From a virus, in IMG/VR virus record IMGVR_UViG_3300010149_000002, positions 14,842-78,841 of that record: DNA of 64,000 bases, one strand, 5' to 3'. Below the pieces are notes generated by a model that did no database searches, was not told the DNA's origin, and was given only the letters and a program-made list of their open reading frames with translations. Positions within the stretch are counted from its first letter, which is position 1. Every line of letters begins with the position of its first letter. Positions 1 to 64,000 of this stretch are shown here, one piece after another. A program made the position numbers and the translations under genes.

Positions 1-87
1 CCAATGTCATACCACACATTAGATTATGAAAAAGAATTAAAATACCACAATAGACTAAAAGAGTTAGTTGATAGATATAAAGTGTAA
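1..87 (+). CDS. 3' end of a hypothetical protein (partial)
   Basis: Open frame from window start (PMSYHTLDYEKELKYHNRLKELVDRYKV) ending in TAA at 85-87. Confidence 0.5.
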   Translation, partial: PMSYHTLDYEKELKYHNRLKELVDRYKV

Positions 88-164
88 TAAAATAATATTG
101 TAGACACGCACTCTCACACCCTAGTGGACACATCACACACACTCAGAAACCCTCACCCCTCCCC

Positions 165-219
165 TGCAAGAACCATGCCAAAAACTTGGCATCATAATTG
201 CATAGCAAGATACATGCCA
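165..219. promoter_or_regulatory. Cluster of three sigma-54 (-24/-12) elements in alternating orientation
   Basis: 165-180(-) TGGCATGGTTCTTGCA; 187-202(+) TGGCATCATAATTGCA; 204-219(-) TGGCATGTATCTTGCT; all have GG-N10-GC spacing. Confidence 0.7.
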
Positions 220-265
220 ACTCTCCTTAAGAAAACTTTAGCTGACAAACATATATTGTTTACAA

Positions 266-660
266 AGAATATACGCACATGCCTACTATGTTGGGCAATG
301 GACAACATCGGACTAAACATATTCTATTGAACTGCCACATATAGTTGGCTTACAGAATACCCTCTAGAATCCATTTAAAAGAATTATATGATACCAAGGT
401 AGGGTAAAATCTAAATGGATTGTAGGGCTATTTATGGGACGATAAGACATTGTCAAGAACTTTATTAAAATGCGAGTAAAGTAAATGCGAGTTGACATTC
501 AGGTTTTATGTCTTGTCAAGGGAATAATGCAATGTGAGTAATGAATCTAAATTGCTCGTATTGATAAATGCGAGTTGTTGCTCACATTATAATTTGCTAT
601 ATTGAATGTATAACATAACGCAACACGTTATTAACTACTAAAGGAGATTTATTTATGAAA
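266..660 (+). repeat. Regulatory module copy 1 (imperfect direct repeat of 1567-1914)
   Basis: Colinear blocks shared with copy 2: GAATATACG..ATGCC.ACTA, TAAAATCTAAATGGATT, TAGGGCTA, AAATGYGAGTTGACATTCAG..TGTCAAG, AATTTGCTATA.TGAAT, TAACGCAA, AAAGGA..ATGAAA. Confidence 0.8.
575..603 (+). promoter_or_regulatory. Sigma-70-type early promoter with extended -10
   Basis: TTGTTG-17-TATATT with TGn extension; RBS AAGGAG and ATG at 655 follow. Confidence 0.55.
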
Positions 661-825
661 AAATCATTTAGCGACTCGAGAATTAAAGAAGCTCAAAGAC
701 TACTAGAAAACGCTTTAAATGCTCAAAATGAGCAGGAAATTAAAGAAGAGCTTAATGAGGTTAGACTCAAGGTTAGTACTCTTTTGGCTCAATTAGGACA
801 TGACTTTAACAAGGTAGGTGCATAA
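655..825 (+). CDS. Small hypothetical early protein (56 aa)
   Basis: AAGGAG RBS; MKKSFSDSRIKEAQRLLENALNAQ...; below the ORF-track size cutoff. Confidence 0.7.
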   Translation: MKKSFSDSRIKEAQRLLENALNAQNEQEIKEELNEVRLKVSTLLAQLGHDFNKVGA

Positions 826-826
826 T

Positions 827-994
827 ATGGGACAAACAACCAATAAATTATTAGAGTTATTAGATGAGGGTATTTTAAATAAAGATACTGTAATTATGGC
901 TTGCTTAAAGTATATGAGTGAGGATGATGTTAACGATATGGCATTGTTAAATGAATTTATTGAAGATACTAATGAATATCCTGAGAATTTATAG
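827..994 (+). CDS. Small acidic hypothetical protein (55 aa)
   Basis: Coupled to the upstream ORF; MGQTTNKLLELLDEGILNKDTVIMACLKYMSEDDV... Confidence 0.7.
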   Translation: MGQTTNKLLELLDEGILNKDTVIMACLKYMSEDDVNDMALLNEFIEDTNEYPENL

Positions 995-1003
995 GGGGGG
1001 GTA

Positions 1004-1096
1004 ATGAAAAGCTTAGATTATATAATAATATTTTTACAGATAATTGCTATAATAATCGGTATCACTATAATAATTAATCATTTTATAATTGTATAA
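1004..1096 (+). CDS. Small hydrophobic membrane peptide (30 aa)
   Basis: MKSLDYIIIFLQIIAIIIGITIIINHFIIV, preceded by a G8 run that could serve as RBS. Confidence 0.5.
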   Translation: MKSLDYIIIFLQIIAIIIGITIIINHFIIV

Positions 1097-1139
1097 TACA
1101 TAAACACATAAACGGAATTTATTTAGTTCAATATCCTAC

Positions 1140-1501
1140 CTTATAAAGTGCCATTTTCTTGTGGCGATCTATTAGTACACTTCATTACACTGAGCATGGA
1201 TGCTTAAAGTGCCTTATATTTTGGGCATTAAAAGACTTACTAGTAGCCGAAAAATTCTACTAATTTGGTCATTTAATACCTAAACACTTATTGTTTACTT
1301 TCATGTTTGGCTTTAGCTATCGAGCTATTTATATAGTCATTTTATTTAGAGATTGCATACTAAATAAAACTTATTGAGGCGTTCGGCAAGGTACTTAATC
1401 TCTCGACACCTTGTGATATACTAAACAGATTTTGTTTAGTGAGGCTATCCTAGTCGGCTCTCTCATGCAATTCTTATGCCATTTTTTAACCGTCCTCAAT
1501 A
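1140..1501 (+). ncRNA. Candidate structured non-coding RNA (unknown family)
   Basis: No long ORF; about 11 consecutive stems plus a long-range closing stem 1372-1379/1494-1501; G-U wobbles favour the + strand. Confidence 0.55.
1466..1481 (-). promoter_or_regulatory. Sigma-54-like -24/-12 element
   Basis: TGGCATAAGAATTGCA. Confidence 0.6.
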
Positions 1502-1518
1502 TTACTATAGTTGTTAAA
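1501..1518 (-). promoter_or_regulatory. Putative phage late-promoter motif, antisense to the early region
   Basis: TTTAACAACTATAGTAAT, identical to the motif upstream of the late gene starting at 42441. Confidence 0.6.
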
Positions 1519-1566
1519 TAATCTTTATTTGTCAAGTTATTTATTAAACCATATAAATTTTATCAC

Positions 1567-1914
1567 AGAATATACGAATATGCCAACTATTTTTGTAAGG
1601 CTAATTTGTTCTCTAAGAGCTTTAAAAGTTTTTTGAATACTAGGTTAAGGATAAAATCTAAATGGATTCTAGCCTATATTGTGTGCCTTATAGGGCTATA
1701 TAGTAAGATTGTTTAGAGTGTTTTTAGTCCGATAAAATCAAATGTGAGTTGACATTCAGTTTATACATAGTGTCAAGAAAAAAATGAAATGTGAGCTTTA
1801 TATATCATTTTGCTCGCATTCTCTAAAAGTGAGTAAATATATATTGAATAATCATATTTAATTTGCTATAATGAATATAGAGATTAACGCAATAAATAAA
1901 GGAATTACATGAAA
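1567..1914 (+). repeat. Regulatory module copy 2, including a sigma-70 promoter (1844-1872)
   Basis: Colinear with 266-660; TTGAAT-17-TATAAT with TGn extension. Confidence 0.8.
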
Positions 1915-2268
1915 ACATCATTTTTAAAAGAAAGCGAAGTAAGTCAAATTTTAAATGCAAACGATAGAAAGTGTGACTATAATGTACATAGTGGTGGGCG
2001 TGTGATAGTTAATCATGAAGCAGGTGCATACAATAGTGGAACTATCAGAAAAGTGAAAGGACTTGACAATATCTATATTGCTTCATGCTCACTTGATTTT
2101 GGTGGTCAGCAATGGGTTGAAGTTTACGATAAAAGAGACTTAAATGTAATAGCTTATTTAAAGTCTGTAAGGACTTTAACAGAATTAAAAAACAGTGAAA
2201 AAGCCCAAGAGGAGTTAAAAAATATTAACGATAATTTAATTTGCTTAGAAAATAAAGGAGTAGTATAA
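1909..2268 (+). CDS. Hypothetical early protein
   Basis: ORF with AAGGA RBS downstream of promoter. Confidence 0.75.
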   Translation: MKTSFLKESEVSQILNANDRKCDYNVHSGGRVIVNHEAGAYNSGTIRKVKGLDNIYIASCSLDFGGQQWVEVYDKRDLNVIAYLKSVRTLTELKNSEKAQEELKNINDNLICLENKGVV

Positions 2269-2463
2269 ATGACACCTAATGAAAAAATGAATTTAAGGCA
2301 TGAAGTTTGGTTTTCACTATCTACAAACCAAAGAAGAAAGTTAACTTCAAATGGAATTTATGCAAATAATTTATATGATTGTCCAGTGTGGTTAATTGTA
2401 AAAGTTACACGTTCTAAAAAAATAATGGATAAGATGCGTAAAATATGGAAATGGTGGACTTAA
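2269..2463 (+). CDS. Hypothetical protein
   Basis: ORF with AAGGAG RBS, abuts upstream gene. Confidence 0.65.
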   Translation: MTPNEKMNLRHEVWFSLSTNQRRKLTSNGIYANNLYDCPVWLIVKVTRSKKIMDKMRKIWKWWT

Positions 2464-2475
2464 GGCGGTGGCATA

Positions 2476-2997
2476 ATGAAATTACAGATTGATAATACAT
2501 TTAACTTTGAACAAAGAAAAGTTATTGATAAATATTTTGAAATTGCAAAGGAAAAATTTAATATTCAAGACAAAATAATTTCTATTGAGATTAAAAATAG
2601 TGGTCGATTAAAAACAAGTGCAGGAAATGCAACAATTTATAGAATAAAGAATTGTGGGATTATTAAAATGAATAAAAGACTGTTTAATAGTACAGTAGGA
2701 ATAAAAGAATTTGAAAACACATTTTCGCATGAGCTTGCCCATGTTATAGCTAATATAATTCATAATTGTAATTGTGGACATGATGCAAGATGGAAAAGGA
2801 CTCATATAGCCCTTGGCGGTAATGCAAAAAGGACTCATAACTATGATGTGAGTCATTTAAGACCTACTAAAAATCGTTTTGACTATAAGTGTAATTGTCA
2901 AATTTTTAAATTAAGTGCAGTAAGGCACAATAAAATGCAAAATGGTAAAGCAAAGTATTACTGTAAAAAATGTAAAGAGTATCTAAAAAGAGTGTAA
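2476..2997 (+). CDS. SprT-like zinc metalloprotease
   Basis: HELAH zincin motif, GHDARWK, C-terminal CxC...CxxC zinc ribbon. Confidence 0.85.
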   Translation: MKLQIDNTFNFEQRKVIDKYFEIAKEKFNIQDKIISIEIKNSGRLKTSAGNATIYRIKNCGIIKMNKRLFNSTVGIKEFENTFSHELAHVIANIIHNCNCGHDARWKRTHIALGGNAKRTHNYDVSHLRPTKNRFDYKCNCQIFKLSAVRHNKMQNGKAKYYCKKCKEYLKRV

Positions 2998-3041
2998 TTT
3001 TTACATAGTATATTGATGCAATGAATAAAAACTGATATAAT
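2993..3041 (+). promoter_or_regulatory. Early promoter with TGTAA-N3-TTACA operator
   Basis: TGTAATTTTTACA, 7 nt, TTGATG-17-TATAAT. Confidence 0.75.
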
Positions 3042-3074
3042 AATTATAGAGAATAACACAAAGGAGATAAAAAA

Positions 3075-3248
3075 ATGAATAATTACAAAGAAAACGGATT
3101 CAAAGATAGAAACGATTATTTAGACTTTTTAGCAGATGATTATGGTGTAAGTGCTTATCAAGTTCATGTGATTGCTCAAATGCTAGGGGAGTCAGAAGAT
3201 TTTGACGGATTAATAACAAGTATTCAAGACTTAAGCGAAGGATTATAA
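3075..3248 (+). CDS. Small acidic hypothetical protein (57 aa)
   Basis: AAGGAG RBS; MNNYKENGFKDRNDYLDFLADDYG... Confidence 0.75.
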   Translation: MNNYKENGFKDRNDYLDFLADDYGVSAYQVHVIAQMLGESEDFDGLITSIQDLSEGL

Positions 3249-3436
3249 TGGAAAATTTAAGATACATTAAAACTAAAGAGAATTTTAAAAAAGATCAGAT
3301 TGTTCAATTAACTGAACCTGATAAAGATAATCAAATTGTTAGACGTTATAGAGTTATTATGTCAAGTGATTTATTTACAGATGAGAGTGATTTATATTAT
3401 ACAATTTTAGAAGAGATAAAAGGAAAGGTGCAATAA
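3248..3436 (+). CDS. Hypothetical protein
   Basis: Translationally coupled ORF. Confidence 0.65.
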   Translation: MENLRYIKTKENFKKDQIVQLTEPDKDNQIVRRYRVIMSSDLFTDESDLYYTILEEIKGKVQ

Positions 3437-3624
3437 TGAATAAAGAGCAATTAAAAATGATGATAAAAAGCGTTAGGACTGATTTAGAGCTATTCAAGTC
3501 AAGCGGACAAGTCTATCTACTAGAAAGGATTGAAAGCAATATAAGAGCTTTAAAAGACTGGAGAAATAACCTAGCATTAAAAGGTAATGAAACAATAAAA
3601 GAGCGTATGTTATGGGCGATTTAA
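3436..3624 (+). CDS. Hypothetical protein
   Basis: Translationally coupled ORF. Confidence 0.65.
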   Translation: MNKEQLKMMIKSVRTDLELFKSSGQVYLLERIESNIRALKDWRNNLALKGNETIKERMLWAI

Positions 3625-3693
3625 TGCCAATTTTTGTGGGCATCTTTATGTGGTGGGTTATTATGTCAATTGTAGAAGGTGATAAAAAAGGTA

Positions 3694-3742
3694 GGTAATT
3701 TTTACATAGTTCATTGACGCAATACAGATAATTTGATATAAT
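3694..3742 (+). promoter_or_regulatory. Early promoter with operator
   Basis: GGTAATTTTTACA, 7 nt, TTGACG-17-TATAAT. Confidence 0.75.
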
Positions 3743-3799
3743 ATTTATAAGGAAAGTTACTCGGACTCATGGAAGAGTCATTTTAAAGGAGATTAAAAA

Positions 3800-4144
3800 A
3801 TGAATACAGAATTAAATAAAAATCAATTTACTAATAAAGTCGATAAAAGATTGAATGAAATAATGGACGGTGTAAATTTTAGCACGTTATTAGATGAGGC
3901 GTGGGATTATGTTTGCGAAGTTCATAATGTATATGATGGGCAATTTAGTGAGTCTGATGAGCATGAAATTGAAAGGGAGCTGCATAAAAGGCATGGTTTT
4001 GATATGAGTTGGTATGATAAATTCAATCCAAGTCCACAGAAAAAAGCTGAAATTGCACAAAGAAAAATGAGTCAACTAGAAAAGTTTAGGCTTGAACAAG
4101 ATCAAATAATGGATATGTATAAGGGTGGTGATTTTGATGAATAA
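3800..4144 (+). CDS. Hypothetical early protein
   Basis: AAGGAG RBS; leader hairpin with ANGGA loop at 3764-3779. Confidence 0.75.
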   Translation: MNTELNKNQFTNKVDKRLNEIMDGVNFSTLLDEAWDYVCEVHNVYDGQFSESDEHEIERELHKRHGFDMSWYDKFNPSPQKKAEIAQRKMSQLEKFRLEQDQIMDMYKGGDFDE

Positions 4145-4361
4145 ATATGAGCAAATAAAATTAGTTGAGGAGTCAGATTTTGTACTAAATGATATTTATT
4201 TAGGTTATTCAGAGTTTTGGGACAAGGTAAACGAAATTGATTTAGACCCTGAAAAACTTACATTGTATGAAAAAGATATAGACATACTATATGATGCTCT
4301 AGTAGACTATATAAAGTTTAGAAGTAATTATAAAAATACATTAAAGGAGCTTATAAAATGA
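4137..4361 (+). CDS. Hypothetical protein
   Basis: Overlapping coupled ORF starting MNKYEQ. Confidence 0.65.
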
Positions 4362-5131
4362 TACAAATTAAAAATAGATTTACAGGTAATGTTATTAGAG
4401 AAGTTGAAAGTCTTAGTGAAGCTAATCTTAGGGGAGCTAATCTTAGGGGAGCTGATCTTAGTGAAGCTGATCTTAGGGGAGCTAATCTTAGGGGAGCTAA
4501 TCTTAGGGGAGCTAATCTTAGTGAAGCTGATCTTAGTGAAGCTGATCTTAGTGAAGCTAATCTTAGGGGAGCTGATCTTAGTGAAGCTAATCTTAGTGAA
4601 GCTAATCTTAGGGGAGCTAATCTTAGGGGAGCTGATCTTAGTGAAGCTGATCTTAGGGGAGCTAATCTTATGGTAGCTAATCTTAGTGAAGCTAATCTTA
4701 GTGAAGCTAATCTTAGTGAAGCTGATCTTATGGTAGCTAATCTTAGTGAAGCTAATCTTAGTGAAGCTAATCTTAGGGGAGCTAATCTTAGGGGAGCTGA
4801 TCTTAGTGAAGCTGATCTTAGGGGAGCTAATCTTAGGGGAGCTAATCTTAGTGAAGCTGATCTTAGTGAAGCTGATCTTAGTGAAGCTAATCTTAGGGGA
4901 GCTGATCTCGAAAAATGTAAAGGTATTCTATCATTTACTTGTGAAAAGCATTTAGGAATATATTTTAAATACGATAATGAATATTATTTTAAGATTGGTT
5001 GCATGACTAATACTGCTAAATGGTGGTTAGATAACTATAAAATAGTTGGTAAGATTGAAGAATATAGCGATAATGATATTAAAAAACATGGTATTATTTT
5101 AGAAGCTTATAGTAAAATAGAATTAGAATAA
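4358..5131 (+). CDS. Pentapeptide repeat protein
   Basis: About 33 A(N/D)L(RG/SE/MV) repeats between a short N-terminal segment and a globular C-terminal domain. Confidence 0.9.
4412..4909 (+). repeat. 15-bp coding minisatellite
   Basis: Units GCT(A/G)ATCTTA(GGGGA|GTGAA|TGGTA). Confidence 0.95.
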
Positions 5132-5149
5132 ACTAAAGGAGTTTATAAA

Positions 5150-5353
5150 ATGAAAATAGAGGACAAAGAATTTTTTGATTTTGAATTAGATGGCATCAAT
5201 TTTGCAGACTATCCAGACTTCTGTGATGCGTTTATAATTAATGCCAGTGTAGTTGATGGGAGTGAACCAAGAAAAGCCACAGATAGCGAATTAGAGCTTC
5301 TCAATGATGATTCTAGTCTAGTCTATGAGCTTGTAATGGAGCAGATTTTTTAA
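5150..5353 (+). CDS. Small acidic phage protein
   Basis: AAGGAG RBS; DGINFADYPDFCDAFI motif typical of small phage proteins. Confidence 0.75.
   Translation: MKIEDKEFFDFELDGINFADYPDFCDAFIINASVVDGSEPRKATDSELELLNDDSSLVYELVMEQIF
5191..5206 (+). promoter_or_regulatory. Sigma-54-like element (intragenic)
   Basis: TGGCATCAATTTTGCA. Confidence 0.6.
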
Positions 5354-5360
5354 AATACCC

Positions 5361-5410
5361 TGTAATTTTTTCATACTGCTATTGACGCAATACAGATAAT
5401 ATTAGATAAT
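5361..5410 (+). promoter_or_regulatory. Early promoter with operator
   Basis: TGTAATTTTTTCA, 8 nt, TTGACG-17-GATAAT. Confidence 0.7.
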
Positions 5411-5437
5411 AAATACAGAAATAAAGGAGAAATAAAC

Positions 5438-6019
5438 ATGACACAATTATTCACAAGAAATGGAAAGCTAAAAAAAGCAAGTGCATATACTGTAAATTTT
5501 GGAATACCTGCTTTAAAGACTTGCCCAATGAAGGATGTATGCGGTAAATATTGTTATGCTAATAAAGGTGCGTATAGTTGGCCAGTAGTTAAAAAAGCTT
5601 ATGAGCATAGATTTCAGCAGACTAGACGAGCTGACTTTCCACAGATTGCAGTTAAAGCATTATCTAAAAAACGTAAACTAGAAAAAGTTAGAATACATGA
5701 TAGCGGTGATTTTTACAATAAAGAATACCTTTACAAGTGGTTTAAGATTGCAGAGTCTATGCCAGATAAAGAGTTTTACGCATACACTAAGCAAGTAAAG
5801 CTTTTAAAAGACAATTGGACTAATAAGCCTAGCAATCTTACTATCATCTTTTCAATAGGCGGTAAACAAGATTCATTGATTGACCAAAATATTGACAGGC
5901 ATAGTAAAATTTTCAAAACACTTGAAGAGCTTAACGCATCGGGTTATAATGATACAAGTGATGATGATACCCAAGCGGTCAATCCAGAAAATCACAAAGT
6001 AGGGCTAGTAATTCACTAA
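5438..6019 (+). CDS. Gp88-like phage protein
   Basis: TCP..C..YCYA cysteine cluster, VRIHDSGDFY and FYAYTK motifs. Confidence 0.75.
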   Translation: MTQLFTRNGKLKKASAYTVNFGIPALKTCPMKDVCGKYCYANKGAYSWPVVKKAYEHRFQQTRRADFPQIAVKALSKKRKLEKVRIHDSGDFYNKEYLYKWFKIAESMPDKEFYAYTKQVKLLKDNWTNKPSNLTIIFSIGGKQDSLIDQNIDRHSKIFKTLEELNASGYNDTSDDDTQAVNPENHKVGLVIH

Positions 6020-6034
6020 AAAGGAGATATAAAA

Positions 6035-6283
6035 ATGAACAAAAAACTATTCAAAAACTTAGTAGGTAACAAATTTTTTACAGTAGTCTTTAGAAAAAAA
6101 GACGGTACACTTAGAACAATGAACGCAAGGCTAGGCGTTAAAAAGCATTTAAAGGGCGGTAAAAAGCTCTATGATAAGGCTAACCTTGTAACAGTGTATG
6201 ATATCACTAAAAAAGGTTATAGGACTGTAAACCTTGACAGCGTTCAAGAGATCAAAGCTAGTGGGCTTAAGGTAACAGTTTAA
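6035..6283 (+). CDS. Small SH3/Sm-like (WYL_2-like) phage protein
   Basis: FFTVVFRKKDGTLRTMNARLGV and VYD...GYRT motifs. Confidence 0.6.
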   Translation: MNKKLFKNLVGNKFFTVVFRKKDGTLRTMNARLGVKKHLKGGKKLYDKANLVTVYDITKKGYRTVNLDSVQEIKASGLKVTV

Positions 6284-6346
6284 TGGTTAAGGTTATACAA
6301 GGTTTATTTTTAACGTACTATTTAATTTATATTGTGTGAGGTAACA

Positions 6347-6571
6347 ATGACTAAACAAGATTTATTGACATTATATAATTTATCTAAAAATATAGATGGA
6401 CTTGAGAACGTCTATGACTTCATATCAGGCGTTTATGAAATTGCCTATGGTGATCATGCTATTAATAAAAATTACAGCTCAGAAGAAGTTTTACAGCGTA
6501 TACAGGACTTTTCAGATGATGCCTTGACTTATGAAACGTATCATAAACTTAGTAAAAAGAATACTATGTAA
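6347..6571 (+). CDS. Hypothetical protein
   Basis: GAGGT RBS before MTKQD. Confidence 0.6.
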   Translation: MTKQDLLTLYNLSKNIDGLENVYDFISGVYEIAYGDHAINKNYSSEEVLQRIQDFSDDALTYETYHKLSKKNTM

Positions 6572-6616
6572 AAATTACATAGTTCGGTTGACGCAAAGCA
6601 CAATACATGAGATAAT
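6565..6616 (+). promoter_or_regulatory. Early promoter with operator, upstream of rIIA
   Basis: TATGTAAAAATTACATA palindrome, TTGACG-17-GATAAT. Confidence 0.75.
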
Positions 6617-6647
6617 AATTAAGAGTTAAACTAAAGGAGAATAACAC

Positions 6648-8735
6648 ATGATTAACATTCAAGAAAAAGTAGACGTAACAAAAAGTCAGGAATTTACAGG
6701 CAATCAAATGAGCATTGACCCTGAATTTTTTAATAAAATGATTTGGCTTGTTATTAAGCAATATAAGTATAAGGTTAGAACATCATTACAAGAGCTAATT
6801 TCTAATGCTCAAGATGCTCAAGTTGAAGCAGGTAATGGTGATAGAAAATTAAAAATAACTTTACCGACAAAATTAGAACCGACTTTCAAGCTTCGTGATT
6901 TTGGCACAGGTATGACACCAGACGTTATCAATAAAATTTATTGTAACATGGGGGCATCTGGTAGCTCACACACTAATGCAAAAAAGGGTGGTTTTGGTAT
7001 TGGTGGAAAATCTCCTTTAGGTTTTTGTGACCAGTATAATATCAAGACTTATGTTGACGGTACGTTTTGGTATTATGCTGTTTACAAAAATGAACTAAAC
7101 GGAATTAATGTTGATTTAGTTCATACTGGAGATACCACAGAAGAAAACGGCACAGAAATTATTATACCATCTAAAAGGGATCAACTAGAACAGTTTAAAA
7201 ATGGTGCAGTAAGAGCGACATATTTTTGGGATAATCAGCCTATTTTTAATTTTGAAATGCCTAAACGTCCTAAAGGTATTAAAATTAGTGATAAATTTAC
7301 AGTATACAATGGCAGAGAATTTGCAAGTAATTTAGGGCTATCCAGTTCTTATTATTCAGCACAGGGTATTGTTATTTTAGTTGATGGTATACCTTATCTA
7401 GTTGAAAGCGATATGTTAAGGCAATGTGATGAACTTAAAAAAGCTGATAATATTTTATCAAGTAATTCAGTTTTAGTTTATAAAATTGGTAATGGCGAAT
7501 TAAAAGTGCTTCAAACTAGGGAATCATTAGAAGAGTGTGAATACACATTCAATAGACTAAATAAAATTGGTTTAGACATTCAAAAAGAGTTTAAAAGGTA
7601 TTCTAACGAGCTTTTAAAACCTACTATAATTGACACCTATAAAGCATATAAAGAAGCTATAGAGTTATTTACAGGGCTTCCAAGTATTGATTTTAATGCT
7701 CATGTAAAGATTAATAGAAACGGTATCATGTACTTAAATGATCTTACTAAACAAGATAACTTTTTATTTGAAGCGGTAGAGTATCATTACAGATCACAAA
7801 GGTATAGACAAGTATTAACAAATTCTAAAAGAGAAAATAAAACCTTTCAACAATTACCATTAGATAAACTAAACAGTTTTTATTTAGATGATATTGGTGA
7901 TACAGAAAGTGAGCAAATGAAAGCTAGACGTTGTAAGCATTTTATTGAACCATCTAAAGGAGAGATCACATACATTAAAAAAACTGATATGCCCACAGAG
8001 CTTTATAATTTACTTCTAAACGAATTAGAATTAAACGTGATATCTAGCCTACCTTTGCCTCCTAAAAAGGCTAAGACAAAGAATACAAGCACTAAAAAAA
8101 CGCTTGATAAAGGTAAGATTGATATTCACATTGTTGAAAGAAGTACAGCATGGGGAAGTAATGCTTATGTAAGAAATTGTAGAACAATTGACCTAAATAA
8201 AAACCTTGATAATAAAATACTATGGTGCGATTATTCGACTAGCACAATGTATGATGCAAGAGATTATGTTGATTTTTTCAAGTCCAAAGGTTTTTTATTT
8301 GGATTTGTTTCTAAGAAATACCAAACTAAGATTAAAAATGACGATAGGTTTATGCAAGTAGATGAGTTTATGAATAATCTAAGCTTTACAACAGAAGAAA
8401 AAGAATATATGATTCAAAAAGGAGCGTATGCATATGGCGGTTATAGAGATAATGATATCATAAACCAAAAGCTTGCTATCATGGTAAAAAGAGTTAGTTC
8501 TAAAAAAATTAGAGCAATGATTAATGATGTAATGCGTCCTAAAAAAGAATTAGATATTCCACGTAATTTATATTGGGATATGCAAGATCAATTAAAAGAC
8601 GAGATAAAAGAGAGAAATGACAAGGCTGATATGCTTGGCAAGTATTTAAAAAGGAGATATCCTAAATTTAAAAACAATGACGATTTAGATTATATTAACA
8701 GAGTAAACAAAACTTATTTACAAGGGAGATTCTAA
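6648..8735 (+). CDS. rIIA: RIIA-like protein (N-terminal GHKL ATPase)
   Basis: ELISNAQDA, RDFGTGM, GGFGIGGKSP, NGTEI motifs; followed by an rIIB-like gene. Confidence 0.85.
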   Translation: MINIQEKVDVTKSQEFTGNQMSIDPEFFNKMIWLVIKQYKYKVRTSLQELISNAQDAQVEAGNGDRKLKITLPTKLEPTFKLRDFGTGMTPDVINKIYCNMGASGSSHTNAKKGGFGIGGKSPLGFCDQYNIKTYVDGTFWYYAVYKNELNGINVDLVHTGDTTEENGTEIIIPSKRDQLEQFKNGAVRATYFWDNQPIFNFEMPKRPKGIKISDKFTVYNGREFASNLGLSSSYYSAQGIVILVDGIPYLVESDMLRQCDELKKADNILSSNSVLVYKIGNGELKVLQTRESLEECEYTFNRLNKIGLDIQKEFKRYSNELLKPTIIDTYKAYKEAIELFTGLPSIDFNAHVKINRNGIMYLNDLTKQDNFLFEAVEYHYRSQRYRQVLTNSKRENKTFQQLPLDKLNSFYLDDIGDTESEQMKARRCKHFIEPSKGEITYIKKTDMPTELYNLLLNELELNVISSLPLPPKKAKTKNTSTKKTLDKGKIDIHIVERSTAWGSNAYVRNCRTIDLNKNLDNKILWCDYSTSTMYDARDYVDFFKSKGFLFGFVSKKYQTKIKNDDRFMQVDEFMNNLSFTTEEKEYMIQKGAYAYGGYRDNDIINQKLAIMVKRVSSKKIRAMINDVMRPKKELDIPRNLYWDMQDQLKDEIKERNDKADMLGKYLKRRYPKFKNNDDLDYINRVNKTYLQGRF
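7310..7325 (+). promoter_or_regulatory. Sigma-54-like element (intragenic)
   Basis: TGGCAGAGAATTTGCA. Confidence 0.55.
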
Positions 8736-8736
8736 T

Positions 8737-9489
8737 ATGAATTACATTATGACACCACAGGGAGTTACACTAAGTTACGAAGGAAATTTTATCACAATAG
8801 CAGAGGGAGATCATCGCTACAATGCGATCTTAGAGGCTATCAAAGATGGTAGGCTAGAGGATGTACCAAGTCTTGTAGACGTTTCTAAGACGTTCTCAGA
8901 GGTTGAGGGAGTCGATCTAGTAGATGGTCACATCTATATTAATGACAAGAAAATTCCAGAGGTCTTAACTGATAGGGTATTGAACTTTAAAGACAAGGGG
9001 TTGCCCTTTGAACCATTAATGAAATTTGCTGAGAAGCTTATGGAGAACCCAAGTTATAACTCAAGGCTTATGCTTTACAAGTTCTTAGAACATAACGGAC
9101 ACCCTATCACAAAAGATGGCAACTTTATTGCATACAAAAAAGTTAGAAGAGACTTTACAGATTGTCACACAGGTAAGATGGATAACAGTGTTGGCATGAT
9201 TGTTGCAATGCCAAGAGAAGAAGTTGATGATAATCCAGACAATACTTGCTCTAGTGGGCTTCACGTTGCTGCATATAACTATGCTAATACGTTCTCACAA
9301 GGTCACTTGTTAGAAGTCGAGATTGACCCTAAAGACGTTGTAGCCGTTCCTAATGACTATGATGGTGAGAAAATGAGAGTATGTAAGTATGTTGTAAAGA
9401 AAATTTGTGAGTCAAGACTTGATGATGTTGACTTATATGAACTATGTGACGAATATCTAGATGAACAGTTAAATGAATGGGGGTATTAA
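8737..9489 (+). CDS. rIIB: RIIB-like protein
   Basis: ITKDGNFIAYK, MPREEVDDNPDNTCSSGLH, DVVAVPNDY..KMRVC motifs. Confidence 0.9.
   Translation: MNYIMTPQGVTLSYEGNFITIAEGDHRYNAILEAIKDGRLEDVPSLVDVSKTFSEVEGVDLVDGHIYINDKKIPEVLTDRVLNFKDKGLPFEPLMKFAEKLMENPSYNSRLMLYKFLEHNGHPITKDGNFIAYKKVRRDFTDCHTGKMDNSVGMIVAMPREEVDDNPDNTCSSGLHVAAYNYANTFSQGHLLEVEIDPKDVVAVPNDYDGEKMRVCKYVVKKICESRLDDVDLYELCDEYLDEQLNEWGY
9192..9207 (+). promoter_or_regulatory. Sigma-54-like element (intragenic)
   Basis: TGGCATGATTGTTGCA. Confidence 0.6.
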
Positions 9490-9490
9490 A

Positions 9491-10111
9491 ATGATTATTG
9501 GTGAAAGACTAAATAAATTTGATTTAGAGACAGATGGTACACTAAAAAGCTTCAATGAAATATTTGCAGAGTGTCCTGTAAAGCTTGACGTTAGTCCTGA
9601 GAGCGTTTTAGAGATAGGGGATATAGTAGGTACAGGCAAAGAAAATGTAAGGTATCTAAACTTAGATGGCGAGCAAATTACCCATGTATTTGAAAAGGAA
9701 AGGTATTTCAAACCAGATGCAGATTTTGGGATGAAAGGTAACACTGGAATAAGAGCACATTATAAACTAGAAAATACAAAGACAGGTGAGGTATTTGAAG
9801 CTAATAAATTATCAGAATTAGCAGAAATATCAGGCGTACCTCATTATAGAGTAGGTAAAATAAGCTCAGGATCGATAAAGTGCGATACTTTTAAGATCAC
9901 AAAACGTAAAGCAAGTAAGAAACCTAAAAAGGACATTAAGCCTAAAAAAGAATGGATGTATTTTGTGACAAAAGGTAATGAGGAACATAGATTCAAACTT
10001 GCAAAAGAAGTTGCAAAGTTTTTAAACGTATCTAAAATAACAGTATCTTTTTATACAACAAAAAAATGGAATAACTCACAAGGTTGGTCGGTAGACAGGA
10101 GAAAAGTATAA
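9491..10111 (+). CDS. Hypothetical protein with NUMOD1-like DNA-binding repeats
   Basis: TGEVFEANKLSELAEISGV and FKLAKEVAKFLNVS repeats. Confidence 0.55.
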   Translation: MIIGERLNKFDLETDGTLKSFNEIFAECPVKLDVSPESVLEIGDIVGTGKENVRYLNLDGEQITHVFEKERYFKPDADFGMKGNTGIRAHYKLENTKTGEVFEANKLSELAEISGVPHYRVGKISSGSIKCDTFKITKRKASKKPKKDIKPKKEWMYFVTKGNEEHRFKLAKEVAKFLNVSKITVSFYTTKKWNNSQGWSVDRRKV

Positions 10112-10335
10112 TGGAAACAATTGTAAAATATAACAACAGAAAATTATACAGTAAAAAATGTAAGCACTATGTAAACAATTCTTATTTAATTGATCTAATA
10201 AGACTTGGACATACTTTTGAGATCAAAGAACATAAAACCGACCAAGACGTAACTGGCACAGTTCTTGCAAGTTGTATTAGTGACTTGAACCTTGATGGTG
10301 TCAAGTTGACAAATTTCATCAAGGAGAATTTATAA
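10111..10335 (+). CDS. PhaR/PHB-accumulation-regulator-like DNA-binding domain protein
   Basis: IVKYNNRKLY...YV....LIDLIRLGHTFEIKEHKTDQDVT..VL resembles the PhaR N-terminal IKKYxNRRLYD...KTGEDxT pattern. Confidence 0.75.
   Translation: METIVKYNNRKLYSKKCKHYVNNSYLIDLIRLGHTFEIKEHKTDQDVTGTVLASCISDLNLDGVKLTNFIKENL
10254..10269 (+). promoter_or_regulatory. Sigma-54 consensus element (intragenic)
   Basis: TGGCACAGTTCTTGCA, full TGGCAC-N5-TTGCA consensus. Confidence 0.65.
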
Positions 10336-10574
10336 TGAATATCTTAGACTTCCTTACAATGATGCAGACAAGTTTATTTGCAAAAGGCTTAGATACAACA
10401 GTGTCAATTGGCAGCAAGGTGACACTGGAAATAGAGGACGTAGAGAGTTCTAAGACGGTTGCAGTAATAACAGGTGATACACTAGAAGAAGCCTATGCAA
10501 ACCTATTAGGAGCTATGTCAGGAGCTGTGAGAGACACTAAAACAGGACGCTATCAAGGTCTATCGAGGTTATAA
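10335..10574 (+). CDS. Hypothetical protein
   Basis: AAGGAG RBS, coupled. Confidence 0.7.
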   Translation: MNILDFLTMMQTSLFAKGLDTTVSIGSKVTLEIEDVESSKTVAVITGDTLEEAYANLLGAMSGAVRDTKTGRYQGLSRL

Positions 10575-10719
10575 TGATCAATAAAAAAGACTTAATAGAA
10601 GCAATAGAAGCAATTTCAAATACTTTAGAAGCTAATGGGTTAGACACTTTTGTATTAGACCAGTACATTAATAATCAAAAAATTATAATATGGGAAGAAG
10701 AAACAGGAGAAGGTTTGTA

Positions 10720-10956
10720 ATGATTATAGTAAAGCTTGTATTAATTGTCTCACTGTGTTATCTTATAGGAAGAGGACTTTCTAGAGAGCTAGAAAGAGAA
10801 GCAGATGAGGCTAAAAAGCAGACAAAGGACATTAGGAATAAATCTAAAGAAGCTTATCAACTTATGCAAGCTGAAAAGAGAGTCTTAGTGAATACAATTA
10901 ATGAACTTAGAGAAGAGATTGACACTTTAAAGAAGCTTAATAGGAGACTAAAGTGA
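10720..10956 (+). CDS. Membrane-anchored coiled-coil protein
   Basis: N-terminal TM helix then heptad-rich region. Confidence 0.6.
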   Translation: MIIVKLVLIVSLCYLIGRGLSRELEREADEAKKQTKDIRNKSKEAYQLMQAEKRVLVNTINELREEIDTLKKLNRRLK

Positions 10957-11109
10957 CTAATAAAGAGCTGCTTGATATGTTTAGGTCATCTAGTTACTTA
11001 AACTTTATGAAGTTCTTAGAAAATGAGATAGAATTTGTAGATGAATACCCATGTGCTTTTTGTAAAGATAAACCATGTGGAGAAGATCATTGTGATAGAA
11101 ACAAGGAGT

Positions 11110-11331
11110 ATGATAATGAATCCAACGATTAGACAGTTTATGGTAGCTGTATTTTGCACAGTGTTGCTTGCCAGTTGTGCAGTTAGATTGCCAGAGCGAT
11201 CTAATGTTAAAAAGAAAAAGCCAAAGAATCATATAAGCAAGATGAAGGAATGTGTTGATGCCTTTATGAATGATCATGGTGTAGGTATTGAAGAAGCTTT
11301 TAATACTTGTGAAAAGATTTATAGGAGGTAA
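11110..11331 (+). CDS. Putative lipoprotein
   Basis: AAGGAG RBS; hydrophobic leader with LASC lipobox. Confidence 0.6.
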   Translation: MIMNPTIRQFMVAVFCTVLLASCAVRLPERSNVKKKKPKNHISKMKECVDAFMNDHGVGIEEAFNTCEKIYRR

Positions 11332-11332
11332 T

Positions 11333-11539
11333 ATGACACCCATTGAAAGCTATCATAGATATAAAAACACACAATGGTATAGAAGTTATCGTAAAAAGTT
11401 TGAAAAAGGCTATAGAGAAGAGAATAGAATCATGTGGAATTTAAAGTCATGGAAATCTATGAGAAAGAAATATGGAAAGACAACTTCCCTAAAACAAGAG
11501 TTTGAATACTTAATGATAAGAACTTTAAGAGATTTATAG
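11333..11539 (+). CDS. Hypothetical basic protein
   Basis: GGAGG RBS before MTPIES. Confidence 0.6.
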   Translation: MTPIESYHRYKNTQWYRSYRKKFEKGYREENRIMWNLKSWKSMRKKYGKTTSLKQEFEYLMIRTLRDL

Positions 11540-11702
11540 GAGATAGTATGCTTCATCTAATATACAAAGATACAAATTGTATTCTTTACACAGGTACTAA
11601 AAAAGAACTTGCAAAGATTATGGAAAACTTATATAATAATTGTAGGAGTCATTATAAAGTGGTTTCTAAGCAGTATATAAAAGAATTAGATTGGGAGTTT
11701 TA

Positions 11703-12686
11703 ATGAAAAACATAAGACTGTCACACTCCGCAGCAGAAAAGTTTAAAACCTGCGGAGCACTTTATCGCCATCATTACGTTGATCGTATAAGACCAGTTGC
11801 AATGGGAAGTGCTCTTTTTTTTGGATCGGCAGTTGATGAGGCATTGAATGTTTTATTAGGATCTAAGAAACAGATTGTCACCTATAAATTTGACGAGAGT
11901 GTTAGTGTTTTGCAACATGCTTATGACGAATTTGATACGTTGTGGTGTGAGCAATTAGAAAATAAAAATGTAGAATACTTCAAGTCAGATATTGATCTAA
12001 GTGTTTTACTTGATATTGATTTAGAAGATATTTCAGAGTTTGATAAAGAAGTAGAAAACATTGAAGAGTTTTTAAAAGAATGTTTCACTATTCTAAAAAA
12101 TAAAGAAAAATTGTGTGAAGAGGATCAAGCATTGTATAATAGAATAGCTTGGCATAGTTTATATAGAAAAGGCATGATGCTCATTGAAGCATATAATAAT
12201 GACATTATGCCACAAATCCATACAGTATTTGATATCCAAAGGAAAGTAGAACTACCGGATGAGCATGGCAACCTTTTAATAGGCTATATAGATGCCGTAG
12301 TTAGCTTTATAGACGCTCCAGATAGAAAGGTGATACTTGATAACAAGACAAGTTCAAAGCCGTACAAGGACGATTCTGTATCGACTTCTCCACAGCTTGC
12401 AACTTATTGTGAAAGTGAGGGTATAGAGTACGGTGCGTTTGGTGTTGTAGAGAAAGCCATAAGAAAAAGAGAGCCAAGAACTAGGACTCAATTAATTATT
12501 GATAAAATTCCTGAGAAATTACTTGACGAAACATTTGAAATGTATGATAATGTTTTAGAGGGCATTGAGAATGAAGAGTTTGATAAGAACTATGACTCTG
12601 GATGTTTTTTCTATGGTAAACCTTGTAGTTACTATGCGTACTGTAGAAGTAATGGTAAGAATAAAGATGGATTGGAGGAAGTATAA
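11703..12686 (+). CDS. PD-(D/E)XK (Cas4/RecB-like) exonuclease
   Basis: LSHS..C N-terminus, GYIDAV, ILDNKTS, QLATY, C-terminal Cys cluster. Confidence 0.85.
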   Translation: MKNIRLSHSAAEKFKTCGALYRHHYVDRIRPVAMGSALFFGSAVDEALNVLLGSKKQIVTYKFDESVSVLQHAYDEFDTLWCEQLENKNVEYFKSDIDLSVLLDIDLEDISEFDKEVENIEEFLKECFTILKNKEKLCEEDQALYNRIAWHSLYRKGMMLIEAYNNDIMPQIHTVFDIQRKVELPDEHGNLLIGYIDAVVSFIDAPDRKVILDNKTSSKPYKDDSVSTSPQLATYCESEGIEYGAFGVVEKAIRKREPRTRTQLIIDKIPEKLLDETFEMYDNVLEGIENEEFDKNYDSGCFFYGKPCSYYAYCRSNGKNKDGLEEV

Positions 12687-13012
12687 TGGCACAATTAGAG
12701 AAACTAAAAAAAGCAGACCTTGTAAAGCTTGCTAGAGAACTTAAGCAAGATAACAAGCTTTTAAAAAAAGAACTAGAGAATGTTCAGTCAGGCGAGCTAG
12801 ATGATTCTAAGCTACCGTTATATGCTCATACCTACTACAAAGACGGTGACAAGCATGTTGTAGACGTTATGAAGTACTCTCCAGAATCAAACAATGTAAA
12901 AGTCATTGAGAAGATTGTAGAGAATACTAAAGAGCTTGCATTGTTCAAATTAGAAATGGTAATTGTAGATAAATTTCATCAACAAGTATATGAAAGGAGT
13001 AATAATGAGTAA
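12686..13012 (+). CDS. Hypothetical protein
   Basis: Coupled ORF with RBS. Confidence 0.7.
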   Translation: MAQLEKLKKADLVKLARELKQDNKLLKKELENVQSGELDDSKLPLYAHTYYKDGDKHVVDVMKYSPESNNVKVIEKIVENTKELALFKLEMVIVDKFHQQVYERSNNE

Positions 13013-13454
13013 ACTAACAGAACTACTAAACTCTAGGCACCAAGACCTAGACTTTGAACTAGGAACATTACACAGTCTATATCAATTAGCTAACAATGTT
13101 GCAAAAAAACTAGATGTAGAGGCAGAAGCCAATACAGTACTAACTGCAATGCAAAATAGACTAATGGATAAACTAAATGTTGACATTGAGGACATTGCAG
13201 AAGATGAAGAAATTGACGTAGAGGACTTAGACTTTGCAGTTATTTATGACCATTTAGGTACAGCATTTTTTCATGCAAAGACTGAAATGGCATCATACTT
13301 GCAGTTTGACAGTACACTAAATAATCTAAAAAGACTTGGTGCTACAGATGACGAAGTGGAAAAATTACAGGGTTTCAAAAAAAGACTTGAAAGAACAATA
13401 TTTGACAGGTATGATGTAACTGAGGATGATCTTAAGGAGGATGGAGATGAATAA
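13005..13454 (+). CDS. Hypothetical acidic protein
   Basis: AAGGAG RBS before MSKLTE. Confidence 0.7.
   Translation: MSKLTELLNSRHQDLDFELGTLHSLYQLANNVAKKLDVEAEANTVLTAMQNRLMDKLNVDIEDIAEDEEIDVEDLDFAVIYDHLGTAFFHAKTEMASYLQFDSTLNNLKRLGATDDEVEKLQGFKKRLERTIFDRYDVTEDDLKEDGDE
13288..13303 (+). promoter_or_regulatory. Sigma-54-like element upstream of the ERF gene
   Basis: TGGCATCATACTTGCA. Confidence 0.6.
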
Positions 13455-14025
13455 GTTTTTAAAAAAAGTTGCAGAAATTCAACAAACGCTAAAAGCACCA
13501 AAGAATCAATTTAATAAATTTGGAGGATATGCTTATAGAAATTGTGAGGATATACTAGAAGCAGTAAAACCTTTACTTGGCGACCTAGTTTTAACTGTTA
13601 GCGATAAGATTATCACAGTTGGAGAAGGCGAGGACATGAGAGTATATGTTGAGGCTACTGCTAAAGTAACTAACGGAGAAGAAGTATTAGAAAATACAGC
13701 GTCAGCCAGAGAACCATTAGACCAAAAAGGGATGAACGAGGCACAGATAACAGGTAGTGCAAGTTCATATGCTAGAAAGTATGCACTAAATGGATTGTTT
13801 CTAATTGATGATACCAAAGATGCTGATGCAACTAATGATCATGGTAAGGGAGAAGCTAAAAAAACTTCTACAAGAAAGAAAAAAGAAGATACTAAAGAAA
13901 AGCCAAAAAGAACTAGAACAAAAAAAGAAGAGCCAAAGGAAGAACCAGAGGCTAAGGAAGAGTCTAAAGAAGAACCAGAAGAAAAACCAAAGAAACGTGG
14001 AAGAGGTTTTAGGAGAAAAGGATAA
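13447..14025 (+). CDS. ERF-family single-strand annealing protein
   Basis: LKAPKNQFNKFGGYAYRNCEDILEAVKP and QITGSASSYARKYALNGLF motifs. Confidence 0.9.
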   Translation: MNKFLKKVAEIQQTLKAPKNQFNKFGGYAYRNCEDILEAVKPLLGDLVLTVSDKIITVGEGEDMRVYVEATAKVTNGEEVLENTASAREPLDQKGMNEAQITGSASSYARKYALNGLFLIDDTKDADATNDHGKGEAKKTSTRKKKEDTKEKPKRTRTKKEEPKEEPEAKEESKEEPEEKPKKRGRGFRRKG

Positions 14026-14225
14026 TGAGAGAAGAAAAAAAAGGAATTAGAGAGGGGATGTTTTTAGCTAGACTTGCTACTGTAGTTGAAATATTTTTAG
14101 ATGAACAAGATAAAGATAAACAATGGTTAAATTCCAAATATAACGAAATTATTAGTTACTATGAAACAGGGGTACACCCTAAAGATAAGAAAATTAAAGG
14201 TATTTTTGGGAGCGATAATGAGTAA
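14025..14225 (+). CDS. Hypothetical protein
   Basis: Coupled ORF. Confidence 0.6.
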   Translation: MREEKKGIREGMFLARLATVVEIFLDEQDKDKQWLNSKYNEIISYYETGVHPKDKKIKGIFGSDNE

Positions 14226-14496
14226 ACTAAAAGAAGAGTTCAATAGAGTAGCAGAAATATCTTCACAAATAACACTTGATCTTCAAGAAGAAGTGAGAGA
14301 TTTGAAGAAGAATGAAGTAGCAAGAGTTTTTATGGCGGTAATGGAATACCCTGTGCCTCCTACAAGACAGCTTACTAGCCAGAAAGAAGTTGACACATAT
14401 CAAATGGCAGTTGGGCTAAAAGAAATGCAAATGAAAATGGGAGTCATAAACCTAGCAATGAAAGAACAGGAGGCTAATAATGGCGAAGACAGTTAG
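14218..14496 (+). CDS. Hypothetical protein
   Basis: GGAG RBS before MSKLKEE. Confidence 0.65.
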   Translation: MSKLKEEFNRVAEISSQITLDLQEEVRDLKKNEVARVFMAVMEYPVPPTRQLTSQKEVDTYQMAVGLKEMQMKMGVINLAMKEQEANNGEDS

Positions 14497-14893
14497 AGCA
14501 TATAGAATGACAGAAGCTCTTTTAAAAAGAAATTCTATACCAAATTATAATGATCTTGCAGATAATGTTGCACAGATATCACCAATTAAGATTAGAAACA
14601 TTGGAAGTTGGCACTACCATGTTGCAGAGGATGCTAAAGGACAGGTATATCTTATTGAGGATGATGTTGTAATGCAAAATAAACTCTATGAGAGAAACAT
14701 GGGAGTTAGTGAATCTAAGTTCATGCTAGATGGTGTTGGTATTAATCAAATTAAAGAGTTTAAGAAATTACAGGAAGAAGAAAGTACTTTACAAGTTGAA
14801 GAAGAGCCTGTAGAATTAGAAGAAGAAGAAGTTGAAGAGCAAGTTGAAGAAGCTCCAGAAGAACAAGAAAATAAACAAGACCAAGGAGAATAA
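14480..14893 (+). CDS. Hypothetical protein with acidic tail
   Basis: GGAGG RBS. Confidence 0.7.
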   Translation: MAKTVRAYRMTEALLKRNSIPNYNDLADNVAQISPIKIRNIGSWHYHVAEDAKGQVYLIEDDVVMQNKLYERNMGVSESKFMLDGVGINQIKEFKKLQEEESTLQVEEEPVELEEEEVEEQVEEAPEEQENKQDQGE

Positions 14894-14895
14894 AA

Positions 14896-15228
14896 ATGGC
14901 AAGAGAAAGAAGAACATCATCAAGATCAAGTAAGAGTAGTGGATCAAGTAGTAACAAAGGTTCAAAGACAACAGGTTATGTGACTTTGTTTGAGATCAAA
15001 GAGAACGATGAAGGTAAAGAGTATGTTCAGTTTGTAAAAAATGCTGAATATGTAAACATAGAAGTGAATGGAGTTAATGTAAATGGTAAGTCTATTTATA
15101 TCAATGACCCTGCAGAAAAGTTCGAGATCATGCTCGAAAAGGAAATGATTACTGAGGAGGAAGCCGAAGAAAAGATTGGCAGAATCCCTGAGTACATTTT
15201 AGAAGAAGGTACTGTAAAGCTTGACTAG
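14896..15228 (+). CDS. Hypothetical protein, possibly ssDNA-binding
   Basis: Strong RBS, basic Ser-rich N-terminus, last gene of the recombination operon; function inferred from position only. Confidence 0.5.
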   Translation: MARERRTSSRSSKSSGSSSNKGSKTTGYVTLFEIKENDEGKEYVQFVKNAEYVNIEVNGVNVNGKSIYINDPAEKFEIMLEKEMITEEEAEEKIGRIPEYILEEGTVKLD

Positions 15229-15267
15229 TTTTTCCTCCTTTATAGCTAGTGAGTTTTTGTCTGAATT

Positions 15268-15289
15268 GCCCCCTAAATGGGGGCTTTTT
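15268..15289 (+). terminator. Rho-independent terminator
   Basis: GCCCCC-TAAAT-GGGGGC followed by TTTTT. Confidence 0.85.
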
Positions 15290-15301
15290 AAAAGGGATTA
15301 A

Positions 15302-15511
15302 ATGTATAACAAAGAAGATTATAGATCAAATAAAGAATCAATTGTAAAACACTATGAAAAGCGTGGTCTAAAAGATATGGCATCTTATTCGGCAATGACA
15401 GGAATCCCTGTGGTAGTTGTATATGAGTTGCTTCAAGAAGAGTATCCAGAGCTAGAAAAAGAGTTATCAGATAGAATTAAAGCCATTAATGATTTTTTTG
15501 GTATTAAATAG
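15302..15511 (+). CDS. Small hypothetical protein (possible HTH)
   Basis: MASYSAMTGIPVVVVYELL helix-turn-helix-like segment. Confidence 0.55.
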   Translation: MYNKEDYRSNKESIVKHYEKRGLKDMASYSAMTGIPVVVVYELLQEEYPELEKELSDRIKAINDFFGIK

Positions 15512-15535
15512 AGAATTGAGTTTAGGAGGAAATAA

Positions 15536-16537
15536 ATGCAATTTAGCAGTAAAAGAAGAGAACAAGCAGGTATTCGATCTCTTGGTGAGCTAAGAAGAAA
15601 GGGTAGGGTAAAGCGTGGAAGCGATCCTGATCTATTCGTTCATGGTACACCAGAGTTTGATTGCTTGGTACATAAATGGAGTCGTAAAGAGGTCTTAGGA
15701 GTCATTGGAGACAGTGGTGTTGGTAAGTCAGAGGTTGTGTTACAAATGATAAAAGACATCCTTGTATCGAATCCTGAGAGCTGTGGAGTATATGTATCAC
15801 TAGAAATGACTGACCAAGAAATAGCAAAGCGTTGGTTTGAAATGACAGGTGACGATGAGGATTTAGCAGACAGGTTATTTATATTATCTAGGTATGACGA
15901 TGAGGGTAAGTCTAGAGAAGGTATTAGTATGCGTTGGATTAAAGAGCAACTAAATATCTATAAAGATGCAATTGGTGATATTAGTTGTTTTGCACTAGAC
16001 CATTTGCATGTATTGGGAGAGAATGACCCAAGTACTTTAAATTCAATTATGGTTGCTGTAAAAGAAATGGCGGTTAACTTAAATTGTTTAGGAATACCAA
16101 TGGCACAGGTCAATAAGAGTTCTGGAGGAAAGGGTGAGATACCTTTAGATGCCGACTCTGTACTTGCTTGTAGTCAATTTAAGTATATCTCTAATAACAT
16201 CATACAAATACATAGACCTATATTGAGATTAGAGGAGGATGCAGGTATAAGTATACTAGGATGGGGATATGCTAAAATTAGAGAGGCTAATAAAGAGGAC
16301 AAGGTAAAAAGAGGTCAGAATAAATTACTAGCTTATGATAGGGACTTAAGATGTATTCGTAAAATGACTACAGAAGAGTACACTATTTTTAAACTATATT
16401 ATAATACTTTATTAGAAATGAAGTCTGCGGAAGAAAGAAGTAAGTCTTTTTCTTATGATTTAACTAAAGAAGTAAAGGGCAAAGACGGTAAAGTTGTCCA
16501 GATTAAAGAGATATTTAGTGGAGATTCAGGTGAGTAA
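15536..16537 (+). CDS. DnaB-like (RecA-fold) replicative helicase
   Basis: Walker A GDSGVGKS, SLEM, LDHL, AQVN motifs. Confidence 0.8.
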   Translation: MQFSSKRREQAGIRSLGELRRKGRVKRGSDPDLFVHGTPEFDCLVHKWSRKEVLGVIGDSGVGKSEVVLQMIKDILVSNPESCGVYVSLEMTDQEIAKRWFEMTGDDEDLADRLFILSRYDDEGKSREGISMRWIKEQLNIYKDAIGDISCFALDHLHVLGENDPSTLNSIMVAVKEMAVNLNCLGIPMAQVNKSSGGKGEIPLDADSVLACSQFKYISNNIIQIHRPILRLEEDAGISILGWGYAKIREANKEDKVKRGQNKLLAYDRDLRCIRKMTTEEYTIFKLYYNTLLEMKSAEERSKSFSYDLTKEVKGKDGKVVQIKEIFSGDSGE

Positions 16538-17042
16538 TGAGGTTTGGAAGGATATTATAGGGTATGAAGGTTTATACAAAGTATCGAACAAAGGTAAAGT
16601 GTATAGCCTTTTATCCAATAAAGAACTTTCTCAAAACAAAACAAATGGGAATGGTTATATAATTTGTACATTGTGTAAGAATAAACAAAAGAAAAATAAA
16701 TATGTACATAGATTAGTAGCCTACCATTTTGTTGAAAACAAAAATAACGATAATATAGTAAACCATATTGACGGTAATCTAAAAAATAATAATGCCGACA
16801 ATTTAGAATGGTGTGACCAAAAAAGAAATGTTAGACATTATATTGAAAATGGTTTAAAATCAGATTACGGAGTAAACTCTCCAAATACAAAATTAAATAA
16901 AAGAGATATATTAGAAATAAGACATTACTTAAAAGAAGGTAGTATCACACAAAAAGAAATAGCTTTAATTTACGATGTTTCTCAGACTACAATTAGTCAT
17001 ATAAACCTTAACAAGAGACATGCTAATCGTGCGGAGGATTAA
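16530..17042 (+). CDS. NUMOD4-HNH homing endonuclease
   Basis: EVWKDIIGYEGLYKVSNKG, VHRLVA, VNHIDGNLKNN..NLEW. Confidence 0.9.
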   Translation: MSNEVWKDIIGYEGLYKVSNKGKVYSLLSNKELSQNKTNGNGYIICTLCKNKQKKNKYVHRLVAYHFVENKNNDNIVNHIDGNLKNNNADNLEWCDQKRNVRHYIENGLKSDYGVNSPNTKLNKRDILEIRHYLKEGSITQKEIALIYDVSQTTISHINLNKRHANRAED

Positions 17043-17254
17043 TGAAGTATTTATTATGTTTTTATTTAGGAGCTTGTATTACTACGGTAGCTTTCTATTA
17101 TAAATTTCCTGTTAACCAAACTAAAAAAGAATATATATCAAGTTGCAGGACAACTTTTAGTGCAGGTCTTTTAACATCTGTTATGAAGAATACTGAAGAT
17201 GAGATTAAACAGGTGCAAAATAAATGGTGTAACATGAGGTTTAGATATGAGTAG
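17042..17254 (+). CDS. Small secreted/membrane protein
   Basis: Hydrophobic N-terminus. Confidence 0.6.
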   Translation: MKYLLCFYLGACITTVAFYYKFPVNQTKKEYISSCRTTFSAGLLTSVMKNTEDEIKQVQNKWCNMRFRYE

Positions 17255-17558
17255 TTTTTTAAGTCATTTAGAAGATTTTTTACATGCAGTAGAATGTGAT
17301 ACAGCTAGGGCTGATAACATAATTGAAATTAAAGTAAAATCTGATTTGTTTTTTATAATAGCACATGAACTTCTAAAGACGGATAGTCGAGGACTTTTTA
17401 CTGACCAGTTAACTAATTTAAAAGAGTGTAAAAGTTATATATTGACTACTAGCTTTTCTAATGTAAAAATAGTAAGAGACGTTGAAGAAGAGATCCAAGA
17501 AAAAAGACAAAAGATAGAGCAATTGAAAAGAGAAATAGAGGAACTAAAAAATGAATAA
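17247..17558 (+). CDS. Hypothetical protein
   Basis: Coupled ORF. Confidence 0.65.
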   Translation: MSSFLSHLEDFLHAVECDTARADNIIEIKVKSDLFFIIAHELLKTDSRGLFTDQLTNLKECKSYILTTSFSNVKIVRDVEEEIQEKRQKIEQLKREIEELKNE

Positions 17559-17853
17559 TAAAATATTATCATACGAAGAATTAAAATATATGTTAAAATC
17601 TCTTGAAGTTTTACAAAAGTTACATAAAGATATATATAATGACGGTGCTTATAGTATTAAGCGTAGAGCAAGACATCAGCAAAGAGCTATGGAACTAAAA
17701 AAAGAGATTAACTTACTTCTAACTGCAATCCACCATGCAAAGCAAGCTAGAAAATTATATGACTATAAAAGATTACACGATCAAGAGGTAATAAGAGGAA
17801 GTTGTACTGCTAATTATATAAGCGGAGTAGGTACTTTAGTTGAGGAGGAGTAA
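17551..17853 (+). CDS. Hypothetical protein
   Basis: Coupled ORF. Confidence 0.65.
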   Translation: MNNKILSYEELKYMLKSLEVLQKLHKDIYNDGAYSIKRRARHQQRAMELKKEINLLLTAIHHAKQARKLYDYKRLHDQEVIRGSCTANYISGVGTLVEEE

Positions 17854-18016
17854 TGTTTAAGTTTATAAAAATAAAAGATCCTGATAATAAATTTGACCTA
17901 GTAGACATAGAGTTCGCTATAGAACAATCTGATCTAACAAAAGCAGAATTGAAAGAGATCTTTAACGAGTTTTTAAGAGCTTGTGGTTACATGGTGAGTT
18001 ATGATGGGGAGGAATA

Positions 18017-18931
18017 GTGCAAGTAAGTATTTTCAAAAAGGCTAAAGCACATCCAAAGAGTAAGGAAGAGAAGATAAAGAACTCTAAATATGCTTCTAGT
18101 CCTTATATGCCGGAGATTGTGGAATTTGACAATGAAGATGGTCTTATAGAACTTATAACTCATTACTCTTGGTCGCCAATGGTATTTGAAACATACCGTA
18201 GAGAGTCCGACTTTGTAAAGACTGATCTAATTGCATTTGACATTGACGATGGCATGACAATTGATGAGGCAGAAAAGGTTGTTGAGGAACTTGAACTAGC
18301 AGCATTGTGTATGCCAAGTACAAGTCATACAGAAGAGCACCATAAGTTTCGACTAATATTCCCATTGTCAAGATCAATCCAATCTATTGATGAATATAAA
18401 GAGACATATGCTAAATTAGCAGAGTACTTTCCAGTTGACCCACAATGTAAAGATGCCTGTCGTTTCTACTTTGGATCTACTGACGATGATGGCTTTTGGA
18501 TAGAGGGTAAACTATATACTCCTGTAAAGCCTAAACCTAAGCTCTCAGAGAGTTTTGATAGGTCACGCTATACTGACACCATAGAAGTTGGTGAAGAGGT
18601 AGAGGACGTTGTGAAGGCTTTATATGGAGAGGATAGAGACAAGATACCAGAGCAAGTAGATTACTTTATAAGAAATGCTCATACTGGTTTATCTGGATAT
18701 TGGCATAATAGTGCTAATAGTTTTGTGTTTACATTGGCTTTACAAGACGTACCATTTGAAAGGGTAGCTGCTGTATTTGAAGAACTAGCACCAGAGCCAT
18801 TAGATGACCATGATGAGTATCTACTTGAAAGGTCGTATGCTGATGGTCAGTCTAAAAGAGAAGATATAGAAAAGGTTGACAGAAAAGAAAAAAGGAGTAA
18901 TAATAGAAGAAGTCGCAGGAGGACTAGATGA
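18017..18931 (+). CDS. Archaeo-eukaryotic-type primase/PrimPol-like protein
   Basis: IAFDIDDG, STSH...KFRLIFPL, DPQCKDACRFYF motifs. Confidence 0.75.
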   Translation: MQVSIFKKAKAHPKSKEEKIKNSKYASSPYMPEIVEFDNEDGLIELITHYSWSPMVFETYRRESDFVKTDLIAFDIDDGMTIDEAEKVVEELELAALCMPSTSHTEEHHKFRLIFPLSRSIQSIDEYKETYAKLAEYFPVDPQCKDACRFYFGSTDDDGFWIEGKLYTPVKPKPKLSESFDRSRYTDTIEVGEEVEDVVKALYGEDRDKIPEQVDYFIRNAHTGLSGYWHNSANSFVFTLALQDVPFERVAAVFEELAPEPLDDHDEYLLERSYADGQSKREDIEKVDRKEKRSNNRRSRRRTR

Positions 18932-19227
18932 GTAAAAACTATAAATTAGAAGATGAACTAAGAAAAGCAGTACAAAATGCTTTGGACTATGTTAATGAAG
19001 ATAATGTTGTAGAGATCTTAACAAAAGAGTTAACAAGCAGGATAGATGATATGTATATGTATCGTCAAGACGCTTTTGGGACGGATCTTAGGAGACGGAT
19101 ACAAGATGAACTTACTAAAAGGTATGTTGAAGACAACTATGAAAAAATACTAAAACACATTGATATGGATACTATAAATAGAGCTATTAACCTGAATGTT
19201 GCTAAGAAATTCTCAAAGGATTTATAA
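18928..19227 (+). CDS. Hypothetical protein
   Basis: Coupled ORF with GGAGG RBS. Confidence 0.65.
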   Translation: MSKNYKLEDELRKAVQNALDYVNEDNVVEILTKELTSRIDDMYMYRQDAFGTDLRRRIQDELTKRYVEDNYEKILKHIDMDTINRAINLNVAKKFSKDL

Positions 19228-19586
19228 TGAAGTTTTTAGAGTTTTTAAACGATAAAGAAAAAATAATAGACGTACCTGTAGAAAAAGAACTTGATGTTCC
19301 TAGATTAAAATTTGAGTTAACTTTTGTTGGAAAAAGGGATGAGGTGGAAATTTATACTGAAATTTCGGACGCACCTGTATCATATAGGGGCATCGTTTGT
19401 AGACAGGAAGAGCTTCTGATAAAAGAGTATGCTATGCTTATGGACTCATTAAAAAGATATGAACTAGATAGCAATAAAAAAGTACTTATGAAAGATTATT
19501 TTACATTAGCAAAAATTGAACTAAAAGATGTAAGTGTTATCAGAAAAACAGTTACTATATATGAGCAACGTGTTGTTAGGACTTAG
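19227..19586 (+). CDS. Hypothetical protein
   Basis: Coupled ORF. Confidence 0.65.
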   Translation: MKFLEFLNDKEKIIDVPVEKELDVPRLKFELTFVGKRDEVEIYTEISDAPVSYRGIVCRQEELLIKEYAMLMDSLKRYELDSNKKVLMKDYFTLAKIELKDVSVIRKTVTIYEQRVVRT

Positions 19587-20004
19587 GACTGTGTTATATT
19601 TAGTAATGACATCTATGATGTATTTGTTCTACACTCCTTTAGAATATGGTAGACATAAAGATTTTAAACCATACATAAAAGAAGTTAGAAGGTTGTCTAA
19701 AGGAAATCTATCTGGCAAGAAAATTAGTATGAACTATACTGAGTATCGTCCAAATGCTCTAGGAACGTGTTTACCTTGGAGAAATGAGATAATAATTAAT
19801 AAAAAACATTGGCAAACCATGAGTCATTATGATAGGATATTATTGATAGCACATGAGATAGCTCATTGTGAAAAAGGTATCAAGCATATTAACGGATTAG
19901 AATTTTGGGGATGTGCAAAGCATTTTATGCACCATCAAGATACAGGCAAGTGGTGTAACAGAACAAGATTTAGAGAGTATGTAAAACAGATGCAGGAGAT
20001 TTAG
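19561..20004 (+). CDS. Membrane-anchored zinc metallopeptidase
   Basis: N-terminal TM helix; HEIAHC...H zincin motif. Confidence 0.7.
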   Translation: MSNVLLGLRTVLYLVMTSMMYLFYTPLEYGRHKDFKPYIKEVRRLSKGNLSGKKISMNYTEYRPNALGTCLPWRNEIIINKKHWQTMSHYDRILLIAHEIAHCEKGIKHINGLEFWGCAKHFMHHQDTGKWCNRTRFREYVKQMQEI

Positions 20005-20240
20005 TGGATAGCAATTCTGGACTTTGTAATGTAAGAATGTGGAAGTTGTTTATGGAAATATTTGACATGGACGATGATTACCTTATGGAAGAGGTCTTAG
20101 CATTAGATTATTATGATCAGCCTCATGTGGAGAGAATTGTAAATAACTATATGCTAAATGGAGGTATTACTCCAGAAGAAAGACAAAGGTTAATTGGATT
20201 CTATATACTTGTATGGGATGACGGAGAATTGGAGGATTAA
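20004..20240 (+). CDS. Hypothetical acidic protein
   Basis: Coupled ORF. Confidence 0.6.
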   Translation: MDSNSGLCNVRMWKLFMEIFDMDDDYLMEEVLALDYYDQPHVERIVNNYMLNGGITPEERQRLIGFYILVWDDGELED

Positions 20241-22516
20241 TGGTCAAAAAAGATTATACAATAATAAACGATAAGAGATCATTCCAAAAAGCACTACAAC
20301 ACGCTAAACAATCAGAATACCTAGCATTTGATACAGAGACTACAGGACTAAATGTAAGAAAAGATAAAGTAATTGGATATTCGTTCTCTGGTGATATTGG
20401 TGTTGGTTTTTACATGCCTTTATATTACTATGACCCATTACAAGAAAAGCTACTAAGACATCCTGTAAACGATCAAGTAGATCATCAAGAATTATTATTT
20501 GCCTTAGCTAACCAAGACCTATTAATGTGGAATGCAAGTTTTGATGTTAGGATGGTTAAAAACAACTTTGGGATTGATTTAGGTGTACCTTTACTTGCAG
20601 ATGTTATGCTTATGAAACACACTGTAGAAGAAGAGGGTAGCTTTAGGTTAAAAGATGTTGCTATCCAATACCAAGAAGAGATTGGGTTAGATATTGAGAG
20701 AGCTGCTAACGAAGAGCAGATTGAACTTAAGGCTAGTATTGAGAAAAATGGTGGAAGCGTTACTAAGACTAATTATGAGCTTTACAAAGGCGATTTAGAT
20801 ATCATTGGTAAATATGCTTGTGCAGATACAGATTTAACTCTTAGACTTGGGGAACTATTTGCAGATAAGTTGGCAGATGAGGACTTAGAAGAATTATATT
20901 ATGACAGCGAGGTAATGCCCCTTTATAAAGAAGTTACAATTAAAATGGAAGAAAAGGGTATAGAACTTGACCTTGATCTAATTAATGAAACTAGGGAATC
21001 TTTACTAAAGGACATTGATAGGTTAGAGTCCGAAGTTATTGAAGATCTCATGGCAACAGAAGCTGCTCAAGATTGGTTTGAGGACTTTCTTTATGAAAAA
21101 TACCCTGTGTCTACTAAAGGTAAATTTGGTCAATATGTTTGCGAATATTTTAATTTAGATCTACCAAAGACTAAATCCGGTAAGTTTAGCTTAACAGAAA
21201 AGTCAATAAAGACAATTAAAACTCCTAATGATGGTAGTGATTTTTTATTAGGTCTTAGTGATTTAGACCAAGAAGATATCTATGAAATTCAATATAAAAT
21301 GCACATGGACAAACAAGGTTCTATTTTAAATATTAGCTCTAAAAAACAACTTGGAGAGGTTGTATTTGATTATATGAATATTGAACCTATATCAAAAACT
21401 GATAAGGGATCACCACAGTTTAATGATACTATGATACAGAAACTAGAAGAAATGGGATTTGAATGGGCTAGAAAACTTGGCAACTATAATAAGCTTATAA
21501 AGATCAAAGGTGCATATATTGATAGGTTTTTAGATGCAGAAGAAGATGGTATGTTTTACCCTAGTTTCTTTCAACATAGAACCATAAGTGGACGCTATGG
21601 AAGCGATATGCAGCAATTGCCTCGTCCAAAAGAAGAGGGAGAACAAGATCCTATAGTACTTAAGTATACTAATATAATTAGAAAATTCTTTATATCTGGA
21701 GAGGGTAGAACCTTTATAGATAACGACTATGAATCACTTGAGCCACATGTTTTTGCACATGTTTCCGGTGATGAAGGATTAAGGGATATTTTTAGAAAAG
21801 GACATGATTTTTACTCAACAATTGCTATTGCAACAGAAGGATTAGAAGGAGTAAGTGCTGACAAAAAAGCTGAAAACTATCTTGGAAAAGTTAACAAACC
21901 ATTGCGTCAAAAGGCTAAAGCGTACTCTCTCGGAGTTCCTTATGGAATGAAGGGGTTTGCACTAGGTATGACTCTTGGAATCCCTACAGAGGAAGCTGAC
22001 AAGCTTATAGAGAACTATCTAAATGGTTTTCCAGAGTTAAAGAAGTGGATGAAAGAGTCCGAAGAAAAGGCACAACATTTGGGATATGTTGATTCAGAAG
22101 TTGGACGTAAAAGACACTTGCCAGAAGTTAAAAGGTTACATAGAATATACGGCAGTAAGTTGCTAGATTATAAATATAGACCAAAGTTAAATAAGAAGTT
22201 TGGAAAGGATGTGGTATTAAATATGTATAGAGATTATAAAAATGGTCTTAATAACGCAAAGAACTTTCAAATCCAAAGTCTTTCAGCTAGTATAGTGAAT
22301 ATGGCTGCTATAGAGATTAATAGAGAACTTGATAAAAGAGGAATTGATGGATGGGTTGCATTACAGATTCACGATCAATTAGTTGTAAATGTTCCAGAAG
22401 AAAGGGCAGAAGAGTGTAGAGAATTAGTGCAAGATATTATGGAAAATAATTATAAACTATCATTAGATTTGAAAGCTCCTGCGGAACTGAGTACGAATCT
22501 AGCAGATGGTCACTAG
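20240..22516 (+). CDS. polA: DNA polymerase family A with 3'-5' exonuclease
   Basis: DTETTGL exonuclease I motif, TISGR, DYESLE (motif A), RQKAKAYSLGVPYG (motif B), QIHDQL (motif C). Confidence 0.92.
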   Translation: MVKKDYTIINDKRSFQKALQHAKQSEYLAFDTETTGLNVRKDKVIGYSFSGDIGVGFYMPLYYYDPLQEKLLRHPVNDQVDHQELLFALANQDLLMWNASFDVRMVKNNFGIDLGVPLLADVMLMKHTVEEEGSFRLKDVAIQYQEEIGLDIERAANEEQIELKASIEKNGGSVTKTNYELYKGDLDIIGKYACADTDLTLRLGELFADKLADEDLEELYYDSEVMPLYKEVTIKMEEKGIELDLDLINETRESLLKDIDRLESEVIEDLMATEAAQDWFEDFLYEKYPVSTKGKFGQYVCEYFNLDLPKTKSGKFSLTEKSIKTIKTPNDGSDFLLGLSDLDQEDIYEIQYKMHMDKQGSILNISSKKQLGEVVFDYMNIEPISKTDKGSPQFNDTMIQKLEEMGFEWARKLGNYNKLIKIKGAYIDRFLDAEEDGMFYPSFFQHRTISGRYGSDMQQLPRPKEEGEQDPIVLKYTNIIRKFFISGEGRTFIDNDYESLEPHVFAHVSGDEGLRDIFRKGHDFYSTIAIATEGLEGVSADKKAENYLGKVNKPLRQKAKAYSLGVPYGMKGFALGMTLGIPTEEADKLIENYLNGFPELKKWMKESEEKAQHLGYVDSEVGRKRHLPEVKRLHRIYGSKLLDYKYRPKLNKKFGKDVVLNMYRDYKNGLNNAKNFQIQSLSASIVNMAAIEINRELDKRGIDGWVALQIHDQLVVNVPEERAEECRELVQDIMENNYKLSLDLKAPAELSTNLADGH

Positions 22517-22627
22517 GGGGTAATATGCCAGAAGATGGTAACAGAGTTGAATTTAAAGAAGGATTTAACATTCCCTTTTTAATAGGATATTGTATGTTTT
22601 TATTTTACCTATCCACATTTTTCTTTA

Positions 22628-22656
22628 TTGACATATTTTAAAAATAATAGTAACAT
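22628..22656 (+). promoter_or_regulatory. Sigma-70 promoter for the RNA cassette
   Basis: TTGACA-17-TAACAT. Confidence 0.65.
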
Positions 22657-22664
22657 TTAATTGT

Positions 22665-22793
22665 AACAGACCAATTCAAGGGTTATGCTAAGAAGCGGTA
22701 CATAATAAGTTACAGGTGTCACATACCTCCTCGATTCAGTAATACTAGTTATATTTTGAACGGGTTTAAAAATTGTGAGTTGGTCGCTGACCA
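22665..22793 (+). ncRNA. Candidate small structured RNA upstream of the tRNA-like gene
   Basis: Starts at predicted TSS; 10-bp terminal stem 22669-22678/22776-22785; ends in CCA. Confidence 0.45.
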
Positions 22794-22799
22794 TTTTAT

Positions 22800-22907
22800 C
22801 GAAATGTAGCTCAGTTGGTTAGAGCACCTGACTATGAAGCAAGCGACTAGGTAACGAAATCGTGAGGCGGAGGGAGGTCGGTGGTTCGATTCCACCCATT
22901 TCGACCA
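22800..22907 (+). tRNA. tRNA-like RNA (Pro-type acceptor end) with an aberrant, expanded anticodon/variable region
   Basis: Acceptor CGAAATG/CATTTCG-A-CCA, D-arm GCTC/GAGC, T-arm GGTGG-TTCGATT-CCACC; 54 nt instead of about 23 nt between D and T arms. Confidence 0.75.
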
Positions 22908-22919
22908 TTAAGGAGTATT

Positions 22920-23474
22920 ATGAATATTAGTTTACCGCCAATGGGCGTTTACATTAGAAACAAATTTACACATCATAAAGATGATCCAAACTACAATGGT
23001 AAGACATGGGGTAGACTTATTGGTATAAGATCTTTACAGAATCAAGCTATGCAGTTTCAAGTGTTATTAGAAACAGGGGCATTGTTTACAGGACTTCCTG
23101 CCCATGCAATATGTTTTGAAGAAGATGCACCTGATAGAAATCTTATAGATTGTCAGATGTGGGACAGTATTAGCTCCAAGATTGATTATGTTCAGTATAA
23201 AACTTTACTTTATATGCCATGTAACTTAAAGCTTCATTCAGGAGAACTTATAAAAGGTGAGTATCTATTTACAATTGACCATGTTGGAGAAGATGACCTA
23301 AGTCGTGATCCTACCGAGTGGAAAATGTTTCATGTTATAAAGTCAGATGAAGGTAATATACATTTATATCCACAATATAGAATACAGTTTTTAGATGATG
23401 CATTATCGTCTAAAGCAGAAGGTGGACTACCAAGATATCAATTTAATGAAACAATATGGAGATTGGGATCGTGA
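22920..23474 (+). CDS. Conserved hypothetical phage protein
   Basis: AAGGAG RBS before MNISL; LLETGALFTGLPAHA motif. Confidence 0.7.
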   Translation: MNISLPPMGVYIRNKFTHHKDDPNYNGKTWGRLIGIRSLQNQAMQFQVLLETGALFTGLPAHAICFEEDAPDRNLIDCQMWDSISSKIDYVQYKTLLYMPCNLKLHSGELIKGEYLFTIDHVGEDDLSRDPTEWKMFHVIKSDEGNIHLYPQYRIQFLDDALSSKAEGGLPRYQFNETIWRLGS

Positions 23475-23902
23475 AAGTTAAAATTAAAAAGTTACACCCA
23501 GAAGCAGTAATACCAAAGTACGCAAAAGATGGTGATGCAGGGATGGATTTAGTTGCTGTTTCTAAAGAATATGATACAAACTTTATGGGCGGAGATGACT
23601 TAATAACATACGGAACAGGATTAGCATTTGAAATACCAGAAGGTTATGTTGGTCTAGTTTTTCCTAGAAGTAGTATATACAAAAAAGACTTAACTTTATC
23701 TAATTCCGTTGGTGTAATCGATAGTGGATATCGTGGAGAAGTTAGTTTTAAGTTTAGAAAAAATGAATATAGAGCTTACGATATTGGAGACAGGATAGGA
23801 CAGATTATTATAATGCCTTATCCTTATATAGAATTTGAAGAGGTAGAAGAGCTGAGTAATACTGTAAGAGGTACTGGTGGCTTTGGGAGTAGTGGTGTTT
23901 AA
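23471..23902 (+). CDS. dut: dUTPase (trimeric)
   Basis: AGMDL, PRSS, GVIDSGYRGE, RIGQ, RGTGGFGSSG motifs. Confidence 0.95.
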   Translation: MKVKIKKLHPEAVIPKYAKDGDAGMDLVAVSKEYDTNFMGGDDLITYGTGLAFEIPEGYVGLVFPRSSIYKKDLTLSNSVGVIDSGYRGEVSFKFRKNEYRAYDIGDRIGQIIIMPYPYIEFEEVEELSNTVRGTGGFGSSGV

Positions 23903-24183
23903 TCTAGATTATATAATTCAAAAATATATAAAATGTAAACTAGGACTTCATATTGTAAGAGTAAGACAGACTCCTCTAAGAGATAGATACGCTGAACCTA
24001 CTTTTTACTGCTTGTGTTGTTATAAAAAACTATGAAACCTTACATTTACCTTACTTTAGTATCACTAAGTTTACTGCGTGGACTTTACTTAGACGATGAA
24101 GAAATTATAATTTGTAGCTTGCTAGTTTTACCATTGTGTTGTATATTTATATTAGGAAACCAAAACAAATAAAGGAGATTAGA

Positions 24184-26052
24184 TTGGATAAAAAAACTGT
24201 TAATTCTGTAAAAATTGCATCAGATGCTGTAGTTAACACGAAATACGCAAAATATGTACCATCTTTAATGAGAAGAGAGACTTGGGAAGAGATATGTTAT
24301 AGAAATAGAGACATGCACTTAAAGAAGTTCCCACAATTACATTCTGAAATTTTAAATGTATATAATAATTTTGTAATACCTAAAAAAGTATTACCTAGTA
24401 TGAGATCGGCACAGTTTGCAGGAAAACCTGTTGAACTATCTCCTAATAGAGTTTATAACTGTTGTTACCTTCCTATTGACGATTATAGAGCCTTTTCTGA
24501 GACAATGTTTCTTTTGCTTGGTGGAACTGGTGTAGGGTACTCTGTTCAAAACAACCATGTCTCTAACTTACCTAGTATAACTAAGCCTACAAAGAAAAGA
24601 AGATACGTTGTCGGAGATTCGATAGAAGGTTGGGCAGATGCTATAAAAGCCCTAATGAAAGCATATATGAGGGGAAGGAGTTTACCTTTATTTGACTTTT
24701 CTGATATTAGAGAAAAAGGTGCTCCTTTAATTACTAGTGGTGGTAAGGCTCCCGGTCCTGCAGGTTTAAAGGAATGTCTTTTTAAGATGCAACAACTACT
24801 TGACACAAAAGATCATGGGGATCAGTTAACTTCTTTAGAGGTTCATGATTTAATATGTTATATTGCCGATGCCGTTCTAACAGGGGGTATTCGTAGAGCT
24901 GCTCTAATTTGTTTATTTGATCTAAACGATGACTCTATGTTGACTTGCAAATTTGGTAATTGGTGGGAGCTTAATCCTCAACGTGGTAGAGCTAATAATA
25001 GTGCTGTTATTAAAAGAGGTAAAATCACAAAAGAAAAGTTTATGGAATTATGGGAAAAGATAGAAGCAAGTGGAAGTGGGGAACCCGGATTTTACTTTAC
25101 AAATAACACAGATTGGGGTACTAATCCATGTTGTGAAATAGCATTAAGACCTTTTCAGTTTTGTAACTTAACTGAGATAAATGCTAATGATGTTAAGGAC
25201 CAAAAAGATCTAGAAGATAGAGCTAAAGCTGCTGCATTTTTAGGAACACTACAAGCAGGTTATACAGATTTTCATTACATCAGAGACATTTGGAAAAGGA
25301 CAACGGAAAAAGATGCACTATTAGGAGTTAGTATGACAGGTATTGCATCTGGTGCTGTTTTAAATTTAGATCTAGAAGAAGCCTCTAATGTTGTTAAACT
25401 AGAAAACAAAAGAGTTTCAGAACTTATTGGAATTAAACCTGCTAGTAGAACTACATGTGTTAAACCTGCAGGAACTACAAGTCTTGTAATTGGCTCTAGC
25501 TCAGGTATACATGCTTGGCACGATCCTTACTTTATTAGGAGAATGAGAGTTGGTAAAAACGAAGCCATTTACTCATACTTAGCAGAAAATCATCCAGAAC
25601 TTATTGAAGATGAGTATTTTAAACCAAAAGAACAGGCGGTTATATCTATCCCTATGAAAGCCCCAAGCGGCTCTATATTTAGAAATGAATCTCCTATAGA
25701 GTTATTAGAAAGAGTTAAAAAGTTTTCTACTCAGTGGGTTAAAACAGGTCACATAGATGGGGACAATACTCACAATGTATCTGCTACTGTTAGTATTAAA
25801 AAAGGCGAATGGAAAGAAGTGGGAGATTGGATGTGGAACAACAGACAATATTATAACGGACTAAGCGTACTTCCATTTCATGGTGGGTCGTATAAACAAG
25901 CTCCTTTTGAAACCATAAGTAAAGAAACTTACGAAGAAATGGTAGAGCATCTAAAAGAGGTTGATTTTACCAAAGTTGTTGAAAAAGAGGATAATACCGA
26001 CTTGTCTGGAGAAATTGCTTGCGGAGGCGGTGGAGGAACTTGCGATATTTAG
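24184..26052 (+). CDS. nrdJ: Class II (adenosylcobalamin-dependent) ribonucleotide reductase
   Basis: TNPCCEI, FCNL, CVKPAGT, C-terminal C-(G)n-xC pair; no beta subunit nearby; TTG start after AAGGAG. Confidence 0.9.
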   Translation: MDKKTVNSVKIASDAVVNTKYAKYVPSLMRRETWEEICYRNRDMHLKKFPQLHSEILNVYNNFVIPKKVLPSMRSAQFAGKPVELSPNRVYNCCYLPIDDYRAFSETMFLLLGGTGVGYSVQNNHVSNLPSITKPTKKRRYVVGDSIEGWADAIKALMKAYMRGRSLPLFDFSDIREKGAPLITSGGKAPGPAGLKECLFKMQQLLDTKDHGDQLTSLEVHDLICYIADAVLTGGIRRAALICLFDLNDDSMLTCKFGNWWELNPQRGRANNSAVIKRGKITKEKFMELWEKIEASGSGEPGFYFTNNTDWGTNPCCEIALRPFQFCNLTEINANDVKDQKDLEDRAKAAAFLGTLQAGYTDFHYIRDIWKRTTEKDALLGVSMTGIASGAVLNLDLEEASNVVKLENKRVSELIGIKPASRTTCVKPAGTTSLVIGSSSGIHAWHDPYFIRRMRVGKNEAIYSYLAENHPELIEDEYFKPKEQAVISIPMKAPSGSIFRNESPIELLERVKKFSTQWVKTGHIDGDNTHNVSATVSIKKGEWKEVGDWMWNNRQYYNGLSVLPFHGGSYKQAPFETISKETYEEMVEHLKEVDFTKVVEKEDNTDLSGEIACGGGGGTCDI

Positions 26053-26053
26053 G

Positions 26054-26082
26054 TTGACATAATTAAGCTCTTTTATTATAAT
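26054..26082 (+). promoter_or_regulatory. Sigma-70 promoter
   Basis: TTGACA-17-TATAAT upstream of an HNH gene. Confidence 0.7.
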
Positions 26083-26099
26083 ATAAAATAGGAGGGCTT

Positions 26100-26543
26100 A
26101 TGTCATTTAAGATTATAGAAAAAGATCCTTACAATTCAAAAAAAAGATTTAAGTTACTGATTAAGTCAGCTAAAAAAAGAAATATATCAGTAAACTTTAG
26201 TTTAGATCATTACAGAGATCTTTTAAAATTAGGATGTATATACTGTGGTGTCAATGTGAAAAAAGAACAAGGCTATTGTATAGATAGACACGATAACTCT
26301 AAAGGTTATTTATTAGACAATGTTGCAACTTGTTGTAAAATATGTAACAGAGCAAAAGGAACTATGGATAATAATGATTTTTTAGATTGGGTAAAAAGAG
26401 CATATAAGTTTCAAGAGGGTATGTTTGAAAAGGCAAAAAAACATAGTTATACTGAGTTACAGTTTAAGAAGGATTTAAAAAGATTAGAAAACGGATCTTA
26501 CTATAGAAACTCTAATGTAGAAAAAATAGAAGGTAATAGATGA
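26100..26543 (+). CDS. HNH endonuclease
   Basis: CIYCG, IDRHDNSKGY..DNV..CCKICNRAK. Confidence 0.8.
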   Translation: MSFKIIEKDPYNSKKRFKLLIKSAKKRNISVNFSLDHYRDLLKLGCIYCGVNVKKEQGYCIDRHDNSKGYLLDNVATCCKICNRAKGTMDNNDFLDWVKRAYKFQEGMFEKAKKHSYTELQFKKDLKRLENGSYYRNSNVEKIEGNR

Positions 26544-26847
26544 TATGTAAATTTATAAAAAAACTATTTGGACTTGACAAAAAACCCAATCCTGATTTAC
26601 AATGGTTAGAGGACAAGGTAAAAGAGTCTGAGGACAAATTGGAGAATATTGAAAATGAAGAAGTTACTATTGATGATGTTAACGACCATTTTAATAAGTA
26701 GTTGCATGGATGTAGACAACACTTTACTTATGATAAATAATGGTGTTAAAAAATGCGGATGCGTTGCATATACTTTAAAAAAAGATAAAACCATTTTAGG
26801 AAGTTTTGTAACATGTAGCACAAATGAATATAACAAAAAGGATAGAG

Positions 26848-27186
26848 ATGTTAAAAGTATTGGTAATTGTCTCCTTTCTCCTTAATAACTCTTTTGCACA
26901 GTCTACAATACTCAATAAAGGCGATACAGCACCTTATACTGGTGTCCTATTGACCAAGGAACGTGCAGAAAAGGCTATGAAGGCAGAGAAGGCTAAGATA
27001 GTCCTAGAAGACCTCAGATTCACTCAGGAGCGTTTAATAAAGTATCACAAGGATGATGCATCACTACAGCGTAAAAAGCTCTCACAAGAGAAATTTAAGA
27101 GTAATATATACAACATTGGGTACTTTGTGCTTGGCGTTGTTTTAGCAAGCTATGCATTTAAAATTCAACAGGAGATAAACAGATGA
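26848..27186 (+). CDS. Secreted/membrane coiled-coil protein (possibly spanin-like)
   Basis: Signal-like N-terminus, coiled coil, C-terminal TM. Confidence 0.5.
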   Translation: MLKVLVIVSFLLNNSFAQSTILNKGDTAPYTGVLLTKERAEKAMKAEKAKIVLEDLRFTQERLIKYHKDDASLQRKKLSQEKFKSNIYNIGYFVLGVVLASYAFKIQQEINR

Positions 27187-27515
27187 TAACATTTTTAGCA
27201 ATTTCAACATTAACATTAGGCATTTTATCTATATATCTAATAAAATGCATTATAGTGGAAAGAGAGTTTTCATCAGACTCTTTATATGAAGCTGATAACT
27301 TAAAAGAAAAAATAGACGCTATTGAAATGGCTAATAATGCTTTTAGAAAAGAGTTTGATAATATAAAAGAAACCGTAGTAAAAGAAAAGGCAGTTAGAAA
27401 ACAAGCACAATCTCTACTTAGATCACAAAATGAGTTTTTTAGAGGTGTTATGTATGATACTCAAAACAATACTATTGTATTAGCTGAAAATTTAGAAAGA
27501 ATTGGAGAACTTTAA
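27183..27515 (+). CDS. Membrane-anchored coiled-coil protein
   Basis: N-terminal TM. Confidence 0.6.
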   Translation: MITFLAISTLTLGILSIYLIKCIIVEREFSSDSLYEADNLKEKIDAIEMANNAFRKEFDNIKETVVKEKAVRKQAQSLLRSQNEFFRGVMYDTQNNTIVLAENLERIGEL

Positions 27516-27754
27516 TGAGTGAAGATATTAGAATGGAGAGATTATTAGAATTACTAGAAGAGCTTAATGAGCTATTTCCGGGGATGGATAAGATGATTAT
27601 CAATGACTCATCTGACCCTGATTACATTATACTAGCAACAACAGAGTATCTAAATACAATGGCAGATGCCTTTGGTATTTCAGATGAATTTGAAGAGGTT
27701 GCTGACTTTCCAGAAGAATACCCAGACCTTCCTAAAAAGAAGAAGCTTCAATGA
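27515..27754 (+). CDS. Hypothetical acidic protein
   Basis: Coupled ORF. Confidence 0.65.
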   Translation: MSEDIRMERLLELLEELNELFPGMDKMIINDSSDPDYIILATTEYLNTMADAFGISDEFEEVADFPEEYPDLPKKKKLQ

Positions 27755-27939
27755 AAAAGAGTGAATTTATACAACAAATTGCTGAATACCTTCGAGATAG
27801 AGAAAACGAGTACTCTCCAGAAGATCAAGCTAAAGAATTGTTTGATTTTATAGATAAACATATGATGCCAAGGAATATGATAAAAGTTGATCTATTTGAT
27901 AGATATGATAACGGTTGGAAGCCGGAGAGTGACAATTGA
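27751..27939 (+). CDS. Hypothetical protein
   Basis: Coupled ORF. Confidence 0.6.
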   Translation: MKKSEFIQQIAEYLRDRENEYSPEDQAKELFDFIDKHMMPRNMIKVDLFDRYDNGWKPESDN

Positions 27940-28160
27940 TTATATATAGCAAAAAGTATAATGAAACATCACATTGCAGGATATCCATGTTATTACCCGA
28001 AATTACGTTCTGTAAAGAGTTAAGCAATATATATGGCGATAGTGTATCAATAAAAAAAGTTTCATTCCCTACATTTTTCTCTTTGACAACAAATAGTATT
28101 TATATTAACATAGGTATAAGTGTTCTAGGTTTCGGTCTTAGAGTGCAAATGGTAGAATAG
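27936..28160 (+). CDS. Hypothetical protein
   Basis: Coupled ORF (TTG start). Confidence 0.5.
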   Translation: MIIYSKKYNETSHCRISMLLPEITFCKELSNIYGDSVSIKKVSFPTFFSLTTNSIYINIGISVLGFGLRVQMVE

Positions 28161-28168
28161 GAGTTACG

Positions 28169-29125
28169 ATGAGTAAACGAATTAAATGGACTGACAAGAT
28201 GGTAAATATGTTGTTGGATATGTATGATGGTCATACTTACGATGAAATTGCCAAAAAGATCAGTAAGAAGTTTAAGGTAAAGGTTACGTCTAACGGAGCT
28301 AGAAAAGCACATGAAAGGTACAGACTAGACATTTTAGATAAGCAGAAAAAAAGCGATGGACCAAGGATGTTAGTGATTGACATTGAGACTAGCCCTATCT
28401 TAGCTAGAATCTGGAGTCTATGGAGTACGTTTACAGCACTTAACCAAATAGATGTAGATTGGCATTTAATGAGTTTTGCTGCCAAGTGGTATGACAGTGA
28501 TGAAATCATTTACATGGATCAAAGTAAAGAAAAAGACATTACTAACGATAAAAAGATGCTTAAAGTAATTTGGAAGCTTTTAGATGAAGCAGACATTGTT
28601 ATTACCCAAAATGGTAAGAAGTTTGACACAAAAAAAATCAATGCAAGATTTGTAATGAATGGTATGCAGCCTCCAAGTTCTTATAGAAACATTGATACAT
28701 TTTTGATTGCAAAGAGACACTTTGGATTTACTTCAAATAAATTAGAGTATATGACAGACAAACTATGTACCAAGTATAAAAAGCTTAGTCATGGTAAATA
28801 TCCCGGAAATAAGCTTTGGGAAGAATGTCTTAAAGGTAACATGGATGCTTGGGCAGAAATGGAAGAATATAATAAATACGATGTTTTATCCCTTCAAGAG
28901 CTTTATGATGTTCTAGTACCTTGGGACGATAGAATTAATTTTACAGTTTACTTTGAAGATGATAGATGCTCATGTGGTTCTACTGATCTTAGGAAAAATG
29001 GAATATACTATACAAATGCAAATAAGTATCAAAAGTATAAATGTAAAGACTGTGGAAAAGAGTATAGAGATCGTAAAGCAATAAAGTCTGATAAAAGACT
29101 AAGGACTACCAACAAGAGAGGTTAG
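28169..29125 (+). CDS. RNase H-like (DEDD) 3'-5' exonuclease with N-terminal HTH and C-terminal Zn ribbon
   Basis: DIETSP, QNGKKFD, YNKYDV; CSCG...CKDCG. Confidence 0.85.
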   Translation: MSKRIKWTDKMVNMLLDMYDGHTYDEIAKKISKKFKVKVTSNGARKAHERYRLDILDKQKKSDGPRMLVIDIETSPILARIWSLWSTFTALNQIDVDWHLMSFAAKWYDSDEIIYMDQSKEKDITNDKKMLKVIWKLLDEADIVITQNGKKFDTKKINARFVMNGMQPPSSYRNIDTFLIAKRHFGFTSNKLEYMTDKLCTKYKKLSHGKYPGNKLWEECLKGNMDAWAEMEEYNKYDVLSLQELYDVLVPWDDRINFTVYFEDDRCSCGSTDLRKNGIYYTNANKYQKYKCKDCGKEYRDRKAIKSDKRLRTTNKRG

Positions 29126-29127
29126 TT

Positions 29128-29652
29128 TTGACTGAAAAGAACAAAAACATAATAAACCTCATTGGTGATATTGATGATGATTTTTTTAGAAAACTTGCAG
29201 TTGGTATTAGTGAAGCAAACCAAAAAAAAGATTTAGAGATAGTTTTAATGAGTGATGGTGGAAGTGTAAGTGTGGCAAGAGGTGCATACGACCTCATCAG
29301 GACATTTGAAAGTAATGTTTACATAAAATGTTTTGGTGAGGTTTCATCCTCTGCAACATTGGTCCTACAAGCCGCAGATTTCCGTATAATGTATCCTAAT
29401 GCAAAACTAATGATACATGTCGGGGAAAATGGCGGAGGAGGCTCAGGGCATCCTCGTAACGATGAGAGGCTTCAAGAACAGAACAAGATAGATGAGACTT
29501 GGATGGAAGATATATACCTTAAAAAAATAAGAGAAAAAAAGCCAAGATTCACTAGGAAAAAGATAAAAGATATGTTAGAGTATGATACATACCTAAATCC
29601 AAAGGAGTCTTTGGAGTTTGGTTTAATTGACGAAATAGGAGTTGTTAAATGA
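29128..29652 (+). CDS. ClpP-like serine protease
   Basis: SDGGSV, VSSSAT (Ser), LMIH (His), FGLIDEI. Confidence 0.8.
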   Translation: MTEKNKNIINLIGDIDDDFFRKLAVGISEANQKKDLEIVLMSDGGSVSVARGAYDLIRTFESNVYIKCFGEVSSSATLVLQAADFRIMYPNAKLMIHVGENGGGGSGHPRNDERLQEQNKIDETWMEDIYLKKIREKKPRFTRKKIKDMLEYDTYLNPKESLEFGLIDEIGVVK

Positions 29653-30023
29653 TGAAGTGTGTAATTACAAGCGAAGAGACAAAGAATAAGACAAATAACT
29701 TTCCTTTATCTAGAAAAGGTAGGCTAATGTTGATTGACATTACAAATAGATATAATGATAAACTAAAAGACAAGTTTATAGAGAGTTTTATTGAAAAGTC
29801 TGGTAATGAATCAGAAGAAACTATAAAAGCAGTATCTAAGTTAGCACCCAAGATGAGTAAACACGACATGTTAAAGATGCTTGATAAAGAGTCTGAGGAA
29901 GATTTGTTTGCAAAGTTTGATAATGTTGAAGAAGATAAACCCGCATTTGAAAAAGCAGTTGATGCTAAGTTAGAACAAAATAAAAAAGAAGCAGATTTAA
30001 TTGAGGAATCTAATGACCAATAA
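29649..30023 (+). CDS. Hypothetical protein
   Basis: Coupled ORF. Confidence 0.65.
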   Translation: MMKCVITSEETKNKTNNFPLSRKGRLMLIDITNRYNDKLKDKFIESFIEKSGNESEETIKAVSKLAPKMSKHDMLKMLDKESEEDLFAKFDNVEEDKPAFEKAVDAKLEQNKKEADLIEESNDQ

Positions 30024-30834
30024 AATAGATCAAGCAGAACTTCTTGCAGATCAAGAGGACATGGGATTAGGGTTACATGAGGCTCCTGATAAACCACAAC
30101 ACTCTGGTAATGTAGCATTTTCTAAAGCTATGCTTGAATGTATACCTGATGAAGAAGTTCTACAGGAAGTTAAAGATAAGAATCCATTTCAATACAAATA
30201 TGAGGTTAAGGTAAAGAAAGTGCCTAAGAAGCTCAAGAATGTTGCAGGATTGAAAGAAGGTCTTATAGGTAGGGTTGTAGAGGTTCTAAGTGATAAAGCT
30301 GTTATGGTGGATTTCTGGACTAAGACAAGTCCTGCTAAGTTTCCTATGAGGAGTTTATATTTAGAGCTACATAAAACTAAAGAACAGGTTGAGATTGATG
30401 CAGGGATAATACCTGAAAAAGAGGTTATACAACCTATTAAAGAGGTTGAACCTGTTAAGGTTGCTCCTGTAAAGTTTGACCAAGGCAAACCTAGAATGGA
30501 TCTAATTAGACCTGAGTTTACATTAGCTATTGGAGAGGCTTTGGCATACGGTGCTGAGAAGTACTCTGAAAAGCAAGGTGAAATGCCTAACTATTTAAAA
30601 GGTAATGGCTTCAATTATAGTAAGATTGTAGGAAGCCTTGAAAGGCATCTTGCACAGTGGAAAATGGGAGTAGATATTGATGATGAAAGTGGATTACATC
30701 ATTTACAGTTAGCAGCAGCTAATTTACATTTTCTTTTAACTTATGAGTTGACCGATAAAGGGATAGATGATAGAGTTAAATTAGGATCTAAAAAAAGGAA
30801 GGCTAGTGAAGAAGGAGCCGAGAAAGGACTATAA
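30013..30834 (+). CDS. DUF5664-type dATP/dGTP diphosphohydrolase domain protein
   Basis: KFDQGKPRMDLI, YGAEKY, SLERHL, DDESGLHHL..AAANL. Confidence 0.8.
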   Translation: MTNKIDQAELLADQEDMGLGLHEAPDKPQHSGNVAFSKAMLECIPDEEVLQEVKDKNPFQYKYEVKVKKVPKKLKNVAGLKEGLIGRVVEVLSDKAVMVDFWTKTSPAKFPMRSLYLELHKTKEQVEIDAGIIPEKEVIQPIKEVEPVKVAPVKFDQGKPRMDLIRPEFTLAIGEALAYGAEKYSEKQGEMPNYLKGNGFNYSKIVGSLERHLAQWKMGVDIDDESGLHHLQLAAANLHFLLTYELTDKGIDDRVKLGSKKRKASEEGAEKGL

Positions 30835-31156
30835 AGACGGTGAGTTAAATAAACTTAAGCGTAGAGTAAAGCGTCTTGAAAAAGAAAACCAAAGACTAAA
30901 AAGTGAGAATAATGCATTTGAGCAAGCCTTTAAAAAGACGACTAAGTTTTTAGAAGACCATACAGAGGATATTAGTTTAGAGGACCTTATACAAGCTTCT
31001 AAGCAGGATAAAAATCTTAGAAAGGTTGAAAAGGAACATGTTGAGTCATTGTGTCCAAAGTGTTTAAATAAGCTTACACAGTTGCCTAAGTCTAGGGTGG
31101 GTGTTATTACCGTTTGTAAGAATTGTGAATATAGAAAAGTGGAAAAGAATGACTAA
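30806..31156 (+). CDS. Coiled-coil protein with C-terminal Zn ribbon
   Basis: CPKC...CKNC. Confidence 0.65.
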   Translation: MKKEPRKDYKDGELNKLKRRVKRLEKENQRLKSENNAFEQAFKKTTKFLEDHTEDISLEDLIQASKQDKNLRKVEKEHVESLCPKCLNKLTQLPKSRVGVITVCKNCEYRKVEKND

Positions 31157-31556
31157 AAAGAAATCATATGTACCCATTGGTAAAATTAAAAAGCATCTTA
31201 GAAGATTGAGTTTCCAACGTAAAGAGTATACTCAAGCTAAAAATAGAGCTAAGGTAGATAAAGCTGTTTTTAAGTGCGAGTCATGTGGTCAGCTAATGTA
31301 TGATGGTAAGAGTCAAAATTCATTTGACAAACTAAAAGAAAAGTACGATAGTATTATATGGGAGACACCTGATCTGGATCACAATAACGCTGTAGTCGAA
31401 CCTAAGCGTGGTTTCGTTACATGGGATGAATATCTCGATAGATTGTTTTGTGGACCTGATGATATGACTGTAATGTGTAAAGCTTGTCATAAAGGTGTTT
31501 CTAGAGAAGAAATGAACGAACGTAAAGAGGCAGGTAGCCTTAAGAGGAAGAAATGA
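31149..31556 (+). CDS. HNH-type endonuclease
   Basis: CESCG, LDH, CKACH. Confidence 0.7.
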   Translation: MTKKKSYVPIGKIKKHLRRLSFQRKEYTQAKNRAKVDKAVFKCESCGQLMYDGKSQNSFDKLKEKYDSIIWETPDLDHNNAVVEPKRGFVTWDEYLDRLFCGPDDMTVMCKACHKGVSREEMNERKEAGSLKRKK

Positions 31557-32266
31557 ACAACTATCAAGATAGATTTACTAGATTCCATGACAAGCCAACT
31601 GATGGTAGAAATCCTAGCTCTAATAATGGGTTTATATATACTGCGTATGCAAAACACATTGTACCTGATATGGTCGATCAGATGAAGATTACAGAATGTG
31701 TTCATAAATGTCTAGTAGATAAAAATAAGTTTCAAATTAATAGAAACCCTAATGATCCTACTCCTCCTCTCAGTAGGGATGAGGTAATGGGAATATTATC
31801 TATATATAAAAACACTGGTTATGGAGACTTGTTGTACAAGTGTCTAAAGTCTAATCATTGGAACTTTTGTAATCTACCTGAATACGAGAAAAAGCCATTA
31901 AACCTTAACAGAATCCTAACAGCAGCAGATATACTATATGACATTAAAGATGAACATAGAAATACGGTTTGGAAAGAGAATATGATAGATGCTTATCCAT
32001 TAGCATTTAGATTACCTCCAAGTGATATATACTACCTTAAAAGACTCTATGGTGATAAGCCAAATATGCTTGAGAGGCTTCATTTTTACGCTGAGACACT
32101 TCAAAGTGTTTATAAGGGTGATAAGTCAGGTAGAGTTATCACATGGCTTAAAATCAAGGATTTAGGCTTAGAGGACACATTTCTTGGAAAGAAGGTCATT
32201 GCAAGGGAAAAACAGTCATTTGAAGAATATCTTGGTAAAGAACATATATTGACAAAAAACATTTGA
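31553..32266 (+). CDS. Hypothetical protein
   Basis: 237-aa coupled ORF. Confidence 0.75.
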   Translation: MNNYQDRFTRFHDKPTDGRNPSSNNGFIYTAYAKHIVPDMVDQMKITECVHKCLVDKNKFQINRNPNDPTPPLSRDEVMGILSIYKNTGYGDLLYKCLKSNHWNFCNLPEYEKKPLNLNRILTAADILYDIKDEHRNTVWKENMIDAYPLAFRLPPSDIYYLKRLYGDKPNMLERLHFYAETLQSVYKGDKSGRVITWLKIKDLGLEDTFLGKKVIAREKQSFEEYLGKEHILTKNI

Positions 32267-32321
32267 CAACTAAATAAATTATGTGTAATATCTACATATG
32301 ATTTAACACATAGGAGATTTT

Positions 32322-33077
32322 ATGAAATTAATTTTATCGCTACTAATGGTTTGTAGCTTCTGTTTTGGAAAGGTAATCAATCTTACTGAAGAAAACAGCA
32401 TTAACTTTAACAATAAATTTGATGGTCAGTTTGTTGCTAAAAAACAAATTGAAGCAGCTAACAAATGTTATACAAACGAAGGTAGTGATATCTATGTTGT
32501 ATTATATACACCGGGGGGATCAGTACAAGCAGGTCAATTATTCTTTGATACTCTAAATGCTTTACCCTGTAACTTTCACACAATTACGATTTTCGCTGCC
32601 TCAATGGGATATCAAACAGTTCAAAATCTCAAGAATAGGTATATCCTACCGTCTGGAGTTTTAATGAGCCATAGAGCTAGTCTTAGCGGTGTAAGAGGTG
32701 AATTAGGAGGAGAGCTAGATAGTATCTTAGACTTCTTTAAACAAAGTATAAAAGAACTAGAAGTTACAGCATCTACTAGAGTTGGCATTAGTTTAGAAGA
32801 TTACCAAAAAGCAATTTCAGATGAACTATGGATGACAGGAAACCAAGCTGTAAACACAAAGCATGCAGATGAGGTTGTATTAGTTAAATGTGATAAAAAC
32901 TTTAAAGGTAGTTATGTACAGAAGTTTATGTCATTTTTTGGACCAGTAAACGTAGAGTTTGCTAATTGTCCTTTAATCGTATCTCCACTAAGTATTAAAA
33001 GCGGTAATCTTAAGATTATCAACCATGTAAATGATTTTTACACAAACATTCACAATTACATAACATTGGAGTTATAA
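32322..33077 (+). CDS. ClpP-like protease with N-terminal signal peptide
   Basis: MKLILSLLMVCSFCFG leader; TPGGSV, AASMG (Ser), LMSH (His), ADEV; own TTGACA promoter at about 32263. Confidence 0.75.
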   Translation: MKLILSLLMVCSFCFGKVINLTEENSINFNNKFDGQFVAKKQIEAANKCYTNEGSDIYVVLYTPGGSVQAGQLFFDTLNALPCNFHTITIFAASMGYQTVQNLKNRYILPSGVLMSHRASLSGVRGELGGELDSILDFFKQSIKELEVTASTRVGISLEDYQKAISDELWMTGNQAVNTKHADEVVLVKCDKNFKGSYVQKFMSFFGPVNVEFANCPLIVSPLSIKSGNLKIINHVNDFYTNIHNYITLEL

Positions 33078-33470
33078 TTGGCTGAACCAAGCTTAGAAGA
33101 ACTTTTATCTAAGATTGATGAAGCTGAACAAAAGCAGCAAAGGTCGGTCAAGAACGTAGACGAAAATAGCGTCAATAGGTTCATTTCAGATCTAGAAATA
33201 AAGACAGGGTTGGAACGGATTCCAACCTTTGTCATTTACTTTGCATACAAAAAGATATGGTTTAATAAGGTAAAGGACAAGAAGGTCAACAAAATAGTAT
33301 TCTTTAGAGCATTTAATAAATTATTTACACAGTTTAGAAGCAATAAACAAAGGTATTATTTACTTGACCCTACTCCTTTTGATCTTTCTAGAGAGGGGTT
33401 ATTAGAAGCAGAACATTTTGACAAAAGGTTAAAGAGTGGCAAGAAAGAAAAAGAAAAAAGTAAGAGGTAG
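33078..33470 (+). CDS. Hypothetical protein (possible winged helix)
   Basis: IYFAYKKIW...NKIVFFRAF pattern. Confidence 0.6.
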   Translation: MAEPSLEELLSKIDEAEQKQQRSVKNVDENSVNRFISDLEIKTGLERIPTFVIYFAYKKIWFNKVKDKKVNKIVFFRAFNKLFTQFRSNKQRYYLLDPTPFDLSREGLLEAEHFDKRLKSGKKEKEKSKR

Positions 33471-33987
33471 GTGGGATAATCTTAAGAAGAATAAGAATCT
33501 TAAGCTTAGACAAGACTATATAGATACTCATTACATTGACGGTATGAGATCAATTACTGGTAAAGGTAAAGGTATTAGAGCGTTAACTGAGGAAGAAAAA
33601 GATTGGTTAAATAAGTTCTATGGGGAGTATACAAATGCATCAGTTAATCATGAATCTTATGATGATCAGTTACATGACAACGAAGACTTGGTTAGGGATT
33701 GTTATGATAGAAATAATTCTAGGAATAGATGTGTTCTAAATAAAGGCAAGGCTATTAATACTGTTGATTTTAGGAGTTGGGGAGAGTTAGATCAGGACAC
33801 TATAGAAGATAGTAATTTGATTCAAGAGAGTTTAAATAATAGATTAGATAATTATGAGGATAAGTTAAAGGCTTTTAAAAGAGTTAGTAAGGTTTATCCA
33901 GATTTGTTTACAGAAGATGAGTTTATGAGTTACGACATAGAGCTTATATTTAACAAACTAAATAACTACGACTCCAAGTTTGACTAG
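33436..33987 (+). CDS. Hypothetical protein, last gene of the + arm
   Basis: ORF converging on the late region. Confidence 0.7.
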   Translation: MARKKKKKVRGRWDNLKKNKNLKLRQDYIDTHYIDGMRSITGKGKGIRALTEEEKDWLNKFYGEYTNASVNHESYDDQLHDNEDLVRDCYDRNNSRNRCVLNKGKAINTVDFRSWGELDQDTIEDSNLIQESLNNRLDNYEDKLKAFKRVSKVYPDLFTEDEFMSYDIELIFNKLNNYDSKFD

Positions 33988-34284
33988 ACCTCCAACTACT
34001 CCTACTACTGTAGCAAATATACCAAAATACTTTAATAATCTTTTTTGCATTTGTTTACCAATATGATATTCTTCTGCCATCTCTACAATATGTGGTAGTT
34101 TATTTAGAATAGGTTGTATCTCGTTTATAATCTTATTGTCACCTGCAACGTGTTGTTCTACCTTAGACATATGATGTCTTATATCAGTCTTAATTTCATT
34201 AACTTCCATTTTAACTTCCGTTACATCTTCTTTAACACTGTCAATTTTATCTTCCATTCTTTGGAATCTAACTTCGTTGCTCAC
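33958..34284 (-). CDS. Coiled-coil protein with C-terminal TM (XhlA/holin-like)
   Basis: Heptad N-terminus, hydrophobic C-terminus. Confidence 0.55.
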   Translation of the reverse strand: MSNEVRFQRMEDKIDSVKEDVTEVKMEVNEIKTDIRHHMSKVEQHVAGDNKIINEIQPILNKLPHIVEMAEEYHIGKQMQKRLLKYFGIFATVVGVVGGLVKLGVVVI

Positions 34285-34294
34285 CTTTATTCTC

Positions 34295-37129
34295 CTACTT
34301 TTTTCTTAAAAAATATTCTAATTCTTTTGGGTTTACATATAGTTTTTTACGATTATTTAGTATTTGCTTTTCAGTATCTATATTTTTATCTAAGATATCG
34401 TCTTTTTTTTCTTTTTCTATTAAAAAAGTCCTAATGTCTACATGATCAGGGTATTTATTTTGTTCTATTTTACCATCTTTAAAAGTTGTACCTCCCATAG
34501 TGGCTATTGTATCACTACCGTCAACAGGTTCCCCTTCTTTTATTATATTATTAGAATTGTGACCGTATGCAGCATATGTATAATATTCTTTGTCTCCTAT
34601 CTTTATAGTATCTGGATTTTTTATTACAATAGAGTTACCATGTCCTTTAGAGTTTTGATCTACGCCAGATAATACCACATTACCTCCAAACATTGGGTTG
34701 TATTGTATACCTTCTTTATCAGAGTCTAAATCTTTACTAGGAACATAATCATACCCTAGATTAAATTTACCCTTATGGTTTGTGATTTCTCCAGTTTGAG
34801 TATCTATGTAATCTATATCTTTTGATCCATGTCCTAATCCTTTTTCTTTGTCTGCAGCAGTTAACCTTGCGTCTATATTTCCTAATCTAAAAGTCGGAGA
34901 ATAATTTGCAGACTTAACCGTTCCTTCTAGATTTTTATTAATTTTTGTTCCTTTTCTATTTATATCAAAGTTTACATCTTTGTTTAATATATCATCTACA
35001 CTTTCATTATTAGTCTGGGTATATTCATTTAATTTCTTTTCCGTTTCATCCCCATATATACCGTCAACATTAGCACCTATTATATTTTGTATTTTGGCTA
35101 TTTGCTCATTGTTTAGAGATTTTATTTTTAAAGAAGATTGTTCTGTTATTCCTTGAGGACTTCTCTCTATGTCGTTTTGTTCTTTTTTTAAATCTATTCC
35201 ATCTTCTTGTTGTAACATAGGGTCTACAGACATAAATTCACTTGATACGTTTTTTAGTTTTTTTTCTAAAAATTTTTCTAACTCCTTATACCCTTGGCTA
35301 TTTTGTAGTATATGGGAATTTGCTTTAAGTAACCTTTTATCTTTTTTATTATCTAAAGATCTTACCTGATTTGCAACTGGCTTAAACCTACCATTATCTA
35401 ATTTTTCTATTTCATCTGCTGCTTTATTAAAGTTGGTATTAGGATCTTCCATCATTTTTTTATTTTGTTTTAATGCTCTATCCCTAAGTATTTTGTACTC
35501 TTCTTCAGTTAAAGGATCTCCTGATTCTTGTTTTTTTGCTATAGTCTCCATTGGTCCTGTTCTCTCTGCTGATAGAAATCCTAAAACCTCATCAGAGGCT
35601 GTTTGGTCTACTGCAATTTCCATTGCTTCTTCTTCAGTAGCACCTGCAGCAATGGCTTGATCGTATGTTATCATAATACCAGCTCCTGCACCAATAAGAG
35701 GTAAAGCTTTTACAAAACCTTTTGCTAAGGTTCTAGCTGCATTGTAGCTTTTTCCAAGTACGTCACCTGCTCTTACTCCTAAGTTTCTTAGAGAAGTAGA
35801 GTCTATTCCTATTTTCCTAGTAAGGTCAGACAAGTTATACCTATCAGCTAACTCTCTTGTCTTTTTTTCTAATATTTTTAATTTTTCAGGATCTTGGGTT
35901 GATTCTTCAATAAAAGCTTTAAATTTTTGATTTTTTACATCAGAAGATTTACTATCGTCTTCTAAAGATCTTAAAAAATTAGAAACGTCTATTTCTTTAG
36001 ATTTAGAGTCTTTTGTTATGTTTGGGATAAGATCTTCCATGTCTATCGTACTTCTATATGATTTATTGGCATTGTCGTACATTTCCGATTTTGCTTCACC
36101 TAATCCTTGTTTTATTCTATCAGAAATTATACTTTTTATATCTTGTTCTGCTTGTATAATTTTATTATAAATTGGAGTTCTCTGTACCGCTATTGGCGAT
36201 TGGTCTTTTACAGCCCTAATATTTTTTTGAAGGTTCTTTAATCCTTGTGTATCTAAATTGTCAAAATATTTTTTATCCAATTTCTCTATATCTATGGGTG
36301 TAAATTCTCCAGTTTTTATAGGAGTGCTTATTACTTTTCCAGAATCTATATCCAAAGAAGAGACTCTATTTGCTGCCTTTTTTTCTTTTATAGGACCAAA
36401 TGATTTTATTTGACCTAACTCTTCGGCTTCCATTTTTATTTTATTTTGGATGGTTTTTAACCTTTCCTTTGCTTCTTCTAACCCTGATTTTACTTGTTTT
36501 TTACTAACGATGTTATAATCACTTTCTGTTATCTTTTTGCTTTCTAGTAAATTTTGTAACTCTGTTACAGATTTTTTAGACTCTTCAGTTGGTGCTTCTA
36601 TTTCTAAAAGACCTTTTTGGATTTTGTTTAGAGTTTCATTGTAATTCTTTGGTCCAATTTTTTTATCCGTTAAGTTTATCAAAGATCCTATTTTTTTTGA
36701 AGACTCTTTCTTTTGTTTGTCTACTACATTTTTCCAATCTTTTGCGACATCTAATGATTCATCTAATATAGTTTCTCTAGTTTTTGAGGCATCTCCAAAT
36801 AAACCTTTTCCTACTACGCTTTTTCCTTCTGCAGCGTATTTTGCTGATCCTGTTACATCTCCTACAAATGGTACTTGTCTACTGCCTTCCACAATAGTCG
36901 ATCCTGTGTCTTCTAATCCTGCTCCTAATAGTTCTAGTATTTTTTGGCTTCCTTTACCTGCAGCATATCCTGTTGTACCTCCGAAAATAGGTCTTACTTC
37001 TGTAGGTAGCTGTTCTAATAAATTATCACTATTTCCATCTAATGGTAAATCTTCCCAATCATCCTCTTGAGATTGGCTTTCAGATAATAGCGGAATATCT
37101 TCCCAATCATCTTTTTTATTGTCTTCCAT
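34295..37129 (-). CDS. Large internal virion/ejection protein with peptidoglycan-binding and M23-like peptidase domains
   Basis: VDGIYGDETE PG-binding motif; GHGNSIVIK..YGH..IATMGGT..DHVD M23-like motifs; DDWED repeats. Confidence 0.7.
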   Translation of the reverse strand: MEDNKKDDWEDIPLLSESQSQEDDWEDLPLDGNSDNLLEQLPTEVRPIFGGTTGYAAGKGSQKILELLGAGLEDTGSTIVEGSRQVPFVGDVTGSAKYAAEGKSVVGKGLFGDASKTRETILDESLDVAKDWKNVVDKQKKESSKKIGSLINLTDKKIGPKNYNETLNKIQKGLLEIEAPTEESKKSVTELQNLLESKKITESDYNIVSKKQVKSGLEEAKERLKTIQNKIKMEAEELGQIKSFGPIKEKKAANRVSSLDIDSGKVISTPIKTGEFTPIDIEKLDKKYFDNLDTQGLKNLQKNIRAVKDQSPIAVQRTPIYNKIIQAEQDIKSIISDRIKQGLGEAKSEMYDNANKSYRSTIDMEDLIPNITKDSKSKEIDVSNFLRSLEDDSKSSDVKNQKFKAFIEESTQDPEKLKILEKKTRELADRYNLSDLTRKIGIDSTSLRNLGVRAGDVLGKSYNAARTLAKGFVKALPLIGAGAGIMITYDQAIAAGATEEEAMEIAVDQTASDEVLGFLSAERTGPMETIAKKQESGDPLTEEEYKILRDRALKQNKKMMEDPNTNFNKAADEIEKLDNGRFKPVANQVRSLDNKKDKRLLKANSHILQNSQGYKELEKFLEKKLKNVSSEFMSVDPMLQQEDGIDLKKEQNDIERSPQGITEQSSLKIKSLNNEQIAKIQNIIGANVDGIYGDETEKKLNEYTQTNNESVDDILNKDVNFDINRKGTKINKNLEGTVKSANYSPTFRLGNIDARLTAADKEKGLGHGSKDIDYIDTQTGEITNHKGKFNLGYDYVPSKDLDSDKEGIQYNPMFGGNVVLSGVDQNSKGHGNSIVIKNPDTIKIGDKEYYTYAAYGHNSNNIIKEGEPVDGSDTIATMGGTTFKDGKIEQNKYPDHVDIRTFLIEKEKKDDILDKNIDTEKQILNNRKKLYVNPKELEYFLRKK

Positions 37130-38465
37130 CTACTACTTCCTCTGTACCGTCACTATATGTTATTTTAGTTTTATCTCTTGAAGGCGAGTATTGTTTTTTA
37201 ATAATACTATTTTTTTGTTTATCTTGGTACTCTTTTAGAGTAGGCTCTAATATAAAATCTTCAAGACCTTCTCCTCTTTTTAATTTTGTTTTCATTTGAT
37301 TGTATTCGTTTAAAGATGCTTCTTGTTTTCTTATAAAATCTTTTAATTTATCTACATTAGTCTCTTCTGTGTTACCTAGATTAAACAAAGCTTTTTTCAT
37401 ACCCTCAACATCAGCATCAGTAGGCCTAACCTCTCCCATAGCTTTTAGCTCTGCTCTTGCTGCTCTTGTTGATAATGAGTCTAGTTTTTGTTTTAAAGAG
37501 CTTTCATCGGTATCAAAGAAAGATCCTATATCTCCCATTGTTTCTTCAAATGGTCCTGTTGACAGTTGTTTATTTTCGATTTCTCTTACTAAATCTCTTG
37601 CTATTTTTACGTTAGCTTCAATTTCAGGTTTTTGCACTTCAAGTTTACTATACCTATCTGCTATATTCTTTTCCATTTCCTCTTGTAGTTTTGTTTTTGT
37701 TTTATTAGAATTAATATTTGGTTTATTTTTTAACTGCTTTAGCTTTTCTTGTTTTATTTGTAGATCTAATTTATCACTATCGCTTGTTTTTTCTTTTTTC
37801 ATACTAGAGTACATATTTTGCAATTTGGTTAATTGTTTTATTTTATTAGCTTTTTGTTCTTCAAATTGTTTTTTTCTTTGGCTTCCCCAATAATTAACTT
37901 TACCAGTTGATGGTAGAGTCGGTCTTTTAAGTGGAGTAGCAGCAGCTCCTATTGCAGTTAACCAGTTTAGTGCAGTGTCTGAGCCAGTATCTTCATACTC
38001 TTTATCTATCTCATCTTCCAATTGTCTAATTGCTTTTTTTCTTCTATCCTCGTATGATCCTCTTTTTTTTTCTTCTAAATTGTCCTCATACTGACCTTGT
38101 GCCAATCTTAGATCATCTAAAGACTCTTCTTTGCCCTGTACCATACCTCCATCTTGTAATTGTTGAGGTTGTTGTTTTAACTTTACATACTCTCTTACCA
38201 TATCTTCTATATTACTTTCTTTTGGTGCGTTTTCTGCTTCTACAATATCATTAACTTCTCTTTGTACCATTTGATTTTCCATTTGAGGATCTAATGGTAT
38301 TTGTGGGGAATCCGGCATCATACCTTGCATCTCTCCTGCAAGTGCAGTATACATAGCAGACTGTCTATCATCAGGACTAGCAAAATCTGTACCAAATTCA
38401 TTGGTTTCATTCTCTGCTAAAATCTTTTCAAAATAACTTTTCATTTTATCGTCCATATTATTCAC
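37116..38465 (-). CDS. Internal virion (DNA ejection) protein
   Basis: Helical composition; position in the ejection cluster. Confidence 0.6.
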   Translation of the reverse strand: MNNMDDKMKSYFEKILAENETNEFGTDFASPDDRQSAMYTALAGEMQGMMPDSPQIPLDPQMENQMVQREVNDIVEAENAPKESNIEDMVREYVKLKQQPQQLQDGGMVQGKEESLDDLRLAQGQYEDNLEEKKRGSYEDRRKKAIRQLEDEIDKEYEDTGSDTALNWLTAIGAAATPLKRPTLPSTGKVNYWGSQRKKQFEEQKANKIKQLTKLQNMYSSMKKEKTSDSDKLDLQIKQEKLKQLKNKPNINSNKTKTKLQEEMEKNIADRYSKLEVQKPEIEANVKIARDLVREIENKQLSTGPFEETMGDIGSFFDTDESSLKQKLDSLSTRAARAELKAMGEVRPTDADVEGMKKALFNLGNTEETNVDKLKDFIRKQEASLNEYNQMKTKLKRGEGLEDFILEPTLKEYQDKQKNSIIKKQYSPSRDKTKITYSDGTEEVVDGRQ

Positions 38466-40089
38466 CTAAAGCTTCTATTAATCTTTTTAAACCCTTTGAC
38501 ATTTTATCAGTATTATCTACCTTATCTTTTAAATCTTCTTGGTAATCACTAGGAACACCTTCTACAATGTCTTCATTTCCAAGTGCATCGGTATCTTCTT
38601 TACCTCTTAGAATGTCCATAAGTCTTTGTTGTTGTGCTACATTTAAAACGGCTTCACCAGAATTTAATCTAGCATCTACTCTATCTCTTTCAAAAGAATC
38701 CCCACCTACTACAGCACCATCTCCTGTAGAATTAAACATAATGCTTCCATCTTTTGCAAATTGAGTACCTTCATAGATGCCGCCATCTTCTGCCATAAAT
38801 GCATTACCAAACTCTACACCACCCATTGGTTGCATTATGTTCTGTGCATTCATTTGAGGTGCGTCTTGTAACTCTAAAGGAGATCTTTCTTGTTCTTGTG
38901 GTCCTAACATTTTTGCTAGTTCCCCTGCTGCTTGTATATCCTTAACTTGTTCATCTTTTTTTTCTTGCTCTTTTTCTTGTCTATTTTTCATAAACTCTTT
39001 TTCTGTCATCTTTCCAGAAGAAACTTGACCTGCTCCATATTTAGCATCCATTTCAGCTTCTGTCATTTTCTTTGGTGCCGCCTCATTTGCATAGTTTGTA
39101 TTGTAACTATTTCCTTGCCAATCGAATTGTCCACCTGCACCTTGTTCTTTTCTTGCTTGTGCAAAAGCATCATTAAGTGCTAGTCCTCCATCTTCAAACC
39201 CAAGTGCACCACCTATAGCACCACCTGCTGAAGCACCTGCCATTGCACCTGCAGGACCTGCTGAAGCACCTAAAATACCACCTGCTACTGTACCAAGCAT
39301 TTGTCCTGTACTTGGACCTTGTGGAGTATTAGCAGCAATTTGACTCATATTATTAGCAATGCCACCTTGACCAGTAGCTTTAGACAATTCATTTTGAAAA
39401 TTTTGTTGAGCAATTTGATTACCAACTTGTGACTGTTGGTTTGCAATAGCTGCTCTTTGGTTTTCTATATTTTGCTGTGCTCCTAAATTCATTCTAGCTG
39501 TTCCTGCTCTTTGTGCAGCATTAAACTGAGATATCCTATCTCTAGCACTTGCTAAATTAGTTTGTCTTGCCATATCCTGTTGACTCATCTGTCCTGCCAT
39601 CCCAGAAGCTCTATTAATAGCATCTCTTCTTCTTGAGGATACATCTGCTGCCATTTGTTCTGACTGTCTTCTAGCGTCTGAGCTTTGTTGTGCATTTGCT
39701 TGTAACTGAGCAAGCAAAGATGATCCAGAGTCTAGATTACCACGTTGAGCCATAGATTGCAATATTTGTTTTTGAGCAGCTTGACCTTGTGCCGCACTTT
39801 CTCTAAGCATTTCAGCTCTCTGTGCTCTTTCTTCAGGAGTAAGTCCTACTTCTCCAGTTTCCTGCATCTGTCTTAGTGCATCCATTTGAGCTTGTTTTAG
39901 AGATTGGTCCTCTTGTATTTCATCAAATGATGTCCCTTCCATTTCTTCAGCATCAAGTAAACCAACAAGTTCAGGAGATTGTAGTAAATACTCCTCTAAC
40001 TCAGGCAAGTCAATGGCATCTAATCTTGCCATTTGTCTTTTTTGTTGTTTCATTGCCGCTTTATTAGGGTCTTTTGATTTACCGCCCAT
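38458..40089 (-). CDS. Internal virion (pilot/ejection) protein
   Basis: Q/A-rich coiled coil, Gly-rich hydrophobic segment, DRVDARLNSGEAVLN motif. Confidence 0.65.
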   Translation of the reverse strand: MGGKSKDPNKAAMKQQKRQMARLDAIDLPELEEYLLQSPELVGLLDAEEMEGTSFDEIQEDQSLKQAQMDALRQMQETGEVGLTPEERAQRAEMLRESAAQGQAAQKQILQSMAQRGNLDSGSSLLAQLQANAQQSSDARRQSEQMAADVSSRRRDAINRASGMAGQMSQQDMARQTNLASARDRISQFNAAQRAGTARMNLGAQQNIENQRAAIANQQSQVGNQIAQQNFQNELSKATGQGGIANNMSQIAANTPQGPSTGQMLGTVAGGILGASAGPAGAMAGASAGGAIGGALGFEDGGLALNDAFAQARKEQGAGGQFDWQGNSYNTNYANEAAPKKMTEAEMDAKYGAGQVSSGKMTEKEFMKNRQEKEQEKKDEQVKDIQAAGELAKMLGPQEQERSPLELQDAPQMNAQNIMQPMGGVEFGNAFMAEDGGIYEGTQFAKDGSIMFNSTGDGAVVGGDSFERDRVDARLNSGEAVLNVAQQQRLMDILRGKEDTDALGNEDIVEGVPSDYQEDLKDKVDNTDKMSKGLKRLIEALGE

Positions 40090-40427
40090 TATAAAATCTC
40101 CTCAATATTAAGTACATAATTATTATAATTTTCATTCTTTCCTATTTTTTTAAATCCAAATTTTAACATAAGTCTTTCGCTGTTTTCCCATCCATTAGTA
40201 TCTTCATCAGTATATCCATATGCCGTTTTAATACCTCTTTCATACATGTTAGTATAAAAATCTTTAACAAATTCTAACATTTCACCTGTACCTCTTGCTT
40301 CTGAACTTGAGTATATGTCTAATACAGATACTTCATTTCCGTATATTTTGTATGTTATAAAGCAATTATCATTCCAGATACACTCTTTATCTTCTCTTTC
40401 TTTTATGTAATCAGCATATAATTTCAT
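40089..40427 (-). CDS. GNAT-family acetyltransferase
   Basis: DIY....RGTG and LKFGFK motifs; typical position in podoviruses. Confidence 0.65.
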   Translation of the reverse strand: MKLYADYIKEREDKECIWNDNCFITYKIYGNEVSVLDIYSSSEARGTGEMLEFVKDFYTNMYERGIKTAYGYTDEDTNGWENSERLMLKFGFKKIGKNENYNNYVLNIEEIL

Positions 40428-40428
40428 A

Positions 40429-42441
40429 TTATTTCTTATATCTATTTATAATTCTATCAAATGCATCAAAACCTGATACTTCGTCTTTGTCTAAATAGTC
40501 TCTTGTTTGTATAAGATCTTGTTCATTTTGTAGTTCTTTTAATTTATTGATTCTATCAATTTGACTTTGTTCAAATCCATAACTTTGATCTTCTTGTAAA
40601 TCTTTACCTGCTAAAATATCATCTATATTTCCGCCATATTTCTTTTCCATTTTAGATCTTATCATATCTTCGGAGTTTATACCAGATAATCTTTCATTTA
40701 TCATATCTAAAGCGGCTTGTGCTGAACTTTGTCTAATTCTTCTTGAGTTCCTATTAGTACCTGCTCTTCTTGCACCTTCCCAAAATTTATTTCTAATGTC
40801 ATCAGTATTAATTCCAAGATCGCTTAACTTATATTGATTAGCTAATTGATCAAAAGCATCTGCATCTAGTTTTACCCTAGCACTTAGGTGATCGGTAGGT
40901 TTACCATATATTTTTTTTCTCCTAGATCCCCCTGCTCCTTGAGAAACCCATTTAGTTCCAGTAACAGGTCTAATATCAGTTTGATCAAATGCTCCTCTAA
41001 ATACATATCCTCTATTCGTATATTGATTTAAGGCATTTGCAAATGAGTTTAAATCTTTAAATGCTCCACCTGCCTGAGAACCTTGCATTGCCTCTATTGC
41101 TGCCCTAGCTTCATCTTGCTCTCTTTGTATTTCAGCAGCTCTATCAGCGATAAACTGTTCTCTTTGACTAGCAGCATCAGCCTGTAGTCCTTCTATTGCT
41201 GATTGTCTATAGTTTTCTAAGTTAGACCCTAGATTAGAAGCACCATATTGTAATTTTCTAAAAGCATCTTGTGCTTGGCGTTTACCTTGGTCTACCTCAT
41301 TAAATGCAGACATACCTGCTTGTCTTACATCTTGTGACAATCTTTCCGATGCTTCAGGACTACCTGATATAAGTAAGTTATCTAATGATTGAGCACCTTG
41401 TGTATATTGTTTATTTGCACCAAATACATCCCTTAGTATTTGTCTCCTTCCTTGCTCTGTGTCAACAGCTTGTGCTTGGTTTCTAAGTCTTTCTGCTGCA
41501 GTTAATTGAGGGTTCACGTTTATAAGTTGTGTTCCCTCTCCAATTTCTTTAGCCATAGATCCTAATTGATCAAATGAAGGTTGTGTATTTTGTTCTTCTG
41601 GTACAGGACTTGGTCTAGGAGCAGTCTTATCAGCATCTCCTATACGATATTGTCTATATGTACTTGGATCAATGTCCTTGTATTGGTCAAACCAATTTCC
41701 TGTTAACCCATATGATTCCTCTATTTTTGATAAATTTTCTAGTGATTTATCATCTCCGGCTGTAAAATTAGATAAAGCATTATCCATATCTGCTCTATAC
41801 TGATCATACTTATCTCCTAAAAAATCTTTTTGTGCATAATCTCTATGTTCACTTGAAAATAAAGTAGGTCGATATGGTGCATGAAATACAAAATTACCAT
41901 TTTTATCTTGAACTTGTCCTGATTTTGCAGTTTGACCGTATGTACTGGCTGTCCTTATTCCACGTCCAACTTGATCTTGAGTTGGAGCAATTAGTTGCTG
42001 TGGTTCACCAGTAGGTGGTGGTGTAGTGGGATTGACTATTTGGTCTACCTGAGTTTGTCCAATACCTCTTAATTTTTCTATTTCTTTTTGTTTATTTTGT
42101 ATATTACCACTATATCTTTGTAAGGCACTTCCCATTTGTTTTTTGATAATGTCTGAAGTGTTGGTAAATTTCTTGGAAGCTGCACCTGCCATTTGTTGGG
42201 TAGCAGGTTTATTTTTTTCAATGTAATTTTGCACGTTAGTGAACATGCCTGAACTTGCTTTAGGCTTCTTTGTCGCTAGATTGGATTGTGAAGCCTCTTG
42301 TGGTGCAGGAGCACCTTGGTTATTGGCGACAGGTTGCGGTTGCTCAGATGGAGCCTGAGCGTCTTGTGAGCCTTCTTGCCCTGATAGAATGTCAGTCTTA
42401 TTCTGCTTACCTTGCAGTCTCGGATCGTATTGAATCGACAT
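40429..42441 (-). CDS. Putative internal virion protein
   Basis: 670-aa Q-rich protein downstream of a late motif. Confidence 0.6.
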   Translation of the reverse strand: MSIQYDPRLQGKQNKTDILSGQEGSQDAQAPSEQPQPVANNQGAPAPQEASQSNLATKKPKASSGMFTNVQNYIEKNKPATQQMAGAASKKFTNTSDIIKKQMGSALQRYSGNIQNKQKEIEKLRGIGQTQVDQIVNPTTPPPTGEPQQLIAPTQDQVGRGIRTASTYGQTAKSGQVQDKNGNFVFHAPYRPTLFSSEHRDYAQKDFLGDKYDQYRADMDNALSNFTAGDDKSLENLSKIEESYGLTGNWFDQYKDIDPSTYRQYRIGDADKTAPRPSPVPEEQNTQPSFDQLGSMAKEIGEGTQLINVNPQLTAAERLRNQAQAVDTEQGRRQILRDVFGANKQYTQGAQSLDNLLISGSPEASERLSQDVRQAGMSAFNEVDQGKRQAQDAFRKLQYGASNLGSNLENYRQSAIEGLQADAASQREQFIADRAAEIQREQDEARAAIEAMQGSQAGGAFKDLNSFANALNQYTNRGYVFRGAFDQTDIRPVTGTKWVSQGAGGSRRKKIYGKPTDHLSARVKLDADAFDQLANQYKLSDLGINTDDIRNKFWEGARRAGTNRNSRRIRQSSAQAALDMINERLSGINSEDMIRSKMEKKYGGNIDDILAGKDLQEDQSYGFEQSQIDRINKLKELQNEQDLIQTRDYLDKDEVSGFDAFDRIINRYKK

Positions 42442-42470
42442 TAATTTATTCCCATTAGCTAATTGGTTAT

Positions 42471-42488
42471 ATTACTATAGTTGTTAAA
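42471..42488 (-). promoter_or_regulatory. Putative late promoter
   Basis: TTTAACAACTATAGTAAT about 30 nt upstream of the ATG at 42441. Confidence 0.65.
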
Positions 42489-42497
42489 ATAGTACGA

Positions 42498-42902
42498 TTA
42501 GTATACTATTGCTTTTATTAGAAACTTCTCATTTGCAGGTAAGTTACTGATATTATTAACATTTATAACAGTACTACCTGTTGGTGTAAACGATATAAAG
42601 GGTTGTCCAGTAGGAAAACTACTTGGATTTGTTGTACTTCTTGCAGATATTACGCTAAACCCTTGAATATTGGCTTTACCTACATTGATTTGTTTAGTTT
42701 GTGGAACTCCACTTGCATCAACTGATATCTCAAATTCTATAATAGATTGTTCAAGATTTTCAAAATCAAGTCCACCATTTAGTGCATCTGTAACTTCCCT
42801 CATAAAAGGATTTATACTAGAGGCTAATGTCTCAATCATTTGAGCATTTTCTCCTGCATATTCAGATGTTGAAATTCTTCTAAAACTATTTATCTTTGCC
42901 AT
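42498..42902 (-). CDS. Virion structural protein
   Basis: Follows tail tubular B; LNGGLDFEN motif. Confidence 0.6.
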   Translation of the reverse strand: MAKINSFRRISTSEYAGENAQMIETLASSINPFMREVTDALNGGLDFENLEQSIIEFEISVDASGVPQTKQINVGKANIQGFSVISARSTTNPSSFPTGQPFISFTPTGSTVINVNNISNLPANEKFLIKAIVY

Positions 42903-45900
42903 TATCTATATGCCCTATCTGATACTGCTCTAATGACTGTAGTTACACCAAGTATTCTAAATCCCTCTCTGGCTACTCCATGTTGGAACTTAACATTTAG
43001 ATATCTTCCACGTTGCTTTTCTCTTGGTATAATATTCATTAGAGGTACATCGTTTCCATTTCCACCCCAATATAAATCAGGATCACCGTAGAAGCCGGAA
43101 GAGTAATATCCGACTCCCTTCCCATTTTTCTCTATATCCACAAATCCTTGCGAGACATCAGAAGAGTATGATACGGTGGCTTTTGTAAAGTTATTTTGAT
43201 CTAGAATTATAGTTCCCTTGCTAAATTGCTTTTGAGCAGATGGATCTCCAAAATGTAATGGATTCCATTGAATTACTTTTTTAATTGCCTTATATACTTC
43301 GATATCCCCTTCAAAGAATCTAGGATCTACTAATACAAATATCTCATTAAGATCAGGTCTTATTTCGTTTTTACCATCTACAATAGATTCGTATTTTGTA
43401 AGTTGGTTTGTTTCTGTGTATGTTTTAAAGTCAGTACCACTTGATGCTCCGTTTAGTTCACCAACTAATGCATTGTAGTTTGTTTGAATTGATTCTAAAT
43501 TACTTAACCATGTATATGATGTTACTGAAATAGAATCTGCAATAAGTTTTAGATTTAACTCTTCTAGCTTATCTGCAATGCTATCTCCGGCTTTAGTTTT
43601 TAGTGTATCTTCATAGTCGATGCTACTAACTCCACCATCTAAATCAAGCTTTGCTAATAAATTATTAAATATATCTATTGTTACATATTGACTTTGTACT
43701 AAAACATCTCCAATTTCAACATCAATAAAACTAGTCAGTCTTATTCTTTTATCTAATATAGAATTATCTGGTATTTGTTTTGTAAAGTTTCTATCGGCAT
43801 AGTCAGTTCTTGATCTATCTTTTCTTTCTTTTAAAAGATTAGGTCTAGTACCATCTCCTATATATAAAACATTTTGTTTTCTAGAAACTCTTGCACTTGT
43901 TGCAGGTACAGTCCATCTAGTCCATGTTCTTTCATAGTAATTGTATCTATAACATTGTGTTGCATTATCATCTTCAGAAGTAGTAGGAAGCCATAGTATA
44001 TATGCCTTATCGTTTTCATAAGCTAAACCAAATGTCTTTAATCTAAAGTCAACATCCGTTCCGGTTACTTCTAGTATTTTATTTTCTAGCGATCTTGATA
44101 TAACACTAGATCCGCTTTCAGTAATAACAGATACGCCATCGTCCATTAGTGCGAATATTTGGTTATTTAAAACTACGGCACTATCTGGTGCTAATATATT
44201 GTTTGTGTTGTCTAATAACCTTACATTGAATGGTGCATTAAAACCAGTTAAAGTGTAAACACCATCTGTTTTTAGAATGAATAAAGTATCTCTAAGAGCT
44301 AGGATTCTTTCTATTGGTTCATCTTTTCCACCAACATCTATAAAGTTTACAATAGGTACTGCTTCAGGTTGTTGTAATTTAGAGTAATATATTCTATTAG
44401 GTCTTTCTTCGTTGTCTGAGTTTTGAGTTGCAGCAAAAAAGAAAGCGTCTAAAAAGTCTATTGAACTACTATTGGTTATTGTAAAAGGGATATCAAAATA
44501 AAACGTACCAGATCCAACATCTTCTACCTTATTTACTACTTGAAATTTATTGTTTATAATAGGATCGTTACTAGGATTGTTATCAGGAGCGTATATAAAT
44601 ATTTCATCTCCTATACTTAAACCATGTTCCGTACCTGTACTAATCCTAGTTACAGATGAATCTAGAGGAGCCGAGGCAATGCCAGTTACGTCCTCGTTAA
44701 TTACAGGAAGCTCAGGATTGAACTCAGCCCCTATGTCAGAACCAATTGATCCAACATTCTTAATGCCTATATAAAACGGTTTATCTTCTAAATCTTTATT
44801 TTCTAATAATACCAATCCCGGTAGATCATTTTCACCTGATAAGTAAGTTGCTCTCACTGGACTAGATACGTCCTTATTTATAATCCTTACAAATGATCTT
44901 GCTGTTTCTTCAATAGCTTGTCCTACTGATGGTAGAATTGACCATAGTACTCTATTTGTTGATGAATCTTCTCCTCTACCTTGTTGATTTACAGTTATTG
45001 TCCAAGTTGATCCTCCTCCTCCTGTTCCAGATGTGTCTTCTAAATCAGTTGAAGAGTTATCAGTTTGTAAAACTCCGTTAGAATCAAGAACTGAATTAGG
45101 CGTACTTGTGTCAATTGTGTCTCCATTATTTACGTTTGTTATTGTTACTGTGTCTACGTTATCATATGTTATGTTAAAGTCGCCAAACTCTAATAGTGCT
45201 AGTTCTAGATACTGACCTACATTGTCTCCTGCAACAATACCATCCGCACTAAGATCTACTCTGATAGAAGTAGCAGCATCGATAAAAGGGTTAACACCTG
45301 TTCCCTTATCAAACCAAATATAATACTTTCTTTCGTTGTTTGCAGAGTTAATTATAATATATGAATCGTTTGCATTTGTTTCAAGAGTATTTGCAACAGT
45401 GTCACAGACTATTTCAGTTACTTCTTGTTCACCTTGGAACACATATTCTCTAGCAACATCCTCATTACCGACAACAATACTTGTTTCTTCATCCCCAAAG
45501 TCATCTACAGATACAAATGTAAATTGGTTTCTGTGAAATGTTTTTGTGTTAGAATAGAATGTATAGTTATTAAATGTTTCAATGTCTTTTGCAATAGGCG
45601 GCACATTATTTGCTTGTAAAATACCTTGTCCTGATATTGGATTATTGTATAGTGGAGTACCTGTGTCTCTAAAAGAATTAGGAGTTTGGTCTGTTATTGT
45701 AATTGTTGATCGTGCTGATTGCGTAACAGGTTGTTCAAATACTAAGTTACAATCTTCACCCGGATCAATATCGTTTATGTCAAGTCCTTGTGATACTGTA
45801 ATGACACTTGTTCTATATACTTGTACAAAATAATCTGTTGTTACTCCATCTGGTATAATAGTAGATATTTCACAATTAGCACTAGTACCTTCTGATACAT

Positions 45901-46885
45901 CACCTTCTTGTATAGTGTCTGTTATTATGTCGGCAGGTTCTGTAATGCTTCCTGCTGTTATGTTGTTTAAGTTACCCTCTTCCTTACTAACAAATCTTAC
46001 TGTATCTGTATTTGTTATTGATACACTAAATTGATCTACTAGTTCATTAAAAAGTACATTTGCTGTATTCTCTGCAACAGTTTGAGCATCGTCTGTTCCT
46101 CCAATTTTAACTTCAATTCCTACTTTACCTAATGTTCCTTCATCTTGAGGCTCTTCTGTAGTAGTTCCTGATTCAGAGTACCAAACATAAAATGATTGGT
46201 CTAAACTATCTATTGTAAAATATTTTCCGATATAAATTGAACCTGTTTCTGTTTTTAAAAATTGTATTGTAGATTGTTCTGGAATTGTTACATTACTTGA
46301 ATTATTAGATACTACAAATCTAGATGTAGGAGCACCTAGTACAAGTACATTATTGTTGTCTTTATATCCAAATAAAACTTTATATGCTACCTTTGACTGT
46401 GGTGGTAGGAAACCTGAACTTAAAGGTAATGTTTTAGCTGATAGATCAATTGCTTTTGGAGCACCTGCATCAATTGGATCTACATTTGCAAGTTGCGACT
46501 CACTAGATGCTGATATTTTTTTAATACCATCAGAGCTTGTAAAATATAGATTACCATTTACTTCTTCTGCCTTTATTCTAAACCCATCTTCAACTTCATT
46601 AAACTGTCCAGAAAAAGCACTAAAGTTTCCTGATCCATCGTCATATTCTAGCGTGTCATTGTAGTATCTTATAATTCTATTCTTATAGTCTAGTACTTGC
46701 TTTACTCTGTAAGGAGTTTCAGGTAATTCAGATCCGTAGTCATTAAAACCTCTTCTAGAGCTTAGAACTCCTAGTTCATCTATGTTTACATTGTCAGCGA
46801 TTACATGGCTTCCTTCTGGAGCTTGTAGTTCTGATAAAAATGTATATAGCCCTGCAGCTTTAATTGTATTGGATCTTTGAGACAC
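42902..46885 (-). CDS. Tail tubular protein B / head-closure (P22 gp10-like) protein
   Basis: NRIYYSK..PEAVP, L.ILKTDGVY propeller motifs; size and position. Confidence 0.7.
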   Translation of the reverse strand: MSQRSNTIKAAGLYTFLSELQAPEGSHVIADNVNIDELGVLSSRRGFNDYGSELPETPYRVKQVLDYKNRIIRYYNDTLEYDDGSGNFSAFSGQFNEVEDGFRIKAEEVNGNLYFTSSDGIKKISASSESQLANVDPIDAGAPKAIDLSAKTLPLSSGFLPPQSKVAYKVLFGYKDNNNVLVLGAPTSRFVVSNNSSNVTIPEQSTIQFLKTETGSIYIGKYFTIDSLDQSFYVWYSESGTTTEEPQDEGTLGKVGIEVKIGGTDDAQTVAENTANVLFNELVDQFSVSITNTDTVRFVSKEEGNLNNITAGSITEPADIITDTIQEGDVSEGTSANCEISTIIPDGVTTDYFVQVYRTSVITVSQGLDINDIDPGEDCNLVFEQPVTQSARSTITITDQTPNSFRDTGTPLYNNPISGQGILQANNVPPIAKDIETFNNYTFYSNTKTFHRNQFTFVSVDDFGDEETSIVVGNEDVAREYVFQGEQEVTEIVCDTVANTLETNANDSYIIINSANNERKYYIWFDKGTGVNPFIDAATSIRVDLSADGIVAGDNVGQYLELALLEFGDFNITYDNVDTVTITNVNNGDTIDTSTPNSVLDSNGVLQTDNSSTDLEDTSGTGGGGSTWTITVNQQGRGEDSSTNRVLWSILPSVGQAIEETARSFVRIINKDVSSPVRATYLSGENDLPGLVLLENKDLEDKPFYIGIKNVGSIGSDIGAEFNPELPVINEDVTGIASAPLDSSVTRISTGTEHGLSIGDEIFIYAPDNNPSNDPIINNKFQVVNKVEDVGSGTFYFDIPFTITNSSSIDFLDAFFFAATQNSDNEERPNRIYYSKLQQPEAVPIVNFIDVGGKDEPIERILALRDTLFILKTDGVYTLTGFNAPFNVRLLDNTNNILAPDSAVVLNNQIFALMDDGVSVITESGSSVISRSLENKILEVTGTDVDFRLKTFGLAYENDKAYILWLPTTSEDDNATQCYRYNYYERTWTRWTVPATSARVSRKQNVLYIGDGTRPNLLKERKDRSRTDYADRNFTKQIPDNSILDKRIRLTSFIDVEIGDVLVQSQYVTIDIFNNLLAKLDLDGGVSSIDYEDTLKTKAGDSIADKLEELNLKLIADSISVTSYTWLSNLESIQTNYNALVGELNGASSGTDFKTYTETNQLTKYESIVDGKNEIRPDLNEIFVLVDPRFFEGDIEVYKAIKKVIQWNPLHFGDPSAQKQFSKGTIILDQNNFTKATVSYSSDVSQGFVDIEKNGKGVGYYSSGFYGDPDLYWGGNGNDVPLMNIIPREKQRGRYLNVKFQHGVAREGFRILGVTTVIRAVSDRAYR

Positions 46886-47856
46886 TATCTTCTCCCTTTA
46901 CCTCTTGTACCAACCCAAAATGTTTGACTAAGTGTGCTGTGTCTTGGGTTTATTTTCTGTGGAGCACCTTCTACTCTATCCTCTAAAATAGTTTGAATAG
47001 AATTTTCCATACCTTGTAGTCTCATCATTGCGTTTCTAAGACCTTCTGTATCTCCTAGTGCTTCTAGAATATAGATTGACGCTCTTTGTGCTAGTAGTGC
47101 ATGCATTTCTGTGGGCATATTCAAATAAGGGGAAGTATATTGCTCACATATATACGCACCAGTTTCAAGAGAATCTGGTAAATCTTCGGTATTAAATGTT
47201 ACTGTTTTTTGTGTTCTATTTACGCTAATAGGTTCTATATCATATCCTATAATCTTATTAGGAACTTTATTAGATACAATATCCATAGTTGGTAAATTAG
47301 AAAAATCATCAGGTATAGATACTAATGTTAATGTTGTGGTGTCATTTCCATTATCTGTGATAGAGAATGTCTTACCACATTTATCTTCTGTAATAATATC
47401 ATTTGGCATCATATAGAAATAAACTCTTACAAAGTCTGCTGCAACTTTATTAGATACAAACTTTACTCTATCGCCTTCTACATAAAATAGATCTAAGTTA
47501 TAGCTATATTTGTCAAAATCATTTCTGTAGTCTGATAGTTCCTCTAGAGTAATTCTAGATAGCTCGTATACATTATTTTCTCTAATGTAAGATACATCTC
47601 TAAGTTTGTTACCTACAGCTCTTTCTGGTATCTTAATTCCTCCTGAGAGGTCGTCAGAAGAGTCTACAGGTATGTCTATATGATCTACCATATGCTCTTC
47701 ATTTAGAGACATTATAGTAGCTAATAAGCCTTGTGTGACTTCTTCATTTAAAATTTCTAGTATGTCCTCATCGGTGAATACAGAAGTATCCGTAGGAATT
47801 AATGCTCTATTCCTTACAGATTTTATCAGCTTAGAGGCAATTATAGGTCTTGCCAT
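46885..47856 (-). CDS. Tail tubular protein A / head-tail adaptor
   Basis: LIKSVRNR..FTDEDIL.ILNE and P.EMHALL motifs. Confidence 0.7.
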   Translation of the reverse strand: MARPIIASKLIKSVRNRALIPTDTSVFTDEDILEILNEEVTQGLLATIMSLNEEHMVDHIDIPVDSSDDLSGGIKIPERAVGNKLRDVSYIRENNVYELSRITLEELSDYRNDFDKYSYNLDLFYVEGDRVKFVSNKVAADFVRVYFYMMPNDIITEDKCGKTFSITDNGNDTTTLTLVSIPDDFSNLPTMDIVSNKVPNKIIGYDIEPISVNRTQKTVTFNTEDLPDSLETGAYICEQYTSPYLNMPTEMHALLAQRASIYILEALGDTEGLRNAMMRLQGMENSIQTILEDRVEGAPQKINPRHSTLSQTFWVGTRGKGRR

Positions 47857-47859
47857 CTA

Positions 47860-48261
47860 TTACTCCATATCAGCTAATTTAGCTTCTAATTCCTTGATTT
47901 TAATTTTCATATCTTCTGGTGACATCATATCTACGTCATCAGCTATTTCTTCAAGATCACCTTCTAACTCTTCTTCTTCAGAATCATCAATGTCCTCTTC
48001 GTATTCTTTTTCTTCATCTGACATAGGCTCGTCTTCCATAAGACCTTTTTTCTTCATAAGCTCTTGTGCCTTTGTAAGACCTTTTTCAAGACCTTCCTCA
48101 GAATCGGCCGCTACAGTTACTTTCTTCATAGAATCTCCGTAGCTATCACCCATCATTTTGCTCATTTCTTTACTAAGCTCTTTTAATTGGCTTAGTTTAG
48201 CATCTTTCTTATCCATTTTGTTCTCCTTGCATAAATCACATTTATTACATCCGCAATACAT
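47860..48261 (-). CDS. Acidic hypothetical late protein
   Basis: Downstream of a late motif; alternative start at 48217 has GGAG RBS. Confidence 0.65.
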   Translation of the reverse strand: MYCGCNKCDLCKENKMDKKDAKLSQLKELSKEMSKMMGDSYGDSMKKVTVAADSEEGLEKGLTKAQELMKKKGLMEDEPMSDEEKEYEEDIDDSEEEELEGDLEEIADDVDMMSPEDMKIKIKELEAKLADME

Positions 48262-48290
48262 ATTTTGTCCTAATTTAATACTATTATATA

Positions 48291-48307
48291 ATACTATAGT
48301 TGTTAAA
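48291..48307 (-). promoter_or_regulatory. Putative late promoter
   Basis: TTTAACAACTATAGTAT. Confidence 0.65.
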
Positions 48308-48345
48308 TACTTGTAAGTTTATATACCTGTATTCTTTGGTTTAAT

Positions 48346-48361
48346 GCCCTCCGAAGAGGGC
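48346..48361 (-). terminator. UUCG-loop hairpin / terminator
   Basis: GCCCTC-TTCG-GAGGGC on the - strand. Confidence 0.6.
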
Positions 48362-48368
48362 TAGATTT

Positions 48369-48479
48369 TTATGAGCCTAATAATTTATATCCAGCAGGGA
48401 TATCAGAAGGATCAGATACTAAAGTTATTACGTTATCTTGACCTTTAGTTGGACTTACTGGTTTTGTATAAAATGCCAT
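48369..48479 (-). CDS. 36-aa ORF, truncated paralogue of the two upstream genes
   Basis: GGAG RBS; MAFYTKPVSPTKGQDNVITL... Confidence 0.55.
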   Translation of the reverse strand: MAFYTKPVSPTKGQDNVITLVSDPSDIPAGYKLLGS

Positions 48480-48490
48480 TATTTATCTCC

Positions 48491-49960
48491 TTATGTATTA
48501 GATACTGCTATCAAAAATGTATAGGTGCCATCTATTTCACCATCAAAATTCAAAAAGAAAGTATTAGAATTGTAATACCCATTTATTGCTCCGTTATTAT
48601 TATAAGTATAAGTATTTAGAGAATCAAGATTATTAACTGTAAAGTCACTATCTAGCGTTCCGTCTGAGTTTAAAGCCATAAAAAAATCTCTATCATCGTT
48701 TCCACCAACATTTTGAAAAGCCCCAAGAACAATAATTCTTCCATTATCAGCAAAAACAAAATCTTTTATCTGACCACCATAGGGTGATATAGCTGGTACA
48801 TTATTTTGAAAGTCAGTATCTATATTACCATCGGACAATATAACCCCAAAACTTTTTCCACTAATACTTTGATAATCTCCAATAACATATAAATCATCAT
48901 TCACAATTCTTAATTTAGGTGTACTTGAACCTACTTCATAAGTGCCATTATTTGTATATAAATTTGTCTTATCAAGATTAAGAGTACCATCATCATTCAA
49001 AACAACTAAATGTTTATCAAAAGAATTAACACCGTCATCATAAGTCATTCCACCAACAAGAACTATCGAATTATCGCTTAATAATCCTCCACAAGTAACA
49101 CCATTAGAACCAAAACTTCCACTAATATTAGAGTTAAAAGAGTTTCCAGTAAAATCAGTACCGTCTTTATTAATTCTTTTTACATAACCAAGAGTAGAGC
49201 TACCAAATATAATCAAGCTTTCATCAGGCATCTCAATCATACCGTCTACAACTCCCGTATATGTTCCATAATTTGTAGAAAAAGAGGTTATTTCATTTCC
49301 ATCACTATCAAACTTTATTATTTCTGTGTTTTGAACTGCTGAGTATATGTCATCATTACTATCGACAAAAATAAAAGAAGGTGTTGAATTTATAGTTCCT
49401 GTGAAGTTGGCCTCAAAAGTTTCATTTTTACTTCCATCCGGGTTAAATTTTTTAATTTGCCCTCCTGTTGAACTTGACATAAAAATAATTGACCCATCGC
49501 TTAAAGAATCAATAACATTCCCTTCAGTTGTGTATACACCATAAAAAAATTCAGAAGAAAAAGACAAATTTAAAGCAGAAACATTATAACTAATTAATCC
49601 ACTTCCGCCTCCGGCACCTAATACAATATCAAAATCTTCTACCGTTAAATCGCCTCTATTTAATTTAAGATACCCACCATCAAAATCCATGATTTTAACA
49701 GATTGTACTTCCCAGACATCTCTTGCAACACTTGAAGGGTCAAAATTACCTGTTGGATTGCTTAATGTACCATCAAAAACTAAATCATTAGTTTGGCCTC
49801 CCTCATCTGTTTTAAAAGTTACTACTACTTTATTCCAGTTACTACCAACTGAAAAATAAGGATCATTTGCAACTTTAGTTTCTAATAAAAGTTGTGACTT
49901 TATTAGAGTTGCTTCGTTTGAAATTCCCTTTTCAGGGCTACTTGGTTTTGTAAAAAACAT
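48491..49960 (-). CDS. Virion protein: N-terminal shared domain plus delta-60-like beta-propeller
   Basis: Repeats such as LNSDGTLDSDF and FNPDGSKNETF. Confidence 0.7.
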   Translation of the reverse strand: MFFTKPSSPEKGISNEATLIKSQLLLETKVANDPYFSVGSNWNKVVVTFKTDEGGQTNDLVFDGTLSNPTGNFDPSSVARDVWEVQSVKIMDFDGGYLKLNRGDLTVEDFDIVLGAGGGSGLISYNVSALNLSFSSEFFYGVYTTEGNVIDSLSDGSIIFMSSSTGGQIKKFNPDGSKNETFEANFTGTINSTPSFIFVDSNDDIYSAVQNTEIIKFDSDGNEITSFSTNYGTYTGVVDGMIEMPDESLIIFGSSTLGYVKRINKDGTDFTGNSFNSNISGSFGSNGVTCGGLLSDNSIVLVGGMTYDDGVNSFDKHLVVLNDDGTLNLDKTNLYTNNGTYEVGSSTPKLRIVNDDLYVIGDYQSISGKSFGVILSDGNIDTDFQNNVPAISPYGGQIKDFVFADNGRIIVLGAFQNVGGNDDRDFFMALNSDGTLDSDFTVNNLDSLNTYTYNNNGAINGYYNSNTFFLNFDGEIDGTYTFLIAVSNT

Positions 49961-50088
49961 ATTTTACTCCTTTATTTTTTTATGGTTGATCAACATCAAA
50001 ATCTTCTACCGTTAAATCGCCTCTATTTAATTTAAGATACCCACCATCAAAATCCATGATTTTAACAGATTGTACTTCCCAGACATCT
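49628..50088. repeat. 94-bp perfect direct repeat (49628-49721 and 49995-50088)
   Basis: Identical DNA encoding DVWEVQSVKIMDFDGGYLKLNRGDLTVEDFD. Confidence 0.95.
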
Positions 50089-50327
50089 TTAGCTTTTTCA
50101 GATATTTCAAAGTTACCTTTTGGAGATTCTTGACTAGCGTCAAAAATTACCATTTCGTGCTGATTACCTTCCGCACTTTTATATTCTACAATTACTTTAG
50201 ACCAATTAGTTTGGTCAGTAAAGTAGCTATCATTTACAACTTTACTAACGGCAGCTAAATCAGGTTTACTTAAATCAAATTCATTAGCCTGTCCTTTAGT
50301 AACGGTTGATTTTGTTAAAATTGCCAT
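49980..50327 (-). CDS. Small virion protein, paralogue of the N-terminus of the 489-aa protein
   Basis: Colinear similarity plus identical C-terminal block. Confidence 0.75.
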   Translation of the reverse strand: MAILTKSTVTKGQANEFDLSKPDLAAVSKVVNDSYFTDQTNWSKVIVEYKSAEGNQHEMVIFDASQESPKGNFEISEKAKDVWEVQSVKIMDFDGGYLKLNRGDLTVEDFDVDQP

Positions 50328-50344
50328 TTTTTACTCCTTGAGTT

Positions 50345-50374
50345 AAAAATGACCCCTACTATTAAGAAGGGGTC
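50345..50374 (-). terminator. Rho-independent terminator
   Basis: GACCCCT..AGGGGTC followed by ATTTTT on the - strand. Confidence 0.7.
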
Positions 50375-50386
50375 TCTTTGTTAAAA

Positions 50387-53128
50387 TTATTTACCGTAAG
50401 TTACTCTTATAAATTGACCCTCTTCAATAGCTTCTTCTGAAGGTTGTAGCATTGGAGACAAGAAAGTAATTCTAGATACACCATTTACAGTAGAAACAGA
50501 GTAATCTAGGCCTTCATGCATACCAAGTCTATCAACAAACATTACCATTGAATCTGGTTTAATTCCATGTTGAAGATCAACATGACCATCGGTAATCATT
50601 TGAGCAGTTACTTCAATAGACTCTTTACCAAACTGAACAACAGCAGATACGTCTGTATTGATTTGGTCAATTTGATCTTGTAGATTCTGATCTCCAGAAT
50701 CTCTGTCAAGAAGTTCTTGAGCAAGATTTGCCTTAACACTATCCATTTCAGATTCTAAAGTAGAGATCTTAGGTTCTGCAATATCTAATCTGCCTTCAGC
50801 AGCATCCATTTCACTCTCAAGTGTACTAGCTCTAAGCTCAACATCATCCATTTCAGACTCAAGAGTATCAACTCTAGTGTCATTAGAAAGAACGTATCCA
50901 GCAAAAGCTTGATCATTTGCAGTATCAACAGAATTGATTAGATCTACAATTTCTTTGAAAGAATCAGCATCAGCAGTAGAAGAACTTAGAATTGCGTCAA
51001 TTCTTGCTTTTTCAGTATCGATATTAGACTGTAAAGTTGTATCAGCAGCTTGTCTTGCAGCAGCTTCTTGAGATAAAGCGTCATCATTAGAAACTACATA
51101 AACATCGAACTCACCTTCAAGAGTTCCTCTATCAGAGATTTCTTGATCTAACTTAGCTTCTATACGAGCTTCTTCACCTTCAGCTCTTTGTTTTTCAACA
51201 AGAACGTCAGCATCGATTTCAGCTTGTAAATCAGAAACCGCTTGAGCAAGCTCTGCGTCAGTAGCAAAATTACCATCAAGAGCATCTACTTGAGATTGTA
51301 GAGTATCAAATTCTTCTTGGGTAGCGTGGTGAATTTTAAGTTTAATATTAGTCTTATGAGAAGGAGAGTGAACCCCTAAACTTTCAACCATAAACTTAAC
51401 AGAATTAACTGGAGCAATACTATTAGTACCAAAAGAAGATGTCATTACAATTTCAGAATCGAGTTGCTCTCCGACAGTACTTATTGAGCTTTTAGAAAGT
51501 TGTAACTTAGGTAGTTCTGGGTGAATTTCTGGCTCTTGACCAAAATAAACTACATACTTCTTACCAACTTCTGGTGTAGAAGATAAACCAGAATATACTA
51601 CTCTAGAGTGGTACCAACTTCCGGCATCATTAGATCCTGTAGTAAATGTATAAGCTGTTAAAATTGGACTCTCTGAAGGATCATCAAAAGACATAACAGC
51701 GTATGCAGAAAAATCTCCTAGAGTTACGACATCTTTTTGTCCATCATGGAAATACCAATTAATTTTTTGACCAGCTACTTCATTAGTGTAATACCAACCT
51801 TCTCTTAGGTTAACATCTTCTTCACCTTTTTGGGCATCAGCATATACACCAATATTGTTGTCATAAACAGAAGAATGCTTATATTCTAACATACCTTCAA
51901 TTGGTGACAATCTACCATCTAATGCATTATCGCCATCAATTCTTGATTGCTCTTCAGAATCAATATTAGATTGAAGAGTAGATTGTAAAGTGCTATCAGC
52001 AGCAGAAAATTCTGATCTAATAGCAGCTTCTTGAGCTTCAGCTCTTGATTGTTCAGCAGATACAGCAGATTGTCTATCAGAAACTTCTTGATCAATGCTA
52101 GATTGTAATTGAGTTTCAGCAGATTCAGCTCTTGATTGCTCAGCATCAATATTAGCTTGAAGATCTTCTTCAGAACTTCTAGCTCTTACGATTTCTACGT
52201 CTAATTTAGATTGAAGAGTAGCTTCAGCAGCTTCAGCTCTTGATTGCTCAGCATCGATACTATCTTGTAAGATATCATCTTGAGAGATTCTAGCAGATTG
52301 TTCTGAATTTAAACTAGATTGTAAAGATGAATCAGCAGCAATTCTTGCCTCTTCTTCAGTATCAATGTTACCTTGAAGTTGATCGTCAGCAGTAGTTCTA
52401 TCAAGAATTTCTTGAGAAACGCTTGTCTCAATTTGAGTCGATCTAGCGTTATTAGAAGAAACGTAACTAGCAAAGGCACTGTCGTTTTCAGTATCAACAG
52501 AGTTAATTAAAGATACTATTTCAGCAAATGAATCTTTATCAGCTTCAGAAGCGGCAAGAATAGCATCGATTCTAGATTTTTCTGTTTCGATTTTTGCATC
52601 AAGATCAGAATCTCCAGCAATTCTATCTTGCTCTTCGTCAGAAATTAGTCCGGCTAATCTTAATTCTTCAGCCATTGCTCTAACTTCTTCAGCAGAAACT
52701 AAACTTTCAACTCTAGTTATTTCAGATTGTCTGTCAGAAATTTCAGTATCCAATTTACCTTCAATTCTTGATTCTTCACCTTCGGATCTAACTTGTTCAG
52801 CATTGATAGCATCTTCAAGTTTACCCATGGTGTCCATTACTTCTACGTCACCTTTTAGTTCACTTTTTACAGATTCGTCTGCAGAAGCGAACTCAGATCT
52901 AATAGCAGCTTCTTCACCTTCAGCTCTTTGTTGCTCAGCATCAACTTGTGATTTAAGAGCAGCTTCTTCTCCCTTTAATAATACTTTATCATCCTGATCT
53001 AATTTAAGTAGGTCTACCTCCTGACCACTTTGGTCTTCACCCCTAACGGATTGATCTTTAATTAATTTTAGTTTTTCACCATCAACCGCACCGTCTTGGA
53101 TGTACTTCTTTTTAATTTGATTTGCCAT
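50387..53128 (-). CDS. Long coiled-coil fibre protein
   Basis: AEQSRAE-type repeats, duplicated EKxRIDAIL..DSFxEIV.LINSVDT block, inserted globular domain. Confidence 0.75.
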   Translation of the reverse strand: MANQIKKKYIQDGAVDGEKLKLIKDQSVRGEDQSGQEVDLLKLDQDDKVLLKGEEAALKSQVDAEQQRAEGEEAAIRSEFASADESVKSELKGDVEVMDTMGKLEDAINAEQVRSEGEESRIEGKLDTEISDRQSEITRVESLVSAEEVRAMAEELRLAGLISDEEQDRIAGDSDLDAKIETEKSRIDAILAASEADKDSFAEIVSLINSVDTENDSAFASYVSSNNARSTQIETSVSQEILDRTTADDQLQGNIDTEEEARIAADSSLQSSLNSEQSARISQDDILQDSIDAEQSRAEAAEATLQSKLDVEIVRARSSEEDLQANIDAEQSRAESAETQLQSSIDQEVSDRQSAVSAEQSRAEAQEAAIRSEFSAADSTLQSTLQSNIDSEEQSRIDGDNALDGRLSPIEGMLEYKHSSVYDNNIGVYADAQKGEEDVNLREGWYYTNEVAGQKINWYFHDGQKDVVTLGDFSAYAVMSFDDPSESPILTAYTFTTGSNDAGSWYHSRVVYSGLSSTPEVGKKYVVYFGQEPEIHPELPKLQLSKSSISTVGEQLDSEIVMTSSFGTNSIAPVNSVKFMVESLGVHSPSHKTNIKLKIHHATQEEFDTLQSQVDALDGNFATDAELAQAVSDLQAEIDADVLVEKQRAEGEEARIEAKLDQEISDRGTLEGEFDVYVVSNDDALSQEAAARQAADTTLQSNIDTEKARIDAILSSSTADADSFKEIVDLINSVDTANDQAFAGYVLSNDTRVDTLESEMDDVELRASTLESEMDAAEGRLDIAEPKISTLESEMDSVKANLAQELLDRDSGDQNLQDQIDQINTDVSAVVQFGKESIEVTAQMITDGHVDLQHGIKPDSMVMFVDRLGMHEGLDYSVSTVNGVSRITFLSPMLQPSEEAIEEGQFIRVTYGK

Positions 53129-53145
53129 ATGCTCTCCTCTATTAA

Positions 53146-53167
53146 ATCAAGTCTTTTTCGACTTGAT
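53146..53167 (-). terminator. Intergenic hairpin
   Basis: ATCAAGTC/GACTTGAT 8-bp stem. Confidence 0.5.
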
Positions 53168-53173
53168 ATTCAA

Positions 53174-53551
53174 TTAATACTGTATAATTAAAACATCACC
53201 TTGTTCTAAGACACCTTCTAATCCTAACTCATTCCATTTTAATCTGTTCCCTGATACTAAATAATCTATTCCATATATCTGAGTAATGCCTCCCTCTGGA
53301 GTTAATATTACATTTTGGGATATGATAGGAGTATTTGATAATATTATAAACTTATTAAATATATCTTGTTCTTGTAGCTCAATTTTTTCTACTATATCAC
53401 CTGAGTTTTGTCCAATTAAAAAACCTCCCATAGTAGAGTCATCTCCGCCATAAAAAACTTCTTGATCTGTATCGTAAACTATTTCTCCAACTTGAAGAAT
53501 TATACCCTCTCTTTGTTCTGTATTTATTCTAGGTACTTTAAATATTGCCAT
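53174..53551 (-). CDS. Fibre-associated protein (Mtd_N-like N-terminus)
   Basis: GEIVYDTD...GGD motif; C-terminus resembles that of the 913-aa protein. Confidence 0.6.
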   Translation of the reverse strand: MAIFKVPRINTEQREGIILQVGEIVYDTDQEVFYGGDDSTMGGFLIGQNSGDIVEKIELQEQDIFNKFIILSNTPIISQNVILTPEGGITQIYGIDYLVSGNRLKWNELGLEGVLEQGDVLIIQY

Positions 53552-53723
53552 CTATTACTCTCAAACCTTGATCCAATGTAGAAGAATCATTTGTCCTTTC
53601 TCCAGTATCTATTGATATATCAGCGTTTACCCCCCCTAGATCCAACACGCCTTCTGTTATCACTTCTTCAGGTTCCACTACCCACCTAATATCTAATACT
53701 TGAGGATCAAATTTCCATGCCAT
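53538..53723 (-). CDS. Small structural protein
   Basis: Coupled ORF MAWKFDP. Confidence 0.6.
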   Translation of the reverse strand: MAWKFDPQVLDIRWVVEPEEVITEGVLDLGGVNADISIDTGERTNDSSTLDQGLRVIDGNI

Positions 53724-54622
53724 TATAGTCTCTCTTTTAGAACGCTTAATATTTGGTTTTTAGCAGTATCTCCATAAGTAACAGTAACTGTTTGTACAGG
53801 AGTACCTTGGTAACTATATGTATAGAAATCAGTAACAGTATCTGGGAATGTAGTGGCAATTTCATCCCAAATAACTTCGTTTGCGTTTAGTACATTTAAA
53901 GTTTTTTTACCATTAACTTTACTAAAACTACCATTAGACATTACAAATTTACCATTGTATATATTGTATGTATAGTCTTTTAATTCTTGAGATTGCCATA
54001 TAGGGTTTCCCTCTGAACTATAAGTTAATTTTATTCTTTCAACTTCTTCTCTATCACCTGATTGATTGCTAATTACAAAACTAGTACCACCATCTATTGT
54101 ATTATTTGTTATACCTAATTTATTAGTAGTTATTTCTAATACCGCATTTTTTCTAGTTACTTTAAATATACTATTGATACTTTCTAATGCACTTTGTAGT
54201 GCAAATGCTACTACTCTAGCATCATCATTTTCTTGTATATTTACAGGTATATTAATGACTCCAGTTATATCAGGAGGATTTCCTATACCGTCTACTATAA
54301 AGTAAGGAGCGTATCTAGCTTCTTTTCTACCACTAGAGATTATAATGTAAGATCCTGCTAGTGAAAAATTAATATCTTCTATTACTCCTATAGTTGTTAA
54401 ATGTGGCTTAATTCCTGCAAAATAACAAACCTCTTCTGGTTGACTATTAGAGTTATATGTCACTGTAAAACAATCAAAATAAGACTGAACCAGTGTCAGC
54501 GACTCTTTAGTTCTAATATAATGACCCGGTAAAGAATGGGCATCTTTTAGAACTTGCATACCATCGTACTGACTAGTACCGGTAACATCCTCTACTTCAA
54601 TGTCATTTCTTTTCTTTGTCAT
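53723..54622 (-). CDS. Virion structural protein
   Basis: Beta-rich; shares a module with the 1327-aa protein. Confidence 0.65.
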   Translation of the reverse strand: MTKKRNDIEVEDVTGTSQYDGMQVLKDAHSLPGHYIRTKESLTLVQSYFDCFTVTYNSNSQPEEVCYFAGIKPHLTTIGVIEDINFSLAGSYIIISSGRKEARYAPYFIVDGIGNPPDITGVINIPVNIQENDDARVVAFALQSALESINSIFKVTRKNAVLEITTNKLGITNNTIDGGTSFVISNQSGDREEVERIKLTYSSEGNPIWQSQELKDYTYNIYNGKFVMSNGSFSKVNGKKTLNVLNANEVIWDEIATTFPDTVTDFYTYSYQGTPVQTVTVTYGDTAKNQILSVLKERL

Positions 54623-54700
54623 AATATCCTTACTATGTTATAATACTCTATACTTTAGATCTTTATATGGACACTAATGTATTCGGGCGTTATATAGAAC

Positions 54701-54730
54701 ATTATATGTCAAGCTTTTATACTCTGTCAA
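54701..54730 (-). promoter_or_regulatory. Sigma-70-like promoter in the late region
   Basis: TTGACA-18-TATAAT on the - strand. Confidence 0.5.
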
Positions 54731-54750
54731 GAACTTTTTTGTAAAATTAT

Positions 54751-55065
54751 TTAAAAACTCTTATTATACAGTAGCTTAATTGCATTTTCTCTTGGTGATA
54801 CCTTGCCCTCAAGTCTCAAGTCATCGTTTATATTGATTCCACCCTCTATTTCACCTCTATTTAGAGCATCTGCTGCCATAGCAGCCCCTGCAATTTTTTC
54901 TAGAGTATCCCTACCAATCCCAATGTCTTCGGCACTAGCAATTGCCCTATCTTGAACTTTTTTTTCTAGATTCCTTCTGACAGGCTCTAGTTTCTTTTCT
55001 GCGACTCTTCTAAGTGCATTGATAGCTTCTCTTTGCTCTGGGTCTTTAATGTTCTTAAAATCCAT
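54751..55065 (-). CDS. Hypothetical protein
   Basis: GGAGG RBS. Confidence 0.7.
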   Translation of the reverse strand: MDFKNIKDPEQREAINALRRVAEKKLEPVRRNLEKKVQDRAIASAEDIGIGRDTLEKIAGAAMAADALNRGEIEGGININDDLRLEGKVSPRENAIKLLYNKSF

Positions 55066-55076
55066 TTATGAGCCTC

Positions 55077-58000
55077 CTAGACACTCGTAGTAATTGCTCT
55101 AAACTTAATAAAACCTTCTATAAATCCTGTATATAAATTTGAACTGTACTGTACTTGTCCATTATTATTTACACTAAATTTGATTAACGTATCATCCCCA
55201 TTAGATTCAATAGTATAGTCCCATTCCGATTCTTTATTTATACCATGTATAGTAATTTTTTCATAAAGGTTAGTAGATGCATTTATTTCTACAGAAATTT
55301 CAGCAACAAATGATCTAACAACTAAAGGGTCGAATACTAAGCCAGTTACATTTGTTCCAGTTTGGCTCTCTAATAAACTGTAGAAACTTTCTTGAAGATC
55401 TCCCGAACTAATTTTACTTTCGTACCAAATATCGGCTCTATCGTCAGTATGGTACTGTAAGTGATCGTCATTTAAAAGTCCTGATAGTAAACTATGTGTA
55501 GTAGCTTCTCCGGCAGGAGTATATAATTGTGTTCCTCTAAAATCTATATAGTTTGCTGAACCAATAGGTTCTACTTTAGCTTTAACACTATTTCCATAAC
55601 TTGAAGAAGTTTTTAAAATTACAGTACCTATTGCTACAAACTCAACAAAAGGAATACCAGACAAAGAACTTATTTCAGTACTAGCAGCATCTTTTGCATC
55701 TGGAGAGTTATTGTAAACATTTGTACCTTGTATAGCTACTATAGGATTATCTTTGTCATTTGTTGCAAATAAATGAACAAGTACAAATTCGTTATTTGCT
55801 GCTTCTGTAAGCTGCCATGATGTTCCATTAAATTCATTATATGGTACATTAGTACCAGTATACCCTGCCGTACCTGAGTATATAAATGGAAATGCATCAG
55901 ATGCTTTTTTTCTCCATAAACTACCTTGTCTATATAGCACTGGTATCTGAGATTGAGATGGACTTTGAATTACTAAGTCCTCATCTCTGATTGAACCACC
56001 ATCAGCAGTAAACTGAGCATGAGAGTCTAAACTACCGTTACCAATAGTAAAGTTTTCTAAAGCATGTCCGGATAAGTACCTTGCTCCAAAAGTGGTGTGT
56101 AAATATCCATGAGTAGCACCGTCCATTTGAAGACCATGTCTTTCCTCGGCAAAATATATATGAGCATTTACTTCCGGATTCCAATATACAATAGATATTA
56201 AAGCATTTTCTGTAAATAAACTTTCAGAAATAACTTGAGTAGTGCTTAATACTCCATTTTCGTCATAGTAAAAATAATGGTTTCCGGATTGAGTATTGTC
56301 AATTTGGATTGACTCTGCACTAGACTTTGTAAACTTAGTTCCTTTAACATAAAAATCAAATGATCCAGAAACCGGAGATATTGTCAGTGTATATGTAACA
56401 TCGTCAAAAGCAATAGCACTTGTGGCTATATCAGCAAAACCAGTAGGCTCATTTGTAACTTCAAATATTTCTGAAACATTTCCAGAAGATGTTGATAGAC
56501 CATCGATATCGGATTGAAGCTCGTTTACCGCACTTTGGAGATCAGTAGCACTTAAATTACCACTAGGTACGTTAGTAATTGCAGAAGCAGTATGTGCATC
56601 ATCAATGTCGTCTAGGTGTGTCTGTAAATTAGAAGAGTTACTACTTATGTTGGATTCAGCAGTATTTAGTCTATCTTCAACTTCATCAATAGCAGCTTGA
56701 GCGTCAGTAGCAACTAATCCTGAAGAACTATTATCATATGTTACATCAATAGCATCGTGTGCTTGTGTACTGTTTATATGAGTTTGTAAATCTGACTCAT
56801 TAGCTTTCTTTATCCTAAGCTCAACATTGTGTTTTACAGGATCAGAATATAGACCTAATTCTTGGACCATATATTGAACATCTCCTACAGGTTCTGCAGA
56901 GTTTGATCCAAATGATATAGTTAGAACTGGCTCTGAAGGATCTAGATCTCCTATAGAATTTACAGAACTATACGTTAATTCTATTCTAGGAAGTTCTGGG
57001 TGTATATTAGGATTTTCTCCAAAATATACTACATATTTTTGACCTGCTACTATTGAAGGATTTGCAGGTTCACTGTATACAGCTCTTGAGTGTGCGAATC
57101 CCGGAAAAATATCACCACTTCCAGTAGGGAATGTATATATCGATAGTATAGGAGTAGAAGCCGCACTATCAAATTCCATTACTGCATATGCAGATGTTTC
57201 TCCTAAAGTTACAGTACCTTGAGTAGTTCCATCAAAATAATACCAATTTATTTTATCTCCAGAATTTTGATTAGTATAATACCAACCATCTCTATCGAGT
57301 CCAGTAGGATCAATTACACCAGAATCTGCATCTGCAAATGCTAAAGCATTGTCTTCATATAAATGATATTGTCTAAATAAATCCCTTTCGTTTAATTCGT
57401 CTAGAGCTTCTTTTACGTTATTAGAAAATAAACCAGATACAATATTATTATACGATACGTCATCAGAATCCATGCTAATTGAATTAGTACCTGTAGCAGA
57501 AGTAGCATCTATTGTTTTACTTTCTAATATTTGATTATCATTAACAGTTACTATTTCAGATTCACTACCAACTTCTCCTGCTTTAAACTTAGACTCTAAG
57601 GAGCTGTCATAAGCGATCTGAGCGTTTGTAGCATCAGACATATCAACAGTAAGCCCTGCACCTTGCAAATCAGCAGAAGATTGATTACCGCCCTTATTTA
57701 ACGTAACATTAGCGTCTTCTACATCTAAAGTGCTTGTGTTTACTGTAGTAGTGTTCCCATTGACAGTTAAATCACCATCTATAGTTAAGTCATTTACTCC
57801 GGTAACATTATTTGAATCATCTACTATAATACCAGTATCTTGTAGTTGACCTTCAATTCCATCAAACTTAGATAGAGCGTTATCAGTAGATGAAACTTTG
57901 TCTACTTTAGTATCCAATTCATCCTGAGTTTTTTGAGATGACCATAAAGAGTCTGGGCTAGTTACAGCATCATTTAGCGGTTTATGTTCATTTTGGTCAA

Positions 58001-58223
58001 AATTTTGTAACTGATCATGGTCAATTTGAGTTTGATCAATGTCGATTTCAAGTTTTTCTGTTGTTCCCGGATTTAAAGTTTGTACTGTAAGTTTATTCGA
58101 ACCTACTATTACCTTTTCTTCTAAAAAACCAGAACTAGAGTCATCAGAGGAAACTTTAACTTTTTTATCATCAATTCCTCCTGCTCCTCCGCCTAAGTTC
58201 AATCTTATATAAGTATTTGCCAT
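55077..58223 (-). CDS. Tail fibre protein (mosaic)
   Basis: GDLTVNGNTTTVNT, HxAxxI...LxATDxQxAIxE and DDHLQY fibre motifs. Confidence 0.8.
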   Translation of the reverse strand: MANTYIRLNLGGGAGGIDDKKVKVSSDDSSSGFLEEKVIVGSNKLTVQTLNPGTTEKLEIDIDQTQIDHDQLQNFDQNEHKPLNDAVTSPDSLWSSQKTQDELDTKVDKVSSTDNALSKFDGIEGQLQDTGIIVDDSNNVTGVNDLTIDGDLTVNGNTTTVNTSTLDVEDANVTLNKGGNQSSADLQGAGLTVDMSDATNAQIAYDSSLESKFKAGEVGSESEIVTVNDNQILESKTIDATSATGTNSISMDSDDVSYNNIVSGLFSNNVKEALDELNERDLFRQYHLYEDNALAFADADSGVIDPTGLDRDGWYYTNQNSGDKINWYYFDGTTQGTVTLGETSAYAVMEFDSAASTPILSIYTFPTGSGDIFPGFAHSRAVYSEPANPSIVAGQKYVVYFGENPNIHPELPRIELTYSSVNSIGDLDPSEPVLTISFGSNSAEPVGDVQYMVQELGLYSDPVKHNVELRIKKANESDLQTHINSTQAHDAIDVTYDNSSSGLVATDAQAAIDEVEDRLNTAESNISSNSSNLQTHLDDIDDAHTASAITNVPSGNLSATDLQSAVNELQSDIDGLSTSSGNVSEIFEVTNEPTGFADIATSAIAFDDVTYTLTISPVSGSFDFYVKGTKFTKSSAESIQIDNTQSGNHYFYYDENGVLSTTQVISESLFTENALISIVYWNPEVNAHIYFAEERHGLQMDGATHGYLHTTFGARYLSGHALENFTIGNGSLDSHAQFTADGGSIRDEDLVIQSPSQSQIPVLYRQGSLWRKKASDAFPFIYSGTAGYTGTNVPYNEFNGTSWQLTEAANNEFVLVHLFATNDKDNPIVAIQGTNVYNNSPDAKDAASTEISSLSGIPFVEFVAIGTVILKTSSSYGNSVKAKVEPIGSANYIDFRGTQLYTPAGEATTHSLLSGLLNDDHLQYHTDDRADIWYESKISSGDLQESFYSLLESQTGTNVTGLVFDPLVVRSFVAEISVEINASTNLYEKITIHGINKESEWDYTIESNGDDTLIKFSVNNNGQVQYSSNLYTGFIEGFIKFRAITTSV

Positions 58224-58225
58224 TT

Positions 58226-58579
58226 TTAATGCCTTCTTTTTCCGCTATATATTAACTTATCAATATCAATTGATCCTGAATTTACTTCGATCTTAACTCT
58301 AATATAAATTACTCCAGATTCTGGAATATCATAAATATGAGTACCAGTAGAATCTGTAATATTTTGGTCAGAGTCTGTAATTTCTGAAAAGTTTTCTCCA
58401 TCCACAGAAGCTTCTAGCTTTATAACCATGTCAACATTTACTCCATTAGAGTAATTAATTTGTACAGAAAATCCATCTTCTCTGTTATCTATGTCAACTT
58501 TTTCTGAAAGGTATTCTGTGTTTACAGTAAAGTCTTCTTCAATTGTTCTTTTTAAAATACCGTCTAGTACTTGTCCCAT
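58226..58579 (-). CDS. Structural protein
   Basis: LEASVDGENF and YIRVK motifs. Confidence 0.65.
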   Translation of the reverse strand: MGQVLDGILKRTIEEDFTVNTEYLSEKVDIDNREDGFSVQINYSNGVNVDMVIKLEASVDGENFSEITDSDQNITDSTGTHIYDIPESGVIYIRVKIEVNSGSIDIDKLIYSGKRRH

Positions 58580-58585
58580 ATTATC

Positions 58586-58831
58586 CTACTTCTTTATCTT
58601 AGGTAGCTTGACTGATGCTAACATATCAACTATAAATGCGGTCATCTTGTAAGCTTTACTTTTCATAATCTTATGTAGCTTCTTGTCATCATCTTCTTCA
58701 AGAGTTAGTTCTACATATCTACCAAGTATTGCAAATACTGGCTTAAATACAATTCTACAAAGAACCATAACAGCAACAACGTGTTGTAGCCAAGGGTATT
58801 GTTGTAAAAGAAATGTAACTTGATCAATCAT
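58586..58831 (-). CDS. Holin-like membrane protein
   Basis: TM segment, T..DD..L motif, basic tail. Confidence 0.5.
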   Translation of the reverse strand: MIDQVTFLLQQYPWLQHVVAVMVLCRIVFKPVFAILGRYVELTLEEDDDKKLHKIMKSKAYKMTAFIVDMLASVKLPKIKK

Positions 58832-58839
58832 TTTTACTC

Positions 58840-59313
58840 CTATTTTGGAAACTTCATTTGCTTGTATTCTTCAAATGATAGTATTTTCCATGTATGTATA
58901 TTTTCGTCTTTATAATCGTTTTTCTTATTTCTAACGTATTCTCTATATTTTCTGTAATGTCCTCTAGTTTCTGTATTTATTGGGACATCCGGTAATTGAG
59001 TATAGTCAGTGTCTTTTAGTATTTTTAATCTAGCTTTTTTAAAGTCTTGCCAGTGGGCATTTACTGAAGAAACATCATAGTCAAAATACTCTACTTTATA
59101 TTCTGCAGGGAATTGTAACTTATAAGTTGTTCCCATTGGAGTTTCTTGTTTACCAAGTACTTTAGCCCCATCTAGCTCTGTAGGTGCGTACATTATCTTC
59201 TCGTCTGCACCTTTATGCTTGTGGTTTCTAACCCAATTCTCTGCTTCTTCTTGTGTGTCGAAGTTAGCAGCAAATTCTCTATTGTTTTTTAGGTTAGTTA
59301 TCTTTACAAACAT
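58840..59313 (-). CDS. Tail fibre assembly chaperone-like protein
   Basis: RLKILKDTDYTQLPDVP...YREY motif. Confidence 0.7.
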   Translation of the reverse strand: MFVKITNLKNNREFAANFDTQEEAENWVRNHKHKGADEKIMYAPTELDGAKVLGKQETPMGTTYKLQFPAEYKVEYFDYDVSSVNAHWQDFKKARLKILKDTDYTQLPDVPINTETRGHYRKYREYVRNKKNDYKDENIHTWKILSFEEYKQMKFPK

Positions 59314-59568
59314 CTAACACTTCCATGCTTTACGACTCCAATAGTTTGCACTAAATTTGTCATTCTTACCTTTTATCCCACCGCTTCTTGCACAGTAGGA
59401 TTTTCTTCTATCTGGATCACTAGTACCATCTGGCATTGAGTGACCAAACCTTACAATCTTTTCTTTACCATCTTTACAAGCTTTTACTACTTTATTCTTA
59501 GAACCTTGCTTGTCTCTTTTAGGTTGATTGCATTTTAATTTGTCTTTTAATTTACCCCACTTTGCCAT
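59314..59568 (-). CDS. Small basic DUF6321-like protein
   Basis: KIVRFG..RRKSYCARS..SANYWS..W motif. Confidence 0.65.
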   Translation of the reverse strand: MAKWGKLKDKLKCNQPKRDKQGSKNKVVKACKDGKEKIVRFGHSMPDGTSDPDRRKSYCARSGGIKGKNDKFSANYWSRKAWKC

Positions 59569-59593
59569 TGTTTTTACTCCGTAGTAAAGCTAA

Positions 59594-61603
59594 TTATTTT
59601 ATTCTCGCTATGGAAAAAGTGTTAAATTCACTAATAGCCTGAAGACTTACTGTATTTCCTCTATTATATCGTATATCTATAACATCATTTTTATTTAATA
59701 GTAGAATATCGCTAACAGTTACGCTGTCATCATCACCATTGTCAACATTTTGTGCAGTAATAGTTGTGCCGTTTACAGCTATTACGGTACCTTTTGGGAA
59801 AAGTTCATTAACTCTTATTCTTGCATTTATTGTATAAAGTCCAGTAACAGGTACTGTATATTCACCAGTTGATGAATCATACGCATTATGTGTATCATAG
59901 TCCTTGTCTTCGTAAACAATCGTTGTACCACTACCTATTCCGGATTGACCACTATCACTAGTATACCTTGCAGCTACAGTTTCTGTCTCTAGGATTGTCT
60001 GTGGTGATGTTAGTTTTTGTATATCTAAAAAACAATAAACTTCTGTTTGTGCTGAATTTGAAGTTGTTGATCTAGCAAATATAGCAATTTCATCTCCTTT
60101 TACTAAGTCTAAAATAGAAGTAACTACAGGGTTAGAATTAGGATCAGACCTTTGTATATTTCTAGCAATCTCTACTCCATTTTTTCTTAAAGATGCAAAA
60201 CATATATCAGTAGTTCCAGCAATGTTAAATGAACCGTTAATTAGGTAAGTTCCTGATTCTGGAGCTGTAAATATACCTGTTGAACTATCATACGAGTTTG
60301 TACTATCAACTTGAACCTCTTCGTATACAAAAATAGATGTTGTGTTATTTACAGTCTGTCCATTATTACTAACTGCTCTTAATCTGACTTCCCTACCACC
60401 TAAATCTTCACTAGAAACAGCGTTAGAAGACCAACCTTGTATTGGGATTGTTGCTTCAATAGATATTCTCTCACTACTAGCCACCATTTGAGTTGATAAT
60501 CTAGGTTCTAAAGGATTAAAATTACTAGTTTGATTGTTTACCGAAAAGTTTAAAAATGAATCCCCATCTGTTGCTAAAATCGTAAAAGAATTAGAAGAAG
60601 TAACGGAAGAGTCCCTTCTAAAAGTACCAACTTTTAATATAGAGTTATTTTCAGTACCTACCACCAAAGATTGAGGTAAAGTCATTTCTGTCTCTGTGGC
60701 AGAAGTTGTTCCTGTTGTAAAGTCTCCAAGTATTTCTAAATTTTGTCCAACTCTTCTATATTTTATATCTATATTAGTAACTGTACCTAGACCTGTAAAT
60801 GTAGGCGTATAACTTACCCAATCTGTAACCAAGCTACCATATGCAACTTCTCTTGGACCAACTTTTACGTCATCAATAAATATATCATATCCAGTAACAT
60901 CAGCGTTATTAACTCTAAAAACTAGTTCATATTCATCAATAATTGCATCTGTCTGGAACTGGGCGATATGTGTTCCTTTACCTCCCTTTAAATCTTCGTT
61001 ATTTACTCTAATATCTTCTGGTGTTCCATTAGGGTCTTTTCTAACATATAACCTAATGTAGTCATCTTGATAACCAGCATCACTTGTATCATATTCAAAT
61101 TGTATTGTTAGTTTTTTTGCTAGATCAGCTCTATCAACTGTAAATGGAACAGTAACTTCTTCGTCAGTAGCATCAGTAACAGCTTTTGTTATTTTAGCAG
61201 AAGCAGAACCTCTTAGTACTTCTGTCGAAACTTCTGTTTTTGTTATAGTTAGATTCGTATCACCAGTATAACCAGATGTATCTAGTTCAAAATCAGAGTT
61301 CTCTATATAGTTAACACCATCAGCATTACTACCTAATACAATAAGTTGTCCATCAACTACTTGATACATTTCTTTATTATCTGTTGCATATACAATTTGT
61401 CCATTATCGGCACTTGCTGCATATGTTTCAAGATTTGCAAAACTATCTCGTTTAACATCAAGCTTAGACGGATTATCTATTTCCGAAGTACTTATAGTAA
61501 CTCCATCAATAGAATTTGTACTATCTATAGTTTTGTTTTGTAATGTTTGAGCACTATCTAAATCTATATTAGTAGGTGCTGTTTTACCGCTAGAAAAGCC
61601 CAT
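59594..61603 (-). CDS. Tail fibre with tandem C1q-like domains
   Basis: YDSSTGIFTAPESGTY and YDSSTGEYTVPVTGLY motifs. Confidence 0.75.
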   Translation of the reverse strand: MGFSSGKTAPTNIDLDSAQTLQNKTIDSTNSIDGVTISTSEIDNPSKLDVKRDSFANLETYAASADNGQIVYATDNKEMYQVVDGQLIVLGSNADGVNYIENSDFELDTSGYTGDTNLTITKTEVSTEVLRGSASAKITKAVTDATDEEVTVPFTVDRADLAKKLTIQFEYDTSDAGYQDDYIRLYVRKDPNGTPEDIRVNNEDLKGGKGTHIAQFQTDAIIDEYELVFRVNNADVTGYDIFIDDVKVGPREVAYGSLVTDWVSYTPTFTGLGTVTNIDIKYRRVGQNLEILGDFTTGTTSATETEMTLPQSLVVGTENNSILKVGTFRRDSSVTSSNSFTILATDGDSFLNFSVNNQTSNFNPLEPRLSTQMVASSERISIEATIPIQGWSSNAVSSEDLGGREVRLRAVSNNGQTVNNTTSIFVYEEVQVDSTNSYDSSTGIFTAPESGTYLINGSFNIAGTTDICFASLRKNGVEIARNIQRSDPNSNPVVTSILDLVKGDEIAIFARSTTSNSAQTEVYCFLDIQKLTSPQTILETETVAARYTSDSGQSGIGSGTTIVYEDKDYDTHNAYDSSTGEYTVPVTGLYTINARIRVNELFPKGTVIAVNGTTITAQNVDNGDDDSVTVSDILLLNKNDVIDIRYNRGNTVSLQAISEFNTFSIARIK

Positions 61604-61612
61604 TATAATCTC

Positions 61613-62272
61613 CTAAATATTATTTACCCAACATCTGTTTTGAAGTGTAAATCTTACGTTTTCTATTTTATTATCTATTGTCTTAACTTTTGTTACACAA
61701 TGCTTAAATCTACTCGGAAAAAGTATTGCAGTTCCTTTCTTATAAGGATATTTTATAGTTTCTAATTTCTCACCAATGACTCTATCACTATTAGGTCTTT
61801 TAACTTGATTACTCAGTATAAAGTCTCCACCGGTAAACGAAGGGTTTCTACTAATCATTACATTTGTTGTAACTATTCCTAAATCACCATGCCATTTATA
61901 ATAATCACCATCTCTAAAACCTGCAAGTAATGAGTAACTACTATCAGTATCATTCATTAAAGAAAAAGAACTAGATGAACCACATGAATCATAAAACTCT
62001 CTCATTTCTTCTGAAAACAATCTTTTATTAATTACAGTTTGTTCTAAGTAGGATAAATCAATTTGATCACCATAATGAGCATGTAAGTTTAAATTTAAAC
62101 ACTTTTTAAACTCTTCTATAACTCTAGAACCTTTACCATCATTATATTCCCCTTCAAACATAGCATGGTATAAGTTATAAAGTTCCCTTTCAACTTCAAT
62201 TAGGTCTTCTTCATTAAGAAAATCCTCTATAACAATATGTTCAACTGGATGTTTAACTAATCTAGCTTTCAT
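61613..62272 (-). CDS. 2OG-Fe(II) oxygenase
   Basis: WHGD, FTGGDF, LFPS..HCVTKV, RFT. Confidence 0.85.
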   Translation of the reverse strand: MKARLVKHPVEHIVIEDFLNEEDLIEVERELYNLYHAMFEGEYNDGKGSRVIEEFKKCLNLNLHAHYGDQIDLSYLEQTVINKRLFSEEMREFYDSCGSSSSFSLMNDTDSSYSLLAGFRDGDYYKWHGDLGIVTTNVMISRNPSFTGGDFILSNQVKRPNSDRVIGEKLETIKYPYKKGTAILFPSRFKHCVTKVKTIDNKIENVRFTLQNRCWVNNI

Positions 62273-62738
62273 ACTTCTCCACTGTAACCTCTTTAACAAT
62301 AGACTCGCTCACAACTTGAAAATTATATGTAACATCTTTTCTTTCAATTTGTGGAAAATCTTCTGGTGCATCAATATCATTTTTATAATTTTCATAAACC
62401 TTACATTGCTCTATACCATACTTAGATATTGCAATACTCATCAGATTTATTTCTTCAGCAGAGTAGTTCTCTTCCCTTTCATGATCTTCCATAGAAGTCC
62501 AAGATATTTCATCTGTTACAGCCTCATAACCAATAACTTGTTTTTTAAATATGATCTTATCTTCACTTTCATTTAATTCAAATTTTATAAATTCAAAGTC
62601 ATAACTAAAATCATCTTCTTTAATTACATATATGTCGCAATCTACTGGTATATTATTTTGAATAGTTTGCTTGAAAAAAGATATACTTCTCACATTTTCC
62701 CAAAAACGAATTTTATGACTAATTGTAAATACTTTCAT
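62262..62738 (-). CDS. Hypothetical protein
   Basis: Coupled ORF. Confidence 0.65.
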   Translation of the reverse strand: MKVFTISHKIRFWENVRSISFFKQTIQNNIPVDCDIYVIKEDDFSYDFEFIKFELNESEDKIIFKKQVIGYEAVTDEISWTSMEDHEREENYSAEEINLMSIAISKYGIEQCKVYENYKNDIDAPEDFPQIERKDVTYNFQVVSESIVKEVTVEKYES

Positions 62739-62740
62739 TA

Positions 62741-63739
62741 TTAACTTGTCCTATTAACATTTCTTTCAAGAGTAAACGACCCCTGTAAACCAGATTGTCC
62801 TGCAGAACCAACGGTAGATACTTCAGAGCCAGAACTTGACTCATCTGGACCTCTAGCACCACCAGAACCTCCTGAGCCTGCCCCAACATTTACAGATGGA
62901 TTAAAAACAGGTGTTTGAGCGAATATATGTCCACCAGAACCGCCTGCTCCTCCGCCGCCACCGCCGCCTCCCATGGATTCACCACCAGATGTATTACCAC
63001 CTCCGTTACCTCCATTGAAACCGTTTGTACCAGAAACATTTACGATACCCGTACCTTGTATTGCTTCATTACACATTAAATAAACTATCTTACCATGGAA
63101 GCCTTTTTGACCGCCACCGCCGCCACCGCCGCCATTTTCGGGACCACCTCCGCCGCCTCCAGAACCTCCGCCTTCTCCACCTCTTCCGCCTGAAGAACCG
63201 GGTGTACCATTATCACCCTTTCCTTGAGTAAAATTTCCTGTTCCGCCTGCACCAACACTTTGACCGTTTCCGTTTCCATTATTACTTCCACCTCGTCCGC
63301 CTGTTCCTGCACCGCCGCCACCGCCGCCACCGCCGCCGTAACCGTTAGTCCCTGCACCACCCGGAGCATTATTAGAATGTTCATGGGCACCCCTTCCGCC
63401 TGCACCGCCGTTACGTTGTGTAACTGTTAGAGAATAAGGTATGCCCGATGTGAACGTAGAGTTATTTGTAAAACTATTTGTTTCAATATTCCTAGCGTTA
63501 ATAGTTCCATTAATTATAAAACTTGTTTTAGCTAGAATTTCTGTTGTATCTGTAGATGTGTTATCAATCTCTAAAACACCACCAGCTTGTATATCAATAT
63601 TATCATATTGGTAAACTTGACCAGAAGTTAATACTACTGTTTCACCGTTTAGTATTGTTAAATCACCATCAACACCAGTTGCATATGGTGCTGGTCCTGC
63701 TTTCTTTTTAATGTAAGAAAAAGGTCTACTTGATTTCAT
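62741..63739 (-). CDS. Glycine-rich tail fibre/receptor-binding-like protein
   Basis: Extensive GGGGG/GxG polyglycine repeats. Confidence 0.7.
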   Translation of the reverse strand: MKSSRPFSYIKKKAGPAPYATGVDGDLTILNGETVVLTSGQVYQYDNIDIQAGGVLEIDNTSTDTTEILAKTSFIINGTINARNIETNSFTNNSTFTSGIPYSLTVTQRNGGAGGRGAHEHSNNAPGGAGTNGYGGGGGGGGGAGTGGRGGSNNGNGNGQSVGAGGTGNFTQGKGDNGTPGSSGGRGGEGGGSGGGGGGPENGGGGGGGGQKGFHGKIVYLMCNEAIQGTGIVNVSGTNGFNGGNGGGNTSGGESMGGGGGGGGAGGSGGHIFAQTPVFNPSVNVGAGSGGSGGARGPDESSSGSEVSTVGSAGQSGLQGSFTLERNVNRTS

Positions 63740-63740
63740 A

Positions 63741-63998
63741 TTAGATTAAATCCTTTACTTCTGTTATATATAATTTATCATTTGATCTTACTATTGTAAA
63801 AACTGTTTCAGTTAAAGCTGTAACAATTCCTGAATAATCGGAACTAACTTTTACACCAACAGGAAAAGTAATAGTATGATCACTTGCATCTGTATTATTA
63901 ACTATTAAATTTATTACTTGACCATTTACATCATTAGTAAAAGTAAATGTTATATCAGTAGTTACATCTTTATAGAATACTGCATTTGTATTCCAATC
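63741..63998 (-). CDS. C-terminal part of a tail fibre protein (partial)
   Basis: Open frame from window end: DWNTNAVFYKDVTTDITFTF...TITFP. Confidence 0.6.
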   Translation of the reverse strand, partial: DWNTNAVFYKDVTTDITFTFTNDVNGQVINLIVNNTDASDHTITFPVGVKVSSDYSGIVTALTETVFTIVRSNDKLYITEVKDLI

Positions 63999-64000
63999 AA

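Follow-up and report, generated by a model that had tools for sequence, protein, structure and literature searches.

The first kilobases of the early region of an uncultured marine phage hold ten exact copies of TGGCA-N6-TTGCW, the -24/-12 element of promoters read by sigma-54 (RpoN). The chances seem to us slightly better than even that these boxes truly bind the host RNA polymerase in its sigma-54 form and that most of them act as promoters; as judged from sequence, part of the early programme of this phage and its relatives probably runs on sigma-54 taken from the host. The phage (virus record IMGVR_UViG_3300010149_000002) is found in marine metagenomes, and its genome of 78,841 bases is a circular assembly, based on a 123-base end overlap. 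The window, the whole stretch of DNA that was first read, comprises 64,000 nt (genome positions 14842-78841), and the coordinates given below are those of the window.

Distribution of the elements

The ten exact matches span 165-13303, at a density in the early region of about one per 1.3 kb. Nine of them had been listed in a sequence-only reading and all nine were recovered; the tenth, at 9117-9132 on the + strand, had been missed. The same reading found no exact match in the remainder of the window, and this holds for the full 78,841-base genome, whose remaining 65 kb contain none. The boxes are confined to the early and DNA-metabolism region, with none among the virion genes. Four are non-coding and six lie inside genes, and all six of the latter are co-oriented with their gene, so that the co-orientation earlier described for five copies now extends to a sixth. 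Three of the four near matches that had been proposed, at 5749, 11178 and 18301, do differ from the element by one mismatch, whereas the fourth, at 27132, has two. As a class, one-mismatch sites number 11 against about 6 expected, an enrichment that is not clear. For the exact sites, "network" is a fair descriptive word.

Enrichment, spacing and consensus

It is highly improbable that the sites as a set are functionless products of chance or of coding. Dinucleotide-preserving shuffles (n=100) gave a mean of 0.26 sites and a maximum of 2, compared with the 10 observed, and shuffles of synonymous codons that keep each protein (n=1000) gave a mean of 0.23 and a maximum of 3, compared with six intragenic sense sites, which is a 26-fold excess. 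The observed count was reached in 0/100 dinucleotide and 0/1000 codon shuffles. Enrichment over codon-preserving shuffles had been set beforehand as a test of the idea, and it proved strong (6 vs a mean of 0.23). The empty remainder of the genome, the strict N6 spacing and a control set of five cultured rIIA/B phages, with 2 sites in 742 kb, also contradict chance. For single sites a chance origin may nevertheless hold, since intragenic sites lack positional conservation and one of them, at 9117, can be traced to a conserved peptide, as described below.

In this phage the N6 spacing yields 10 sites and each other spacing from N2 to N11 yields 0-1, and versions with the half-order swapped or with one half repeated number zero in the genome. 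The relatives that we compared, 100 non-redundant loci around rIIA homologues (1.23 Mb), contain 55 sites at N6 vs 1-6 at other spacings, and their swapped or homo-repeat versions number 1-7 vs 38 for the sigma-54 order. A direct-repeat half-site model was dropped because the homo-repeat and swapped versions are absent. We also considered the free positions, meaning those not used in the box search, in the 66 distinct sites of the phage and its relatives. T makes up 50% at -1, C or T 80% at position 6, G 45% at position 7 and A or G 73% at position 8, and C is nearly absent after TTGCW; these preferences match the extended consensus YTGGCACGr-N3-TTGCW. In this phage, 7 of the 10 sites read TGGCAT. 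The earlier identification of the element as the RpoN -24/-12 consensus is thus well supported, as both the strict geometry and the free positions fit the published consensus.

Boxes in related phages

The boxes of the relatives concentrate upstream of rIIA, with 48 in 535 kb (0-8 kb upstream, 34/48 co-oriented) and 7 in 670 kb downstream. In several relatives a box occupies the short intergenic gap directly before a gene, which is rIIA in L033 and L087 and an SD followed by ATG in L106. The box-bearing phages have almost no early genes in common, share little beyond rIIA/rIIB and range in GC from 30 to 52%; the presence of the same box in all of them points to a universal host reader. None of the early proteins of this phage co-occurs with boxes in the related loci, which likewise fits a reader encoded by the host. 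The rIIA homologues P0002-P0005 are 71-77% identical to the rIIA of this phage. A search for closer relatives among viral contigs with the window's rIIA, P0007 and P0008 found none, and a megablast of window positions 1-14000 against phages gave no match. Among the sequencing runs listed for the phage none is of RNA. Contigs from runs X8-X11 are short, identical and of low depth, and no variation, starts or ends were seen in them. Rfam and tRNA scans of window positions 1-14000 returned nothing relevant.

The boxes could in principle be read by something other than sigma-54, either a phage DNA-binding protein (e.g. the PhaR-type protein of ORF 10084-10335) or an unrecognised sigma-like factor, with a convergent likeness to -24/-12 promoters. 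We consider this unlikely. The halves of the box are identical but for one base and are spaced by one helical turn, as in the sites of some tandem-binding regulators, and the small PhaR-type protein is encoded in the very region where the boxes lie. The phage also has a second, late motif that is invariant, and since neither a sigma nor a polymerase gene can be recognised in its genome, some of the transcription factors it encodes go unrecognised. However, the rarity of homo-repeat and swapped forms, the fit of the free positions to the sigma-54 consensus and the recurrence of the box over phages of such different GC content all speak for sigma-54 itself. The PhaR-type protein was rejected as the reader because it does not co-occur with the boxes: its gene is present in 9 related loci, of which a single one has two or more boxes, and none of the other early genes tracks them either.

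A proposed activator-gated tier of early transcription

Sigma-54 holoenzyme fires only with a bEBP activator. The absence of sigma-54 and activator genes, earlier stated for the window, holds for the whole genome, and the PF00158 domain was found neither in this phage nor in three complete relatives. Since the phage has neither sigma-54 nor an AAA+ activator, both must come from the host, and a tier of transcription that depends on them would report the state of the host. We infer that sigma-54 holoenzyme binds the boxes and that they fire, as well as the timing and the activator. Infection would open from sigma-70-type early promoters (e.g. 3714, 5382, 6588). A second, activator-gated tier would then be provided by the -24/-12 boxes that run in sense through the early and DNA-metabolism genes. 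The four non-coding boxes stand at the heads of two copies of an early control cassette. Such an arrangement may couple infection to the physiological state of the host.

The cluster at the head of the early region

The non-coding boxes and their surroundings are as follows.

100-164, + strand: tract rich in C and poor in G (G-rich on the - strand), immediately left of the box cluster
165-180, - strand: box A, exact, facing left into the G-run
187-202, + strand: box B, exact, facing right
204-219, - strand: box C, exact, facing left, 44 nt upstream of repeat block D5 of cassette copy 1
247-655, + strand: early control cassette copy 1 (repeat blocks D5, D6, D1, D3, then SD and ATG at 655)
1466-1481, - strand: exact leftward box, 83 nt upstream of cassette copy 2
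1529-1910, + strand: early control cassette copy 2 (D10, D5, D6, D1, D3, then SD and ATG at 1909)

Boxes A and B are back-to-back, with their -24 pentamers 6 bp apart, and boxes B and C are face-to-face, with their -12 pentamers 1 bp apart. Because the boxes overlap, they cannot all be occupied, or all be promoters, at once. The G-run spans the part of the box A region that must melt. The box at 1466-1481 lies just downstream of a late-type motif (1503-1518, - strand), and the stretch that would be transcribed from this box, 1130-1455, folds better on the - strand (z of -3.07 vs -1.84). Among the relatives, L100 retains a 28-nt block of cassette copy 1 (251-278) at 93% identity, and the face-to-face pairing of boxes B and C is also found in L004, L100 and L101. 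C-runs comparable to the tract at 100-164 adjoin the box clusters of these three loci as well as those of L099 and L027, and in at least six divergent relatives the early region is headed by interlocked boxes with a C-rich tract next to them. In the complete relative G001 the cluster itself accounts for all three boxes in 84.8 kb.

The triple cluster is, as judged by its recurrence, a conserved module placed where the early region is entered, and it probably serves as a switch between leftward and rightward initiation. A more radical view, which we hold to be doubtful, is that the C-rich tract and its two or three mutually exclusive interlocked boxes are something other than an ordinary promoter, namely a sigma-54-gated control element of a new kind. 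One such role would be that of a replication origin: RNA made from the leftward box would be G-rich and would form an R-loop serving as primer, by analogy with T4 oriF/oriG and mitochondrial CSBII. Another would be that of a checkpoint, located at the boundary of a terminal repeat or at an end of the genome, with parked host polymerase deciding whether the early cassettes are read.

The cluster also bears on the possibility that the boxes bind sigma-54 holoenzyme but do not fire, and hold polymerase parked in stable closed complexes. We regard this as a contender, though not a likely one. Parked polymerase might serve as a roadblock or insulator, both where each cassette is entered and within early genes; it might act as a sink that ties up host sigma-54; or it might be how polymerase is loaded on incoming DNA. 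Sigma-54 holoenzyme gives stable, inactive closed complexes (PMC4591121). Neither an activator gene nor a common enhancer was found, the search for the latter upstream of the sites giving no common k-mer or dyad; a host activator and enhancers peculiar to single sites may nonetheless exist. The overlapping and opposed boxes of the cluster, the G-run over the melting region of box A and the restriction of G001's boxes to the cluster would all suit such a role, as would the leftward boxes before both cassettes, for which no gene lies leftward on that strand. A roadblock or a sink, however, needs no orientation, yet the intragenic sites are co-oriented without exception and so are most of the relatives' upstream sites, and in several relatives a box occupies the short gap right before a gene. 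Promoter function for most of the sites is the reading that we continue to prefer.

Sites inside genes

The six sites inside genes, all in the sense orientation, are the following.

5191-5206, + strand: exact box in ORF 5150-5353, 232 nt before a GP88-family gene
7310-7325, + strand: exact box in rIIA (6648-8735)
9117-9132, + strand: exact match in rIIB (8737-9489)
9192-9207, + strand: exact box in rIIB
10254-10269, + strand: exact box in ORF 10084-10335 (PhaR-type DNA-binding domain), 66 nt before the next gene
13288-13303, + strand: exact box in ORF 12990-13454, 123 nt before the ERF recombinase gene

The distance of these sites to gene starts varies, with no fixed value, and that at 7310 is 1.4 kb from the next one. 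Conservation in relatives, which the sequence-only reading had looked to, did not extend to the genes: position is not kept at the three sites that could be compared, and the conserved module is the non-coding cluster only. A box internal to rIIA was rejected as a conserved feature, as a nearby box occurs only in L002 (about 10 codons from the position of 7310) and the region aligns poorly. The 9192 box is not present in L002, L003 or L004, the rIIB proteins of which are 65-70% identical. The match at 9117 is probably an incidental product of the conserved peptide DGNFIAY, which is retained in about 50 rIIB homologues although only 3 have the exact DNA box, about the chance rate; it reads TGGCAA and so departs from the Y favoured at position 6.

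At three of the sites, 7310, 9192 and 10254, this phage's protein differs from the family precisely where GGC/GCA codons stand, as though selection had favoured the DNA motif at the protein's expense. At 7310 the encoded G and A are missing from a 77%-identical homologue and from the family consensus, the Ala (GCA) at 9192 replaces what is mostly Glu in the family, and at 10254 this phage has DVT-G-T-V-L-A where homologues have DVT-E-x-C-L-K. Protein sequence that is seemingly overwritten by a DNA motif offers a clean case for studying selection on overlapping codes.

Several observations count against promoters: no upstream activator site is shared, the part of box A that must melt is covered by a G-run, the cluster boxes overlap, 9117 is explained by a peptide, and the intragenic sites have neither positional conservation nor a fixed distance to gene starts.

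The host

The best matches of the RNR and PolA proteins are to Bacteroidota. Despite these matches, the strong SD use (59% of genes here vs 7% in a Flavobacterium phage) and the sigma-70-type promoters argue against a Bacteroidota host. Flavobacterium phage immuto, the best PolA match, was set aside as a model since its 160 kb contain no box and it makes almost no use of SD sequences. The idea of a Z-genome, raised by a MazZ-like domain, was abandoned because no PurZ homologue is present.

Comparison with known systems

To our knowledge, phages are thought to rely almost wholly on sigma-70 or on their own polymerases. Perfect sigma-54 boxes gathered in the early region's first kilobases, in a whole group of uncultured aquatic phages with no genes for the sigma factor or its ATPase activator, are of interest whether or not they fire. 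If they do, early phage expression would be wired to a host signalling pathway, giving a direct, testable link from the physiology of the host to the outcome of infection; if they do not, the virus would be putting a polymerase complex that does not transcribe to structural or regulatory use.

We know of no phage other than YuA for which the use of sigma-54 polymerase has been demonstrated experimentally. Ceyssens et al. in 2008 reportedly placed about three sigma-54 promoters of YuA in its particle-formation and lysis region. The present phage has instead ten boxes, in the early and DNA-metabolism region, mostly intragenic and with an interlocked cluster in addition. The two are alike in that YuA is a virulent tailed phage with no sigma-54 or activator of its own and has host-type -24/-12 promoters beside sigma-70-type ones. 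YuA is probably unrelated, and the best phage matches of the proteins of this phage lie elsewhere. Dependence on rpoN, which is predicted here, is known for YuA (PMC5053324; PMC10914365).

The bacterial chromosome offers a second comparison. Of 135 sigma-54 sites in E. coli, 62% lie within genes, 68% of these in the sense orientation, and several of the intragenic sites are promoters for downstream genes (PMC4591121). The likeness to E. coli and Salmonella lies in near-consensus intragenic boxes with a sense bias, of which some drive a downstream gene through a long leader and many have no known output (PMC4591121). The E. coli sites, however, occur at about 1 per 35 kb in a 4.6-Mb chromosome, far more sparsely than in the early region of this phage, where in addition the protein is apparently bent to fit.

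The layout also resembles the middle mode of T4, in which a second class of promoters, in sense and often intragenic, is scattered through the early region on top of early read-through. T4 middle promoters combine a -30 MotA box with a -10 element and are read by sigma-70 that has been remodelled by the phage proteins MotA and AsiA. Two of them, at oriF and oriG, prime replication through R-loops, and the leftward box here, with the G-run before it, may be analogous to them. The phage described here differs from T4 in having sigma-54 geometry and no phage factor that we could identify, so the analogy is one of layout and not of membership.

Results

An enriched box set of sigma-54 type

Scanning the window for the exact sigma-54 (RpoN) -24/-12 type element TGGCA-N6-TTGCW returned ten copies against 0.26 expected, all within 165-13303; the rest of the genome, 65 kb, contains none. 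The sequence-only reading had likewise placed no exact match outside the early region; all nine boxes that it listed were recovered, and its list had missed 9117-9132. Any enrichment of one-mismatch copies is weak at most.

Exact boxes, with distance to the next start for those within genes
165-180, - strand, non-coding (box A)
187-202, + strand, non-coding (box B)
204-219, - strand, non-coding (box C)
1466, - strand, non-coding
5191, sense, within a gene, 232 nt
7310, sense, within a gene, 1.4 kb
9192 and 9117, sense, within a gene, 266-341 nt
10254, sense, within a gene, 66 nt
13288, sense, within a gene, 123 nt

All six boxes within genes are thus in sense orientation, and they are enriched over codon-preserving shuffles, since within-gene synonymous-codon shuffling gave a mean of 0.23 sense copies and a maximum of 3 in 1000 trials.

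The identity of the boxes was assessed by tests independent of the search pattern, namely spacer and order geometry, the free positions and recurrence in relatives. Altering the spacer from 6 to any length of 2-11 left 0-1 copies, and versions with the halves swapped or one half repeated are absent from the genome; a tandem half-site model is ruled out by this strictness. Across 66 distinct sites from the phage and its relatives, the free positions (T before TGGCA, then C/T, G and a purine) match the published YTGGCACGr-N3-TTGCW. Around rIIA homologues, 100 non-redundant loci (1.23 Mb, GC 30-52%) together hold 55 copies with N6 against 1-6 at other spacings; the copies are almost all within 8 kb upstream of rIIA and mostly co-oriented with it. 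The window and these phages have hardly any early genes in common, so the simplest reader of the boxes would be a universal host factor. The enrichment is specific to some lineages, because five cultured rIIA/B phages have 2 copies in 742 kb and Flavobacterium phage immuto has none. A second, independent network lies on an unrelated 43%-GC phage contig (L033, OCZT010000419.1, 699-11784), where the 11 kb around rIIA hold ten exact boxes and several of these fall in short gaps between genes. Taken together, the sequence-based case for sigma-54-type boxes is strong, and it seems quite improbable that something other than sigma-54 reads them.

A conserved non-coding cluster and unfixed intragenic boxes

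Conservation in related phages, a check that the sequence-only reading had named, was borne out for the non-coding cluster and failed for the intragenic boxes compared, which keep no fixed position. Boxes A and B stand back to back and B and C face to face, with a C-rich tract directly to their left and a G-run over the melting region of box A; because the boxes overlap, they cannot all be occupied simultaneously. Similar clusters lie beside C-runs 3-8 kb upstream of rIIA in six related loci (L004, L100, L101, L099, L027 and L095; L100 belongs to genome G001 and L099 to G003). G001 carries no boxes in its 84.8 kb other than the three of the cluster, and the flanking gene layout matches that of the window. 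A 28-nt block adjoining the cluster shows 93% identity between the window and L100, although the rIIA proteins of the two are only ~32% identical. The module may serve as a switch or an insulator, or else as an origin or end-proximal element.

Within genes, the 9117 box is encoded by a conserved rIIB peptide, DGNFIAY, that yields the exact box in only 3 of ~50 homologues, and it is therefore probably incidental. The 9192 box is missing from homologues 65-70% identical. At 7310, a 77% identical rIIA carries Ser at both positions where the phage has Gly (GGC) and Ala (GCA), and at 10254 the phage has G..A against E..K in the family. At three sites, then, the protein differs from its family precisely at the box-spelling codons; this suggests, but does not prove, that the boxes arose recently through selection acting on the DNA.

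Placement and the missing activator

Several boxes of the relatives occupy short gaps immediately 5' of genes, directly before rIIA in two loci (L033 and L087) and before a Shine-Dalgarno (SD) sequence and ATG in a third (L106). No common enhancer motif was found upstream of the boxes. Domain searches upheld the earlier statement that no bEBP or sigma-54 gene is present: neither the phage nor three complete relatives encode an AAA+ activator or a sigma-54 DNA-binding domain. The sequence-only reading had offered either a sigma-54 tier or parked holoenzyme. That the boxes hold parked holoenzyme we consider unlikely; a promoter tier dependent on host sigma-54, together with the conserved control module, is the reading that we favour, if guardedly.

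A duplicated early cassette and a late-type motif

Features of the early region and the motif copies
247-655 and 1529-1910, early control cassette copies of ~400 nt with shared repeat blocks
1503-1518, 42473-42488, 48292-48307 and 54388-54401, - strand, invariant motif TTTAACAACTATAGTA (four more copies upstream of the window, in L199 coordinates)
3714-3742, 5382-5410 and 6588-6616, three near-identical sigma-70-type promoters (TTGACGCAA, 17-nt spacer, TATAAT/GATAAT)
6648-8735, + strand block, rIIA
8737-9489, + strand block, rIIB

Leftward sigma-54 boxes precede both cassette copies, the cluster before one and the 1466 box before the other. The repeat blocks include a TTGACA...TGTCAA palindrome, and SD plus ATG closes each copy (655, 1909). 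The 7-8 copies of TTTAACAACTATAGTA, all on the - strand and mostly ~30 nt before virion-gene starts, look like a late promoter; no sigma or polymerase gene to read it is recognisable in the phage. An orphan copy lies 22 nt upstream of the 1466 box. The non-coding, hairpin-rich stretch 1130-1455 matches no Rfam family. Folding scores favour its - strand (z -3.07, against -1.84 for the + strand), which raises the possibility of a - strand RNA transcribed from the 1466 box and the late-type motif.

The phage and its host

The window is genome 14842-78841 of a virus record of 78,841 bases; a 123-base overlap between the ends of the record indicates a circular assembly. Virion-type genes occupy the - strand, and the + strand has a long block (genome 11305-48828) that carries, besides rIIA and rIIB, small early genes and those for a PD-(D/E)XK nuclease, ERF recombinase, DnaB-type helicase, PolA, RNR, dUTPase and ClpP-like proteins. 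A NUMOD4/HNH homing-endonuclease gene (16494-17042) adjoins the helicase gene. At 4358-5131 a pentapeptide-repeat protein (Pfam E 1.5e-94) is encoded by a nearly perfect array of 15-nt repeats; the protein may mimic DNA in the manner of Qnr/MfpA. Nucleotide-pool genes include a MazZ-like dATP/dGTP diphosphohydrolase domain (30001-30834), dUTPase (23456-23902) and a MazG-like pyrophosphohydrolase (L199:14255-14569); no PurZ homologue was found in the phage, so nothing points to a 2-aminoadenine genome. An Rfam tRNA match (22800-22904, 50.9 bits) spans 105 nt and was not called by ARAGORN, suggesting that its anticodon arm carries an insert.

The phage occurs in marine metagenomes, and DNA and protein comparisons found no close cultured relative. 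Its PolA shares 47% identity with immuto PolA, and its RNR ~60% with Cytophagales RNR. SD sequences precede 59% of its genes vs 7% in immuto, and its sigma-70-type promoters are of textbook form, with a common upstream block and AAGGAG plus a start codon after each; the host is therefore probably not of Bacteroidota type.

Comparison with known systems

In E. coli it is normal for sigma-54 sites to lie within genes with a bias to the sense orientation, and some of them drive the downstream gene via long leaders (PMC4591121); six of the window's ten boxes are likewise intragenic, all in sense. Phage use of host sigma-54 has a single experimental precedent, in YuA (PMC5053324, PMC10914365).

Follow-up and report, generated by a model that had tools for sequence, protein, structure and literature searches.

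Promoter-equipped structured RNAs are rare in virulent phages and mostly unexplained. In the phi29 family, the gene for the pRNA lies near the genome end and is transcribed toward that end from an early promoter, and two loops of the RNA are kept complementary by covariation. Phages of this type package with an ATPase that has no terminase nuclease domain, and they replicate by protein priming. Virulent phages such as T4 also make antisense transcripts against early genes from late promoters, none of which, to our knowledge, has a conserved multi-domain fold, and we likewise know of no conserved folded RNA downstream of the T7 promoters phiOL and phiOR. These two are gene-less phage promoters that lie near the ends of T7 DNA (PMC6171733).

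Here we describe an element of an uncultured phage that, by analogy, appears closest in kind to the orphan large structured phage RNAs ROOL and GOLLD, with which it shares its phage-borne occurrence, a length of several hundred nucleotides, multiple covarying helices, conserved unpaired blocks and near-palindromic loops. Unlike them, it is smaller (~280–370 nt), matches no Rfam model at E ≤ 10, has so far been seen in only four sequences, all from a single group of uncultured phages, and has a dedicated, putative late-type promoter. As in phi29 pRNA, the element lies near a presumed genome end, would be transcribed toward that end and has a covarying loop pair whose sequences differ between relatives; in contrast, it matches no pRNA model, its promoter is late-type rather than early, and its phage has a genome of 79 kb, encodes a large terminase, a portal and a major head protein of the classical kind, and has replication genes for a family A polymerase, a DnaB-like helicase and a primase. 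Given these ordinary packaging and head proteins, a packaging RNA of the phi29 type is unlikely. As with phiOL and phiOR, the promoter serves no protein gene and stands near a likely genome end, but here it is flush with a covarying 280-nt fold, and no T7-like RNA polymerase was found. With the late-promoter antisense RNAs, the element has in common a late promoter directed against an early unit and the lack of an open reading frame (ORF) of its own, whereas the part that is conserved is the fold and not the gene-antisense region.

Genomic setting of the element

The window analysed here, a stretch of 64,000 nucleotides, spans bases 14842–78841 of the 78,841-bp viral record IMGVR_UViG_3300010149_000002, whose ends overlap by 123 bp, so that the map is circular or concatemeric. 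The genome (~33% G+C) is divided into a plus-strand arm of replication and early genes (rIIA/B, family A DNA polymerase, DnaB-like helicase, primase, Erf and ribonucleotide reductase) and a minus-strand arm of virion genes that include the large terminase (phrog_2, E 4e-35), portal and major head protein; Pfam and PHROG gave no match for most virion proteins. The closest DNA polymerase, at 47% identity, is that of a Flavobacterium phage, the remainder of whose genome is unrelated. Genes are preceded by strong AGGAG ribosome-binding sites and the early modules contain TTGACA/TATAAT-type boxes, neither of which are usual Bacteroidota signals. Elsewhere in the window, an early 257-amino-acid protein (4358–5131) consists almost entirely of (A/S)(D/N)L(R/S/M)(G/E/V) pentapeptide repeats and has a related copy in the relative L073, and a 105-nt Rfam tRNA call at 22800–22904 (50.9 bits, full model), not reported by ARAGORN, may hold an insertion or intron.

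The element sits at the start of the early arm (Table 1). Its preliminary description had placed it between two duplicated control modules, and repeat comparison confirmed the duplication. The convergent arrangement of early promoter, small genes, RNA and late promoter is kept in the window phage (genome G000) and in its relatives G003 and G001. At the outer edge of this region lies a C/A-rich, G-poor tract (88–205 in the window, 4020–4134 in L073 and ~24500–24720 in G001), followed by a 7-bp palindrome, ATGCCAA...TTGGCAT, which in the window carries TGGCAT-N5-TTGCAT; the G001 tract holds several TGGCA(C/T)-N5-TTGC boxes. Besides the RNA, this tract is the sole non-coding DNA in window positions 1–3300 that aligns between clades (73%), and it could mark a physical genome end or a sigma-54-type early promoter. 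A pattern built from the palindrome matched L073 only.

Table 1 Features of the locus in window coordinates; helices are given in RNA sense (5′ strand/3′ strand of the probable minus-strand RNA)
Feature	Position	Strand	Description
Conserved C/A-rich tract and palindrome	~100–205		Start of early arm
Early control module A	~240–650		
Early operon	655–1096	plus	Three small early genes
Flagged stretch	1140–1501		Between modules A and B
Variable part	1130–1223	.	Clade-specific hairpins 1149–1166, 1191–1206 and 1208–1229; conserved TACACTTC
H8	1260–1280/1224–1243	minus	Three-part long hairpin; 15 pairs, 100% paired, 4 compensatory
H7	1308–1313/1281–1286	minus	Encloses conserved GAAAGUA; 5 pairs, 4 compensatory
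H6	1323–1327/1314–1318	minus	AGCU/AGCU; stem invariant, 4-nt loop varies; conserved AAAGCC follows
H9	1360–1369/1340–1349	minus	10 bp in window phage; clade 2 has a hairpin with unrelated stem
5′ multibranch domain	1373–1500	minus	Closed by H1 and H1b; holds H5, invariant block, H3 and H2
H2	1408–1413/1387–1392	minus	6-bp stem; 4 of 6 pairs compensated
H3	1434–1440/1420–1426	minus	In all four homologues; shorter in clade 2 (CUAAC/GUUAG)
Invariant 14-nt block	1443–1456	minus	CGACUAGGAUAGCC; identical in all four homologues, most conserved part
H5	1478–1480/1456–1458	minus	19-nt loop; middle pair G-C in one clade, C-G in the other
H1b	1490–1492/1384–1386	minus	1 of 3 pairs compensatory
H1	1494–1500/1373–1379	minus	7 pairs, 4 compensatory double changes, 100% paired
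Orphan late-motif copy	1502–1518	minus	Reads TTTAACAACTATAGTAA; plus-strand letters TTACTATAGTTGTTAAA
Early control module B	~1529–1900		Followed by further early genes
Other late-motif copies	42472–42488, 48291–48307, 54385–54401; genome positions 1916, 3495, 8201, 11239	minus	

Homologues in two clades

Comparison of the region with cultured phages by megablast and blastn returned no close relatives, and neither did tblastn of a virion protein against cultured phages or related-locus searches with a SprT-like protein, a 119-amino-acid protein and rIIA. The protein of a neighbouring gene has just 6 relatives among 5.8 billion proteins. Relatives were sought by scanning IMG/VR for the late motif described below, followed by tblastn, and scans with conserved blocks added more. 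The first approach reached L073 (on G003), which is syntenic over the early end and aligns to window positions 1224–1519 at 70%, and G001, a 74.4-kb relative with the same element (L080). Among the pattern scans, one with two blocks of the RNA added only L088, identical to L080 across the element; one of metagenomes added L089, which is closely related to the window phage; a third block pattern yielded nothing beyond chance hits and already known loci; and one of genome contigs gave 10 chance hits, all in unrelated high-GC genomes.

The comparison set thus comprises four distinct sequences, all from uncultured phages, that fall into two clades: clade 1 with the window phage and L089, and clade 2 with L073 and L080. 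Between the clades the element is ~70% identical, at a distance where neighbouring proteins are 45–70% identical (window phage against relatives, tblastn) and the flanking regulatory DNA can no longer be aligned: across window positions 1–3300, only 10–204 and 1224–1519 still align with clade 2, at ~70%.

A non-coding element outside the known RNA families

All six frames of the element are closed in all four homologues, with 5 to 19 stops per frame, and the longest open stretches (14–51 codons) are not common to homologues, which leaves no conserved small ORF. At the gathering threshold of Rfam 15, the tRNA mentioned above is the sole match in the whole window, with none at the element. Permissive scans (E ≤ 10) of the element in the window phage, L089 and L073 returned noise, such as 18 bits for sR21, where 45 are needed, and 17.3 bits for xrRNA class 3, where 31 are needed, and no match was common to two homologues. 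Taken with the covariation below, these results uphold the preliminary description of the stretch as a structured non-coding RNA of unrecognised family, and the comparative evidence, good for the size of the family, indicates that the folded non-coding RNA is real and represents a new, uncatalogued family.

RNAs of the CsrB/RsmZ type, which act as protein sponges, carry many GGA motifs in hairpin loops. By sequence inspection, the element has one to three GGA per strand, far below sponge RNAs and too few for this candidate, which we rejected; one site lies in the invariant CUAGGAUAG block and another in the plus-strand loop of hairpin 1191–1206. A scan for intrinsic terminators (G+C-rich hairpin followed by a U run) found no site on either strand of window positions 1–2500, nor on the minus strand in the 900 bp beyond, while the same scan does find a canonical terminator after the capsid gene. 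The hairpins are accordingly no cluster of terminators as far as this search can tell.

Fold and covariation

Compared with dinucleotide shuffles, the flagged 362-nt stretch folds with z −2.31 on the plus strand (2 of 100 shuffles as good) and z −2.94 on the minus strand (0 of 100). Taken alone, these scores are modest and give no strand; short hairpins are frequent in an AT-rich genome such as this one, so that chance hairpins, or a terminator cluster with no further function, would be one way to account for the stretch. Covariation argues strongly against it. Alignments A3 and A4 were made with MAFFT, unfitted to any structure, and RNAalifold recovered identical helices from them for either strand, with 22–28 compensated pairs. 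The secondary structure scored on A4 has 54 pairs with 99.1% of cells paired and 19 with compensatory double changes, a level of covariation reached by 0 of 500 shuffles and far above slid controls (0–2 double changes, 28–44% paired). On A6, which includes the kissing helix described below, 33 pairs are 97.6% paired and 13 show double changes, reached by 1 of 500 shuffles and again far above slid controls (0–2 double changes, 27–37% paired); each such change may reflect a single event, because there are only four distinct sequences in two clades. Since conservation also exceeds that of the flanking non-coding DNA, we regard hairpins without function as extremely unlikely.

The resulting fold consists of a 5′ multibranch domain followed by four more hairpins (Table 1). 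Its conserved core is ~280 nt long (window 1500 to 1224) and possibly ~370 nt with the variable tail. The 15-nt loop of H2, GUCGAGRGAUUAAGU, is nearly invariant across the four homologues. Invariance also limits what the alignment can say: H6 gives no covariation evidence either way because its stem does not change, and the stem 1443–1447/1451–1455 is without support in either direction because it lies in the invariant block, where nothing varies.

Covariation had been named as a check in the preliminary description, and on the four-sequence alignment it was found, beyond both shuffles and slid controls. The stems listed there all exist in the sequence and most of them hold. H1, H2 and H3 are backed by compensatory change, and the hairpin H9 is retained in the other clade with an unrelated stem sequence. 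The stem 1241–1246/1257–1262 is supported as well, as the tip of the longer helix H8. By contrast, 1281–1286/1292–1297 is not a conserved pairing, the covarying partner of 1281–1286 being 1308–1313 (H7). Helix H5 and a covarying loop–loop contact, 1465–1471 with 1352–1358, had been overlooked. With seven covarying helices plus a tertiary contact that covaries too, the evidence is unusually clean for such a small set of sequences.

Left of position 1224 the two clades carry different hairpins, and hairpin 1191–1206 is retained in L089 with a wholly different stem. This variable part may be either the 3′ part of a minus-strand RNA or a set of 3′-untranslated hairpins belonging to the convergent plus-strand early operon. 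Read on the plus strand, hairpin 1191–1206 (~5010–5033 in L073) presents a GGA-containing loop (UGGA, AUGGAA or AAGGAUAA) on three unrelated stems, in the window phage, in L089 and in clade 2, much like a CsrA-type binding hairpin. Rather than being part of the minus-strand RNA, it may lie at the 3′ end of the transcript from the early operon.

A putative late-type promoter motif aimed into the element

A 14–17-nt motif, TTTAACAACTATAG, with the fuller form (T/A)TTTAACAACTATAG(T)A, occurs in 8 copies in the window phage genome and 10 in G001, and also in the fragments G002, G004 and G005. All copies share one orientation, which in the window phage is the minus strand. Most stand 19–35 nt, and in the window phage 28–33 nt, ahead of the start codon of a minus-strand gene in the virion region, the portal gene among them; for the major-capsid gene the distance is 175 nt, and the copy at window 54385 falls inside a gene. 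From this position and conservation, we assign the motif as a putative late promoter.

The copy beside the element is an exact consensus 17-mer, identical to the copies before two virion-region genes, and is followed by no ORF for more than 1.3 kb; in both complete genomes (G000 and G001), the element's copy is the sole one with no gene behind it. The orphan motif is also found beside the element in L089, L073 and L080, so that in all four homologues it is aimed into the element, with 5–9 nt between the motif end (TATAG) and the closing helix H1. By this motif, the element would belong among the late-promoter transcription units of the phage group.

T7-group promoters end in ACTATAG, as the late motif does. 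We dropped a T7-like polymerase as the enzyme behind the motif after PF00940 gave no match in this phage, a weak negative, as the control genomes gave none either; searches for a polymerase or sigma factor serving the motif identified none.

Several side observations concern the sequence just downstream of motif copies. The capsid-gene copy (genome 3470–3497; G001 34279–34305) is followed at once by a 7-bp hairpin, within a leader of 175–185 nt; G001 retains this hairpin although its sequence there differs, so that it is probably a 5′ stabilising stem. The H5 region of clade 1 (window 1466–1487, minus strand) reads AAAAAATGGCATAAGAATTGCAT, a copy of the box at 181–203 that resembles a sigma-54 −24/−12 element, here 22 nt downstream of the late motif. 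The two boxes form a 23-nt inverted repeat (181–203/1465–1487) in the window phage that is absent from clade 2. As a defining feature of the RNA, the sigma-54 box (TGGCAT-N5-TTGCAT, 1466–1482, minus strand) was rejected, since it occurs in clade 1 only and is replaced in clade 2. At the same spot, all four homologues hold a start codon, one codon and UAA (AUG GCA UAA; UUG GCA UAA; AUG CCU UAA), which may well be chance.

The strand that is probably transcribed

Raw counts of G·U pairs are circular as evidence of strand, because the prediction for each strand collects that strand's own G·U pairs. We therefore restricted the comparison to one-sided substitutions inside covariation-supported helices. 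Six internal cells qualify (A4 columns 257/316 and 272/301 in the window phage, 267/306 in L089, 32/155 in L073, and 260/313 in L089 and L073), and every one is G·U on the minus strand and C·A or A·C on the plus strand, with none of the opposite kind at internal positions. Three of these changes fall in H8 (U·G on minus, C·A on plus), and at column pair 260/313 the other two sequences have U-A and A-U. G·U pairs specific to the plus strand occur at terminal pairs, in the invariant 1443–1455 stem or in the variable left part.

With the flush motif aimed into the element and internal G·U pairs on the minus strand, the RNA is probably a minus-strand late transcript that starts at ~1495–1503; we infer the transcript, its 5′ and 3′ ends and its timing from sequence features. 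The preliminary description had favoured a plus-strand RNA, which is not supported given the leftward-facing late motif in all four homologues and the internal wobbles. Its argument from G-U pairs stood for the terminal pairs, the invariant stem and the left hairpins, and was reversed by the six changes in the covarying core.

An RNA of the plus strand, either the 3′ untranslated end of the early operon or an early non-coding RNA serving as stabiliser, insulator or decoy, nevertheless has several points to recommend it. With no terminator between the early operon and the element, transcription probably covers the plus strand as well; the Watson–Crick helices form on both strands with similar folding z-scores; and the invariant G·U pairs (1444/1454 and the base of H3), the left hairpins 1191–1206 and 1208–1229 and the clade-2 AGCUCC/GGGGCU stem with its GGA-containing loop are all better on that strand. 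Set against these are the lack of a dedicated promoter, a conserved motif that faces the opposite way and is flush with the closing helix, and four internal C·A mismatches plus two A·C at a covarying pair, where the minus strand has G·U. We therefore hold a plus-strand RNA to be distinctly unlikely.

A covarying contact between two loops

The H5 loop (1465–1471) is complementary to the H9 loop (1352–1358), at the same loop positions in all four sequences: AUUGCAU/AUGCAAU in the window phage, UGCAU/AUGCA in L089, UGUACA/UGUACA in L073 and UGUAC/GUACA in L080, with longest complements of 7, 5, 6 and 5 nt, respectively. Three of the 7 positions of this helix show compensatory double changes between clades, 92.6% of its cells are paired (A6), and the complementarity has shuffle P values of 0.010 in the window phage and 0.018 in L073. 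We read H5–H9 as a covariation-supported kissing or pseudoknot contact. It may well be intramolecular; as the loops are near-palindromic, pairing between molecules is also allowed.

Such pairing could go further. An RNA made alongside the virion proteins might self-assemble through its covarying loops into a dimer or ring used for head assembly, end-processing or packaging, or might itself be packaged, a proposal that we consider improbable and put forward as speculation. If true, a phage that packages with a terminase would have an RNA assembly comparable to pRNA or ROOL.

The same contact bears on whether the conserved unit is RNA at all. A replication origin, packaging or end-processing site, activated by the orphan promoter, could form hairpins when its DNA is single-stranded or supercoiled; the element is ~1.3 kb from the conserved C/A-rich tract and palindrome, a possible physical genome end, gene-less promoters near the T7 genome ends offer a precedent (PMC6171733), and G·T pairs are tolerated in DNA hairpins as well. 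However, a closing helix that spans 128 nt, a nested multibranch architecture and a covarying loop–loop contact typify RNA and not cruciforms, and the element contains neither iterons nor an AT-rich unwinding tract. A DNA-level element is thus very unlikely in our view.

Proposed function

On balance, we think it probable that the element is a gene for a structured non-coding RNA, produced as a leftward late transcript and acting in trans by means of its shape and of the single-stranded blocks that do not vary. Transcription of the minus strand would occur late in infection and start within a few nucleotides of H1, and the RNA would then act as part of a ribonucleoprotein, a protein decoy or a scaffold, perhaps self-associating through its near-palindromic loops. 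We infer action in trans because selection keeps the shape, the tertiary contact and the single-stranded blocks of 14–15 nt; these preserved features exceed the needs of a leader, a terminator or a plain antisense RNA and therefore favour a role beyond a terminator cluster or simple antisense transcript. Our searches found no partner protein or target for the RNA. In the rest of G000 and G001, 11-mers complementary to the RNA lie scattered, are no more frequent than chance would give and do not correspond to homologous positions of the RNA; a trans-acting small RNA that base-pairs with phage targets was rejected for want of conserved complementarity in either genome.

The main rival is a leader acting in cis, whose fold would stabilise or modify a long leftward late transcript that crosses the early operon and the promoter module of that operon in antisense direction and shuts off early genes late in infection by antisense pairing or polymerase collision. 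Read-through is likely on a minus strand with no intrinsic terminator over the scanned interval, the convergent layout is retained in the three genomes named above, and the late transcript of the capsid gene likewise begins with a 5′ hairpin. Yet ~280 nt with seven covarying helices, a tertiary contact and invariant 14–15-nt blocks are more than such a leader needs, and the sequence of the early operon is not conserved between clades whereas the RNA is; we judge a cis-acting leader unlikely. Under the trans-acting reading that we prefer, the same transcript may still run antisense into the early operon as a secondary effect, which is plausible because no intrinsic terminator follows the element.

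The regulatory setting is clear in either case, with a dedicated late-type promoter that is convergent with the first early operon and near a presumed genome end. If the RNA is part of a late ribonucleoprotein or assembles with itself, the late programme of a phage that uses a terminase would gain an RNA component; if it is mainly a silencer of early genes, it would be a well-defined case of structured antisense control. Either way, the locus would pin down a new RNA family and a late promoter motif for a group of uncultured estuarine or marine phages.
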